Shown one piece after another: positions 1 to 47,400 of a stretch of DNA of 47,400 nucleotides; within the stretch, counting starts at the first letter, position 1, and each line of letters opens with the position of its first letter. Both the position numbers and the translations under genes were made by a program. The notes under the pieces were generated by a model. That model was given only the letters and a program-made list of their open reading frames with translations, ran no database searches and was not told where the DNA came from. Source of the DNA: a virus. Lineage: Duplodnaviria; Heunggongvirae; Uroviricota; Caudoviricetes. The stretch spans positions 64,001-111,400 of the IMG/VR virus record IMGVR_UViG_3300023238_000006; one strand, written 5' to 3'.

Positions 1-17
1 CTTCTCTATCAGCCCCT

Positions 18-869
18 GTGACTAAACTACTGCCTATGAAGGTTAACAACTATCACGATCATACGAAGAAGATAGTATTCCCTTGTATGGTATCACCAAA
101 ACTCAATGGAGTCAACTGTGAATACCGTATAGAAGGTAACACTCTCAAACTCTACTCACGTGGAGGAGAGGAGTACCCTATCCCTGATCATCAGAAGCTA
201 GATGCTATAGCAATCCTAGCAGCCTTAGGTACTGACTCTATAAACGGTGAGATGTACGTCCACGGACATCACCTGCAAGATATAATGGCAGCTACTAAAA
301 AACATAATGACTTAACTCCAGAGTTAATCTTCTATATGTTTGATGTACCTAATATCCCTGGTGACTTTGCCACAAGGTGTGGCTATGCTTACAACATCAT
401 TCAAGGTAGTGGTGTTAACCCTCAATACATCCAGACAATCCGTGTTGACTTTGCTCACTCCTATGAGGAGATTGCATCAGATCATGCTAAGGTTACTGCA
501 TTAGGCTATGAAGGTTTAATCGTTCGTAATACTAAAGGGTTGTATAAATACAACACTCGTAGCTTAGATGTCTTTAAGTATAAGACTACTATGGATGCAG
601 AGTTTGAAATTACAGCTGTAACGGCTGATAAGAACGGGCATCCAGTTATGACTTTTAAATCAGCCGGGGGTGAGTTTAAGGCAAAGCCAAAAGGTACTTC
701 CCAAGAACGTATATCTATGCTGAATGACTCACACCTGCTAATAGGTAAATTTGCTACTGTGGAGTATGAGATGCTCTCTAAAGGTGCAGAAGGATTGCCT
801 GGCAAGCCTTTAAAACCTGTGATGATCACTTTACGGGAATGTGACCATCAAGGCAACCCTAAGGTTTGA
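18..869 (+). CDS. ATP-dependent DNA ligase, phage type (frame is open to the window edge, so the N-terminus may be truncated)
   Basis: Motif I SPKLNG, motif III INGEMY, motif IIIa FYMFDV, motif IV EGLIVR, motif V KYK, and a C-terminal OB fold (ATVEYEML...P.KPV). Confidence 0.88.
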   Translation: MTKLLPMKVNNYHDHTKKIVFPCMVSPKLNGVNCEYRIEGNTLKLYSRGGEEYPIPDHQKLDAIAILAALGTDSINGEMYVHGHHLQDIMAATKKHNDLTPELIFYMFDVPNIPGDFATRCGYAYNIIQGSGVNPQYIQTIRVDFAHSYEEIASDHAKVTALGYEGLIVRNTKGLYKYNTRSLDVFKYKTTMDAEFEITAVTADKNGHPVMTFKSAGGEFKAKPKGTSQERISMLNDSHLLIGKFATVEYEMLSKGAEGLPGKPLKPVMITLRECDHQGNPKV

Positions 870-906
870 TATGGTACAACCTCTCATATGAAATTTAAGG
901 AGTATT

Positions 907-1605
907 ATGGCACATTTCAACTCTAAGTGGGCCAAGGCAGCAATTCAAGATGAGGCCTCAGGCGCTTATAGCTTCTTGCGCAAAGAGGGAGTAGATATTA
1001 GGGAGTTAATATCTCCTGTAGACTCTACTAAGTGGGACGTGGCTACCATCGCTGAAGAAGCTTATAAATACTCCACCAGAAATGAGTTTAAACATTGCTG
1101 CACCTCTGCGTAAAGTGCAGCTCACAGATTGGGATGTATCGAAAGTATATGCTCCCACATGGACTTACCGCAAAGACAGCACACCTATGCAGAGATAGCG
1201 GCAGAGGCACTAAAGTACTTAACCAAGACAGCCTTCAAAAGAGGGCACTACGGAATGTACCAGGCGGCTTGCCGAAAAGGTATTATTAATGATGTAGGGG
1301 CACATATGGAGTTAGACCTCCATAGCTTTAATCCTATGAAGCCTGCAATTCTTTATTACTTCAGAATAAAAGACGTCTGAAAGATTGGTATCACTAACTA
1401 CACCTTGAAAGACAGGTACCACAAACGTGATAGAGATCAGATGACAGACGTTGTAATATGGGAATTCGAGTTAGGTGCTACAGCGCACGCACACGAACAA
1501 ACAATAATAGAGTTGAATACAGAATTCAAGTACACCGGTGACACCACTTTTACAGATGGGACAGGGGTTACTGAATGCTTTACTTGCGACATCTATACTT
1601 TATAA
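907..1605 (+). pseudogene. Degenerate GIY-YIG-like (T5orf172/MUG113-type) homing endonuclease with N-terminal helical repeats
   Basis: ORFs 907-1113, 1129-1380 and 1405-1605 share one frame. In-frame TAA (1111-1113) and TGA (1378-1380) interrupt the repeats EAxKYxTxxxFK...AAxRxGxxxxxxxHM and the motif ILYYFRIKDV*KIGITN...TECF, which is paralogous to 3671-4177. Confidence 0.8.
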
Positions 1606-1615
1606 AAGGACTATA

Positions 1616-2329
1616 ATGGAACTACTTAACGAACAAACAAAACACTCTATATGGGATAACTTTGTCCCAATTATATCTCATGACAGGCACACAGATATAT
1701 ACTTAACAGATGGTATTGAAGCCCCTAGTGAATACAACCAGCTGTGTAATATCCTTAATTCTGCTCACACAGGAGATACTGTAACAATACACATTAACTC
1801 TGGTGGGGGGTATGTAGACTCAGGGTTTATGATTATTGATGCTATTAAGAACAGCAACGCTGTTGTAACAGCTAAACTATCAGGAACTGTTGCTTCAGTA
1901 GCAACAATTATAACACTATCTTGCCATCATGTGGTTATTGCTGACTACGTACAGTTTATGATTCACAACTACTCTGGCGGGGCTCAAGGTAAAGGCCATG
2001 AGATGAAAGCTCAAATGGCATTCACTGACTCAGAACTCAACAAAGCTTTTGCTGAGATATACGGTGGCTTCCTAACAGAGGATGAGATGGCTAGTGTTAT
2101 AGATGGCGCTGATATCTGGATAGGAAAGAAAGAAACACTAGCTAGGCTAGCTGCAAGAAGCACTAATGATGCTGAAGCTCTGGAAGCTATAGCAGAAGCT
2201 CGCCAGGGTAGATTAGACGATCTTGAGGATGTTATAGACTTCTTAAGATCTCTATCTCAGGATGAGATAAAGTTTGTACTGTCTGAGTCAGGGGTGCAAA
2301 ACACAGGGTTAACAGCGGTAACAAAGTAA
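1616..2329 (+). CDS. ClpP-like (S14/S49) serine protease
   Basis: IHINSGGG, GTVASVAT (catalytic Ser), FMIHNYSGG (catalytic His). Start moved to ATG 1616, which follows an AAGGA RBS. Confidence 0.85.
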   Translation: MELLNEQTKHSIWDNFVPIISHDRHTDIYLTDGIEAPSEYNQLCNILNSAHTGDTVTIHINSGGGYVDSGFMIIDAIKNSNAVVTAKLSGTVASVATIITLSCHHVVIADYVQFMIHNYSGGAQGKGHEMKAQMAFTDSELNKAFAEIYGGFLTEDEMASVIDGADIWIGKKETLARLAARSTNDAEALEAIAEARQGRLDDLEDVIDFLRSLSQDEIKFVLSESGVQNTGLTAVTK

Positions 2330-3615
2330 TGGTACCTATAAACAAAGTATCTTTAGATACAAACATCTTAATAGATGAACCAGGGGTGGTATTTCAAACT
2401 GACAGAGAGTTTGTTATCTCTTTCACAGTTATACGTGAACTTGATCACTTAAAACGTAATCCGGACCTTAAACGGTCCTCTCAACAGGCTATTAAGAATA
2501 TCTGGTGCCAGTACAAAGCTGGTAAGATTGAAATACTAAATCTACCAACAACGTTAGGAGAGTCTCCCGACGAGCGTATATTACAAGATACTAAAGTAGC
2601 AGGTGCTAGTATACTATCTAATGATATAGCTGTAAGGCTAATTGCTAAAGCCCATGGGGTTGCTATATCAGACTTTGAAGCAGAGTCTGATATTGACTAT
2701 AACTACACAGGCTACGTCACTATAAAGGGCGATGCTACTTACGAGAAGAAGTTTGTGCCTGTTAAAGAGATGCAATTGGAAGAGTTCAACACTCAGTTTA
2801 ATGTGGATCTTAAAGAAAATCAGTACTGTATCATTGATAGGATAAGTACTAAAGATGATATATGGGTTAACCATAATGGAACTGTGTCTAGGATATCACA
2901 ATCTAGGACACCTTACGGTAATGTCGGTATAGTGTTGACACCACTTGACAATGTACAAGCTTGTGCACTACATGCGGTATTTGACCACACAGTCCCGTTA
3001 ACTATAATTGATGGCGCGTTAGGGACAGGCAAAACAATTCTATCCTTAATGGCTGCACTAGCTACTACTAACAGCACTGGTCGTGATAAGCACTACGACA
3101 AAATACTTGTCACTAAACCCCCTGTATCAACTAACAGAGCTCTATACACAGGATTCAAGCCAGGTACATCAGCAGACAAGATGAGTGGGCATTTAAGTGG
3201 CTTTAAGTCTAACCTGAAGTTTCTTCTAGACCCTCGAGAAACAAAACCTAAAAAGTTAAAAGTAGGGGAAGAGCCTCAAGAGAAACCCTCTGATGAGGCT
3301 TGGATGAATCTTTTTGAGATTGTTGAGATTGATGAAATGCAAGGTTTCTCTATTCACCATAAAATATTGTTAGTAGACGAGTGGCAATTACTAGATGAAG
3401 ATGGTGCACTTCTAGTTCTTAGTCGTATCTCTGAAGGTGCTAAAGTTGTTCTTATTGGGGACACTCAAGGCCAAACCTACGGCATGAACAGAGCTAACGA
3501 GGGGTTTAAAGTTATATACAAGCACCTGGGTACAGCCCCTGAGTTTAACTTTATTAAACTTGACAAAATATATCGCTCAAAGTTAGCTGAATTTGTTGCA
3601 ACTATATTCAAGTAA
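2329..3615 (+). CDS. phoH: PIN-domain + PhoH-family ATPase (PhoH2-like)
   Basis: N-terminal PIN motifs (LDTNILID, VIRELDHLK, DERIL, LSNDIAVR), Walker A GALGTGKT, LVDEWQ, IGDTQGQ, IYRSKLA. Confidence 0.88.
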   Translation: MVPINKVSLDTNILIDEPGVVFQTDREFVISFTVIRELDHLKRNPDLKRSSQQAIKNIWCQYKAGKIEILNLPTTLGESPDERILQDTKVAGASILSNDIAVRLIAKAHGVAISDFEAESDIDYNYTGYVTIKGDATYEKKFVPVKEMQLEEFNTQFNVDLKENQYCIIDRISTKDDIWVNHNGTVSRISQSRTPYGNVGIVLTPLDNVQACALHAVFDHTVPLTIIDGALGTGKTILSLMAALATTNSTGRDKHYDKILVTKPPVSTNRALYTGFKPGTSADKMSGHLSGFKSNLKFLLDPRETKPKKLKVGEEPQEKPSDEAWMNLFEIVEIDEMQGFSIHHKILLVDEWQLLDEDGALLVLSRISEGAKVVLIGDTQGQTYGMNRANEGFKVIYKHLGTAPEFNFIKLDKIYRSKLAEFVATIFK

Positions 3616-3670
3616 TAAAGAAAACCTTAAGGTTACATATACTTCCTCACTTGAAGTTAAAGGATATCAT

Positions 3671-4177
3671 ATGCTAGGTAAAAGAGCGCAAGCCCGCGCT
3701 GACACTTTCAATAATAAGGCAAACCTTATACACTATAATAAATATAATTACTCCTTAGTAAATTATAGCAAGGCAAGTAATAAAGTTATTATTATATGCC
3801 CCACTCATGGCGACTTTACACAGATACCTTCAAACCATTTAGCCGGTAAAGGTTGTAAAAGGTGTTCACCAGGTGGAGGGTTTGATTGGAGTAAAGCAGG
3901 CATTTTGTACTACTTATCTATAGATGATGGTGCTTACTTCAAGATAGGTATCACCAATAGGACTGTGTTGGAACGTTATTCAAAAGATGAACATCCTAGA
4001 ATAAAAATACTACATGAATGGCACTACCCTGTAGGAAGGGACGCTGCTATACATGAGAAGAGTATAAAAGCTCTTCACAAAGACAATTTAATCCCTAGAG
4101 ACACTTTAGTGTTACGGAATGGTAACACTGAGATTTTTGCCTCCGATGTCCTAGGGCTACACAAGGAAGAAAAGTAA
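3671..4177 (+). CDS. GIY-YIG-like homing endonuclease with an N-terminal Cys/His zinc-binding (DUF723-like) module
   Basis: KVIIICPTHGDF...NHLAGKGCKRC, followed by ILYYLSI...FKIGITNRTVLERY...GNTEIF. Start ATG 3671 follows AAGGA. Confidence 0.75.
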   Translation: MLGKRAQARADTFNNKANLIHYNKYNYSLVNYSKASNKVIIICPTHGDFTQIPSNHLAGKGCKRCSPGGGFDWSKAGILYYLSIDDGAYFKIGITNRTVLERYSKDEHPRIKILHEWHYPVGRDAAIHEKSIKALHKDNLIPRDTLVLRNGNTEIFASDVLGLHKEEK

Positions 4178-4464
4178 TGGAATATGATTCACCAAATATT
4201 ACCGAAGTGGCAATCTTAGGCAGCCTTATTAAATGTATGTCATTTAGTGTAGGCTACAATCAGCATTTAGATGGGTATGCAGCACCAGAGGACTACTACT
4301 CTGCAGAAGATATTGAGGGTTTAGATCCATCACTACCTATATGGGTACTGAGAGTTTACTACCTAACACCTGTAGGCTTCATGGAGTGGCATACTAACAG
4401 CATAGAGGAGCTAGCTGCACAGCTGGCTTCAGCAGCTGATGAAATTAATAATATCCATAGCTAA
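4177..4464 (+). CDS. Hypothetical protein
   Basis: 95-aa ORF coupled to its neighbours by TAATG overlaps. Confidence 0.7.
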   Translation: MEYDSPNITEVAILGSLIKCMSFSVGYNQHLDGYAAPEDYYSAEDIEGLDPSLPIWVLRVYYLTPVGFMEWHTNSIEELAAQLASAADEINNIHS

Positions 4465-4778
4465 TGGGTGCTATGGTTATAGTCCTAGGACTAGCAGTAT
4501 TATTTAACTTCATAATCCTCCGCATAAAATGGAACAAGGGTAATTATATCGACGTTGCTGTAGATGTACTTATGTTAGTTATCCTAAATGCAGTATTCGG
4601 AGGCTCCATCCTAGGCGTAGTTAGTGCTACCGCAGGTAGTACTTTAATAAGTCTATACTTGATATGGAAGCCGATGAAACCATTTGAAGACTCATCATTA
4701 AACATTGATAAGTTCTTCAACGACGTAACTAGCAACCCATCTAAGATGGCTGCTAAGTTCGATAAGTTATTCGATTAA
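4464..4778 (+). CDS. Small membrane protein (about 3 hydrophobic helices)
   Basis: Hydrophobic stretches MVIVLGLAVLFNFIIL, VAVDVLMLVILNAVFGG and ILGVVSATAGSTLISLYLIW. Confidence 0.7.
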   Translation: MGAMVIVLGLAVLFNFIILRIKWNKGNYIDVAVDVLMLVILNAVFGGSILGVVSATAGSTLISLYLIWKPMKPFEDSSLNIDKFFNDVTSNPSKMAAKFDKLFD

Positions 4779-4798
4779 ATTAAAACAAAGGAATCACA

Positions 4799-5122
4799 AT
4801 GGGATTTAAAGAAACAAAGAAAGACAGCGGGCACACACAAAGGCTAACACTTCAAGAGATTATTGAAATGGCTATTAACGAACGTGTGTTAACAGATGTA
4901 GAGTACGATGACGTACCTGAAGAGGCTGCTGATACACCCTCAAATGAGGGCTACGACCTGGTAGACCTTAGTGGGCTGAGTGTACTAGATAAGACTGTAC
5001 TACTCGTCCACGATACCTTAAACAGCCTCTTAGTAGGTACTACTGTATTAGAGAATGCTAGTGAGCTACATACAATAATTGCAGCTGTAGATAAGCTGAG
5101 CACTATGGGTAAGACTAAGTAA
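4799..5122 (+). CDS. Hypothetical acidic protein
   Basis: 107-aa ORF with an AAGGA RBS. Confidence 0.7.
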   Translation: MGFKETKKDSGHTQRLTLQEIIEMAINERVLTDVEYDDVPEEAADTPSNEGYDLVDLSGLSVLDKTVLLVHDTLNSLLVGTTVLENASELHTIIAAVDKLSTMGKTK

Positions 5123-5595
5123 TGTCTACTATAGTAGCAGACATCCACCGCTTCAATGAAGAAGCTGGGTTACTAGGAAAGGGTATGGACTCTTTCTTAG
5201 AAACAAGTATGGCACTCGAGGAGTGTATAGAGGGTTTTGAGCCTGTATTCAACATGCCAGAGGATCCAAAGGCACCAGTAGTAACTGCGCGCAGTTGGGC
5301 ATTAGGGCTGCTTAACCAGGTTAAGGAATCTATGGAGGCCAGGGCTATACCTATGCCTATAGAAGTAGATGAGCTTGATAAAGCTATAGACCTCTGTATC
5401 CTTTCATTTGGTAAAATGTTTAAGATGGGGTTAACACCTGCACAGGTTGAGGAATGCTTCTCAATTGTAAACAATGCTAACATGACTAAAGTTGGCTGTG
5501 TTACAGCCTCTGATGGTAAGCTAACTAAACCTGAAGACTTCAAAGCACCCGAAGTTTTTCTACAAAAGATCTTAGATGATCGTAAGGAATCTTAA
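5122..5595 (+). CDS. MazG-like / PRA-PH-family nucleotide pyrophosphohydrolase
   Basis: EECIE, ELDKAIDL, VNNANMTK and DGKLTKPEDFKAPE, typical of phage MazG-like all-alpha NTP-PPases. Confidence 0.8.
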   Translation: MSTIVADIHRFNEEAGLLGKGMDSFLETSMALEECIEGFEPVFNMPEDPKAPVVTARSWALGLLNQVKESMEARAIPMPIEVDELDKAIDLCILSFGKMFKMGLTPAQVEECFSIVNNANMTKVGCVTASDGKLTKPEDFKAPEVFLQKILDDRKES

Positions 5596-5783
5596 TGACT
5601 GATAACACAGAATCTGTAGAACTGGTAGAAACACCAACAACTCCATCACTGGAATCCATACGTAGTATACGTATGTCATACAATCGTCAGTACAGCCGTA
5701 TGGTTCGTGCTAATGAGGTTGCCTTAAAAGGCTTGTACGTTGATTGGGCTTTCGATAAGCTCAATTTATCACAATATAGATAA
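5595..5783 (+). CDS. Hypothetical protein
   Basis: 62-aa ORF with an AAGGA RBS and a TAATG overlap. Confidence 0.6.
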   Translation: MTDNTESVELVETPTTPSLESIRSIRMSYNRQYSRMVRANEVALKGLYVDWAFDKLNLSQYR

Positions 5784-5792
5784 CACCTATTC

Positions 5793-5841
5793 TTAGTTAA
5801 ACCTTAATTAATTTAACTAATGTATAATCGTAAGTTATAAT
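5793..5841 (+). promoter_or_regulatory. AT-rich sigma70-like promoter with a 9-bp inverted repeat
   Basis: TTAGTTAAA (5793-5801) / TTTAACTAA (5812-5820), TATAAT at 5823-5828 and 5836-5841, upstream of an AAGGA RBS. Confidence 0.5.
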
Positions 5842-5862
5842 TAACATAAGGAAAACTAATAT

Positions 5863-6078
5863 ATGGGTATAAGTAAAGAAGAGGCAGCCTTGCTACTACG
5901 TAGTAGCTGCGGCCCTACAAGAATGGAAATAGACATGTTAGAACGTAGTATCTCTAGAAAGAAAAAAGATATAACAGACCTGACTAGAGCTGTAATCTTA
6001 GAAGAAGGTTGTCTATTTGAGTTAAAGGCTGCCCATGGTGCAGCTATAGTACTAAGAGACAGGCTGAAGAATGTCTAG
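5863..6078 (+). CDS. Hypothetical coiled-coil protein
   Basis: 71-aa ORF with an AAGGA RBS, overlapping the helicase start. Confidence 0.65.
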   Translation: MGISKEEAALLLRSSCGPTRMEIDMLERSISRKKKDITDLTRAVILEEGCLFELKAAHGAAIVLRDRLKNV

Positions 6079-7501
6079 AACTGTACAACAACAAGCAGTT
6101 ATTGATGCAGCTAAAGATCCCACCATACCAATGATATCCTGCAAAGCTGTAGCAGGTGCAGGTAAGACATTTACATTACTGGAACTAGCTAAAGAACTAA
6201 ACCCTGCCACAGGATTGTACCTTGCGTACAACCGTGGAATAGCTGATGAGGCTGAAGAGAAGTTTAAAGACACAAACATAAAATGTGTTACCTTACACTC
6301 CCTAGCTTGGAATGCAACTGTACGGCAGTATGGGCTAAAGGTAGGATTCTTCGGAGTACGTGATGTCTCTCCTAGCAGCCTTACTTACCCAATGCGCCAA
6401 AGAGTTGTAGATGCAGTGGAGGGATTTTGCCTCTCAGCCCATACAGATCCACTATCATGGATGGAGGAGAATGGGGTATACCCCACAGAGATACCTATAG
6501 TGATGGAGCACCTGAACAAGATGACTACGGGGGCAATATCATGTACACATAGCTTCTATATGAAGCTATATCACGTATACCTACTATCAGGTGAGATACC
6601 AATACCAGAGGTAGATATGCTATTAATGGATGAGGCGGGTGACTTAACTAAATTAACTATAGACATTTTTAGGCTTATAAAAGCTCCTAAGAAGATTGCG
6701 GTAGGGGATCCGATGCAAAACATATACAGCTTCAACCAGACAGTTAATGCTTTTAATGTATTAACCGAATGTATACCAGTAAACCTTACAGCTTCATTTA
6801 GAGTATCAAACCATATAGCTGCTAAGATACAAAGCTTTGTACAGAAGCATATGGATGCTTCTTTTGAGTTCACCGGTAGAGACTACGAACCTAATACGGC
6901 AATAACAACATCTGCATATATAGCCCGTAACAATAGCGGGCTGCTTGAGGAAATGTTTGTGTTGATGGCTGCAGGTACTAAGTTTCATACCACCCGTAAA
7001 GTAGAGCTAATCCTAGAGCTGCCATTAATACTGGCTAATTTAAGTAATGGTAAAGCTATTACTGAATATAAGTATAAGCATATCGAGAAGCTACGTAAGG
7101 AGTATATGAACAGCTCATACCTGGCCTCTAGAGGTACGATAGGTAGTTATGTAAGGCAAGGCTGTGCTAAAGATCCTGAGGTCTCTAGGGCCATTACAAC
7201 GGTGATGAAGTACACCCCAGTACTCCTTAATGAATTGGTTAAGTACGCAAAAGAGTGTGCTAAGACTTCATGTGGTCTTACACTTACTACTGCACACTCA
7301 TCTAAAGGGTTAGAATTCTCGGAAGTAACCATAGCACCAGACTTAAATGCGTCTGCTACTGAGGCTCTTGTAGATATTATGAGAGCTAAATTGGATAAGG
7401 ATTGGAAGAAAGCAGAGATGCTCTCTGAAGAACTCAGATTGTACTATGTTGCAACTAGTCGCAGTATGATTAAACTAAATAACGCTAGGCTACTTAAGTA
7501 A
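6071..7501 (+). CDS. UvrD/Rep-like superfamily 1 helicase
   Basis: AVAGAGKT (I), LLMDEAGD (II), VGDPMQNIYSF (III), LTASFR (IV), TAHSSKGLEF (V), LYYVATSR (VI). Confidence 0.9.
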   Translation: MSRTVQQQAVIDAAKDPTIPMISCKAVAGAGKTFTLLELAKELNPATGLYLAYNRGIADEAEEKFKDTNIKCVTLHSLAWNATVRQYGLKVGFFGVRDVSPSSLTYPMRQRVVDAVEGFCLSAHTDPLSWMEENGVYPTEIPIVMEHLNKMTTGAISCTHSFYMKLYHVYLLSGEIPIPEVDMLLMDEAGDLTKLTIDIFRLIKAPKKIAVGDPMQNIYSFNQTVNAFNVLTECIPVNLTASFRVSNHIAAKIQSFVQKHMDASFEFTGRDYEPNTAITTSAYIARNNSGLLEEMFVLMAAGTKFHTTRKVELILELPLILANLSNGKAITEYKYKHIEKLRKEYMNSSYLASRGTIGSYVRQGCAKDPEVSRAITTVMKYTPVLLNELVKYAKECAKTSCGLTLTTAHSSKGLEFSEVTIAPDLNASATEALVDIMRAKLDKDWKKAEMLSEELRLYYVATSRSMIKLNNARLLK

Positions 7502-7509
7502 AGCCTTTG

Positions 7510-10500
7510 TTAACCAAAAGCCTTATTAATATTAGTAATCATCTGTGGCTCTATGATATCACCAATAATCTTACTAAACCCTGGGGAATATACCCACTTA
7601 TCAATAGGCCTAGCAAACACTGATACTTCACCAATGTCATCAGGGTTATACCCTGAGACCATTTCAAACATCTCCTGCCCCAGTATAGCTAGCCCAAATC
7701 TTAAAGGCTTACCTTTAATTAGATCTTGGATACCTAGTTGGATTCTAATAGCGTATTTACTAAAGGCTACTAAGCCCATATCATTCATATACTGTAGAAT
7801 CTTACTATCAGGCTTAGAGTAGTTAACATAGGCATCTCTAACTCGTATTATCATATCAGCAGCTAGCTGTGCCTCTTGGTTAGCAGTCATAGGTCTGTCA
7901 TTAACTGTTTGGTAAATCTGCTTCTCTTTCTCTATACCCAGTGTGTACTGTGCATATCTAGCCACAAAGTCACTATAAGCTGTCATAGTTGTAACCAACT
8001 TAAACAGACTTGTTTTTTCAGACACAAATGTCCAGTTACCTATATCTTTTAATAACTGCGGGGCACCTTCTGTTTTATCACTAATGTACCTAGATATCTT
8101 GCTATTACTCTTAACATCAGACATATTTACATCTTCTATTATGTGTTGGTATAATCCTTCATCTATAAGAGGCTTAATAGCACTCTTATTAATGTTACCC
8201 TCCAGCTCCAACTTCTTCCTCTGTAGCACCTTGTCATTGGGATTGATTGCTAGCTTAGGTATAAGCTTAGCTAGTGCATCAGTATCTGCTAAGTAGTCTC
8301 TTAATAATGCTACACCTTCTAATTGTCGCTTAGCAACAGCTAGTGGGCTTAACCCGTATTGAAATGAGTACATAATATTACTAATCATATTACCCATAAT
8401 AACAGGTAGTGTTCTAATAATAACATCCACTTTAAATATCTTAACAATCTCCTTCCAGGCATCTTCCAGCATTCTAATAGCCTTCTTTAGATGCTTAGTC
8501 ATTTGGTGGCCAGGTAGTATGTTAGCTAACGATGCGTCCCTAACCCCAAAGATATCTAACAGCATATCTCTTCGCACCTTAAATATGTTCTTACCAAATA
8601 TACGCTTTAACTTAGACCTCTTAGTCTCAGACAATCCTGCGTACTTATCATCCCCTATTATCTTCATCATCAAATCAGTACCTAACTCGAACTTATCAGT
8701 ACCCTCGTTGTACATAACATTCTTCAAGTCAAACTTACTCAACTCTCCTTTAAGCTTTGCACCATCTGCACCGCCAGCGAGATCATTATTCAAACCCTTT
8801 ATCATTACATTAGCTTTACGCACTGTGTTCATAAGTTCTCTTATATTCTCAGGTAGTATACTAACCGCATCCTTAACTTCATTAACATCACTAAGTCTAC
8901 TAATATCAACATATCTATGCTGGTTCTTACCTACATTCCCAGAACTATGGGCATTCTCTATCATATCGTCCATTAATGTATCCCAGACAATACCATTCAA
9001 CTCTTTAGACTCTTCAACATCTGCCTCATGTGCCCAGCTTCTTGCTACAGCTTGTGGTGCATCCATCTCTAAGCCCATATATTCTATCTTACGTCTATAC
9101 GGCACCTGGGTCTTGTAGTCAGTTATTTCATTCTTAGCGTTAACCACAGGTACTACATTAGTACCCACCTTAGGCTCTTTGCCAGCTCTAACAGCTTCTT
9201 CATATTCTAAACCTAAGTCTGCGGCTCTTTTAATCTGTGCTTGCACAACATCGTACGTAGCACTATCCATCCCACGCTTTAAGGCATCCTGCCATAAGCT
9301 CATACCAGGCTCTCTATCCCCTGTGTAGCGTAGAGAAGCTCTATTCATAGGCTGCTGTGATAACTGATGGTTTACATACAGTCCTAGCTTCATATCAGCA
9401 CTATCTCCATAGCCTAGCCCTAATGAACTTACTTTATCCTTAGTAAGCTTATACCCCTTTAACTGCATACGTCGCTTAGTTCCGGCATCAGTCTTTGCTA
9501 TCTCGAGGCCTTTACCACTATCATAAGTTTCTCTATGGTAGTTCTTCATAAGGTTGTTGGATTCCTCAGGATTGACTCCTAGTATATAGGCTCTAAATCC
9601 TGATTGTGCTTCTGCTATAAACTTCATACCATCATAGTTTGTACCTACAAGTCTTGCTATAGTGTGCTGTGTTGCCACAGGTATTGTTTTAGTTGCATAT
9701 AGGGATGTTAGTAGGTCTACGTCTGTTATTAAGTCTGCGCTAGGTTTAGTAGTCTTCATTACATGTGATACTATTGCTGTAGCATTTTTACGTTGTACCA
9801 CAGTACTATTACCAGTCATCATCAGATCTGCTAGTCCTTTTGCTTGTGCCAGCATGTATCTGCTATCACTATCTGATAACTTTTCTGATAACCTTACCTC
9901 AACACCTGCTATAGCTTTGTCCAATATTGCCATATTATTGTAGATACTCTTTAACTCATCCTTGCTAAAAGCTTTAAGCATTGTAGAATTGTCAGCGAGC
10001 ATTGCTGAGCCGTATAGGGCCTTCTTCTCTTCTTTACGCAACTTCCTGCCAAAAGCTTCATTCATAACACCTGCTATATTAGCTGCTTCACTTTCTCTCT
10101 TAGTGTCTATCTGCTGTGCTGCTAGTATTAACTTCTGTATCTTGTTACCATACTTGTCTGCATGTTTGACATGGCGTAGTATTGACTGTATAAATCCTTC
10201 CTCTCTCATCCCTAACATTGCCAAAGTACCCTGCATCATAGGTGTACCCTTTTCACTAGCTAGTACGAAGTGTATAGCTCTAACTTTGTCTATAACCGTT
10301 AATTTCTTCTTCCCTGCTAACTTATTTAGTATGTACTCCTGGTTCTTACCCTCTAGCCCGTCTATCCAACCTTTCCATCTCTCTTCAGCTCTATCTATTT
10401 GTCTACCAGCCTTGGCTCTTAATGTCTGATCATTAATCCTAGCTGCCTTATGATTAAGAGAGCCTATATCACTAACTAGTTTCATCAGTAGTTTATCACC

Positions 10501-11649
10501 ACTAATCGTCTTAACATCTTTTCTAAAGGTGCCCATAACTGCATCTACAAGCATCATTACAGATGCCAGTAGACTGTCACCTAGTGTTACTATCTTCTTC
10601 TTCTCTTTTAGCTTTATAGTCTTTAACTTATTAAATACCTTCTCATTAGACAACGCCATAGCTAAGAATTCTTCAAGGCCATTCTCACTAGTCATATAAG
10701 CTAGTCTGCCCTCAGCTACCATCCTCTCTGCATCCTCATTCATAATAGAGTCACCCATCAAGTCATCCACTGTAAGTATGTCTAAAGCCTTACTACGTAG
10801 TTGTGTGAGAAGTCTTATTTCTTTAGTTAAGGCTATCTTGTTAGCATTTAGCCCATAGTGTGTTGCACCATGGATTAACTCATGCACAAAAATCTCTAAC
10901 ATACTCATATCAGTGCCTAAAGACCTTACGTCCCTACCGCTTTTTAAATATATACCTTTATCATCTTTGAACTCAATGAAACCACCATTAGAGTCTGCCT
11001 TATCATTCAAGTATATATTCATCTCTTGCATAGGCTTCTTAAGTCTACCAACAACATGGTTAAATACCATTAATAGATGCTTTGTATGAGACTCACTAGT
11101 CCCAATATTATCAATACTCTGGAGGGTATCTACCAACTTTTCAAGGGCAGCTACATTGCTAATCTCACTAGCCTTTATAACTACTTTACCTCTATCAGCC
11201 TTAGAGTTAACACCTGGTTGGTTACCTTCATTATCAGGCCTAGCACCTAATCTATCTGTCACACTATATTGTGCATCCATATTATCCATTACAATAGCAT
11301 GGGCGCCCATTAGGTAAGTCTTAACACCATTAGGGTACTTAACATTATAAGCTGCTCTACCATTAGCATCGATATAGCCATCCACTATAGTTAGCTTCAC
11401 ACCGGCAGCAGTAGTTGGATTGTTAGCCGCTGTATTCATCTTAGCAATAGTGCTAGCTGGTATTGTTGTAAACTGCTTCTCATATTTCTTAGTTATGTTT
11501 TTAAGGCGTACTTCATTAGTTAAATTAGCCTCTAAGTCATTTATATATTTAGAGGCTGCTTCAATATTACCGCCATTAGCTTCTAGTTCTAATAGGCTCT
11601 TCTTCTCATTAGCTATTGCTTCTTTACGTTGTTCTAAGGTACATACCAT
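7510..11649 (-). CDS. N4-like virion RNA polymerase C-terminal domain, encoded as a separate 1379-aa protein
   Basis: FVHELIHGAT...EEFLAMALSN and C-terminal AYSDFVAR...YVNY...YMNDMGLVAFSKYAIRIQ resemble the N4-type vRNAP C-terminal domain. Own AAGGA RBS. Single Cys, at residue 3. Confidence 0.75.
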   Translation of the reverse strand: MVCTLEQRKEAIANEKKSLLELEANGGNIEAASKYINDLEANLTNEVRLKNITKKYEKQFTTIPASTIAKMNTAANNPTTAAGVKLTIVDGYIDANGRAAYNVKYPNGVKTYLMGAHAIVMDNMDAQYSVTDRLGARPDNEGNQPGVNSKADRGKVVIKASEISNVAALEKLVDTLQSIDNIGTSESHTKHLLMVFNHVVGRLKKPMQEMNIYLNDKADSNGGFIEFKDDKGIYLKSGRDVRSLGTDMSMLEIFVHELIHGATHYGLNANKIALTKEIRLLTQLRSKALDILTVDDLMGDSIMNEDAERMVAEGRLAYMTSENGLEEFLAMALSNEKVFNKLKTIKLKEKKKIVTLGDSLLASVMMLVDAVMGTFRKDVKTISGDKLLMKLVSDIGSLNHKAARINDQTLRAKAGRQIDRAEERWKGWIDGLEGKNQEYILNKLAGKKKLTVIDKVRAIHFVLASEKGTPMMQGTLAMLGMREEGFIQSILRHVKHADKYGNKIQKLILAAQQIDTKRESEAANIAGVMNEAFGRKLRKEEKKALYGSAMLADNSTMLKAFSKDELKSIYNNMAILDKAIAGVEVRLSEKLSDSDSRYMLAQAKGLADLMMTGNSTVVQRKNATAIVSHVMKTTKPSADLITDVDLLTSLYATKTIPVATQHTIARLVGTNYDGMKFIAEAQSGFRAYILGVNPEESNNLMKNYHRETYDSGKGLEIAKTDAGTKRRMQLKGYKLTKDKVSSLGLGYGDSADMKLGLYVNHQLSQQPMNRASLRYTGDREPGMSLWQDALKRGMDSATYDVVQAQIKRAADLGLEYEEAVRAGKEPKVGTNVVPVVNAKNEITDYKTQVPYRRKIEYMGLEMDAPQAVARSWAHEADVEESKELNGIVWDTLMDDMIENAHSSGNVGKNQHRYVDISRLSDVNEVKDAVSILPENIRELMNTVRKANVMIKGLNNDLAGGADGAKLKGELSKFDLKNVMYNEGTDKFELGTDLMMKIIGDDKYAGLSETKRSKLKRIFGKNIFKVRRDMLLDIFGVRDASLANILPGHQMTKHLKKAIRMLEDAWKEIVKIFKVDVIIRTLPVIMGNMISNIMYSFQYGLSPLAVAKRQLEGVALLRDYLADTDALAKLIPKLAINPNDKVLQRKKLELEGNINKSAIKPLIDEGLYQHIIEDVNMSDVKSNSKISRYISDKTEGAPQLLKDIGNWTFVSEKTSLFKLVTTMTAYSDFVARYAQYTLGIEKEKQIYQTVNDRPMTANQEAQLAADMIIRVRDAYVNYSKPDSKILQYMNDMGLVAFSKYAIRIQLGIQDLIKGKPLRFGLAILGQEMFEMVSGYNPDDIGEVSVFARPIDKWVYSPGFSKIIGDIIEPQMITNINKAFG

Positions 11650-11662
11650 GTATTTCCTTTTT

Positions 11663-14600
11663 TTATTTACAGATGTCGGACTTTACTATAGTATCATCCA
11701 TAGCGCCTCTCTGGTTAGTATCTGTAATTATATCAGAATCATCATTATAAAGCGAATCTATATCAAAACCACTCATATCTATATCATCAAACGATGTTAC
11801 ATCTTTACCTAGTAGATCATTAGGGGTTTTAGCAGTAATGGGTTTAACTGTGTCATCACTTTTAGGAGTAGTAACTGGCTCTGCAGCAACATTAGCCCCG
11901 CCTGTAAGTAATAATTCTTTACCACGATACTTCGCTCCATGCTTTTTGTCAATAACAAATTGTTCAGCATTAAACATGTATGTTGCAAATTCAGCTCGAT
12001 CCTTTTGATTAACTTCATTCAACTCTGTTATAGACTGTAATGTAACTTGTGGAGATGCATAATCTTTCTCAACATCTTCTCTACTCTTATTAAACCTCTC
12101 CATCTCATTAACAACCTGGACCTCTTGCACATCATCCAGGATACCTGGGTACTGCGCCATAGCGGCTGTTAGTACACGCTCTAACCCGTTTCTAGCTGAT
12201 GAGATCTGAGACCATTCAGTATCCATATTAGTAGCTATAAAGTCTTGGTTAGCAGATGTTACAACATCACTCTGATTAACCCCTAACACGTATGCATCAA
12301 ATATCTGCAGTGCATTATGTTTAAGTGTAGTCATAGCTGTCCCTAGTCCATCAGTGAATTGTGTATACAACACCACCCCCTTAGCACTTGGACCAATTAA
12401 CTCTCTACGCTTACCCCTAACATACCTACCTTCTTTTCCTTTACGATAAATATGTGCATCACCATAAATGTTCTCTGCTGCCATTGCAGACTTAGTATCA
12501 TACAATGCAATACCATCTTCATACCCAACACTGCCAGGGCCTACAACTACAGGTGTAATCCCTTCAGCCTCTAACTCCGCTAATATCTCTAAATGTACCT
12601 CATTTGAAGGTGCACCACCTATACCACGTGTTGCAAGCTTTCTATCATACACAGCTTTGAATATATCAAACATACTACCAGTAGCCTCAATGATTGCAGT
12701 GTTCATAGCTTTTAAGCCTTCGAACTCTTTAGTCATCTCTTCCTGGATGGTATCACCATACACACCGCGAACTAATCCTCTAAAGCTCTCTAGTAGGTTT
12801 GTCTTACCACCACCATTATTAACGGTTATAGCTTTGTACGGTTTGCTCTTTAAATCAGTTCTAAACTTAGTTATAGCTGCATCACTCATTTCAATACCAA
12901 GAGCTGCTATAAGTGCATGCGCCTCAAGAGTGTCTTCATTCATAAGCTTGCTCATAATATCATCTATCAACTCAGCTGACAGGCCATTACTCATAGACTT
13001 AAACCCTGCTGCATAACCAAATGTCATAAATGCTGGCTTCATAAGATCTCTAGCAAAATCTACAAGGTCCCCATCTTCATCACGCATTGCAGGCATAAGG
13101 TCTGTAAGTGCCTTAGCCTTAGTTTTCATAACCTCTAAATCTGTAGAACCCCATCTATATACTCTAGCTTGCAGTATATACCCTGGAAGTTCATTCTTAT
13201 ATTTAGCATCTTCTATTGCAATCCTAGTTAATAGCTTGGACTCCATAGTAGCACCTACAGGGAACACACCTTCACCAAGAGTAAGATATGCATCTACTAT
13301 CCCTCCATCAGCTCCATTCTGTATATTAGTCACCATATCATTGGCTTCTTCTTGTGAAGAAAAAGTAAATCCAACTCTGTTCAACCATTCTAAAGTCTTT
13401 GGAGTGATACCTTCTCCTAGCTTATCAGTAGTTAGGAACTGTAGTAACTTATGGGCAAATCCATTAGTTAGTCCATCAATTTCAACAGTCATTACCGTAT
13501 CAAAAGGACTGCCATTAGCTTCTATGTATTTAGCACCCTCAACTAGGGCTGTAACGGTATGGGCCAACTCTTTTATTTTAATAGTAATATCACCTATAGT
13601 TGCAGAAGTCTCTCCAGCAGCTATAGCTTTTTCAAGGATAGCTAACCCCTCAGTGGTTAGGACTTTATCAGCAAACTCAACACTCTCCTTAGTGGTACGC
13701 TTGTCTATCTTAAAGCCTGTTGCTTGTGCCACACCCAACTTAAACATAACCATACTCATAGGGTCTTTAGTTACATCTACGGTACCTCGTTGCCCTTCAG
13801 TAGTAACTAAGTACCTGTGCAGCTTAATAGATTGAGGGTTAAATCCACCTTCAGCGTCTATCATCTGGCGACCAGACTTAGACATAAACCATCTAAAGAA
13901 TACTCCATCAGTCATTTCACCACTTCTATAAGCTTCTTGCATAGCTACTACATTTTCTATGTCCATCTCTATTTGACGATTCTTACCTATTATACTTATA
14001 GACTGCTCTTTAGTAAGTGTATCAGCTGTTTCATCAGCAGTGCCTAGTATCTTTCTAAGGCTCTCAGGTGTGATAGCTAATATTTTATCTATTACTTCAG
14101 TAGTAGGTTGCCATGATATCTGCTCACTCTTTATAATAGCATTGGTCTGAGTCTCTGGAACAGATGTTGTGCTTTCATTACGTTTCTTAATATCCTCAGG
14201 AGACTGAGTACGCCCCTCTAGGTGTACTTTAGTCTTACTACGAGGCTCAGCATTTAGCCTAATATCAATGTCCTTAACATGGTCTCTAAGTGCTGTCTTA
14301 GCCTCTAGTGATTCAAACATACCAGTTACCTTGTATGTATATGTAATCTCTTTAGAAGTCTCAACAGTAGTATCCACAAAGTCTGGATCATTTACCATAC
14401 CTTTAAATGGGCTAACATATGGGACTTCAACTTCTCTAATCATATTAGTATTCTGAGCATGGACTACAGCCGCATATCCTAGTGCTAGTGTTATCTTCTC
14501 GTAGAACTCTGTTGAGTCCTCCACAACATTCCCTTCCACATCCTTAGTTATAAGAGGTTTGATACCTAGCTTTTTCATGATATCTTTACCAACTGTGTCG

Positions 14601-17251
14601 ACTATAAACGTTGCAGGTACACCACCCTCTATAGCAGCTTCACTAAGCTCCATCCAGTTTTCTTCTGTCCTACCATACATCGCTTGTAGATCTTTAGCTG
14701 ATAACCTAGTAAGAGGGTAAAAGTTCTCGGCTATATAACTATTCATAGCTGCCTTCATTGCCATCGCTACATTAACATTTAAAGTACCATCACTATTAGT
14801 TAACACCATCAAATAAGGGTGACTGGCTTTGTCAGCATCAGAGACCTTGCCCATAAGAGGGTTACCTTTTGAATCAGACTTCTCTACACCATTAGCTGTA
14901 AGGTTTGCAGCTAAGAACTGTAACTCCCCTGGATTAAACATAAACTCTGTATCTTTAACGGTGTACTCTACAGCCCCTAAGTCAGAAGAAGGGTTACCAA
15001 CACTAAGTTGTGTGCCTAGTGTGAACCCTGTTCTACGAGTAGTCTTGTACCCTGGTTTACCAAGATTACCCTTATCCTCACTTTTAAAATATGCCTTGTT
15101 AGGGCTATACAGGGGACTAGTAGTACTATGCACAACAGCTAACACCTTCTTAGTCTGGGATGTACCCCTTTTAGCGTCCTGTGCTTTCTTAAGTTTCCTA
15201 GTAGTTAATCCTTTCTCAGCCAACTTGCCCAATACTTCAGACCTCTTACCCCTCCAATCAGGACCATACAGTTCTGCTGCAGCTTTTTCAGCCACATCTA
15301 TGGCATCATTAATAGCCACAACATTAGCCTGTCTAGTTGCTTGTTCATCTGTAAATGCCATCTTAGCTTTAACAGCTTTATTAAACAAGGCTTTAGCTTT
15401 AACTAACGCCTTAGTAAGAGTTACAAGTGCTGCTCCTACAAGCTTACGGTATCTACTAATAAAGCCTGCAGCAACTTCCAAAGCCTCTACGTTCTCTTTG
15501 ACTTTTCTAGCTGCTACTGTGTAGTTGTGCTTTTCACTACTATCAAATTCTATAGCTATAGCATCTTCGTTATAACCTTTTCTAGTATCTGAGCTGTTAT
15601 ACTCTTTAATTATATCTCTAACAGCTTTGTAACTTTTATCCACAGTAGCTATTACTGCGTCCCATCCTTTACTAAACTCTGCATTGTCAGCTCTAACGTT
15701 CTTACGGTCAACCTTTAGGGCTCGTATGGTATCAATAACAGCTTTAGTACCATCAAGGAACTTTGATACCCCATTAACATTCTCATCCATTGCAGCAATC
15801 TCATCAATGATATATGCTCTTCTACCTAGGAGCTTAGTTATTACTCTATCAAGGTTATCTCTTTGAGTCTTAGTTAAATCACTAGCTTTTACTACCTCAT
15901 GTACTTTTAACTGGATAGCCTTAGTTTTAGCAACAACTTGTAACTGTATATTATTAGTCTCTTTAGTAGTACCTATACTCTTACCTAGCTGTACTAGCAA
16001 CTCACTAAATGTAGCCACATCAGGTGAGAAGTTTAGGTACTCTTGAACATACGTAGAAACCGCCATCTCTCTAGGAGCTATTAGTTTCATATCTTCAGCA
16101 AGTGGGGGTGCATAAGGATTATTCTTAGTAGGCACTTCGTACTCAGCCTCCACAGGAGCCTCTACAACCTCTTCCTCAACACCTTCTACCTCTTCAACCA
16201 CTTCGTTCGTTGTAGCCTCTGTGAGGGTGTCTGACGGAGGTGTTTGCTCAGTTGGTTTATATTCAGTTGTTGCATCTTCTACAACTACTTCCTCAGCCTT
16301 CGTAGAAGCCTTAACAACCTCTCTAGCCACTGTAGTATCAGTTGTAGGAGTTTGTGGCTCTACAGCCTTCTCAGATACCTTCTCGCTCTTGTTAACTTCA
16401 TCTAATATCTTCAAGTTGGAGTCTAATAGAATATCGAACAATGTGCCTAATTCTTTGCCTTTAAACCCTAGCATCTGAAGTACAGTATTTAGAAGTATTT
16501 GTGCCATATCGTATAACCTATCCACAGGGTTAGTGGGTTTGACACTCATAAGTGCCAACATTACCTCAGGATTACTTAAAGCTTCTGCAAGGAATTCATG
16601 CACATCACCCTGCCAATATGTATCAGCTATATCAAACTTATCTTTATTTTCTAGCATATACTTGTAGATCATACTAATTCTTCTAGTAGCAGGTTCATTA
16701 GGGTTAATAATCATATACTCAGAGGACCCTGAATGAATTAACTCATGGAGTAGAAAGTGTGAGCCTTTAGTCTTACGTATAATGTCAAACACTCTTTCTA
16801 CTTCCACATCTAGCAAATCAGTGGTATCTGTAGCATTTAGAACTTTCAAGGCCTTGGCTACTGGTAGCATAGTGGTTAACTGGCTATACATATCCTTAGA
16901 TAGCTCTGCCTTTATTTCCACTTTGTTAACGTAGCTGGCTATAGTAATAGCTCCGCCAGGTATAAGTGTTTCACCAGCAGCAAACTTATTTATACCTATT
17001 CTTATCTGGGACAATGCAAATGCTTTATCCTTCGAGATAGAAGGATTAACAATACTAAATATTGCTCTACCAAGCCCTTTACCAAACATCTTTAAAGATG
17101 TGTTACTAGGTGGAGTGTTATAAGTGTTTGTTACAAACTCCCCAAACTCCTCCTCCAGTGTTGCACCATCCTGTATTATTTTATTAATAGCTCTACTAGC
17201 TTGAGGGTACTTACTTAGCTCTTTAATAGCTTCTTTTAGTTGGCATGGCAT
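11663..17251 (-). CDS. N4-like virion RNA polymerase, catalytic piece (1862 aa)
   Basis: Single-subunit RNAP motifs: A VEIDGLTNG (about 13460-13485), B RDLMKPAFMTFGY (about 13014-13052), C LQIFDAY (about 12290-12310), plus FNPQSIKLHRYLV. Position matches the N4 gp50 locus. Confidence 0.9.
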   Translation of the reverse strand: MPCQLKEAIKELSKYPQASRAINKIIQDGATLEEEFGEFVTNTYNTPPSNTSLKMFGKGLGRAIFSIVNPSISKDKAFALSQIRIGINKFAAGETLIPGGAITIASYVNKVEIKAELSKDMYSQLTTMLPVAKALKVLNATDTTDLLDVEVERVFDIIRKTKGSHFLLHELIHSGSSEYMIINPNEPATRRISMIYKYMLENKDKFDIADTYWQGDVHEFLAEALSNPEVMLALMSVKPTNPVDRLYDMAQILLNTVLQMLGFKGKELGTLFDILLDSNLKILDEVNKSEKVSEKAVEPQTPTTDTTVAREVVKASTKAEEVVVEDATTEYKPTEQTPPSDTLTEATTNEVVEEVEGVEEEVVEAPVEAEYEVPTKNNPYAPPLAEDMKLIAPREMAVSTYVQEYLNFSPDVATFSELLVQLGKSIGTTKETNNIQLQVVAKTKAIQLKVHEVVKASDLTKTQRDNLDRVITKLLGRRAYIIDEIAAMDENVNGVSKFLDGTKAVIDTIRALKVDRKNVRADNAEFSKGWDAVIATVDKSYKAVRDIIKEYNSSDTRKGYNEDAIAIEFDSSEKHNYTVAARKVKENVEALEVAAGFISRYRKLVGAALVTLTKALVKAKALFNKAVKAKMAFTDEQATRQANVVAINDAIDVAEKAAAELYGPDWRGKRSEVLGKLAEKGLTTRKLKKAQDAKRGTSQTKKVLAVVHSTTSPLYSPNKAYFKSEDKGNLGKPGYKTTRRTGFTLGTQLSVGNPSSDLGAVEYTVKDTEFMFNPGELQFLAANLTANGVEKSDSKGNPLMGKVSDADKASHPYLMVLTNSDGTLNVNVAMAMKAAMNSYIAENFYPLTRLSAKDLQAMYGRTEENWMELSEAAIEGGVPATFIVDTVGKDIMKKLGIKPLITKDVEGNVVEDSTEFYEKITLALGYAAVVHAQNTNMIREVEVPYVSPFKGMVNDPDFVDTTVETSKEITYTYKVTGMFESLEAKTALRDHVKDIDIRLNAEPRSKTKVHLEGRTQSPEDIKKRNESTTSVPETQTNAIIKSEQISWQPTTEVIDKILAITPESLRKILGTADETADTLTKEQSISIIGKNRQIEMDIENVVAMQEAYRSGEMTDGVFFRWFMSKSGRQMIDAEGGFNPQSIKLHRYLVTTEGQRGTVDVTKDPMSMVMFKLGVAQATGFKIDKRTTKESVEFADKVLTTEGLAILEKAIAAGETSATIGDITIKIKELAHTVTALVEGAKYIEANGSPFDTVMTVEIDGLTNGFAHKLLQFLTTDKLGEGITPKTLEWLNRVGFTFSSQEEANDMVTNIQNGADGGIVDAYLTLGEGVFPVGATMESKLLTRIAIEDAKYKNELPGYILQARVYRWGSTDLEVMKTKAKALTDLMPAMRDEDGDLVDFARDLMKPAFMTFGYAAGFKSMSNGLSAELIDDIMSKLMNEDTLEAHALIAALGIEMSDAAITKFRTDLKSKPYKAITVNNGGGKTNLLESFRGLVRGVYGDTIQEEMTKEFEGLKAMNTAIIEATGSMFDIFKAVYDRKLATRGIGGAPSNEVHLEILAELEAEGITPVVVGPGSVGYEDGIALYDTKSAMAAENIYGDAHIYRKGKEGRYVRGKRRELIGPSAKGVVLYTQFTDGLGTAMTTLKHNALQIFDAYVLGVNQSDVVTSANQDFIATNMDTEWSQISSARNGLERVLTAAMAQYPGILDDVQEVQVVNEMERFNKSREDVEKDYASPQVTLQSITELNEVNQKDRAEFATYMFNAEQFVIDKKHGAKYRGKELLLTGGANVAAEPVTTPKSDDTVKPITAKTPNDLLGKDVTSFDDIDMSGFDIDSLYNDDSDIITDTNQRGAMDDTIVKSDICK

Positions 17252-17865
17252 TATGCAGCTCCTTTAAGGTTACATCGTTCGTTCTCAACTAGTGGTATTA
17301 ACCAAGCTGATACATTTATAGAAGAGGCGGTAAGATGGTTAGCTCCTTTAGAAGTTAGTGCATTAACAACATCTAACCCCCCATCTTTCTTGATTATAGC
17401 TAGCTCTGTCTCAACCATAACAGGATTTAAGGCCTCAAGTTTAGAGTAGTTACGCTTAAAGTTATATCTTATCAAAATGTACTCAGCTTCTATATTTGAA
17501 TATCTATCGGGGATATCTATATCATTACATATATCAAAATGTTTACAGCTGTATGGATGGTATCTCTCCATTATTAAATTACGCATAAACTCTAAGTATG
17601 CCTCTTCACATAATGAATCAGCCTTAGTAGCAGGTATTTGTGTGCTACCTGACAATCCCATATACTCTATATAAGTTTCTGTTAGATGCTGTACATCTTT
17701 AAACAGTATACTGGTATCTAGCCCTGAGTAAATCTTATGGTAGTTAACACCACCTTCAGTAATAAGGCCTACAGGGTTCTCTCTTAACCCTCCTTGACCA
17801 TCTTGCTTACAATAGTACATAAGGTACTTACTAAACTCTTCACCAGTATTTGTGGTATTACACAT
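17251..17865 (-). CDS. Unknown 204-aa Cys-containing protein inside the split vRNAP locus
   Basis: Coupled by TAATG overlaps on both sides; Cys at 2, 19, 86, 107, 113 and 198. Confidence 0.75.
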   Translation of the reverse strand: MCNTTNTGEEFSKYLMYYCKQDGQGGLRENPVGLITEGGVNYHKIYSGLDTSILFKDVQHLTETYIEYMGLSGSTQIPATKADSLCEEAYLEFMRNLIMERYHPYSCKHFDICNDIDIPDRYSNIEAEYILIRYNFKRNYSKLEALNPVMVETELAIIKKDGGLDVVNALTSKGANHLTASSINVSAWLIPLVENERCNLKGAA

Positions 17866-20800
17866 TAACAGTCCTTTAAATCTATACCTGCCTCTTTAAG
17901 TTTCTTCATAAGTGAAGGTGCAGAGGTTATATATTGAAGCAGTGCTTCTCTAGTTCCGACATTATACTTAGATTCTGGATCTTGTGCAACGCTGCGAATC
18001 TCTAGGGCTCTATCTATAGGCTTGGCAGTATTACCCAGCCCCTTTAGACCAGCACCGTCAGTCTCATCTAATCCTTCTAGTATATCTGCCTTAGGTTTCT
18101 TAGTAGGGCTATTCTTAGGAGACTTCTTAGTAGCCGCTGGTAACGTCTCTACACTACTATCTGTAATACCCTTTACAGCTACCGTAACAGACTTTTGATT
18201 AGCCTCATCAATCATGAACTCACGCTCCGATGGCTCTAGCTCTACACCCGTAACTTGCTTCTGTGCAATTATAGTAACTATAGCTGGTGCACCTTTGGTA
18301 GTATCACCAGTTACTTCCTCAGCTGCTCCTGAAGCCTTTATATTCAACTTAGGAATACTTACCGGCTCAGCCTCTGTCTGTGCCTCCTGGGTACCTTGCT
18401 GTGATTCTCCTGACACTTCTGATCGTATGTTATTCTTATTAATCAACTGACTAGCTTTAATCATAGCTTGTACTTCTCTACCAGTAGCAGCTATCATTAC
18501 GTTAGTCTTAGAACCTTCTTTCCAAGTGGATGTGAGCCCCTCGGATGCCGCCTTATTCCAAGGCAAATCCTGAGCGTAATCAATCAATGACCCTTCTGAA
18601 TTTACATCAAAATTACCAGCATCTCTTACAAACTCAGAGTTAACTCTCATATACTCTTTAGAAGCATACTGGATACTATGTGATCCACCCGCTATAGATA
18701 ACTGAGCAACAGTCTTACCAGTTGCTGCCATAACTTGTGCAAGCTCATTGTCAAAGCTATTAGTTTTAGCTAAGTTAAACTTACCAGTACTACTAGCCTT
18801 CACTAGTGCCTTCCATACTACCTCTTCTGATAATCCTGTAGTGGATACTAATGTATTAATCTTATTAGCAATGGGCTCTATTGCAGCAGTTCTACCAGCA
18901 ATTAGCTTCTGGTGCTTCTCTTCCTGTAAGGATGTGAAAGCTATTAACTTATCTGACGAAGCCTTACGCTCTATAGATCCTTTAGAACTGCCCAGTGCAT
19001 CCCTGAAATAACTCATAAAGCCTTTCTTATCAGCACTCATACCAGATGTTACAATCTGCTCTCTAGTTATATCCATACCACCCATAGTCTTTATATGTGC
19101 TCTAATCTCTTTAAGACTTTTAACTATTCTAGGAATGTCTTTATCAATCACCTCACCACTTTCATCTAAGTTATTGGCAATAAGGTTATCTGTAAAAGTA
19201 TCAGCTTGTGTATCATTATCTAAAGCTATTCTAGAGAAAGCTACACGCATAGCTTCTTCAGCTTCAGGTGTGGCACCCAGCCTAGAACTATCCCCAGTCT
19301 CTATAGCCTTATTAGCTAAGTTAGTTTGGTGTATCCTAGTAGCGTTCATAAAGTCATCTTGCCACTCTTGCGTCTTAGTTGCTAATACCTCTCTAGGAGA
19401 TACTACAGCACCACCTCTAGCCTTAGATACTTCTGCAACTTCCTGTAGTAGTTCGTTCTTCTGTGCTTCGAATATAGCAGCAGCATCTTCGTCAGATGTT
19501 GCGTTGTTTATGGTATCTGTGAAAGTTGTTTGTTTAATTGGTGTGGTTGTGTTAGCCGCTATATCTTCTTGTTCTGCTTTGAGGGCTGATAGCTTAGCTG
19601 ATAATTGGTCTGTAGCGGATACAACAGACCCGTTGTTAATAATAGCTGAAGCAGCGTCTTTAGCAATACTAGTACCTGAACCAGCCCCTGCCCCCATAAG
19701 CCCGGCAATGGCTAAGTCTTGTATAGCATCTTCTGACGTTATCTCATCTTGTTTACTGGTACCAAGTTTAGCACCAACAAGTTGTGATCCATCCTGGATT
19801 ATCTCTTCTAGCCCTTCCTCAAAACCTTTAGTTACAGCATTAGCCCCTACTACTAAGAAAGACTTAGTAACCGTGTTCCATGCAGCTCTGTCCATAAGTT
19901 GTGCAGCCTGTAAAACTAACTCTTTAGTTGGTTTTAAACCAGCCATACCACCAGTGAACTTATTAACTAGCGCATACACAGTACCCGCTGCCAACCCTAT
20001 ACCATAATCAGAAGCCTCTAGCTCAGTAGTGCCTTTTATAGCAGCTCTCTCTGCAAGAACCTCATTCATAGCTTTACCAGCTAATGCTGCAACACCTAGA
20101 GGGTTTGATGCAGCTAGTATCTCTCCAGAACTGCCTGCTAGTACCTCAGGTGCTTGTACAATAGCTTCCAATGCTACAAGGACCTTATCCTGCCAAGATG
20201 CATTGTCATCAAACAATATCTTCTTAGCTTTCTTAGTATAAGCCTCAACACGTTTAGGATCGTAGCCATAATACTTAGCAGTCTTAAATTTATCAAACCC
20301 TACGAAGTCTCCATCTTTAGTCACTAGATCCTCAAACATTGTACCTTTAAGTTTACGTTGCAGCTTCTTATTGTAGTAGTCTTCATCCTTACCTTCGATA
20401 CCTTTAGCAGCTTCTTTACCCAGCCTAATACCAGCATCTACTATCCAGTCACCAGTACCTGCAGCGAAGGCTCCAACACCTTTCTGTGCAGCATCTACTA
20501 AGTTACCTAAGTAGCTATCAGTGTCTTCACCACCGCCAGACAATAGCATATCCAGCTTTGCATTCCGTACAGGTGAGTAACCTCCATTATACCTAGCATT
20601 ATCTGTAACAGCTTGTTGCCTATTACTAAACATAACCTCTTCTCTACCATCCCCAGTAGTACCATCTTCTTTTGTGTACAAACCACCCATAGTCTCTAAT
20701 AGACCAAGATCTCTACCGTAGTTAGATATGTGTGTCTTACCATCTTTAGTTTTAAAAGTACGGCTATCGTTGTTAGTTAGGAGTGTTTCCTGTAGAAGGG

Positions 20801-21287
20801 ATGGTAAGGGGTCTTGTGTGTAGGCCTTAGCTTCTGCTTTCTGTGCATCACCTGCTGCAAATACATCACTATAGTCTACTTGTCTGCCCATCTCTGCTGA
20901 TAGTTTAACAACTTGCTCATCCATCTTCTTAACCATATTAGGGTTCTTAATCCATTCAGAGTAGTTAGGCTTAGAGGACTCATAAGTATCAACGCCAAGG
21001 GTACGTGTACTGTCTTCACGCCCTTCAACACCATATGTATCACCATCTATGGAGTATATTGAGTTACTTGAAATAGCACTAGTAACAGGTGCATCAAACC
21101 CTGGCTGCGATAATCCCGCATTAAGACCTAGCCTGCCTTCTTTAGAGGTAATACGCTCTTGAAGTCTTGACGCTTTATTATCTGAAAGTGTAGGGGATTG
21201 AGGTGTGGTAGGTAATATGGCAGCACCATATATAATTTTGTTTAACTCATCTAGTCGGGTATCAAAGTTGTTGTATTGTCCTAGCAT
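17865..21287 (-). CDS. Probable vRNAP N-terminal (ejection) domain, encoded as a separate 1140-aa protein
   Basis: Lies between the gp51-like gene and the polymerase piece. Gly/Ala-rich segments (KGFEEGLEEIIQDG...LAIAGLMGAGAGSG) are typical of N4-type vRNAP N-termini and ejection proteins. Single Cys, as the last residue. Confidence 0.7.
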   Translation of the reverse strand: MLGQYNNFDTRLDELNKIIYGAAILPTTPQSPTLSDNKASRLQERITSKEGRLGLNAGLSQPGFDAPVTSAISSNSIYSIDGDTYGVEGREDSTRTLGVDTYESSKPNYSEWIKNPNMVKKMDEQVVKLSAEMGRQVDYSDVFAAGDAQKAEAKAYTQDPLPSLLQETLLTNNDSRTFKTKDGKTHISNYGRDLGLLETMGGLYTKEDGTTGDGREEVMFSNRQQAVTDNARYNGGYSPVRNAKLDMLLSGGGEDTDSYLGNLVDAAQKGVGAFAAGTGDWIVDAGIRLGKEAAKGIEGKDEDYYNKKLQRKLKGTMFEDLVTKDGDFVGFDKFKTAKYYGYDPKRVEAYTKKAKKILFDDNASWQDKVLVALEAIVQAPEVLAGSSGEILAASNPLGVAALAGKAMNEVLAERAAIKGTTELEASDYGIGLAAGTVYALVNKFTGGMAGLKPTKELVLQAAQLMDRAAWNTVTKSFLVVGANAVTKGFEEGLEEIIQDGSQLVGAKLGTSKQDEITSEDAIQDLAIAGLMGAGAGSGTSIAKDAASAIINNGSVVSATDQLSAKLSALKAEQEDIAANTTTPIKQTTFTDTINNATSDEDAAAIFEAQKNELLQEVAEVSKARGGAVVSPREVLATKTQEWQDDFMNATRIHQTNLANKAIETGDSSRLGATPEAEEAMRVAFSRIALDNDTQADTFTDNLIANNLDESGEVIDKDIPRIVKSLKEIRAHIKTMGGMDITREQIVTSGMSADKKGFMSYFRDALGSSKGSIERKASSDKLIAFTSLQEEKHQKLIAGRTAAIEPIANKINTLVSTTGLSEEVVWKALVKASSTGKFNLAKTNSFDNELAQVMAATGKTVAQLSIAGGSHSIQYASKEYMRVNSEFVRDAGNFDVNSEGSLIDYAQDLPWNKAASEGLTSTWKEGSKTNVMIAATGREVQAMIKASQLINKNNIRSEVSGESQQGTQEAQTEAEPVSIPKLNIKASGAAEEVTGDTTKGAPAIVTIIAQKQVTGVELEPSEREFMIDEANQKSVTVAVKGITDSSVETLPAATKKSPKNSPTKKPKADILEGLDETDGAGLKGLGNTAKPIDRALEIRSVAQDPESKYNVGTREALLQYITSAPSLMKKLKEAGIDLKDC

Positions 21288-21312
21288 GGAGTTCCTTTAA
21301 TTAATTAAGGGA

Positions 21313-21323
21313 ATTATACCATA
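21313..21323 (-). promoter_or_regulatory. Extended -10 promoter TATGGTATAAT upstream of the vRNAP locus
   Basis: TGnTATAAT in the short intergenic gap before an AAAGGA RBS; the same motif recurs before other late genes. Confidence 0.6.
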
Positions 21324-21337
21324 CTATTAAGTTATTA

Positions 21338-23854
21338 CTATTTCAAGTATTCTCTAATAGCTTCACGCATAGCAGGGAATCTAGTTGATATCTGCTCAAG
21401 GCGTAGCAAGTCCTGAGGACTCTTAGTACCTTTGGTTAAAATTACAGCAACCTCGTCTGACGCTTTCTTTATAAAGTCGGCCTTCATATTACCACTAGAC
21501 TTAGATAAAGTATTAGCAGAGCCTTTAACAAATACGCCAGAATTACTACCGGCAGTTCTTACTCTGTCAAATAGCTTGTCAGCTAATTTACTACTAACTT
21601 TACTACCAACCGTGCTTGCCCCTGGAATTATTGGACCTAACAACCTATTCTCAATAGCTTGAGAATCAGTTGATGGTACTCCTCGTTCACTAGGAAGTGA
21701 TGAGGGTTTGAAGTTATTACGGAAGCCCAGTAACCCCATAAGATTTTGCCCAGATTTATTACCTTGGTTTAAAGTATTAATAGCAGTACTACTAAATGCT
21801 GCAACCTCATTACCAGGGGTACCTGCAGCATTATACATCTTAGTATCTGAAAACTTAGGGCCAAACTTACTCATCCATGCAGTTGCTAAGTCAGCATCAG
21901 AAGTAGAGCTACCGGCCTTACCAAGGTTGTTACGAATGTTTCTACTAATATTAGCGTCTGTAATAGGAGTACCGTCATTGATAGAATCAATAATAGCAAC
22001 CATACCAATAGCACCTTGTTGGTGTGCCCCATACATATTAATCTCTGTAAGAGGTATACCAGAGTTAGTAAGTGACCTAGCCTTCTCTGCAGTCAGCTCA
22101 GCGTATATAGCATCCTGGTTAGCAGGGGTTTTCCAACTACCCTTTAACCCAAGGCGTTTGGAGTACTCTTCGCCATACTTAGGCATTATCTGGTATCGTC
22201 CGTAAGCATTAGAACTCTTGCCTTGTGTAGTGTACGAAAGTGCCGTATCATTAACAGACTCAGTTATTGCTAACTTAGCTTCATAACTACCTGCTTTTGC
22301 AGGTACTTTACTTGCTAGATACTTAGTATCCTCTGGAGTTACTGTGTACTTGTCAGCAGCTTGTTCTCGCCACTTACCACTCTCTGCATCCTTACGTAAC
22401 GAGTCAACGGTTATAGTTGAGCCATCAGAATATTTAGGGGCAACATCGTTAGTTGTTCCTACATTACCTCTAGGAGCAAGGTTGTTACCTTTCTCTCCAT
22501 ACTTGGCTAAGAACCCTTGCAACCCTGTAGCGTTAGGGTCACTCTTCTTAAACTTCTCTTCTAGGGCTAGATTTGCAGCGGTAGCTTGGGCGTTAGCTGT
22601 GTTAACAGCTGCTGCATACTTACCATCATACTTAGCAACAGTGTAGCCACCAGTAGACTGCTCTCTGCTGAGGGCCTTATCAAACTCCCCAGCAGCATAT
22701 TGTTTCTTTAACCAAACGTTAGTTGCATCGATATCAACAATTCTAGTATCGAACATTTTACCATCACTGCCTTTAGAGAACTTACTCAAAGCATAGTCCA
22801 TAATAGAAGCAGGCACTCCTTCATCCAATCTCTCACTAACCCAGTCTTTTAGATCAGTACCACTTTCTCCTCCAGACCCTGTTGTGCTAATTGTCCACTT
22901 AGGGTACTTAACTCTTGTGTCATCTAATAATATAGTTTTATTCTTCATGCTATTAGAGCCGTAAGTCTTATCATTAGCCTTAGAAGATCCGGCTCTTAAC
23001 TGTTCAGAAGTTTTAGCAGCCACATCTAAAGAGTTCTTTAATGTATCTGCAATCCCTTTCTGCCCTGACTTATATAATGCAGCCTCTGTAGCTGTTAAAG
23101 GCTTAGGGGCATACTGGGCGGCCATCGCAGCAGCTTCTGTGCTAGCCTCTGTAGCCGTGTACTTACCAGAAGCCATAAGAGATTTTGTTAATCTACTCTC
23201 GTAGCCAGAATCTGTAGTTCCGTATTGAAGACCGTTAGTACTAGCGGCTTTAATACGATTGTACTCAGCATCCATAGGCCCTCTCTCAGAAAGTCTTGCT
23301 TGCTCTCTAGCAGCAACTAGTTCTGGAGTATTATTAAGGTTTGAAGCTGCTAAGTCTTCTTTCTCAGAAGCAGCCCAAGTGTTTGCTGCCTGTACTTCTT
23401 GCAACTCTGCAGGGGAATTACCCATATTAGCTACTAGTGTGTTAAACTGCTCATCCTCTATTGAAGTGGTTGTACCATCAAACTTATTGCCATCGTATTT
23501 GTAGTTTATCTTATCAGATATTCGGTTGTAGACATCTTGCCCTTCCTGCCCTGAACCAACATTCTTAGGGACTGCTGCTGCTGACTGTAATGCTGCTAAT
23601 TTATCTTGCTTAAACTGCCAATCTGACTGTTGTCGCTTAGCCTCGGCGTCAGCTCTAGCATTAACAATACCTCGCTGTGCCAGCGTAGCCGCTTGCTCAG
23701 CGGTATACCTAGTATCCAACACCCCTTGTCTAACCAAGGCATCAGCAGCTGCTTGTCTATCTGACATCTGCTTAGTAAACCCACTAAGGGCATCCTGTAG
23801 GCCTCTAGTAGGATCAACAACATTACCTGTACTGAAATTACTTCTTAATGCCAT
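21338..23854 (-). CDS. N4 gp51-like ejection protein with a lysozyme/transglycosylase-like domain
   Basis: LAITES...SSNAYGRYQIM...TPANQD...YGAHQQG lysozyme-superfamily motifs; no Cys; synteny with N4 gp51. Confidence 0.75.
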   Translation of the reverse strand: MALRSNFSTGNVVDPTRGLQDALSGFTKQMSDRQAAADALVRQGVLDTRYTAEQAATLAQRGIVNARADAEAKRQQSDWQFKQDKLAALQSAAAVPKNVGSGQEGQDVYNRISDKINYKYDGNKFDGTTTSIEDEQFNTLVANMGNSPAELQEVQAANTWAASEKEDLAASNLNNTPELVAAREQARLSERGPMDAEYNRIKAASTNGLQYGTTDSGYESRLTKSLMASGKYTATEASTEAAAMAAQYAPKPLTATEAALYKSGQKGIADTLKNSLDVAAKTSEQLRAGSSKANDKTYGSNSMKNKTILLDDTRVKYPKWTISTTGSGGESGTDLKDWVSERLDEGVPASIMDYALSKFSKGSDGKMFDTRIVDIDATNVWLKKQYAAGEFDKALSREQSTGGYTVAKYDGKYAAAVNTANAQATAANLALEEKFKKSDPNATGLQGFLAKYGEKGNNLAPRGNVGTTNDVAPKYSDGSTITVDSLRKDAESGKWREQAADKYTVTPEDTKYLASKVPAKAGSYEAKLAITESVNDTALSYTTQGKSSNAYGRYQIMPKYGEEYSKRLGLKGSWKTPANQDAIYAELTAEKARSLTNSGIPLTEINMYGAHQQGAIGMVAIIDSINDGTPITDANISRNIRNNLGKAGSSTSDADLATAWMSKFGPKFSDTKMYNAAGTPGNEVAAFSSTAINTLNQGNKSGQNLMGLLGFRNNFKPSSLPSERGVPSTDSQAIENRLLGPIIPGASTVGSKVSSKLADKLFDRVRTAGSNSGVFVKGSANTLSKSSGNMKADFIKKASDEVAVILTKGTKSPQDLLRLEQISTRFPAMREAIREYLK

Positions 23855-23863
23855 AATATATCC

Positions 23864-24322
23864 TTACTTCCCACCAAATGTAGCGCCTATGTCTTTCTGG
23901 CGACCTTTAGCTTGGTCTAGCACAAACTTGTTCTGCTCTAGCTGTTGTCCCATAAGCTCACGTTGCTTATTAGCAGTCTTCTGATTCTCTAGGTAGCTCA
24001 TTACACCAAGTCCTAGTTGCCCAACACCAAGGGCTGTACCGCCTAGTCCTGTCATGCCCCAGTCGGTCTTAGCTCCTTCCTGTTGTTTAGCAAATGCAGC
24101 GTCAGCAACAGCTACATCAGAAGTAGATGAATCTGGTGTAATATTATATCCAGCCATAAAATCAGACTTAGCTTGCGTGTTATTATATAAATCCATGTAG
24201 TCGGACCGGTTTCCAGCGCCAAACATATCCCCCCATGACTTCTGAGGGGCATTAAGGGCAGGCGCATTTAACCCTTCCAAGCTGCGGAACTTATCTATAG
24301 GTGATAGATTTATTTCTGACAT
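23864..24322 (-). CDS. N4 gp52-like small ejection protein
   Basis: 152 aa with a Gly-rich hydrophobic segment GLGGTALGVGQLGLGVMSYL; synteny. Confidence 0.65.
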   Translation of the reverse strand: MSEINLSPIDKFRSLEGLNAPALNAPQKSWGDMFGAGNRSDYMDLYNNTQAKSDFMAGYNITPDSSTSDVAVADAAFAKQQEGAKTDWGMTGLGGTALGVGQLGLGVMSYLENQKTANKQRELMGQQLEQNKFVLDQAKGRQKDIGATFGGK

Positions 24323-24349
24323 ATTATTATCCTTATAATTTTATTTCGT

Positions 24350-24360
24350 AGTATACCATA
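24350..24360 (-). promoter_or_regulatory. Extended -10 promoter TATGGTATACT
   Basis: Intergenic, upstream of the AAGGA RBS of 23864-24322; identical copy at 32815-32825. Confidence 0.6.
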
Positions 24361-24367
24361 AATCTAG

Positions 24368-26629
24368 CTAGTAGCCAGACTCATAGTGTTTATTCATTAG
24401 CAATCTATTACGGCCGCTAGTTAGGATAGTATATGATTTCTCATATATGTCTCCAACCTCAAAGATACTTCCGTAAGGATCAGTATAACTTGTCCATATA
24501 GCTTCATCTTGGTCAGGACTTAGTGTTTCTATCTCTTTCTCTTGTGCTTCTAATTGTGCTTGTAGATCTTCTATACCCTCGTTAGGAGGAGCCACCAATA
24601 GCACGTAGGCATTAAACATTACATTAGTAAAGTTTAACGTCTGATTCATTATAGTAGTTGTAGGCATAGCCGCAAACTTCGTAACACCATTAGCTAAGAC
24701 ATCACTAAAATCTCCTATACTATTTATAGGCACGACCCCTACACCAAATGCTGCTCCCATAGTAAGAGCTCCTCCTAATAGGCTAGCGTACATTGCAGTC
24801 TCTTCATCTATGATACCGATTTTAGAGCCTACCTGTGAACCGTACATAAGAGCTTGCCCTGCAAATGCTAACGTACTTGTTATACCTGCCTGAGCAGCTA
24901 CAACCGCAGCATTTAATGCAGCCTGCTGTGCAGCTGTGGTAGCAGCGTTCTTTGTACCCTCAAGAGCCGCAGATTTAGCAGATTCTAGCAGTGCTTGTTT
25001 AGCTCCTTGAGCCGCGAAGTTCTGGACAGCTCCAGCAATACCTGTAGCCATAGCTAAGTACCCTAAATACTCTGCACCACCGGCAGCAAATTTAGCTGCC
25101 ATAGGACTACCATTCTCAGCCCAGTACATAGATAGCCCTGTCATAGCTAAGGACCCTATAAGGAGAGTAATGGAGGCTGCAGCCCACTTAGCACTTGTAC
25201 CAGCAGTTTTTATGAACATTACAATAGCTATAATAATTATGATTATAACAAGTACCACTACAACTACTACCTCCCACCACTTAGCTGGCTTAACATCATA
25301 CCCTGAGGACATGTGCCCAGCAAACTGCTTAGTAAACTCCCTAGGTTTAAGAGAACCTAGATAGTCATATCTCATAACTGTAACAGCATCATCAGAGTTA
25401 TATCCTCCAGCTCCTTGGGACATTAGGTAGTTACTACCATCTACTGCGTAGGGAGCTACATAATTAGCCATCCTTATTAGTTGTTTATTAATACTTAGTT
25501 GGGTATCTAAATTCTTACCTATAACTACATCATAGTTAAGGCCAGGAACATAAGGGTTAAGTATCTGATCATTCAGCTTATCTATCTGTGCACGGACAGC
25601 AGCTATAAGTGGGTCAACTATTACATCATCAACATCCACAACTCTTCTAAATCTAAATGCTACTTTAGCAGAAGTCATATACCTGCCAACACTACTAGAC
25701 TTATTTAATCCTGTAACAAAGTGATGCCTCTCCTCTACAGTTCTCTGCATTACCCTTAGCTCACGTTCAAACAGTACACCATTACTATCCATCATAGCTG
25801 TACCAGTAATACGATTAAAGTGCATGTCATCAAATAGAATCTCTAGTGGATGGTATCCAGAACACTTAGCTAGTATCTCTGCATCAGTTATATCGGGGTT
25901 TATCAAGGAGGCTTTATGAGGCAGATATGTTAAGTATGAGGTTATCCACCCATCTTTATCCCATAATGGTTCTATTACCTCACCATCAGCATTTAGTATG
26001 GTTCTATCTTTATATGGATCTGGATTAAGGTCTGTAAGTGGGTCAGGCTCCAATACGTAGTTAAATGGGTCTTTACCTGTAGGGTATATACGAGGAGTAA
26101 AACTCTCTATGTACCCTCTAATCTCTTCATCAGTAACTACATTAGTTTTAGGCATACCAGATACATCTAGGTACATGGCATTAAGGCCTTTAGTATCTTG
26201 AGCTTCTAGAGCACTAAGTTCTATCCCTATTAGCTTATATATCTTTAAAGCACTTGCAGATCTATTAACACCCCCACCTCTAGTCCATGTCCACAGTCTA
26301 TCAAATACTATAGCTCCAGCAGTTACAGTTACAGAAGGGAGTATCTCAGGAAGTGGATCAGCTGAGGAAAGTATATTATAAGACGACAATGTACCTGTAA
26401 CTACAATACCATACGATATATTATCATCAGTTAGTACTACAGTTTGAGTAGTACCTCCAACAGCCAAGTACGTAAGTACGTCATCAGCTAGTGCGTTATC
26501 AAACCTCATAGTAGAAGTTCCATCAGCAACAGCATGGCTAGGCCAGTGCCTTAGTACCGTATTCTTAAACCTCATAGCACCAGTATGTGCTAGTATTGTA
26601 GGAGTTACTGAGTCTCTAACTACATACAT
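24368..26629 (-). CDS. N4 gp53-like virion protein with a membrane-spanning C-terminal half
   Basis: KWWEVVVVVVLVIIIIIIAIV hydrophobic helix after a large N-terminal domain; synteny. Confidence 0.65.
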   Translation of the reverse strand: MYVVRDSVTPTILAHTGAMRFKNTVLRHWPSHAVADGTSTMRFDNALADDVLTYLAVGGTTQTVVLTDDNISYGIVVTGTLSSYNILSSADPLPEILPSVTVTAGAIVFDRLWTWTRGGGVNRSASALKIYKLIGIELSALEAQDTKGLNAMYLDVSGMPKTNVVTDEEIRGYIESFTPRIYPTGKDPFNYVLEPDPLTDLNPDPYKDRTILNADGEVIEPLWDKDGWITSYLTYLPHKASLINPDITDAEILAKCSGYHPLEILFDDMHFNRITGTAMMDSNGVLFERELRVMQRTVEERHHFVTGLNKSSSVGRYMTSAKVAFRFRRVVDVDDVIVDPLIAAVRAQIDKLNDQILNPYVPGLNYDVVIGKNLDTQLSINKQLIRMANYVAPYAVDGSNYLMSQGAGGYNSDDAVTVMRYDYLGSLKPREFTKQFAGHMSSGYDVKPAKWWEVVVVVVLVIIIIIIAIVMFIKTAGTSAKWAAASITLLIGSLAMTGLSMYWAENGSPMAAKFAAGGAEYLGYLAMATGIAGAVQNFAAQGAKQALLESAKSAALEGTKNAATTAAQQAALNAAVVAAQAGITSTLAFAGQALMYGSQVGSKIGIIDEETAMYASLLGGALTMGAAFGVGVVPINSIGDFSDVLANGVTKFAAMPTTTIMNQTLNFTNVMFNAYVLLVAPPNEGIEDLQAQLEAQEKEIETLSPDQDEAIWTSYTDPYGSIFEVGDIYEKSYTILTSGRNRLLMNKHYESGY

Positions 26630-26639
26630 AGCTAGCTAC

Positions 26640-27782
26640 TTAAGCTACAACAGTTTGAGTGAATACATCTTTAACAGTCTTACCTGTGTGGTCTACTATA
26701 CTAGCGGTGATGGTATACTTTACACCTACTACCAAGTCAGCTGATTTATTAACTGGCAGTGTAGATACCCATGAGCCATCTAGTTGGACTAGTCCTGGCT
26801 CACTCTGCACTGTAGCTTGGTTTGTTGCACTGTATACTAGCACTACACTCCTACCAGAACTTATACCTGTAACTGTGCCTGATACATTGTGTACTGCAGT
26901 TATTGATAGTGCGTCAGTTACTACTATATTAACTGATCCACCGATCTGTACTATTGCGGTATGACTTGTGTTCAAGTAACTAGTAGCTTCTGTCCAACTA
27001 GCTAGGTACTGGTCGTAGTTAATCCCACTAGCTTCTGTACTCAGTAGTAATCCTATCATACTTGCTGAACTGTTTGCAACATGCTGACGTTGGTTGTCAT
27101 CGAACCCTTGCTCTTGTCTGATAGCTACGTTAGTCTGAGCAACTGTGAGTCCTTCTGTATCTCCACCAACTGTAGTAAACTGTCCTGTGGTAGCATCAGC
27201 TGTATAACTAACATTACCATTAGTTCTATATGTATTACTATATGTAGCATAAGTATCAACCTTAGCTTTCTTAAGCGTCTCCACCTTCACACCATAGTCC
27301 ATATAAGACAGCTCAGGGACAATAACAGTCGTAGGCGATAGATTGTACGTATTAACCCCGTAGTCTCTGTACAGCTCTCCCTGGAGCTTCCAGCCTTGCA
27401 TGATTAGTACTTCTTTATCCTTCTCAGCCTTGAGGATATCAGCTTCAACCTTAGCTGCCTGAGCTGTTGTAAGCTTAGTATCTTCTCTTAGCTTAGTTAA
27501 CACATACTTAGCATCTCTATTCTCTGTAGCTATCTTGATAGCAGCATCAAGTGCCTTAGAAGACATACCTGTAGCTATAGTGGAAATAGTCTGTGCTATC
27601 ACAGTAGCCTTAGCCTCGTCTGTAAGGCTTCCAGTTGACAGTAGGTCTACTAGCGTCTCTTTAGCTCTTAGGTACACACTACGGCCTCCTGTGGAGGCTT
27701 CCATTAAGTCTTTGTATAGAGGTATGACTTCTAAGTCACCTACTAGTTCTGGTACGTATGTTACTGTTGAATTTGTTGCCAT
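26640..27782 (-). CDS. N4 gp54-like structural (tail/nozzle) protein with an Ig-like C-terminal extension
   Basis: KLREDTKLTTAQ...IRQEQGFDDNQRQH coiled segment; C-terminal beta-rich domain; synteny. Confidence 0.6.
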   Translation of the reverse strand: MATNSTVTYVPELVGDLEVIPLYKDLMEASTGGRSVYLRAKETLVDLLSTGSLTDEAKATVIAQTISTIATGMSSKALDAAIKIATENRDAKYVLTKLREDTKLTTAQAAKVEADILKAEKDKEVLIMQGWKLQGELYRDYGVNTYNLSPTTVIVPELSYMDYGVKVETLKKAKVDTYATYSNTYRTNGNVSYTADATTGQFTTVGGDTEGLTVAQTNVAIRQEQGFDDNQRQHVANSSASMIGLLLSTEASGINYDQYLASWTEATSYLNTSHTAIVQIGGSVNIVVTDALSITAVHNVSGTVTGISSGRSVVLVYSATNQATVQSEPGLVQLDGSWVSTLPVNKSADLVVGVKYTITASIVDHTGKTVKDVFTQTVVA

Positions 27783-27820
27783 TTTATTTCCTTATTGGTT
27801 TGTAATTATAGCGTAGTTAT
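27766..27820. repeat. 55-bp exact direct repeat, copy 1 (stop + TATAAT + RBS + first codons of the gp54-like gene)
   Basis: gttgaatttgttgccattttatttccttattggtttgtaattatagcgtagttat is identical to 29301-29355. Confidence 0.95.
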
Positions 27821-28995
27821 GATAGAACCCTGATATACGCACGTATATCACGACTAAAGGTTAACCCGTCCCACCCCTGAGCACTCTGCACTACATAAAA
27901 CTTTATAGTACCTGCAGTATCTATAACATAATACATAAAAAATTCCCACGCAGCACGAAACATTATCTTTGCCCCGTTTACAACTGGCACATTCCCAAAT
28001 GCTTTAAATGTATAAGTTAGTGAAGGTATATTTACAGATACATTTAAAGTCTGGCCAACTGCTAAACTAACTGTTAGTGTAGACATAAGAGTGGTACCTA
28101 AATTAATTGCAGTATGAGCAGCTACAACTAAATGGTCTGTAACACTAGATGTTGCAGTGAAGAAATGTGAATTAGTTGAAAATAAATCAAACACTACATT
28201 ATTCTTTCTACACCCTATAGCCTCTACACCTCCAATTGACTTAAATGATACACCTTGTAAAGCAAAGTCATATGAATTTATCAATTGTATAAGTGTATGA
28301 CCACCAGTAGTTCTCTGATTAGTATACGTTAGGTTATCTGTAGATGTAACAAAATTACCACCGGCCGTACTATTAGGATCTATATCATTAGAATGCGGTA
28401 TTGCTAATATGGTATCATAATCGTTGACTCTACCTGCAAGATTATCTATAAATGCCACATACTGATTAGTTAATACATTAGAGCCATTGATATAAATACC
28501 CGTACTATCTATTTTGACTTCACTTGCAGGCGCTTCTACTACGTTGTCAATCACATACACATCTATATACTCAAAGACTAGTTTAGATGGCAATGCATCT
28601 TCTGAAGCAGTATAACCACCATTCTGGGCATCTAGTCCAAAGCATAAGCCTTTAGCTCCAACATTACCAAAAGTAGTAGTATCAGGTAAAACCACCCAGT
28701 CTGGTGAGTCTATCTGTGCTTGAAAAAAGTACCTAGTACCAGCGTCAAATCCTACTACTAAACAGTTTGAGTTCAGAGGGACTGAGGTTGTAGAAGCATA
28801 CCCTTTTGTAGTTAGGCCTGCAGCATTATACGGAACAGTACCATCTGCGGTAAACCTGTGTATTGATGACACTTTCATATAAGGCATAGATGAATGAAAT
28901 GACGTACCTGCAACATTAGTTTTAACTACAGTAGTAGACCCTTCATATAAATGTAGTATCTTTTCAGTACCATTTGCTCCAACATAGACACTCAT
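27817..28995 (-). CDS. Tail-tip-associated / receptor-binding-like beta-rich protein (392 aa)
   Basis: N-terminus MSVYVG...ILHL...TSFHSSMPY resembles partners of phage tail-tip proteins; lies inside the repeat-flanked cassette. Confidence 0.55.
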   Translation of the reverse strand: MSVYVGANGTEKILHLYEGSTTVVKTNVAGTSFHSSMPYMKVSSIHRFTADGTVPYNAAGLTTKGYASTTSVPLNSNCLVVGFDAGTRYFFQAQIDSPDWVVLPDTTTFGNVGAKGLCFGLDAQNGGYTASEDALPSKLVFEYIDVYVIDNVVEAPASEVKIDSTGIYINGSNVLTNQYVAFIDNLAGRVNDYDTILAIPHSNDIDPNSTAGGNFVTSTDNLTYTNQRTTGGHTLIQLINSYDFALQGVSFKSIGGVEAIGCRKNNVVFDLFSTNSHFFTATSSVTDHLVVAAHTAINLGTTLMSTLTVSLAVGQTLNVSVNIPSLTYTFKAFGNVPVVNGAKIMFRAAWEFFMYYVIDTAGTIKFYVVQSAQGWDGLTFSRDIRAYIRVLS

Positions 28996-29276
28996 CTTAT
29001 ATGTATCTCCCCTAAACCTAGATTTATCTTCATAATATAATCAGAGTCATCAGCAGGAGTTACTCCATCTGTACGTAAGTTGTATATAACATTACCAGCA
29101 AAGATATTTGAGGACACAGAGCCAGTAGTAATCTTGCCACCATCTATAACAGTAGTACCTGTAGGACTAGCCAAGTCAGCAGCTAAGGCTGTTACACCAT
29201 CATCACTGTACTGCTCAGTAGCTATATTCTTAGCTTTCTCTGATGCTTGTGTTATGTTTGTTATGTTTAGTGGCAT
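28992..29276 (-). CDS. 94-aa protein resembling a tail-tip C-terminal fragment
   Basis: TTVIDGGKITTGSV matches TTTIDGGRITTGTI in the 785-aa protein; AAAGGA RBS. Confidence 0.6.
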   Translation of the reverse strand: MPLNITNITQASEKAKNIATEQYSDDGVTALAADLASPTGTTVIDGGKITTGSVSSNIFAGNVIYNLRTDGVTPADDSDYIMKINLGLGEIHIR

Positions 29277-29300
29277 TGTTTTCCTTTATGGCTTTGCGGC

Positions 29301-29355
29301 GTTGAATTTGTTGCCATTTTATTTCCTTATTGGTTTGTAATTATAGCGTAGTTAT
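29301..29355. repeat. 55-bp exact direct repeat, copy 2
   Basis: Identical to 27766-27820; spacing 1535 bp. Confidence 0.95.
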
Positions 29356-31709
29356 CTAAGGTTATTCACGTATACGGACGATGAGGTGGACCCAGTAGAT
29401 GAGTGGCTGCCCCCCCCCACAGTTTCATACGTTGTAGATACCCTAGTACTAAGAAGAGGAGAATTACCACTAATATCAGTGGCTATGTTAGGATAGTCCC
29501 CCGCTAGTAGTCTAACAACACTTACCTTAGATGATGAAGTTGTGTGCTGTATATTAAAATTAAGCCCACAAGAAGTAAAAGATGTCCATTGCCCATATAT
29601 ACTAGATGTATACTGCGCGGTAACATTAGTACCAAAATTATTAAATATTAACCCAGTAAAGTTGTTACTACTACCACCACCACAATCTGCGTTATCTTGT
29701 ATTCTATGAGTAAATATAACAGTATCCCCTAGTAGGAACTCAGTATCTGTGTATGCCACCCTATTACAGTAGGAGGCATATGCATATGCACTAATTACAA
29801 TAATATTTGCTGCTACTGTAATAGGAGGTCTTATTCGAACAGCTTTATTATTGTTACCTGAGTTACTTCTATCATACGATCCTATATATGATGAGATGAG
29901 CGTCCCCGTGGTAGTACGAGTACTACTAGCAGTGATATCACTGACAGAGGAGATACTAGGTAATCTGTATTCATGAGTGGCACTTAAATACACAGCATCA
30001 CTGTACAAAGATGGATTAGCGTTGTATGTAGTAACAGGGATGTGAAAGTTTGTAAGAACCTCTAACTCACCGTCAAGATCTAAATACGACGCCTTGATAA
30101 CTGCACCATTTATAGCAGCACCCGATATTATACTACCTGTTATTTCTTTACCGTGTATAATAGTAGCAGATATGCTCTCAGCAATCAACCCTACAGTGTT
30201 TATACTTTGTGCATCTATAGTACCAGTAGTAATCCTTCCACCATCAATGGTTGTAGTATTAACATAATCAGTAGTAGCAAAACTACCTGTAAGTGTATCT
30301 GCTGTAATCTTAGCTAACTTCATCCTACTTATTGTACTTACGCCAATCCATCCTAGCATCATCTTAGTAGCTGTACTAGCCATTACGTAGTTATTAACTG
30401 TTCCAACCTTAGTCCCATCAGCTAGCCGTATTGCACCGCTAGCATCTATGTTACCGCCTGTTGGGTTTATTATTCCTTCTACTGAGTACCATGTGGTTGC
30501 ATCTAGTACATTACCATCTATCATTGTATATGTTATATTATTATACGTAACTGCATCTAATGAGTCCATTAGCACTACATTGAATCTATCCAGGCTGGTT
30601 ACACCTTTTACAGCAAATCTATAGTAATATGACATATACATCTCATCAACGTATGGGCTGTACACTTCATCAGCAACTACTGGCATATTTATCTGTGGTT
30701 CAGCAAATACGTCTATACCTGCTGCACTACTTTGCACTGGTGCTCCAACCAATTGATACCCAGCATTATTAGTATCAGCTATTAAGCTTGTAGTTGGTAT
30801 TAAGTTATCTGTAATATTAATATTCTTATCACCTACTGCTATAGTTGTTATACTAGCTGCAATTGCTTCGTCAACTGTACCTATTGACCCACCGCCGAAT
30901 GTAACTACTCCATTGAAGTTAGCCTTACCTGTTACTGTGTCAACCGAGAACATAGGCGGTGTAGAAGCTACGCCGTTACTAACTGTGAACTTATCTGCTA
31001 GTATGTTGAATGAGCTAGTAAGTCCTGTAGCCTCTGCTACAAACCCAGCTACATGTCCACCTACATCCACTACTAAACTTGACTTAGCTCTGGCTCCCCC
31101 TACTGTATCCACCACTGCCTCGTCTATCCTAGTAACACTAGCAGATGTTCCATTGAGTGTGGCAACTACTATATCATAATCATTAGCATATGCTGTGTCT
31201 CTATTAGCGAATGCTGTAGTTATACTTGTCTTATATGCTTCTACATCTCCACCGAACTTAGCACCTATCTGTTCTAATGCTATTGCAGTAGCTTCTGCCT
31301 CTGTAACCTTAGTAGCTATTAATGCTATATCTATAGCTCTGTTAGAACCTACTTCGCTTACTACCGTGTTTACTATAGTATTGATGGAGGTATTAGATGT
31401 GTTGATACTATCTATATTCTGCTGTATACCGACTGCCAATTGGTCAGTAAGTGTCGTTATACCACTGATTAATGTAGCAATACTACCACCAGCTTGTATC
31501 TCTTGTACTATAGCAGCTGTTACCCATGTAGGTATAGCACCAGTTAGATTTCCACCTGCAAATATACCACCACTTGATAATGTATACTCAGCAGGCATCA
31601 CTTCCATATAGGCACTATCGTTAGTACTTACAGTAGCCTCTATAAGTCCTTCAGTTACTTCAACAGTATCACCAACTATCTTAGTACTATCAGACTGAAC
31701 TTCAATCAT
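29352..31709 (-). CDS. Tail-tip / host-specificity (J-like, DUF1983-type) protein
   Basis: Coiled-coil N-terminus, then SLVVDVGGHVAGF...SSFNILADKFTV...FSVDTVTGKANFNG, followed by IDGGRITTG and beta-helical repeats. Confidence 0.7.
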   Translation of the reverse strand: MIEVQSDSTKIVGDTVEVTEGLIEATVSTNDSAYMEVMPAEYTLSSGGIFAGGNLTGAIPTWVTAAIVQEIQAGGSIATLISGITTLTDQLAVGIQQNIDSINTSNTSINTIVNTVVSEVGSNRAIDIALIATKVTEAEATAIALEQIGAKFGGDVEAYKTSITTAFANRDTAYANDYDIVVATLNGTSASVTRIDEAVVDTVGGARAKSSLVVDVGGHVAGFVAEATGLTSSFNILADKFTVSNGVASTPPMFSVDTVTGKANFNGVVTFGGGSIGTVDEAIAASITTIAVGDKNINITDNLIPTTSLIADTNNAGYQLVGAPVQSSAAGIDVFAEPQINMPVVADEVYSPYVDEMYMSYYYRFAVKGVTSLDRFNVVLMDSLDAVTYNNITYTMIDGNVLDATTWYSVEGIINPTGGNIDASGAIRLADGTKVGTVNNYVMASTATKMMLGWIGVSTISRMKLAKITADTLTGSFATTDYVNTTTIDGGRITTGTIDAQSINTVGLIAESISATIIHGKEITGSIISGAAINGAVIKASYLDLDGELEVLTNFHIPVTTYNANPSLYSDAVYLSATHEYRLPSISSVSDITASSTRTTTGTLISSYIGSYDRSNSGNNNKAVRIRPPITVAANIIVISAYAYASYCNRVAYTDTEFLLGDTVIFTHRIQDNADCGGGSSNNFTGLIFNNFGTNVTAQYTSSIYGQWTSFTSCGLNFNIQHTTSSSKVSVVRLLAGDYPNIATDISGNSPLLSTRVSTTYETVGGGSHSSTGSTSSSVYVNNLR

Positions 31710-32095
31710 TAGATAGTACCTGTAGGAACTACATATACTTTATCTATAGTTGTGACCCTATTCTCTATTGCAGATGCAGTAGTAAATGTAAGAGTTACTA
31801 CTCCTTGGTATCCCGGCTTAATATAGTAACCATCAACTTTATCACCTCTAGCTACTTCTAAGCCAGTTGTGTAAGCAACATCCAATGAGTATTTAACTAT
31901 ACCATCTAGAGGATCACCTTGCACAACTCCAATAACAGGAACTGAATAAGGTAGCATAGTATCCCAATCTATCAGCTCAAAGGTTGCACCGTTAACTTCT
32001 AAGTTAGTTAAGTCTTGTGCTAGGAATGAATCTTTAGCTACAACTCTAACAGTAAATTGGTATGGTTTACCTTTTGGTATTCTGAATTCAGCCAT
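31709..32095 (-). CDS. Hypothetical beta-rich structural protein
   Basis: Start moved to ATG 32095 (MAEFRIPKG), which follows an AAGGA RBS. Confidence 0.6.
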   Translation of the reverse strand: MAEFRIPKGKPYQFTVRVVAKDSFLAQDLTNLEVNGATFELIDWDTMLPYSVPVIGVVQGDPLDGIVKYSLDVAYTTGLEVARGDKVDGYYIKPGYQGVVTLTFTTASAIENRVTTIDKVYVVPTGTI

Positions 32096-32125
32096 TGATA
32101 TTATCCTTATTTTAGTAGTTAACAA

Positions 32126-32143
32126 AAGCCTCCTAAGAGGCTT
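32126..32143 (-). terminator. Rho-independent terminator after the gp55-like gene
   Basis: On the - strand: AAGCCTC-TTAG-GAGGCTT followed by TTGTT. Confidence 0.7.
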
Positions 32144-32159
32144 CTATAACAACTAGCTG

Positions 32160-32735
32160 TTAGGCAAGTTTGCTATTACGCATCGACTGGACTGCAGCCA
32201 ACGCTTTTAACTCAGCATCAGTTAAAGGCTCAACTGGTACTATAACAAATCTCTTCTTAGAAACCATATTATCACCACCACCAGCTTTAGGGGAATGGAT
32301 GATCATAGGAGCATCTTTGAGATTCTCAATAGCACCTACCCTTACATACTGAGGTTCACCACTAAGGTCTACCCAGTCAGTCTGCATACCAATCAATCTA
32401 TTACCCCATGATACTGAGATCATCTCGTCTTTAGTTTGACTCTCTCGCATATCTCTTACAATAACTCTTTCCTTAGCAAACAGCTCTAACCTTTGTAACT
32501 GAGCCTCGCTCTGTACCTTACGTCCTGGGGTACCCTTAGGTGTAGTAGCAGCTACCTTAGCTTCTTCTTCTCTATCTCTTCCATGAACAGCATCTTGTTT
32601 AGACTTAAAAGCATTGAGTGCCTCTAAATATTCTGTCTTATTTGGTTTCTGGGGGTTCTTAGCTTTAACTTCTAGACCAAAATCTTCACAAGCCTCTTTT
32701 AGTTGTGCGTTAGTCATATCATCAAAATCTGTCAT
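32160..32735 (-). CDS. N4 gp55-like protein (LEM/HeH-like N-terminus)
   Basis: MTNAQLKEACEDFGL...NKTEYL helix-extension-helix; SVSWGNRLIG...KRFVIVPVEPLTDAELKALA; directly downstream of the MCP. Confidence 0.7.
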   Translation of the reverse strand: MTDFDDMTNAQLKEACEDFGLEVKAKNPQKPNKTEYLEALNAFKSKQDAVHGRDREEEAKVAATTPKGTPGRKVQSEAQLQRLELFAKERVIVRDMRESQTKDEMISVSWGNRLIGMQTDWVDLSGEPQYVRVGAIENLKDAPMIIHSPKAGGGDNMVSKKRFVIVPVEPLTDAELKALAAVQSMRNSKLA

Positions 32736-32826
32736 TCATTAATTCCTTTAGTTTGGTTGACCTTAGTCATTGCCATAGTTGTTCTAGCCGTTAGCTACAA
32801 GGTTACGATTTGGTAGTATACCATAA

Positions 32827-32844
32827 CTCCTCCCTAAGGAGGAG
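32827..32844 (-). terminator. Hairpin after the major capsid gene (terminator-like), followed immediately by an extended -10 promoter at 32815-32825
   Basis: CTCCTCC-TTAG-GGAGGAG, then TTATGGTATACT. Confidence 0.55.
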
Positions 32845-32894
32845 ATAGCTAGACTACAGTAAGAATACCAACTAGTGGTACCCCTAGGTTAGAA

Positions 32895-34226
32895 CTAAGC
32901 TATTGGAGCTGTACAAGCGATCATTCTGATACGCTCTGCCTTGTAGATAAGAGTACCGAAGTACCAAGCAATACTGATTGAACCTAGTTTACCAAATGGA
33001 TCGTTATGTGCATCAGCCTTAGGCATTGCAGTTTTGATCGCAGATGAATCACCTTCGAAACCAACAGTTGCGAAAGAATCAGAACCAACGAATAACACTG
33101 GGAATACGTCAAACGCATCAACAGTAGTAGACCCAGCTTGGAAAGAAGAGTGGTAACCAGCAGTATCATCAGTAGAGTCAGCTATACCATCAACCGCGCC
33201 AACACCACGGTACTTTTGCATGTTAGCAACTTCGATGAAACGGAAACGACCAATCTTACCGATCTCTCCATCAGCAACAGTACCAGCATCAGCATAAGAC
33301 TCAATTGGAGCCCAAACATTAACACCATTGTGTTGCATGTCTTCTAACATTGGAGTTAACTCTTGACCTACGTAAACATAGTAAGCTTTACCAACAACCT
33401 TAGTATCAATCTTGTTAGAACCTGTGATGATCTTAGTATCCGTAGGAACTAGTAATCTCTTAAGTTCACCTTCCATAAGACGTAAGTCAGCGAAAGTTAA
33501 TTCAGCAGCTCTGTTACAAGTAAGAAGTGAAGTAGCAACAACACCAGCGAAAGTTCTGTTTACAGCAGCTTCAGCAAGAAGTGCAGATTGAACTTGTGCC
33601 TCGTATAACTCACCCTTAGCTTCACCAAGTGCCATAGTCTTACCAGCAAGAACACCAACTCTAGAATCCATATCAATAGATTTCTGAGTAAACTTAAGGT
33701 GAAGACCGAACTCAGCAACACTACCACGTACAGTAACAGATTTAGTGTTAACCGCGTTAACGTTACCACCCTCTTCAGTTAATGTTGGGAAAGAACCAGA
33801 TACTACAGAGTAATCAGCGTCACCACCATAAATCTTACCAGTACCATACTTGTAAGAAGCATAACCAACAACAGCCTCAGCAGCAGTTACAGCAGCAGCT
33901 TGAGAAGCGTACTCACGTACTTCAACAGTAGCGATAAGAGCACTAGAAGCGTTATACACATAAAGAACCTGAGCAACAACAGTTGCAGCAGTAGCATCAA
34001 TACCACCATCAAGGCGGTTAAGTTCGTGAAGGATTGGGAACTGACGCTCTTTAACAATCTCATCACCAAAGTGCTTAGGTTGAGTTAAACGATCACCAAG
34101 TTGTGTAAAAGTTCTTTTCTTAGCTGCTTCACGAATAGCACCCTTTGACCAGAATTTGTCATTATATTGTTCGTCGATACCAGTAGTTGTTAACTTACCA
34201 GTGTTGAATTTAGAAGTTGTAGCCAT
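32895..34226 (-). CDS. Major capsid protein (N4 gp56 family)
   Basis: FTQLGDRLTQPKHFGDEIVKERQFPILH...EEGGNVN...FPVLFVGSDSFATVGF...NDPFGKLGSISIAWYFGTLI; codon bias typical of a highly expressed gene. Confidence 0.92.
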   Translation of the reverse strand: MATTSKFNTGKLTTTGIDEQYNDKFWSKGAIREAAKKRTFTQLGDRLTQPKHFGDEIVKERQFPILHELNRLDGGIDATAATVVAQVLYVYNASSALIATVEVREYASQAAAVTAAEAVVGYASYKYGTGKIYGGDADYSVVSGSFPTLTEEGGNVNAVNTKSVTVRGSVAEFGLHLKFTQKSIDMDSRVGVLAGKTMALGEAKGELYEAQVQSALLAEAAVNRTFAGVVATSLLTCNRAAELTFADLRLMEGELKRLLVPTDTKIITGSNKIDTKVVGKAYYVYVGQELTPMLEDMQHNGVNVWAPIESYADAGTVADGEIGKIGRFRFIEVANMQKYRGVGAVDGIADSTDDTAGYHSSFQAGSTTVDAFDVFPVLFVGSDSFATVGFEGDSSAIKTAMPKADAHNDPFGKLGSISIAWYFGTLIYKAERIRMIACTAPIA

Positions 34227-34275
34227 TTTGTAAAACCTTTAAGTTTATTGTTTATTGTTTAAAGAGTAGAAGGGG

Positions 34276-35589
34276 TTACCCTCTACCGCTTGATACTAGG
34301 AAGTTCATTAGTTCATCTAAGTCTTCACCCTCTACTGCCAATGGATCGAACCTAGCTGCAGGCTTTGCCTTAGCTTTCTTCTTACTCATTGATGCAGCCT
34401 TCTTACGCTGCTGACTAACCTTAGCTTCACGCTTAGTCAATTCAGCTTTATAAGCATCTTCTTCCCTAGCCTTAACTATCTTAGCCTTCTCAGACTGGAC
34501 AGTTGGCTTCTTAACTACAGGAGCTTTAACCACCGCAGCTTCTACAGGAGCTTTAGGAGAGGCAACTGGTGCTTCCCTCTGTAACTCTGCCACAGCTGCA
34601 CGATACTTGTTTATAGTCGTCTTAGACCCATAAGTACCATTGTAATCTGATCTACTCATCTCACTCATCTTGTCCTGGACTCTATCATAGACTCCACTCT
34701 CCATGTGCTGTAACAAGTCATTACGAACAGCATCATTAGAGACAAACTCTTGGAAACTTGCAGGGTCCCATTCATTGCCTATAACTTGCCTAACACGATC
34801 TTCAATACCAGCTGCTTTAGCTCGTTCCATTGTATCTTCGATTACCATTGATTCGTCACTGGCAACATTACGTTTACCACTATACTCAATCACATCCATA
34901 TCTAAATCAAGTGGATCAATATTCAAAGACTGGAGATGAGACTTAATAGCCTCCTTATCTCCATCTAGAATATTCATAGCTAAGTCAAACTTAGACTGAT
35001 CGTCTAACATACCTCTCTCTTTAAGAGGGGCCATAAAAGGACGATACTGCTTAAAGCCTGCCATCTTCTCAGAGAAACCACCAGCCATCTGTTGTGACTG
35101 AATAATCTTCTGAGGATCTGCGAAGCCCTTAGTCTTCTTACCATTAACAACGAACTCTGTATTAACTACAGATTCATAGAAAGCCTTATAGTCGATTACA
35201 TCAGTGTCTGGAGCTTCACCGTCGATCGGCTCTTCTGTGTCTGTGTCTTCTTCTGATTCCTCATCAGTGGGTTCGTCCTCACCGTCTTCATCATCTGAAC
35301 TATCGTCCTCTACTAGAGTGTCTTCTTCCTCATCGTCCTCTTCGTCTTCTGAATCCTCGTCAAGATCGCCGTCGCTATCTTCATCAAGGGTATCATCATC
35401 CGCAGACTCTTCTTCTTGGTCTGTGTCCTCTTCTTCTTCTTGTTCTTCGTCATCGTTGTCTTCGTCTGCAGTATCTTCTGCATCTTCATCAACACTTTCA
35501 TCACGAAAAGACCCGTCTAACATAGAAGCAAACAGATCCTCTGTAAACTCTACTTCTTCTTCTGCTTCTCTCTTAATTTCTTCTGACAT
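34276..35589 (-). CDS. N4 gp57-like protein (probable scaffold; often annotated tape measure)
   Basis: Long D/E-rich N-terminal tract, then EFVVNGKK...IIQSQQMAGGFSEKMAGFK; immediately upstream of the MCP. Confidence 0.8.
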   Translation of the reverse strand: MSEEIKREAEEEVEFTEDLFASMLDGSFRDESVDEDAEDTADEDNDDEEQEEEEDTDQEEESADDDTLDEDSDGDLDEDSEDEEDDEEEDTLVEDDSSDDEDGEDEPTDEESEEDTDTEEPIDGEAPDTDVIDYKAFYESVVNTEFVVNGKKTKGFADPQKIIQSQQMAGGFSEKMAGFKQYRPFMAPLKERGMLDDQSKFDLAMNILDGDKEAIKSHLQSLNIDPLDLDMDVIEYSGKRNVASDESMVIEDTMERAKAAGIEDRVRQVIGNEWDPASFQEFVSNDAVRNDLLQHMESGVYDRVQDKMSEMSRSDYNGTYGSKTTINKYRAAVAELQREAPVASPKAPVEAAVVKAPVVKKPTVQSEKAKIVKAREEDAYKAELTKREAKVSQQRKKAASMSKKKAKAKPAARFDPLAVEGEDLDELMNFLVSSGRG

Positions 35590-35591
35590 AA

Positions 35592-35975
35592 TTATTCCTC
35601 ATCTTCAGCATATTGCTTAGTAACACTAACACGTTCAAGTTCTTCATTCTCTATATTGAATGGAGCTTGCCCCGCCTCTACCTCTATAGTACCCTTATAC
35701 CCAGGAGTTCCAATATACGCTTTAAAGTGGCTTATACAAGCTAACTCCAAATGTATCTCTTTGTCTGTGTAATCAGATGACCTAATAGGATCTGTTAGTA
35801 TTTTAAACAACTTAGCTTCTAATGACTCTATATAACCAGCCATAATAACTCGTTGAAATTTAGGGTCTTTCCTTAAGGCTTCTAAGTCCTTACCTCGCTC
35901 AATAGCTTGTTGCTGTACAGCAATGTAGCTATCTATAGCTTTCAGTGTTTCATTCAGTATAAGCGTATCGCCCAT
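35592..35975 (-). CDS. N4 gp58-like protein
   Basis: GKDLEALRKDPKFQRVIMAGY...ISHFKAYI; synteny between portal and gp57. Confidence 0.7.
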   Translation of the reverse strand: MGDTLILNETLKAIDSYIAVQQQAIERGKDLEALRKDPKFQRVIMAGYIESLEAKLFKILTDPIRSSDYTDKEIHLELACISHFKAYIGTPGYKGTIEVEAGQAPFNIENEELERVSVTKQYAEDEE

Positions 35976-36140
35976 CGTAGTCCTTTAGGTTGCTTTACAG
36001 CATTGCCTGGTATGCAGCTTTTTAGAGCATCAGTTGTTGGCTCGTTGAAGGGAAAGTCTAGGTCAATCCCTACCTACATAAGTTATTATGTAGTAACTCT
36101 TAACTGGCGTGAGTATACATTAGTGTAACTTAATCCAAAC

Positions 36141-36611
36141 TTAATTTAGGTCATATCCTCCCAGTCCTTGGGATTGTTCTAGCTGTGCTTGATCTTGCTG
36201 CATAAACTGCTGTGCCATCTGCATAGCTGCTTGAGCTACCTGAGGATCCATCTGCCCATTTTGAACCATAGATTGTAATTGCTCTTGACCAATCTGACCT
36301 TGAATAATACCATCAGCTACTTGCTCAGTCTGGATTCTCATCCCTTCTTGCTGCTCTTGCTGTTGAGCTTGTAACCCTCTCTGAGCTAACCCCTCTGTAG
36401 CTTCAGCCATCCCTTGCTCTCTACCAGCTTGTGCACCAGCCTGTGCTATCTGTGACTCTCTATTAGCAACTGCTGCTTGTGCTTGTGCACCTTGTGCTGC
36501 CTTTCTAGCATCAGCTTCTTGTAATGCTGGGTGTCTCTCTCGTATATATGGGTTGGGTGCAACAGCCGGTGCTGTTGGTTGGCCTAGTCCTTGTTGCTCA
36601 TCTGGGTTCAT
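36141..36611 (-). CDS. Gln/Ala-rich low-complexity protein
   Basis: 156-aa ORF with AAGGA RBS; QAQAAV/QQQEQQ-rich; no Cys. Confidence 0.7.
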   Translation of the reverse strand: MNPDEQQGLGQPTAPAVAPNPYIRERHPALQEADARKAAQGAQAQAAVANRESQIAQAGAQAGREQGMAEATEGLAQRGLQAQQQEQQEGMRIQTEQVADGIIQGQIGQEQLQSMVQNGQMDPQVAQAAMQMAQQFMQQDQAQLEQSQGLGGYDLN

Positions 36612-36634
36612 TTAGTTTCCTTTTAGTTTTAGTA

Positions 36635-38842
36635 TTATATCTCTGACACTTGCTTAGAGCCCATTCTGGCTAAAGAAGCATCTAAGTAGGAGAGCTCTTC
36701 TTGTTCTCTGGTCTTTTGTGTAGAAGCTGCTGAGGCTACATCAGCCTTGTATTGTAAATCCTCAACTTGCTCATTACGCTCAGTACCTTGCATAATGCGT
36801 ACTGCAGCAATATCGAGTAGGTCTGTTTCAGATTCAATCTTAAGGGCAGTAGCAAGAGCTTGTTCAGCTTTTGCAGCCTTAAGCTTAGCATCACCATTCT
36901 CATTCTCAGAAGTTCTAGAAAGTCTCTCGAATATCTTAGAGTCGTAATCTTCAAGCTGTTTCTGTGCTAACGCATTCTTAAGCTTCTGCTCTTCAATCTG
37001 AAGTGCCATCAGCTCCTGCTGTGCAGGATCTGGCTGAGGCTCAAAGTTAGATACACTTTCTGCAAGGCTATCTAGTTTCCACAACTCAGCTAGCTGCACA
37101 TAATGCATCTTAGCTATATCTGGAGCCATAGACGCACTGTTAGTTTGCATCAACTTCATAATCTTAGTAGCCTGGTCCTCATCCTTCTCAGGGGTAGATA
37201 CCTCAACAGTTAGGTCAAAGTTACCTTCTAAGTCATCTCTCTTAATAGTCACATACTCTTTATCAGTAATCCTAACTACTTCTTCTTCAGACAGAAACAC
37301 TTGGTTCATAGCTATAGTCATACGAGCCATATCTACAAACAGTAACGCACTAAGGCGTCTAAGTATACTCAGCTCTCTCTTAGCAGTCGCATCCATAGAG
37401 TTCTTAACATCACTACCTCCGCCCATCTTAGCGCCTCCTGGGCCTCCAAATGGACGTGTACCAGTAAGCTCACTAGCATCAGTAGCTTGCCAGTTGATTA
37501 CATCAAATGGTGTACTACCTACTTGCTGAACATCTTGTCTATAGATAGCTCTCTTAGGATCCATCTGTGAACGGTAGTAAACTGTATTACCCTTCTCATA
37601 GCTATTCTTCTGTGAAGGACTTGGGAAGAAGTTCTCATCTATAAACTCTTGCCCTACCGCTTGCTTAGCTGTAATATCATGGATAGCTCTAGTCATCTTA
37701 CCTATAGAATCTTGATTTTCTTTAAGTAACTCTGCATCAGGCTCACCATGGACACTCTTCTTAACAGGCATATATGTAGCAACACTAAAAGGTATTCTAC
37801 CGTGAGGGAATGGGTTCTCTTCAAGTCTAATTAAAGTCTTACCAATCCAAGTAGCTACAATACTAACTAAATTACCATCGCCTTGTATATCCCAGTAACC
37901 CCAGTACTCATAAGCTCTAAGTCTCTTACGAGCCTTGTCCTTGAACTCAAAGCTGTTACTCTCATCAGACCTATGTTCATCAGATGTCTCATCAGATTCA
38001 AAGTTAAGGCTCTCAATATTATGGTAAACACCCCACTCTTCCCCATCCTCGTCTTTACTATACTCTTCGCTCTTTAGGTCAGCATAAGATGTATCATACT
38101 CATGGATTACAAATAATGCATCCTCTATAATACCCTCGCAAGTAGGGTCTATAGTTACGTTAGCGTTAATACAAACTTCATAAGAAGGCTGGTTCTTAGT
38201 AATAACCTCTCTCTCAACCATAACCATCTCAACACCGGTCTGGATTGGCTCACCAGTCTCCAACATAGCCTGTGCTTGCTCTGGAGGCATCTTGCCAGCA
38301 TCTACTAGTCTACGCATCAACGCCACAGAATCTTCTGGGCTAGCAAATACTGGACGCTCTTCTTCTACTTCCTTCATAACTGAAGCAAAGTCCCAACCGG
38401 TCTTAACAATAACTGTACCTTCATCTACAACAGTTCTAACTATCTCACCAACTAGTTTAGCTTTCTTAACCTTAGTATTCCACTGATAGTTAAGTATACG
38501 GCCATTCTGCTTAGCTGCTTCAACATCCATACCTGTTGTACCTACAACCTTGAATAAACTTGTAGTACTTAGTAGGGGATCTTCTAACGCAGGGTACTTC
38601 CACTCGTTGTTCTTACGCACAACCTTAGGTCTAGCAGCAGACTTGCCAAGGCCTGCATTGATAGCAGGGCCTCCATCACGAGTCTCTTCCCATCCTAGTA
38701 GTTTAGCTCTAAACTCTTCTTGAGAACTTTCTGCTGAAGTTAAGTCAGCCTCTAAGTCAGCTCTCGAGGGGGCATTCTTCCACCCACTCTGTAGCTTAGT
38801 TTTCTTCTTAGGAGACTCATCATCATAAATATTCTCAGCCAT
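36635..38842 (-). CDS. Portal protein (N4 gp59 family)
   Basis: KLQSGWKNAPSRADL...PKVVRKNNEWKYPALEDPLL...VDEGTVIVKTGW...YEYWGYWDI...RLEENPFPHGRIPF...KRELSILRRL. Confidence 0.92.
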   Translation of the reverse strand: MAENIYDDESPKKKTKLQSGWKNAPSRADLEADLTSAESSQEEFRAKLLGWEETRDGGPAINAGLGKSAARPKVVRKNNEWKYPALEDPLLSTTSLFKVVGTTGMDVEAAKQNGRILNYQWNTKVKKAKLVGEIVRTVVDEGTVIVKTGWDFASVMKEVEEERPVFASPEDSVALMRRLVDAGKMPPEQAQAMLETGEPIQTGVEMVMVEREVITKNQPSYEVCINANVTIDPTCEGIIEDALFVIHEYDTSYADLKSEEYSKDEDGEEWGVYHNIESLNFESDETSDEHRSDESNSFEFKDKARKRLRAYEYWGYWDIQGDGNLVSIVATWIGKTLIRLEENPFPHGRIPFSVATYMPVKKSVHGEPDAELLKENQDSIGKMTRAIHDITAKQAVGQEFIDENFFPSPSQKNSYEKGNTVYYRSQMDPKRAIYRQDVQQVGSTPFDVINWQATDASELTGTRPFGGPGGAKMGGGSDVKNSMDATAKRELSILRRLSALLFVDMARMTIAMNQVFLSEEEVVRITDKEYVTIKRDDLEGNFDLTVEVSTPEKDEDQATKIMKLMQTNSASMAPDIAKMHYVQLAELWKLDSLAESVSNFEPQPDPAQQELMALQIEEQKLKNALAQKQLEDYDSKIFERLSRTSENENGDAKLKAAKAEQALATALKIESETDLLDIAAVRIMQGTERNEQVEDLQYKADVASAASTQKTREQEELSYLDASLARMGSKQVSEI

Positions 38843-38898
38843 ATTTGTTCCTTTATTTTATCTTTGAATTATACATAACTATCTAGTTAATGTCAATA

Positions 38899-39318
38899 CT
38901 ACACATTGAATACGTAGATCTTATCAAGGCCTGTAGGCTTGCAGTCTGCGTGCAACCATGATACTTTTCCTTCAACTCTGGTCAGATCAGGAAACTCTCC
39001 CTGATGACTAAGTATATAACTCCTAGCCTCTTCAGCAGTGTACTCACTAAACACACAGTCAAAGGCATCACCACAACTATGCCGAGAACCTTCACTGTAC
39101 CATTTACTATCTCTAGTTCTAAGGCCAGACCAGTTACGATCTCCACCCCACTTCCAAGTGTTAACACTCATTGAGCCTTTAGGGAAGGCATCCTTAATTG
39201 CATCTAATGTCTTGAGTATCCCAGGAGTAAACATCCTCCACAACACATCTTCATGGACATTATCAAACATCTCTTTAGGTACTAACTCTTCTATACAGAA
39301 ATGTTTACTAATATACAT
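38899..39318 (-). CDS. Endolysin, peptidase M15-like zinc peptidase
   Basis: SGLRT...SRHSCGDAFD and SWLHAD zinc-binding motifs. Confidence 0.8.
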   Translation of the reverse strand: MYISKHFCIEELVPKEMFDNVHEDVLWRMFTPGILKTLDAIKDAFPKGSMSVNTWKWGGDRNWSGLRTRDSKWYSEGSRHSCGDAFDCVFSEYTAEEARSYILSHQGEFPDLTRVEGKVSWLHADCKPTGLDKIYVFNV

Positions 39319-39566
39319 TACTTAATCCCTATCTGAGTTGCCGTAGCAGTTAATATAATAAGCATAAATGCTCCCATTACTTTCCACATAACACCAACCT
39401 TAGTTTTAATACTCTCTGTGATTACAGGTATACTGATCTGAATAGATGTTAGATCATCTCTAACAGTCTTAAGGTCATCTTTGATATCCTTAATCTCCCT
39501 ATCCTGAGTTGTAAGTCTAAATGTGAAGAACTCTTTCAGTTGGTCCAAATTAGTTTCCTGTGGCAT
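39318..39566 (-). CDS. Small coiled-coil protein with a C-terminal TM helix (holin/XhlA-like candidate)
   Basis: Heptad pattern, then VMWKVMGAFMLIILTATAT; directly upstream of the endolysin. Confidence 0.55.
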   Translation of the reverse strand: MPQETNLDQLKEFFTFRLTTQDREIKDIKDDLKTVRDDLTSIQISIPVITESIKTKVGVMWKVMGAFMLIILTATATQIGIK

Positions 39567-40332
39567 AGCTATCCTTATTGTTAATGTAGAAATCTACCAA
39601 ACTCTCAGGCATAGTATCATTCTCGTATAAGTACTTGCGGAAGTAATCCTTCAAAGCACTATCGTCTCCTACTGCATCCATCTCTAACATAGTAAATATA
39701 TTATCTGTGATATCTCTACCCACACCTACAGTACCAACTATCTTACCAGTGATGTCTTCTCTGATAACATTCTTAAACACCTCTAACACTAGAGGCTTAC
39801 CACCACTCATACCATACTCTATAAATCTCTGTCTATGACCGTTGTCAATAACTATATCATCACTGCCGGTACAGTAACTACCAAAGTTATGACTATCTTT
39901 ACCAAACATCCCTACAGCACAAGACCCTATATCATTATCATCTCTACCAATAGGATCGCCACAGAATAACAGTCCATCCTTGATAGCCTTATTAGCATAC
40001 CCATACTTACCATCAGCCCACTTCATCCACACCATATCAGGCATTACATCTCCTAACCCTTCTAATGACATATGGTAGAACTTAGCTAACTTAGCCTGTT
40101 CTTCCGCATAAACCTTATAGTCTTTGACTATATCACCAAAGCCCTCTCTAAAAGACATCTTCTCTAGAGAAACCTCTAACCTATCCACCTTTTCAAGGGC
40201 ATCATTAAGTGACTTAGCCATCTCGCAGAATGTATCTTCAAATAGTAAATTAACTCTTAACCACTTAGCAGCCCTACGTGCTGCACATGTTATAGCAGTT
40301 ATCCCACTACAACCTTTTATAACTTCTATCAC
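39550..40332 (-). CDS. Stand-alone PAS/PAC-domain protein
   Basis: LGDVMPDMVWMKWADGKYGYANKA...VLEVFKNVIRED..GKIVGTVGVGRDIT is a PAS_4/PAC signature; no kinase or cyclase output domain seen. Confidence 0.8.
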   Translation of the reverse strand: MIEVIKGCSGITAITCAARRAAKWLRVNLLFEDTFCEMAKSLNDALEKVDRLEVSLEKMSFREGFGDIVKDYKVYAEEQAKLAKFYHMSLEGLGDVMPDMVWMKWADGKYGYANKAIKDGLLFCGDPIGRDDNDIGSCAVGMFGKDSHNFGSYCTGSDDIVIDNGHRQRFIEYGMSGGKPLVLEVFKNVIREDITGKIVGTVGVGRDITDNIFTMLEMDAVGDDSALKDYFRKYLYENDTMPESLVDFYINNKDSYATGN

Positions 40333-40577
40333 CTACATACCTTAGCTGCACGCTTAAGGTTTACAACACAAGTAGCTAACCCTAGCACAACTTGACCATC
40401 ACTACCGCCAGCAATAACATTGCACTTAACATCTTGAACTACACAAGGTACTTCTACCTTTACTTCAAAAGGTCTGTCTACATACACTCTAGTATCTGCT
40501 AGGCTACACCCACTAAATACCATCAAAATCAGTAATCCTAACAGCATCAATAACTTTCTTAGTTGTCTCACAATCAT
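40329..40577 (-). CDS. o-spanin (Rz1-like lipoprotein)
   Basis: Hydrophobic signal with lipobox VFSGC and several C-terminal Cys; overlaps the i-spanin gene. Confidence 0.75.
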   Translation of the reverse strand: MIVRQLRKLLMLLGLLILMVFSGCSLADTRVYVDRPFEVKVEVPCVVQDVKCNVIAGGSDGQVVLGLATCVVNLKRAAKVCR

Positions 40578-40887
40578 CCTTTGTCATATTAATATCTGTA
40601 GCTATATGCTTATACACAGTCTCATATCTAACCTCTACGGGGGTATCTTCCCACTTAGCTAGCTCAGCTCGCTTAGTGGTTAACATTGCTCCTAGGGCAA
40701 CTATACGTGTGTTGTTTGACTTAACTATATTCTCATAAGTACTACTAACCATACGAGACTCTGCTACCTCTAGCTGAGACGATAGTAACGTCTTCTCCAG
40801 TCCAGATATCTCTAAACTAGTAAATAGCTGTAATGAGATAATAGCTGCAGCTAGTGTAGCTATTATATAATCCTTTATACTAAACAT
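40513..40887 (-). CDS. i-spanin (Rz-like)
   Basis: N-terminal TM helix followed by a coiled coil; overlaps the lipoprotein gene. Confidence 0.7.
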   Translation of the reverse strand: MFSIKDYIIATLAAAIISLQLFTSLEISGLEKTLLSSQLEVAESRMVSSTYENIVKSNNTRIVALGAMLTTKRAELAKWEDTPVEVRYETVYKHIATDINMTKDDCETTKKVIDAVRITDFDGI

Positions 40888-40931
40888 GGTATACCTTTAA
40901 ATAATGTAGCGAAGTATATCATAGTTAGCTA

Positions 40932-41132
40932 CTACTTACCTATCTTGATATTATCAAACAGTCTACCAATCAACTCGGTAGTCATTTCCGATCTCAGCAT
41001 CATTAGAAGTGAACTAAGTAGAGCTATATGCCCGCTAGTCTCTATAACACTGTCTGACGACGGTATTAGTATTGTATACACATACACACCTATAAATATG
41101 AAGAATGCTAAAGTTGATTTCCAGTTCTTCAC
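40932..41132 (-). CDS. Holin candidate (2 TM helices, basic C-terminus)
   Basis: MKNWKSTLAFFIFIGVYVYTILI...HIALLSSLLMML; at the head of the lysis cassette. Confidence 0.55.
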   Translation of the reverse strand: MKNWKSTLAFFIFIGVYVYTILIPSSDSVIETSGHIALLSSLLMMLRSEMTTELIGRLFDNIKIGK

Positions 41133-41284
41133 TACCTGTCCTTACTAAAACTTCTAAAGCTTTTACTCACACATGATTGGCATAGCTTGTACTTTACTAT
41201 AAATAATAAGTTAAGCTCTACACACTCTTTGTTCGTTGTACCACAGTTAAAACACTTACCTTCTACTACTTTCATCTTATATCC

Positions 41285-41494
41285 TTATAGTTTAAAGTAT
41301 CTAACCAAGCATGCCAACATAGCTACACTTGATATTAATACCGTGCCAACTATTTTCTTTTTCCATAAGCACTTAATGAAGTTCATAGTATTACATTCAC
41401 TATCATGTATCTTACAACAATCACCTATGTAAACCTTTTCACCTTTCCAGCTATATGAATACTCAAAGTATCCTGTGCAATAATCCTTAGACAT
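41285..41494 (-). CDS. 69-aa Cys-rich protein with a PLA2-like CCxxHDxxC motif
   Basis: MSKDYCTG...GDCCKIHDSEC...hydrophobic C-terminus; ATG 41494 overlaps the upstream stop. Confidence 0.6.
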   Translation of the reverse strand: MSKDYCTGYFEYSYSWKGEKVYIGDCCKIHDSECNTMNFIKCLWKKKIVGTVLISSVAMLACLVRYFKL

Positions 41495-41903
41495 AGGCAG
41501 GGACTCCTCCAAGGTAGTCAGCATCTGTTGGTACTGCCACTAATGTGATTAAATCATAGTTATAAACAATCACTGCCTTGTACCAATCTAATATCTTAGT
41601 AGCTTCTACACCAAATGTAGCATCACCTTCCCATAGCTTAACTGTAGCCATACTATCGTAATCTAGTTCTTTTAGTTTGTCTGCTATTACTTTTAGATAT
41701 AGCTGTTTGAAGTGAGCTATCGTAGCTTCTTGCGTACGCTTATCAAACTCAGCTTTTTGCTCAACTAAAGCCACATCAACAACACTCTGTGTAACTACAG
41801 CCTTATCATCAAGATAAACATAGTCATTCCCTGACATAACAACCTCTCTATTAAGTTGTTTTGTAAGTACATCTACTAATGGTGTTTGTGTTATTTCATT
41901 CAT
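41487..41903 (-). CDS. Tail-fibre assembly chaperone-like protein
   Basis: IADKLKELDYDSMATVKLW...EATKILDWYKAV pattern typical of fibre chaperones; downstream of a fibre gene. Confidence 0.6.
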   Translation of the reverse strand: MNEITQTPLVDVLTKQLNREVVMSGNDYVYLDDKAVVTQSVVDVALVEQKAEFDKRTQEATIAHFKQLYLKVIADKLKELDYDSMATVKLWEGDATFGVEATKILDWYKAVIVYNYDLITLVAVPTDADYLGGVPAYV

Positions 41904-42361
41904 TTGTTTACCTTATATAAAATTTCTGCATTCATTCTAGCATCTACTGCTTCTGAAAACTTAGTAAATCTACCAAGATTTATTCTCTTGCCATCTATAG
42001 ATATTGAAGCTCTCCATCTATTACTTGTAAAAGATACACCTTTACATCCTGATGTATTACTATCAAATAGTTTTCTATTGTGGTTATTTTCAGATGACGT
42101 TACAGCTCTTAGGTTATCAATAGCATTGTTATTTCTATCTCTATCTCGATGGTCTATCTCAAATAATGGAAACTCTTCATTTTCATATAACCAAGCTAGC
42201 CTGTGCGCTCCGTACTCTTTACCATCTATGCCTATAGATACATAGCCATTATTTGACCTACCAGCTACAGAGCCTATCTCGTATCCTCCAGAGTTAGTTA
42301 GTCTTGTAAACTCTCCTGACGCTTTATTGTATGAATACATTTCTTTTAATTTTGCTAACAT
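41900..42361 (-). CDS. HNH homing endonuclease with a C-terminal AP2 DNA-binding domain
   Basis: AHRLAW...EIDHRDRDRNNNAIDNLRAVTSSENNHN; SGCKGVSF...WRASISIDGKRINLGRF. Confidence 0.92.
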   Translation of the reverse strand: MLAKLKEMYSYNKASGEFTRLTNSGGYEIGSVAGRSNNGYVSIGIDGKEYGAHRLAWLYENEEFPLFEIDHRDRDRNNNAIDNLRAVTSSENNHNRKLFDSNTSGCKGVSFTSNRWRASISIDGKRINLGRFTKFSEAVDARMNAEILYKVNK

Positions 42362-43860
42362 TATTGCACCTCTAAATGGTCACACGAAAATCTTGAACCA
42401 ATCAGCCAACTCGAATTCCAAACATAGTTGCCCCAATTCGAGGCACGAGAACCCGCATTGACACCATCACTACGATGCGCGCCCAATAGCACCGCTGTAG
42501 GAGAGTTGGGTGTAGAATAAATCCGACCTCTTTGGTCTGCATTATCAGTCCAAGCGAAAGCAGTAGTTCCATAACCATTCATCAAGTCTTTACCCCAAAC
42601 CCATTGAACACCCGAAGCTTGTTCTATACCAAACTTAGAAGTAAGGTTCGAGTAGTGCTCTACTTTTCCAGCAACCGTTTCATAACCATTTGTTGAAGAA
42701 GATTTACCCTCATTCACACCATAAGCAATAGTTGGAAATTCAGCATAATCAATAAGTTCTTTAGAGTGTGACTTTGCAATTTCACAAAGTTGAAACCAAG
42801 TTAATTTCCCATAAGTAAGAGTTCCATTTCCACCATAAGCTAAAGGTATTTTAGGAATAGCACGACCATAAGATGTTGCACCAGCTGCAATAGTTGCACC
42901 TGCCTTAGACGTTCCATTTGTAATGTGTTCAGAGTTAAGTAAGTAAATGTCATACCACTTAGAACCAATAAATACCATTCCCTCAGGCTCACAAACAGGT
43001 CTAAACCACTTAGTCCAAATAGAGTAAGCGTTTATACCTCGTATAAGAACCATATCCGCTTCTGTTTTGTTACCAGTTGGAGCTTCTGCTTCTGCTGTTA
43101 AACCATAATGAAAACCACCAATAGTATTCGCATCTTTAACAGTTTGAATAGCTGTCTTAGAGAAATAATAATCAGTTCCCGCAGTAGGAGTTACTAAGCT
43201 CATTAAAGTACCATCAACTGTAATAGAAGATGGACTTGTTTTTGTTGGTCTTAGGATACTGCTAGATTTGTTAGCCAAAACAAAAGCAGTAGTAGCACCT
43301 TTAGTACTATTATCGCCTAGTGCTGGAGTAGGCATTACTGGGCTTGAAGAGAAAGTCTTTACACCTGCTATTGTTTGAGTTGTTGTTAGGTTAACGAAAG
43401 CACTGTCTGTCTCAGTCTTAGTATAAGTAGTGCTCTGAGGCGCTTTTAGTGCAATATCAGCATCTTGTGCTGTATCTATAGCCAACTGTACTGCTGTAGT
43501 ATTATGATCTGCACTGCTAAATACTCCATTAGCCACTATCTCAACTATATCACCACTTGTAGCACCAACTGTTAATACTACATTAACTCCATCAGTACTT
43601 GCGAAGTTAACACCATTAACTAGCTTATATCCATTATGATGTACTACTAGTAATCCTGGTGAGTAGCTAAGAACCTTACCTAGTCTATCTGCACCTGTAA
43701 ATGTAGTCTGACTTGCTGTAGCTACATATGAGTACTCGTTCTGTATAGTACCTACACTGGACTTGAGTATCTCCCAACCTACTGCTGCTCTATACTGATA
43801 TGTTATCTCGTTTGCTATATGTGTATCACCGTCTGTTGGTGATGCTGGGAATGTAAACAT
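42361..43860 (-). CDS. Tail fibre 2 with a C-terminal CLec/FGE-type (DGR-target-like) domain
   Basis: N-terminal fibre anchor; QTIAGVKTFSSSP...ATTAFV fibre repeat; PEGMVFIG...WYDIYLL; ends LLGAHRSDGVNAGSRASNWGNYVWNSSWLIGSRFSCDH. Confidence 0.8.
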   Translation of the reverse strand: MFTFPASPTDGDTHIANEITYQYRAAVGWEILKSSVGTIQNEYSYVATASQTTFTGADRLGKVLSYSPGLLVVHHNGYKLVNGVNFASTDGVNVVLTVGATSGDIVEIVANGVFSSADHNTTAVQLAIDTAQDADIALKAPQSTTYTKTETDSAFVNLTTTQTIAGVKTFSSSPVMPTPALGDNSTKGATTAFVLANKSSSILRPTKTSPSSITVDGTLMSLVTPTAGTDYYFSKTAIQTVKDANTIGGFHYGLTAEAEAPTGNKTEADMVLIRGINAYSIWTKWFRPVCEPEGMVFIGSKWYDIYLLNSEHITNGTSKAGATIAAGATSYGRAIPKIPLAYGGNGTLTYGKLTWFQLCEIAKSHSKELIDYAEFPTIAYGVNEGKSSSTNGYETVAGKVEHYSNLTSKFGIEQASGVQWVWGKDLMNGYGTTAFAWTDNADQRGRIYSTPNSPTAVLLGAHRSDGVNAGSRASNWGNYVWNSSWLIGSRFSCDHLEVQ

Positions 43861-44327
43861 TAGTTAGTTCCTATTGATTTAGTTGTTGCATATACTTGCA
43901 GCGAGGTTGCGTGTGCCTGCTTTAGTTCATCTAGCGTTACTACTACTTCACTCTTATCAGCTAATCTCCAAGTAGTGCTTACTACCCCAAGGTACTCACT
44001 CGCTAGTATGCTGTCAGCCATGTTCTGTCTAGACTCTAGGTTTGCATCAAACACTAATGTAGTTAGGTCAGCTCTTGTAACTACTACTGTTAGCTTTGTG
44101 AGTTTATCCACTATAGCAACTTTACTTTCAGCAGCCATTTGCTTAACCATCATGCTTCTAGCTACCTCAACACTAGTGTTGAAGCTACCTTCATTATACG
44201 TGTACAGTAACTCTCCATCTTCCTTAGTACTGCTTACTACGTTATAGCAGATAGTGACTACACCCCCTTTTACCACTTCACTTAGGGGCAACTCATGTGA
44301 TTGCACACCGTACTTGTATTCTACCAT
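43860..44327 (-). CDS. DUF4376-like tail-fibre assembly protein
   Basis: VFDANLESRQNM...TTWRLADKSEVVVTLDELKQA. Confidence 0.7.
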   Translation of the reverse strand: MVEYKYGVQSHELPLSEVVKGGVVTICYNVVSSTKEDGELLYTYNEGSFNTSVEVARSMMVKQMAAESKVAIVDKLTKLTVVVTRADLTTLVFDANLESRQNMADSILASEYLGVVSTTWRLADKSEVVVTLDELKQAHATSLQVYATTKSIGTN

Positions 44328-45319
44328 TGGTAACTCCTTAATTTATTTTTATCACTTATACTTAATGTAGCTCTGGTAATAACATCCAACCATAGCCCTC
44401 TAGCCTCTACTGCCTTCATCCATCCAAAGTAACTAGCTGCTGACTGTATGCCACGTGTAGCAGCTAGTGCCTTGAACATACTAACCTTAATGCTTTTACG
44501 AATTCTAACATATTTCTTTGTAAATACAAACCCTACAAAGTCAATACCTCTCTTAGTTATATCAAACACTTGGTAGTCTTTCTTTACAACTAGTGATATA
44601 CTTCCGAGGTAGCTCCGTACTTCGCTAAGCACTGCATGTAGATGCTGTTTACCCTTATGAATAAACACGATATCATCACAATACCTAAAGTAGTGGTTAA
44701 TCTTATACTTCTCTTTCATTAAATGGTCTAGCTCACTAAGCGCTAAGTTGCCTAGATACTGGCTGATGTAGTTACCTATTGGCAGCCCATCAATACTTTC
44801 TATTATAGTATCTAGCAACCATAAGGTATCTTTGCATTTAATCTTCTTCCTAACTACTACTTTAAGTACATCATTCTTTATAGATGGATAAAACTTCTGT
44901 ACATCTAACTTCAGGCAGTACCTAGACTCTGGATCCATTACTGCGCTATGTACCCTGTCTTTTGCCCTATGTACCCCTCTGCCTTTGATACTTTGAAATG
45001 TATCAGCTATTAAAGTCCTCTTCCAGATTGGCTCCAATACTTGCATTATAGCATGATGGATTATTCTATCAGGGAAATAAGGCAACTTGTAAATAACTCT
45101 TATTTTACCTTTATCATTCTTCTCAAATACATCGTACCCACCATTAACAAATGTCTTCTTCTCAAGCATAGCCTGTATCATGCCACAGTACTTGTCCAGA
45201 TCATCATCAACCATTTTAACTTCTGTGTAGTGTGCTTTGCCCTTTCTAGCATTCTTGTGTGCTAGCTTTATATTATCTATATCGTGTATCTTTTCGAAGA
45301 GGTATCCATACCGTTTCAT
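44321..45319 (-). CDS. DGR reverse transcriptase
   Basis: PYFPDRIIHHA, KLDVQKFYPSI, GLPIGNYISQYLGN (DGR-type SQ), YFRYCDD, GIDFVGF; 332 aa with no maturase or endonuclease domain. Confidence 0.95.
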   Translation of the reverse strand: MKRYGYLFEKIHDIDNIKLAHKNARKGKAHYTEVKMVDDDLDKYCGMIQAMLEKKTFVNGGYDVFEKNDKGKIRVIYKLPYFPDRIIHHAIMQVLEPIWKRTLIADTFQSIKGRGVHRAKDRVHSAVMDPESRYCLKLDVQKFYPSIKNDVLKVVVRKKIKCKDTLWLLDTIIESIDGLPIGNYISQYLGNLALSELDHLMKEKYKINHYFRYCDDIVFIHKGKQHLHAVLSEVRSYLGSISLVVKKDYQVFDITKRGIDFVGFVFTKKYVRIRKSIKVSMFKALAATRGIQSAASYFGWMKAVEARGLWLDVITRATLSISDKNKLRSYQW

Positions 45320-45429
45320 ATCTTGTTCCTTTGAGCGTTCGAGAATTAACCTACCAGCACAATTTTGTTACATTATTTTTCACAACTGTTGGTGTGGGCA
45401 AGAAACTCGCTATTTGTTTCTTCAAGATT

Positions 45430-45525
45430 TCTGGAGCTGACATTCACATTAGATAAAGCTGAATCATTATTCACATTCAGATTCAGTGGTCTAGTATTCA
45501 AACCATTATTCGAATTACTACCTAC
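45430..45525 (-). ncRNA. DGR template repeat (TR), 96-nt core
   Basis: AAT-rich (reads VGSNSNNGLNTRPLNLNVNNDSALSNVNVSSR). Aligns without gaps to 45613-45708 with 24 mismatches at A and 1 at a non-A base. Confidence 0.93.
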
Positions 45526-45561
45526 CAGAGTATGCTCTTCTCGCCCAAGTACTTTATTTAG

Positions 45562-45579
45562 CCTCGTGAACCTACGAGG
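45562..45579 (-). promoter_or_regulatory. DGR target-recognition-type hairpin downstream of VR
   Basis: CCTCGT-(6 nt)-ACGAGG stem about 20 nt after the target stop codon. Confidence 0.7.
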
Positions 45580-45600
45580 TGTAAATTGCTAATTATACCG

Positions 45601-47079
45601 TCAACAAGAAGGTCCGGAGCCGACAGCCACAGTAGATACAGCCGAATCACTACCCACAGCCAGACTCAGCGGCCCAGCACCCAAACCAGTAGCCGAAGTA
45701 CCACCCACCACAGCAATTCTATTACCAACTGCTTGATAGTAATAATCCGTAGTACCTACAGCACTTGTACCTCCTGTTACATCAGTAGGAAAGAATCCCT
45801 TACTACTATTAGATAACTTTCTAGTATACCCATTAGCTGCGCCCATTGTTACACCAGCACTTACGTAATCACCTGTAAACACATCACTAGCAAATGTTGC
45901 CGGATTCTGACTAACAAATGGTACACGCTCCTGTATATTAATTCCATCAATAAACCCCCATATATTCCCAAAGAAGTTTTCACACCCTCTGTAGCTCATA
46001 AATGACAAGTCAGCGGATGCAGTATCAGCACTGCCAGCATATGTATAATTACCAGTCTTGTTTCCTAAGTTATTACTAAGTCCATTGATACCAATTAAAC
46101 TGCCACCTACCCACGCACCTCCAGTCAATGCAGTTCTGCCTTGCCCAAGTGCACTTTGTATATTCATCGTACCATACTCTATTATACATAACAACGTAAG
46201 CGCCTCATACAGCAGCCAATCTATCTGGTGCCATCCAGTGCCATTAGCCGCAGCTTCTGTCCTACCAGTAGCTATGGTAAATGACACACTAGGGTAAGTT
46301 CCACTTACACTCAGGAGCTTACCACCAGACCTAGTACCTTTGTATGCTGGGAAGTACCTAAAGTCTTTCTCTACTCCACCAATTACAAATGCAGGGTCAA
46401 GTATATACCCAGTCTCTGCTGTCAAACTAATACTATGCTCATGCACAACTCCAACAGCAGTATTATAGCTATACTTTCTGTAGAACTTTGGTATCTCTAC
46501 CATTACATTACCATCAGCACCTGTCAGTATAGAGGGTGTACCATCAGCCTTCTTGGTTGAATCAAGTGGGTCTAAGTAGTAGTTTACACTTCTATCAGCG
46601 TTTAGTACACATCTACGTATAAGTGATTGAATTGCAGTATACCCACCAGTGCCAGTTCTCTTATAGGTATCATTAGTTTCATCCCAGTTTAACCCATATG
46701 AGCCAGTATAAAAATCGCTACCTAGTTTTATAGCTGTGTTAACGTAAGTCTCTGATGCCAGCCCAAGTACGGCAGCAGCTACATTACTATCACTCTCTGT
46801 CTTAGTATAAGTAGTACTCTGGGTAGCCTTCAAAGCTAAAGCAGTATCCACTTCACCCTCACTATACATCTTCTTAGTAGTAGTACCAGCAGTTGGTACT
46901 TCTGCGTACACTCCACCAGTTACTACCATCTCTCTAGACGTATCAGTGTTTAACCACTTATCACCATCAAATAGCTTAGTAATGTCTGGCTTGTTAGCCT
47001 CAGTAGTTATTAAGTACTGTCCTTTTGTCTTAGCTATCTTCTCTGCTTTTAACGCTGCACCTAGTGAAATTATATCCAT
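45601..47079 (-). CDS. Tail fibre 1 / receptor-binding protein, DGR target (CLec fold)
   Basis: GNVMVEIPKFY...GWHQIDW...IIEYGTMNIQ...SYRGCENFFGNIWGFIDG; the VR occupies its C-terminus. Confidence 0.88.
   Translation of the reverse strand: MDIISLGAALKAEKIAKTKGQYLITTEANKPDITKLFDGDKWLNTDTSREMVVTGGVYAEVPTAGTTTKKMYSEGEVDTALALKATQSTTYTKTESDSNVAAAVLGLASETYVNTAIKLGSDFYTGSYGLNWDETNDTYKRTGTGGYTAIQSLIRRCVLNADRSVNYYLDPLDSTKKADGTPSILTGADGNVMVEIPKFYRKYSYNTAVGVVHEHSISLTAETGYILDPAFVIGGVEKDFRYFPAYKGTRSGGKLLSVSGTYPSVSFTIATGRTEAAANGTGWHQIDWLLYEALTLLCIIEYGTMNIQSALGQGRTALTGGAWVGGSLIGINGLSNNLGNKTGNYTYAGSADTASADLSFMSYRGCENFFGNIWGFIDGINIQERVPFVSQNPATFASDVFTGDYVSAGVTMGAANGYTRKLSNSSKGFFPTDVTGGTSAVGTTDYYYQAVGNRIAVVGGTSATGLGAGPLSLAVGSDSAVSTVAVGSGPSC
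45613..45708 (-). repeat. DGR variable repeat (VR) at the 3' end of tail fibre 1
   Basis: A-to-N derivative of TR 45430-45525. Confidence 0.93.
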
Positions 47080-47105
47080 ATTAGTATTCCTTATTATATA
47101 TCATA

Positions 47106-47399
47106 TTACAGCTCTACGTAGCTAGCTGCTGCTAGATTACCTGCAACGTAAGATAGTGTAGTTGATGCACTCTCTGTCACTGTACTACCTTTGTTGTAGT
47201 AATGCTTAACTAAATCCATTCCATCAACTCCATACGACAGCACATCTCTATAGTATATTGTAGTATTGTCATCACCTGTGTATCTAACAACTGTGAGGTT
47301 AGAATTGACATCATACTCTGTAGCTATTATATCTAAAGAACCAAGTATCTTATCATACCTCTTAATAGCTCCTGCTGTACCAAGTGCTCTATCTATATC
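47106..47399 (-). CDS. Partial structural protein (C-terminal 97 aa; start lies beyond the window)
   Basis: Open frame from the window edge: DIDRALGTAG...LSYVAGNLAAASYVEL, stop at 47106-47108. Confidence 0.65.
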   Translation of the reverse strand, partial: DIDRALGTAGAIKRYDKILGSLDIIATEYDVNSNLTVVRYTGDDNTTIYYRDVLSYGVDGMDLVKHYYNKGSTVTESASTTLSYVAGNLAAASYVEL

Positions 47400-47400
47400 G

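Follow-up and report, generated by a model that had tools for sequence, protein, structure and literature searches.

The proteins that N4-like phages eject avoid cysteine (PMC11445570) and are threaded in an unfolded state (PMC11445570; PMC13434306). For N4 and Pseudomonas phage DEV, a model has been put forward in which these proteins travel as beads on a string and are unfolded during ejection (PMC13434306). N4 packages several copies of its virion RNA polymerase (vRNAP), and the C-terminal domain (CTD) of the enzyme is required for encapsidation, according to the passages of PMC13434306 that cite this work. For N4-like and crAss-like phages alike, it is still debated how a polymerase of 3,500 residues gets through a channel of ~35 Å (PMC13434306, PMC10172136).

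The locus described here, from an uncultured N4-like marine phage, shares with N4 gp50 and DEV gp71 homologous polymerase and C-terminal domains, along with a neighborhood that includes genes for the portal, the major head protein and Cys-free ejection proteins. It differs in that the single Cys-free chain of ~3,400-3,500 aa found in those phages is represented by three or four polypeptides; a pair of terminal Cys marks every break, and an orphan ORF stands among the pieces. The window, i.e. the whole 47,400-nt stretch of viral DNA that was analyzed, has no near-identical match in the phage collection. As the original prediction had it, there are four consecutive ORFs of 1140, 204, 1862 and 1379 aa (pieces A, B, C and D), and their coordinates agree exactly; all lie on the minus strand (Table 1). 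Each has its own start codon and Shine-Dalgarno sequence, with a 1-nt overlap of stop and start at the A/B and B/C junctions and a 13-nt gap at C/D; these are four separate ORFs rather than one giant ~3,500-aa polypeptide. The two upstream ORFs contain no Cys, and the 152-aa product shows a weak match to PHROG 2867, a virion structural protein. The gene order in N4 is gp52-gp51-gp50.

Table 1. Coordinates of the split vRNAP locus and of its junction cysteine codons in the window
Feature	Position	Strand	Description
Piece A, 1140 aa	17865..21287	minus	Assigned as N-terminal-domain piece of virion RNA polymerase; sole Cys is the last residue
Codon TGT, Cys1140 of A	17868..17870	minus	Followed at once by TAA, which overlaps the ATG of B
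Piece B, 204 aa	17251..17865	minus	Orphan ORF between A and C; Cys 2, 19, 86, 107, 113, 198
Codon Cys2 of B	17860..17862	minus	
Codon Cys198 of B	17272..17274	minus	Stop six residues later
Piece C, 1862 aa	11663..17251	minus	N-terminal region with HExxH at 169, assigned T7-like RNA polymerase domain ~814-1715, acidic tail
Codon Cys3 of C	17243..17245	minus	
Codon Cys1861 of C	11669..11671	minus	Penultimate residue
Piece D, 1379 aa	7510..11649	minus	Assigned as C-terminal-domain piece; HExxH at 256; Cys only at 3
Codon Cys3 of D	11641..11643	minus	
Two Cys-free ORFs, 838 aa and 152 aa	21338..24322	minus	Directly upstream; place of the N4 gp51/gp52 ejection proteins

The Cys residues of A, C and D are confined to the junctions. 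In agreement with what had been predicted, the translations contain only Cys1140 in A, only Cys3 and Cys1861 in C, and only Cys3 in D, so that these three pieces, 4,381 aa in combined length (4,585 aa with B), hold four Cys, each within 3 residues of an end that faces a neighbor, while the outer ends, the N-terminus of A and the C-terminus of D, are bare. Given four Cys, the chance of such a placement is ~5e-12 by our own arithmetic for the window alone. The interior of A, C and D is as free of Cys as the gp50 family, and the locus as a whole contains four terminal Cys in these pieces and six in B. For B the original prediction stood only in part: Cys2 and Cys198 are present, but four internal Cys had been overlooked, and the claim that the pieces carry Cys only at junction-facing ends holds for A, C and D and fails for B.

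By sequence similarity, A, C and D are assigned as the N-terminal domain (NTD), polymerase and CTD of an N4-type vRNAP (gp50 family, PHROG 2206). Residues 814-1715 of C match positions 1016-1894 of PHROG 2206 (E 5e-62), and C aligns with N4 gp50 1315-1561 by BLASTP (E 4e-10); D matches PHROG 2206 (E 9e-122) and gp50 3132-3450 (BLASTP E 1e-15). The counterpart of D in N4 is the encapsidation domain. In Pfam, nothing was matched by A, B or D, and C gave a weak match to the vRNAP entry PF21867; in PHROGs, A and B had no match. The assignment of A comes from its relatives: over residues 255-915, A is collinear with a fused NTD-RNAP piece of L006, 2422 aa long, at residues 258-904 (phmmer E 5e-53), and collinearity extends to the fused NTD-RNAP pieces of L066 and L007 and to a 1164-aa piece of L070 (phmmer). 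A word-index search with A returned one relative only, and similarity of A to the NTD of N4 itself was not detectable.

Cysteine is nearly absent from relatives in which the gene is intact. The statement that coliphage N4 vRNAP lacks Cys is correct, as gp50 contains none in 3,500 aa, and gp51 and gp52 likewise contain none. Across 26 unsplit vRNAP ORFs (~93,000 aa) there are two Cys in total, while ordinary ORFs of the same loci contain 1.33% Cys. Relatives with A and C fused have no Cys at that place.

In a survey of 24 split loci (87,802 aa, 36 junctions, 79 Cys), each of the 36 junctions was flanked on both sides by exactly one Cys no more than 10 residues from the end, accounting for 72 of the 79; of the remainder, seven are internal and none is at an outer end. 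This bears out the test attached to the original prediction, namely that terminal Cys should be conserved at junctions with the interior depleted. Cys1861 is the sole invariant column in an alignment of 18 sequences (A2), and Met1 and Cys3 of D are invariant in an alignment of 10 (A1), while the residues beside the junction Cys are not conserved. In a tree built with FastTree the split clade covers branches of ~1 change per site and the RNAP/CTD split has a single origin; the 24 instances therefore represent conservation and not 24 independent origins. At 31 junctions, 0-7 codons separate the C-terminal Cys from the stop. The spacing between the genes varies from −11 to +26 nt and all three relative frames occur, yet no downstream piece lacks an ATG and a Shine-Dalgarno sequence of its own.

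The rule also foretold two hidden cases. One is L074, where a miscalled start conceals an MGC N-terminus that follows an upstream piece ending in ...ERCTK. The other is L075, whose polymerase has Cys6 only; its partner, an 841-aa protein with the penultimate Cys840 only, is encoded 2.1 kb away with four ORFs between. What is directly observed comprises the sequences and how they are conserved, the scarcity of Cys away from the junctions, and the fact that the pattern does not depend on gene order.

ORFs inserted between the pieces of relatives contain Cys only at their two ends. They include SF1 helicases of 816-1010 aa, a 368-aa NADAR protein, and 654-, 408-, 336- and 318-aa proteins of unknown function; in L070 a five-piece chain contains eight Cys, all terminal. 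An HExxH domain is common to several small inserted modules and to the start of the CTD, and the small modules may be duplicates of one junction cassette.

Departures from the pattern are few. A CxxxxC motif lies in the interior of L002, and L008 contains one additional Cys. Breaks without Cys occur in L020, L026, L035, L042, L054, L064 and at the first break of L025, and most of these look like frameshift or nonsense lesions: the downstream frame is open across the stop in L020, L035, L054 and L064, pointing to frameshifts, L025 is first interrupted by an in-frame TGA, and L042 has an intact counterpart in its relative L041 (99.6-100% identical). L026 (867, 647 and 2521 aa) has Cys-free breaks and stands as a possible true exception. 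Three other candidate exceptions were discarded: the starts of P0010 and L057 were miscalled, and P0015 is a fused RNAP-CTD protein with zero Cys.

The place of B in the chain is less clear. B has a positive coding score in its own frame and a GC content of 36%, and with six Cys in 204 aa (2.9%) it is not depleted in Cys. No homologue was found by an exhaustive profile search among 1.84 billion representatives; structure prediction gave a mean pLDDT of 39, which is unusable, and the Atlas model was equally poor, with no feature matches. The A/B/C layout was seen in this genome only, L070 having a comparable NTD/RNAP split. The termini of B (MC... and ...CNLKGAA-stop) resemble the ends of the inserted modules in relatives, and on balance we incline somewhat toward B being a small cargo link rather than a bystander gene. 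Depending on its status, the chain would contain three disulfides, or two (A-C and C-D).

We consider it likely that interchain disulfides join the pieces head to tail and so restore a chain that can be threaded during ejection and is taken apart by reduction in the cytoplasm; the bond, its timing, the order of the chain and the reductive release are inferred from the sequence pattern. We propose a model whereby vRNAP is made as separate polypeptides A, C and D, probably with the small B between A and C, each piece being Cys-free, like all ejected proteins of these phages, save for one Cys per neighbor-facing end. A point against the model is that the bacterial cytoplasm is reducing: the bond probably cannot arise there, the disulfides would hardly form before packaging, and the pieces would need some other, non-covalent means of being co-packaged. 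They would thus first associate non-covalently and be packaged, after which the facing Cys would oxidize in the pairs A-Cys1140/B-Cys2, B-Cys198/C-Cys3 and C-Cys1861/D-Cys3, or, if B is not a link, with A-Cys1140 paired directly to C-Cys3. Because both Cys are no more than ~8 residues from the chain ends, each joint would be almost linear, and the joined pieces could behave as one thread, drawn in an unfolded state through the narrow passage formed by tail and envelope channel, which is how the single-chain gp50 of N4 has been proposed to travel. Once in the cytoplasm, reduction would cleave the disulfides and set the modules free to act separately.

Neighboring pieces might be joined by something other than a disulfide, such as a zinc clasp, a cysteine-switch contact or other thiol chemistry, which we regard as unlikely. 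In the zinc version a metal ion would be shared, possibly with the two His of a nearby HExxH; this motif lies 166-345 residues past the N-terminal Cys in most downstream pieces, including C (169) and D (256), many inserted modules carry it at such a distance, and a His adjoins the Cys in some upstream tails (HCKQ in AD45-P1, GCH in L004). However, a Zn(Cys)2(His)2 clasp built with HExxH was rejected because the motif is missing at several junctions: neither neighbor has it at AD45-P1 (both pieces), L012 or A/B of the window, and it is likewise missing at the NTD/RNAP junction of L070 and the RNAP/NADAR junction of L004. Unsplit N4 keeps its HExxH (2228) yet has zero Cys, a lone Cys from either side falls short of what a stable metal site requires, and the variable residues beside the Cys also argue against a metal clasp. 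The terminal Cys could instead find their partners elsewhere, in homodimers, in a capsid, portal or scaffold protein, or in a transient packaging role. Which Cys pairs with which is deduced from the sequence pattern, and the several vRNAP copies per N4 virion and the part played by the CTD in encapsidation would suit such a reading, but we judge it improbable, as the parity is perfect, with one Cys on each side of a junction, bare outer ends and unsplit genes without Cys. An outside partner would not demand Cys only where the gene is split, and the neighboring ejection proteins offer none.

A translational fusion of the pieces, by a ribosomal hop at the Cys codon as in T4 gene 60, by a frameshift or by stop read-through, is very improbable. 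The A/B junction does have a classic hop layout, with TGT followed by TAA and a second TGT 5 nt on in the frame of B, but this is the only junction of the window with matched take-off and landing codons next to the stop; at B/C and C/D, 6 codons and 1 codon, respectively, reach from the upstream Cys to the stop, and no landing codon in the right frame matches the one that precedes the stop. In addition, the 31 junctions vary in gap and frame with the downstream ATG and Shine-Dalgarno always kept, and a hop gives no reason for the constant use of a Cys codon in proteins that lack Cys everywhere else. The partner genes are non-adjacent in L075 and on opposite strands in phage crAss001, and fusion therefore cannot explain those links; translation as one chain, which had been named as a refuting outcome, is excluded as a general explanation. 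The same is true of assembly errors, the other such outcome; the C/D junction in particular is conserved in independent assemblies. That the splits are assembly or sequencing errors, or that the Cys arose by chance or as a by-product of ribosome-binding sites, we hold to be extremely improbable, although in GenBank the split of AD45-P1 is annotated as a 'potential frameshift' and the Lys-Gly ahead of many C-terminal Cys corresponds to the AAAGGA Shine-Dalgarno of the next gene. The C/D-type split recurs with proper starts in dozens of independent assemblies and four isolate genomes, and breaks that do resemble errors (an open downstream frame, no start codon, or intact in a 99.6-100% identical relative) lack Cys. 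The N-terminal Cys of downstream pieces cannot stem from a ribosome-binding site, and the figure calculated for the window alone speaks against chance.

Extending the disulfide model, we lean slightly toward the view that terminal Cys clasps are a general modular device of phages that inject giant proteins, both N4-like and crAss-like, with cytoplasmic reduction as the step that unclips them. Genes could then be split, and cargo enzymes could join the injected chain by gaining a Cys at each end, candidates being the SF1 helicases, the NADAR protein and orphans such as B. If true, the clasp would demonstrate that ejection relies on an uninterrupted chain and would explain how these genes are split without loss of function; it would also provide a simple rule for adding injected enzymes, possibly with anti-defense roles, to the thread, and a single Cys at either end of a protein that has none in between would be a sequence signature for injected cargo. 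The components, vRNAP and ejection proteins, belong to a known family, while the linking principle appears undescribed, and literature searches found no description of the junction cysteines.

The closest cultured relatives are Alteromonas phages vB_AmaP_AD45-P1 to P4, with 24% identity in the polymerase domain. AD45-P1 has the same RNAP/CTD split, its vRNAP consisting of a 2481-aa piece with Cys2479 only and a 1409-aa piece with Cys4 only. It differs in having two pieces and not four, and its record says nothing of the split beyond that frameshift label, leaving the Cys pair unannotated; no mention of the pair was found in the literature.

A similar arrangement is seen in crAss001, where giant ejected proteins have Cys essentially only at facing termini: gp47 (Cys2339 only, plus strand), gp50 (Cys5, Cys1334 and Cys2404, minus strand) and gp49 (Cys5 only, minus strand). 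This phage differs in belonging to another viral order (Crassvirales), in encoding the partners on opposite strands, and in the one internal Cys of gp50, and its polymerase is, we assume, of a different, non-homologous type. All three proteins were found in virions by mass spectrometry, and the tail has resolved inter-protein disulfides (PMC10172136). The cargo proteins are RNA-polymerase-associated, and their ejection by partial unfolding has been proposed (PMC10172136).

The proposed principle resembles that of the AB-type toxins in that a disulfide would keep parts together through a narrow channel and a reducing cytosol would free the enzyme. In these toxins, among them diphtheria toxin and the clostridial neurotoxins, an interchain disulfide tethers the catalytic chain, which is released by reduction in the cytosol. 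They differ in being made as one chain that is then nicked, in a disulfide that does not run end to end, and in having no chain of several separately encoded modules; there is no homology. Split inteins, e.g. split DnaE, are a known way to re-join the products of split genes, and the two cases share the need for one chain from split gene products and a Cys at the junction. An intein was rejected for this locus, as there is no Hint domain and no room for one, with 0-7 residues beyond the Cys; where split inteins form a peptide bond, the link proposed here would be a reversible disulfide.

In the window, four consecutive ORFs (A to D) stand in place of the single N4 virion RNA polymerase (vRNAP) gene, gp50. 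A TAATG overlap was read at both the A/B and the B/C junction, a 13-nt gap separates C and D, and AAAGGA or AAGGAG lies 6-8 nt before the ATG of every downstream ORF. C carries the N4-type polymerase domain (RNAP; PHROG 2206, E 5e-62) and D the N4-type C-terminal domain (CTD; PHROG 2206, E 9e-122), both also matching N4 gp50 by BLASTP. A gave no family match; it is collinear with N-terminal residues 250-900 of the protein in which relatives have NTD and RNAP fused (phmmer E 5e-53 against that of locus L006), which by alignment identifies it as the detached N-terminal domain (NTD) of vRNAP. Two Cys-free ORFs upstream of the locus occupy the positions of N4 gp51 and gp52, and the identifiable ORFs farther upstream encode an N4-like major head protein and portal.

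The original prediction, that the pieces carry cysteines only at ends facing a junction, holds for A, C and D: their 4,381 residues contain four cysteines, none of them more than three residues from an end facing a junction, and the outer ends of the chain have none. Ordinary ORFs in these phages contain 1.33% Cys. For B, the two predicted terminal cysteines are present, but four others had been overlooked, and B is therefore not Cys-depleted. A 492-aa ORF elsewhere in the window also ends in Cys; it is not Cys-depleted either and is thus probably unrelated to the polymerase chain.

Features of the window and of the vRNAP loci of relatives (L numbers), with cysteine positions
Feature	Location	Strand	Length	Cys residues
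A	window 21287..17865	minus	1140 aa	last residue only
B	window 17865..17251	minus	204 aa	2, 19, 86, 107, 113, 198
C	window 17251..11663	minus	1862 aa	3, 1861
D	window 11649..7510	minus	1379 aa	3
HExxH (zincin-like), C residues 169-173	window 16731-16745			
HExxH (zincin-like), D residues 256-260	window 10870-10884			
492-aa ORF	window 45601-47079	minus	492 aa	157, 298, 366, 492 (last)
SF1 (RecD/Pif1-like) helicases	L009:3370-5997; L014:4397-7429; L016:6640-9579; L017:3370-5820		816-1010 aa	both ends only
NADAR-domain protein	L004:16696-17802		368 aa	both ends only
Inserted ORFs without assigned function			654, 408, 336, 318 aa	both ends only
L075 polymerase	L075:10001-16963		2320 aa	6 only
L075 presumed partner	L075:5339-7864		841 aa	840 only
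Piece of closest relative	L002:3-2750			215, 220 of visible part (CxxxxC)
L008 polymerase piece	L008:9545-13591			1086
Unsplit sister of split clade	L015:488-13126			2420, 3559
Three-ORF polymerase locus	L026:1356-13543		867, 647, 2521 aa	none

Terminal cysteines are kept at the junctions of split relatives. In a set of 24 split loci (87,802 aa) drawn from 65 IMG/VR loci and several assemblies, all 36 junctions have one Cys per side; these make up 72 of the 79 cysteines, the outer ends have none, and four of the seven internal ones belong to B. At 31 junctions, the upstream piece has its Cys 0-7 residues ahead of the stop codon and the downstream piece has its own at residue 2-6, with gaps of -11 to +26 nt and all three frames represented. 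Of the 14 D homologues that the protein search gave (22-55% identity), 11 have a single Cys, located at residue 3-6, a twelfth (P0013) has an extra Cys at 1078 besides the N-terminal one, and P0010 and P0015 have none as annotated. Eighteen NTD-plus-polymerase relatives of C (2186-2531 aa) each have a single Cys, the last or penultimate residue. When 18 C-type pieces are aligned, C1861 is the sole invariant column, and M1 and C3 are invariant in the alignment of D. The 26 unsplit polymerase ORFs (~93,000 aa) contain two cysteines altogether, and N4 gp50, gp51 and gp52 none. Rare internal cysteines occur in otherwise Cys-free pieces of L002 and L008 and in the unsplit L015 protein.

The cysteines co-vary with the split. 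In relatives whose A and C counterparts form one piece (2186-2622 aa), the equivalent position carries no Cys, and P0015 lacks an N-terminal Cys because it is a fused, entirely Cys-free RNAP-CTD protein. In a FastTree phylogeny of the C-terminal domain, loci split between RNAP and CTD form a single group (support 94), indicating one old event kept over ~1 substitution per site. Additional splits between NTD and RNAP (the window, L070, L067 and the L075/L049 group) are scattered over the tree, and each comes with a Cys pair.

With this rule, three hidden cases could be predicted. The true start of P0010 differs from the called one, accounting for its seeming lack of Cys: it overlaps the upstream stop and reads MGC, after an upstream tail ending ERCTK. 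The polymerase of L075, in a smaller N4-like group, has no partner adjoining; its presumed partner is encoded 2.1 kb upstream, beyond four small ORFs that lack Cys, one of them matching Pfam Gp77, so that chain order is not simply gene order. In crAss001, gp47 (plus strand) has only C2339, and on the minus strand gp50 has C5, C1334 and C2404 and gp49 only C5.

Most breaks without Cys look like lesions or errors rather than evolved splits. In L020, L035, L042, L054 and L064 the upstream stop leaves the downstream frame uninterrupted, no start codon is close by, and the breaks either interrupt conserved domains or have an unbroken counterpart in a nearly identical relative (L042 versus L041); in L025, the first break consists of an in-frame TGA. 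The L026 locus, with one break within the polymerase domain, is explained either by sequencing errors, the metagenome being an old one, or by a genuine split of a different type.

Extra ORFs between the polymerase and C-terminal pieces of relatives have Cys solely at both ends. The five-piece chain of L070 (1164, 1137, 336, 318 and 1307 aa) has eight cysteines, terminal without exception. Since normally cytoplasmic, Cys-rich enzymes are here Cys-free except at their termini, they appear to belong to the ejected set, and the helicases and NADAR protein are candidate injected enzymes; by analogy with NADAR enzymes already characterised, the latter might reverse ADP-ribosylation. B occupies the same kind of position and has similar ends (MC at the start, CNLKGAA before the stop). 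Against this, four of its cysteines are internal, its GC content is 36%, versus 38-42% in its neighbours, and it has no homologue among 1.84 billion representatives, making it an orphan. It also has a His/Cys-rich stretch at residues ~103-113. B may be a recent acquisition, and on balance we slightly favour its membership in the chain.

The comparative data exclude error or chance as the source of this pattern. The pieces could be joined in translation by a ribosomal hop, frameshift or read-through, and the A/B junction, alone, is hop-like (TGT-TAA-TG-TGT); the separated genes of L075 and the opposite strands of crAss001 gp47 and its partners rule this out as the general link. Pairing of the terminal cysteines with partners outside the chain leaves the parity rule unexplained.

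A metal clasp could instead use the HExxH motif, which lies 166-345 residues after the N-terminal Cys in C, D, most C-terminal pieces and many inserted modules of relatives. However, the motif is absent at several junctions, and N4 gp50 has it (at 2228) yet no Cys. The N-terminal region of C (residues 49-285) is similar to the equivalent stretch of CTD-type pieces (31% identity to P0036), suggesting a duplicated "junction plus zincin-like domain" cassette.

We infer that a disulfide is the simplest chemistry for a Cys pair appearing only where the chain is cut. In these proteins, from which Cys is otherwise excluded, such a pair is invariably found no more than ~8 residues from the two new ends. 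The avoidance of Cys in Schitovirus ejection proteins has been interpreted as reflecting their passage across the periplasm (PMC11445570). N4 gp50 consists of three globular units on flexible linkers and is probably unfolded through the ~35 Å tail (PMC13434306). The split points in the window coincide with these linkers: residue 1 of D corresponds to about gp50 residue 2000, and HExxH at D 256 aligns with 2228. We infer the bond, its timing and its release as follows. As the cytoplasm is reducing, non-covalent pre-assembly would have to precede the bond; a disulfide between facing terminal cysteines would then restore a nearly linear chain, and cytoplasmic reduction would free the modules.

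Disulfides between proteins are known from phage virions, one example being the crAss001 tail (PMC10172136). Neither searches of the accessible literature nor the structural papers on N4, DEV and crAss001 turned up a report of cysteines at such junctions or of an ejection chain linked by disulfides. In a cultured relative, Alteromonas phage AD45-P1, the polymerase is split into a 2481-aa piece whose sole Cys is C2479 and a 1409-aa piece whose sole Cys is C4, and the database record labels the locus "potential frameshift". The DEV authors noted that "apparently prematurely truncated" homologues of gp72/gp51 have Cys close to their ends, and ascribed these to annotation errors (PMC11445570); here a second ejection protein may be split and cysteine-clasped as well.

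Follow-up and report, generated by a model that had tools for sequence, protein, structure and literature searches.

To our knowledge, every diversity-generating retroelement (DGR) characterised biochemically so far requires Avd. The Bordetella element needs Avd, a protein described as basic and helical and as encoded by poorly conserved genes (Wu 2018, PMC5758913). The same survey showed that 26% of DGRs had no avd and that architecture A, with TR and RT and no accessory gene, accounted for 29%. DGRs with lineage 3 reverse transcriptases (RTs) were without avd as a rule, a search of the whole genomes of avd-less DGRs found no remote avd, and Avd-independent homing was proposed. In addition, an accessory protein named 'CH1', with a length of 160-169 aa and a pI of 4.7, was found in avd-less DGRs only (Wu 2018, PMC5758913).

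A crAss-like phage with the order TG-VR-TR-RT and no avd was described together with 15 of 91 related genomes or fragments of the same kind, and the DGR of crAssphage LMMB, also without avd, was assigned to lineage 3 (Morozova 2020, PMC7290462). DGRs were already listed in N4-like uncultivated genomes as well, where the four genomes, of subfamily SF8, had an integrase next to the DGR and were interpreted as lysogenic (Zheng 2023, PMC10654107). Finally, DUF4376 proteins were shown experimentally to be fibre chaperones in the case of gp27 of Alteromonas phage V22 and gp9 of schitovirus A5 (PMC7289586, PMC10579305).

The window, which is the whole stretch of 47,400 nt analysed here, carried a DGR with the core order target-TR-RT on one strand and no accessory gene between, which is architecture A1. 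The initial annotation had reported a target fibre gene with a variable repeat (VR), a hairpin, a template repeat (TR) and an RT, and all of these were found on the minus strand (Table 1).

Table 1. Features of the DGR cassette and its flanking ORF, in the order in which they follow on the coding strand.
Feature	Position	Strand	Description and evidence
DGR target gene	45601..47079	-	ORF of 492 aa, tail protein; phrog_5302 'tail protein', E = 5.7e-74
VR	45611..45716	-	3' end of target gene; gapless alignment to TR, 106 nt
Hairpin	45562..45579	-	6-bp stem CCTCGT/ACGAGG, 6-nt loop; sequence and fold of the post-VR stretch
TR	45428..45533	-	non-coding, 36 adenines, 10 AAT codons in the target's frame; TR/VR alignment
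Structured spacer RNA, RT-17-like	45323..45399	-	full Rfam RF03020 model covered, 18.1 bits
DGR RT	44321..45319	-	332 aa, intact; RVT_1 E = 1.3e-17, phrog_1423 E = 5.9e-95
Acidic ORF, DUF4376-family	43860..44327	-	155 aa; overlaps RT stop by 7 nt

The variable region occupied the last ~35 codons of the target gene and ended 10 nt before its stop codon. Target residues 228-400 matched PDB 5vf4 (E = 4.9e-5), which we take to be a DGR variable protein, and homologues of the target were the VR-bearing targets of 30 related loci. The TR/VR alignment contained 30 mismatches over 106 nt, with 28 at TR adenines and 2 elsewhere (hypergeometric P = 3e-16), and only 2 of the 70 non-adenine TR positions differed from VR. 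TR had no stop codon when read in the target's frame. The DGR was genuine and compact, in support of the initial annotation. No second VR matching TR was found within the window. No near-identical contig for VR comparison turned up in the phage collection by megablast of positions 42000-47400, and an exact 23-nt TR pattern had 0 matches in viral contigs and 0 in metagenome contigs.

The hairpin lay 22 nt past the target stop codon. Many relatives also had a post-VR hairpin at a varying distance, and by analogy the hairpin may function like the post-VR hairpin of BPP-1. The gap between target and RT was 281 nt long. Its coding strand held only a 42-aa frame starting with TTG and lying partly within TR, and the opposite strand held frames of 65-76 aa. 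On neither strand did the gap offer space for an Avd-sized gene, in agreement with the initial annotation.

The spacer RNA between TR and RT was composed of a hairpin, an A-rich linker and a stem around GGUAG...CGAA. This is the layout of RT-17, yet the spacer is not a formal member of RF03020 since its 18.1 bits (E = 0.29-0.96) were far under the gathering score of 40.4. Spacers of five related loci (L011, L017, L018, L019 and L023) exceeded the RT-17 gathering score with 43-52 bits. The GTA and GAA blocks were conserved in the spacer alignments. RNAalifold on the MAFFT spacer alignments recovered the first hairpin alone, and the second stem appeared when single sequences of the L031-L039 group were folded. 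In BPP-1, the sister motif RT-10 sits between TR and brt (Weinberg 2017).

The RT was the sole RT of the record and its motifs PIGNYxSQ and YCDD were preserved. In the RT tree, which the initial annotation had proposed as a check, it joined crAssphage LMMB in a clade without avd. The window RT clustered with 10 avd-less RTs (support 100/98) and shared with LMMB a split supported at 96/93, with BPP-1 bRT and the Avd-bearing loci L040 and L041 on the opposite side. Within the clade it was placed in a sister sub-clade to LMMB, alongside Yersinia phage fEV-1 and marine or environmental contigs. By its phylogenetic position, the RT belonged with lineage 3 RTs, with LMMB as the single lineage 3 reference in the tree. 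The window and LMMB RTs were 40% identical over 99% of their length. Both elements have the same gene order and no avd: a tail-fibre gene of ~490 aa carries VR at its 3' end, TR occupies a short non-coding gap and RT comes directly after. Unlike the crAss-like LMMB, the phage of the window is a podovirus of the N4-like type, although a distant one, its virion RNA polymerase is split, and the ORF behind its RT is of the DUF4376 type. The rarity implied by the initial annotation was not supported because avd-less DGRs were already known (Wu 2018, Morozova 2020, Zheng 2023) and because the RT fell on the side of the crAss-like RT. In this RT lineage, a compact layout without a helper gene is usual and was described before.

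Comparison with BPP-1 (mtd-avd-TR-brt) showed the same adenine-specific transfer from TR to VR, with a receptor-binding tail protein altered at its C-terminal tip, a hairpin after VR, a structured spacer between TR and RT, and RTs of similar size (332 aa in the window and 328 aa in BPP-1). A true Mtd homologue was also present two genes downstream in the window (34% identity, E = 6e-45), and no template for it was found anywhere in the genome. However, the 281-nt gap of the window had no avd whereas BPP-1 has an avd gene of 387 nt, and avd, which defines the BPP-1-type architecture B, was found neither in the cassette nor in the genome. The two RTs were on opposite sides of the tree split, the window spacer was RT-17-like while that of BPP-1 is RT-10, and the window phage had no integrase whereas BPP-1 is temperate.

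The genome encoded a virion RNA polymerase of the N4 type split over two adjacent ORFs (phrog_2206, E = 8.7e-122 and 5.4e-62). By tblastn, it was 21-23% identical to those of Schitoviridae over ~84% of a 1379-aa piece, and the polymerase of A5, which is itself an N4-like phage, was among the best matches. A giant virion-encapsidated T7-type RNA polymerase is a hallmark of N4-like phages (broad-sense Schitoviridae), and it was found here. Searches for an integrase or resolvase and for tyrosine or serine recombinases gave no match in the record. The phage was N4-related, as assigned earlier, and is a distant, marine-type and probably virulent N4-like phage of ~111 kb. LMMB presumably has no integrase either, as for crAss-like phages, which are generally considered virulent. 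The window resembles the SF8 genomes of Zheng 2023 (PMC10654107) in having a DGR in an N4-like genome from data of the IMG/VR type, and differs from them in the absence of a recombinase.

For comparison, 42 loci were gathered by exact peptide patterns of the window RT, which makes them a biased sample of relatives. Avd was absent in 36 of the 40 searchable related records, and all 36 had an RT at least 37% identical to that of the window. The three records with the most distant RT (33-34% identity) carried bAvd between target and TR. Nearly all avd-less relatives showed the order VR, 40-125 nt, TR, ~90-135 nt and RT, and the same fibre-gap-RT layout was seen in the GenBank annotation of crAssphage LMMB and Yersinia phage fEV-1. 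No small ORF family was common to all avd-less loci. As judged by sequence comparison, every avd-less relative shares only the target, TR, RT and a spacer RNA that is RT-17-like. In many relatives, phrog_19665, a small basic protein of OB-like type (pI 8.5-9.2), followed RT or took the avd slot.

The initial annotation had made its reading depend on adenine-specific VR variation in reads or relatives, and such variation was present in near-identical avd-less pairs. Loci L009 and L010 had identical TRs and differed at 9 of 1500 nt upstream, and 14 of their 15 VR differences were on TR adenines. The VRs of L011 and L012 differed at 19 TR adenines and 4 other positions with 0 differences upstream, while the pairs compared among L017, L020, L021 and L025 had 11-18 differences on TR adenines and 0 elsewhere. 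Near-identical avd-less relatives thus varied in VR almost solely at TR adenines, which indicates that the class is active in nature. Adenine-specific VR turnover was seen in the relatives, and the window copy itself may be active at present.

Overall, the locus is very probably an intact avd-less DGR (A1, lineage 3) in an N4-like tail module that works without an Avd-type protein. This reading builds on the observed anatomy, on TR/VR differences specific to adenines, on an RT with intact motifs and on the lack of a detectable Avd both here and clade-wide. TR and its 3' spacer would be transcribed as a single RNA, in which the spacer would fold in an RT-17-like manner, recruit the 332-aa RT and also supply the priming site, if the Bordetella element is taken as a guide. 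The RT would then copy TR to cDNA with misincorporation opposite adenines, and the cDNA would replace VR at the 3' end of the 492-aa fibre gene so that up to ~17 codons of the receptor-binding tip would be re-randomised. No Avd-type four-helix-bundle protein would be involved, and the RT would act with RNA alone or with a factor unlike Avd. The DUF4376-type chaperone of the fibre would be encoded by the 155-aa ORF, with TR and RT wedged between the fibre and chaperone genes. The role proposed for the spacer in recruitment and priming and the independence from any protein cofactor are both inferred; since the characterised DGRs need Avd, protein-free action is an extrapolation. The initial annotation named three alternatives, all conceivable in principle: an Avd-independent element, a factor encoded at a distance or by the host, or an accessory role of the TR-flanking RNA or the downstream ORF. 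The downstream ORF is the weakest of them.

It is improbable that a protein cofactor, Avd or an equivalent, is required and is encoded outside the record, either in the remaining ~6% of the genome or on the host chromosome. The record is linear, is estimated to be 94% complete and ends ~320 nt past the target gene, so an accessory gene may belong to the host or to DNA that was not sequenced. Avd proteins are also poorly conserved (Wu 2018, PMC5758913) and a very divergent Avd might therefore slip past profile searches. Against this, the 111.4-kb record held no candidate at E ≤ 10 for any of three curated profiles (PF05635, TIGR02436 and PF22296). An unfiltered hmmsearch of all six frames of the record with a custom 34-sequence bAvd profile gave a best E of 0.31, while the positive controls L040-L042 were detected at 1e-47 to 2e-53. 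The absence of a recognisable avd from the cassette, as first described, hence extended to the whole record. With phrog_19665 after the RT or in place of avd in many relatives, some members of the clade do retain a candidate nucleic-acid-binding partner; however, no trace of it was found in any of the six frames of this genome. Near-complete related records were also without Avd (G001, 90%; G019, 94%; G025, 100%), and the failure to find a remote avd in whole genomes (Wu 2018, PMC5758913) likewise speaks against a distant cofactor.

It is equally improbable that the cassette is a recently inactivated relic, in which VR was written by earlier activity and homing was since lost. The 2 non-adenine mismatches between TR and VR, the weak match of the spacer RNA to its family model and the neighbouring Mtd homologue already without a template would fit such a loss. 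However, the RT frame and catalytic motifs were intact, TR retained its 36 adenines and AAT-rich codons with no in-frame stop, just 2 of 70 non-adenine positions differed, and relatives of the same layout were visibly active.

The ORF behind the RT had been described as DUF4376-like, and this was supported by its homologues. Its own score against DUF4376 (PF14301) was 22.2 bits and under the cut-off of 25, while its nearest homologues, at 54-55% identity, carried PF14301. A profile built from the ORF and four relatives found 1454 cluster representatives, and one homologue came after a tail fibre in a phage stretch without RT. The AF2 model of the protein (pLDDT 90.8) was mixed beta/alpha with no helix bundle, and a Foldseek search of the model against the PDB gave no match at E ≤ 0.001. 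A complex prediction for the RT and the 155-aa protein scored 0.00, which carries no weight either way. The DUF4376-type family was found behind the RT in 2 of the 42 related loci (L008 and L029), while the others had phrog_11557 or phrog_19665. The idea that all ORFs behind the RT form one family, which had rested on weak BLAST links from L029 to L002 or L007, was dropped because the profile-profile probability between the DUF4376-type family and phrog_11557 was 3.6%. As in V22 gp27 and A5 gp9, the ORF has a C-terminal DUF4376 domain and lies downstream of the fibre gene. It differs from them in that TR and RT lie between the fibre and chaperone genes and in that its Pfam score is below the gathering cut-off. 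By analogy with these proteins, the ORF is probably a fibre assembly chaperone, and it is probably not a DGR component. That it is instead a functional Avd substitute and a new kind of DGR accessory protein is very unlikely: the 7-nt overlap couples it to the RT, almost every relative has some 100-150-aa ORF starting at the RT stop, and its 155 aa and pI of 5.0 resemble the size and acidity of 'CH1' (Wu 2018), but it belongs to a large family whose characterised members are tail-fibre chaperones, occurs after a fibre gene where no RT is present, is found behind the RT in so few loci, has no homology support with phrog_11557, and is acidic and mixed beta/alpha where Avd is basic and helical.

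The reading of an avd-less DGR working without an Avd-type protein may be taken one step further for the whole RT lineage, although only tentatively and with the odds somewhat against it. The RTs of this lineage might make and home self-primed, adenine-mutagenised cDNA without a protein cofactor, with the RT-17-type spacer serving as the scaffold that Avd provides in Bordetella. If cofactor-free action is true, the TR-spacer-RT unit of ~1.3 kb would be a self-sufficient and portable diversifier that could sit between the fibre and chaperone genes of unrelated phages (N4-like, crAss-like and siphoviruses), and the basic OB-like phrog_19665 would serve some sub-clades as an optional booster. As a tool for targeted mutagenesis, a two-part system of RT and RNA would also be simpler than the three-part systems now in use.

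The avd-less class is of more interest than the window copy itself. All DGR biochemistry was built on the Avd-dependent Bordetella enzyme, and how about a quarter of DGRs act without Avd has been a question since 2018 that, within the literature searched, was raised by Wu et al. alone. The comparative set narrows this question to the target, TR, the RT-17-like spacer RNA and RT, in elements that are active in nature. The window provides a clean, minimal example of an avd-less DGR, and its host is unusual in being a large N4-like phage, distant and marine-type, that lacks an integrase; its presence in such a phage supports the view that virulent phages re-aim their fibres by means of DGRs.

The compact DGR (diversity-generating retroelement) that the initial annotation had described from the sequence was confirmed, with the tail-fibre target, VR (variable repeat), hairpin, TR (template repeat) and RT (reverse transcriptase) all present. 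Ungapped alignment of TR and VR over 106 nt showed that 28 of the 30 differences fell on TR adenines (hypergeometric P = 3e-16), of which 19 changed to G, 8 to C and 1 to T in VR. The pair is thus a DGR TR/VR signature. The RT retained the DGR-type motifs PIGNYxSQ and YCDD and was the sole RT across the 111.4-kb record, and the ORF map of the window showed that the 281-nt gap between target and RT was non-coding. The ORF upstream of the target was judged by eye as beta-rich and not Avd-like; since it is cut by the record end, the tail module extends past the sequenced DNA. Overall, the element is a genuine, intact-looking DGR of a known avd-less class.

Features of the DGR cassette and its surroundings, with examples of phrog_19665 from related loci (L-coordinates are those of the locus named)
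Feature	Coordinates	Strand	Remarks
Virion RNA polymerase, N4-type	7510-21287	-	split over adjacent ORFs of 1862 and 1379 aa; N4 virion RNA polymerase family match
HNH_3 endonuclease	41900-42361	-	E = 1.2e-13; weak AP2-like tail; directly after Mtd homologue, edge of fibre module
Mtd homologue, tail protein, 499 aa	42361-43860	-	two genes after RT
155-aa ORF	43860..44327	-	7-nt overlap with RT stop; DUF4376 match below threshold
RT, 332 aa	44321..45319	-	RVT_1, E = 1.3e-17; phrog_1423, E = 5.9e-95
TR, 106 nt	45428-45533	-	in target-RT gap; 36 adenines; 10 AAT codons in target's reading frame
Hairpin, 6 bp	45562-45579	-	22 nt 3' of target stop codon
DGR target, 492 aa	45601..47079	-	phage tail protein, phrog_5302, E = 5.7e-74
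VR, 106 nt	45611-45716	-	precedes target's stop region
Truncated beta-rich ORF	47106-47399	-	directly upstream of DGR target; cut by record end
phrog_19665 in avd slot	L011:5384-5734, L017:5364-5723, L027:5349-5717
phrog_19665 behind RT	L034:7023-7331, L037:7337-7648

The window is the final 47.4 kb of a linear 111.4-kb viral record estimated as 94% complete. The profiles PF05635, TIGR02436 and PF22296, searched against the whole record, produced no candidate for the accessory protein Avd even at E ≤ 10. A custom profile of 34 bAvd proteins, gathered with a distant relative's Avd as query and run without filters on all six-frame open stretches of at least 40 aa, gave a best E of 0.31 in the record compared with 1e-47 to 2e-53 on three positive controls. 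No Avd-sized ORF was found in the target-RT gap, where the coding strand held only a 42-aa frame lying partly within TR and the opposite strand held frames of 65-76 aa. The claim that no avd is recognisable therefore stood for curated and custom profiles over the whole record, which may lack ~6% of the genome and ends ~320 nt from the cassette, Avd proteins being poorly conserved and profile searches limited to that extent.

A total of 42 viral contigs encoding RT relatives (33-54% identity to the RT of the window) were compared. Having been collected with exact peptide patterns of this RT, they are a biased sample, and the seeming invariance of KKIKCKDT among the aligned RTs is an artefact of the way they were collected. 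Avd was absent from 36 related records with RTs at least 37% identical (40 records searchable), including records estimated as 90%, 94% and 100% complete, while three relatives with RTs 33-34% identical had a bAvd gene between target and TR. An adenine-specific TR/VR pair was recovered in nearly all avd-less relatives, with a layout of VR, 40-125 nt, TR, ~90-135 nt and RT; one locus (L005) is a two-target DGR, its single TR (5748-5886) matching one VR at 5494-5630 and a second, ~4 kb upstream, at 1321-1459. The initial annotation had also proposed placing the RT in a tree, and maximum-likelihood analysis assigned it to a clade of 11 members (support 100/98) that also contains Yersinia phage fEV-1 and environmental contigs. 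This clade was joined to crAssphage LMMB by a split supported at 96/93, with the BPP-1 bRT and the Avd-bearing loci L040 and L041 on the far side. The fibre-gap-RT layout was also found in the annotated crAssphage LMMB and fEV-1 records. The absence of Avd is a property of the clade and not of this copy alone.

The premise that characterised DGRs need Avd was correct. The exceptional status given to an avd-less element was not borne out, as the class is already in the literature. In a set of 372 DGRs, avd was present in 74%, architecture A (TR-RT without accessory gene) made up 29%, and RT lineage 3 was without avd; a remote avd was sought in those genomes and not found, and Avd-independent homing was proposed (Wu et al. 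2018, PMC5758913). The DGR of crAssphage LMMB was described as TG-VR-TR-RT without avd, with an RT of lineage 3; of 91 related genomes and genome fragments, 15 had the same cassette (Morozova et al. 2020, PMC7290462). A tabulation of DGRs from uncultivated N4-like genomes was already available (Zheng et al. 2023, PMC10654107). In this host-phage group, DGRs had been noted without a detailed description. In the literature searched, no experiment on any avd-less DGR was found and the term "Avd-independent" was used by Wu et al. alone.

Comparison of close avd-less relatives showed that L009 and L010 had identical TRs and 9 differences in the 1500 nt preceding VR, with 14 of 15 VR differences on TR adenines. 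L011 and L012 were identical over the 1500 nt upstream, and their VRs differed at 19 TR-adenine and 4 other positions. Compared pairs among L017, L020, L021 and L025 had 11-18 VR differences on TR adenines and none elsewhere. Because the VRs of close relatives differ mainly at TR adenines, the avd-less class is diversifying in nature. For the cassette of the window, no near-identical contig for VR comparison was found in the phage collection or among viral and metagenome contigs.

No protein family common to all avd-less loci was found in the 42-locus set, and what these loci have in common is a core of target, TR, spacer RNA and RT. The TR-RT spacer (~106 nt) contained a hairpin, an A-rich linker and a stem around GGUAG...CGAA, features conserved across the clade. 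Rfam RT-17 (RF03020) scored above the gathering score on the spacer in L011, L017, L018, L019 and L023 (43-52 bits), whereas the spacer motif in Avd-bearing L040 was RT-9. The spacer of the window (45323-45399) matched the full RT-17 model at only 18.1 bits and, on this score, is RT-17-like and not an RT-17 member. A sister motif, RT-10, lies between TR and brt in BPP-1, where a priming role was suggested (Weinberg et al. 2017). By analogy, the spacer RNA would recruit the RT and supply the primer.

Two small protein families were found near the RT in relatives. The first, phrog_19665 (23 of 42 loci; avd slot, 12; directly behind RT, 7; behind phrog_11557, 2; 51-aa stub, 2), has 100-120 aa, is basic (pI 8.5-9.2), has no Pfam match and occurs very commonly in phages of gut Bacteroidales (561 cluster hits). 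Its model showed a small OB-like barrel weakly similar to domains of SSB/RPA type (Z 3.4-5.2). The family is a plausible candidate for a non-Avd DGR accessory protein, and the gene marked 'Avd' in a figure of the hankyphage paper may be a member. L009 and L010 diversify without a phrog_19665 gene, and none was found in any of the six frames of the 111.4-kb record. The second, phrog_11557, was present in 25 loci, is acidic (pI about 4.6), has 100-135 aa in most members and begins at the RT stop codon or overlaps it (L011:7004-7405, L002:7045-7353, L009:3097-3408 and 22 other loci). It resembles 'CH1', an accessory described by Wu et al. 2018, by its size, charge and context.

The ORF behind the RT, suggested as a possible accessory, was DUF4376-like as annotated, its homologues at 54-55% identity carrying PF14301. 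A profile of this ORF and four relatives found 1454 cluster representatives, and in one phage stretch without RT a tail-fibre gene was followed by a homologue of the 155-aa ORF. Experiments have established two DUF4376 proteins, V22 gp27 (Alteromonas phage) and A5 gp9 (N4-like phage), as fibre chaperones (PMC7289586, PMC10579305). The AF2 model (pLDDT 90.8) predicted a beta-hairpin domain, a long helix and a beta-beta-alpha-beta-beta-alpha domain, a fold that is not a four-helix bundle, and the pI was 5.0 compared with 9.5 for the Avd of L040. Its family occurred behind the RT only in L008 and L029 among the 42 loci and is not conserved in the clade. We read it as the predicted chaperone of the 492-aa fibre, its gene being separated from the fibre gene by TR and RT.

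The 499-aa tail protein and BPP-1 Mtd are true homologues, 34% identical over 345 aa (E = 6e-45), and they remain similar up to the C-terminal ...GSRxSCDHLxxx end, the VR/IMH region in BPP-1. No template for the 499-aa protein was found anywhere in the 111-kb record, and in L032 and L033 its homologues serve as DGR targets. It may itself be a former DGR target, orphaned or fossil, beside a presumably active target of another type.

The split virion RNA polymerase noted initially was also recovered, with the core in the 1862-aa piece and the C-terminal domain in the 1379-aa piece, the latter sharing 21-23% identity with virion RNA polymerases of Schitoviridae, among them that of Alteromonas phage A5. 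Neither a tyrosine nor a serine recombinase was found in the record, and the host is a distant N4-like, probably virulent phage. The RT relative nearest to this one, L002 at 54% identity, is found in a ~113-kb record, which has a weak match to virion RNA polymerase. Since other RT relatives are in phages of 36-55 kb without such a match, this cassette type moves between phage groups. The main value of the DGR described here is as an additional compact element on which the proposed Avd-independent mechanism could be studied.
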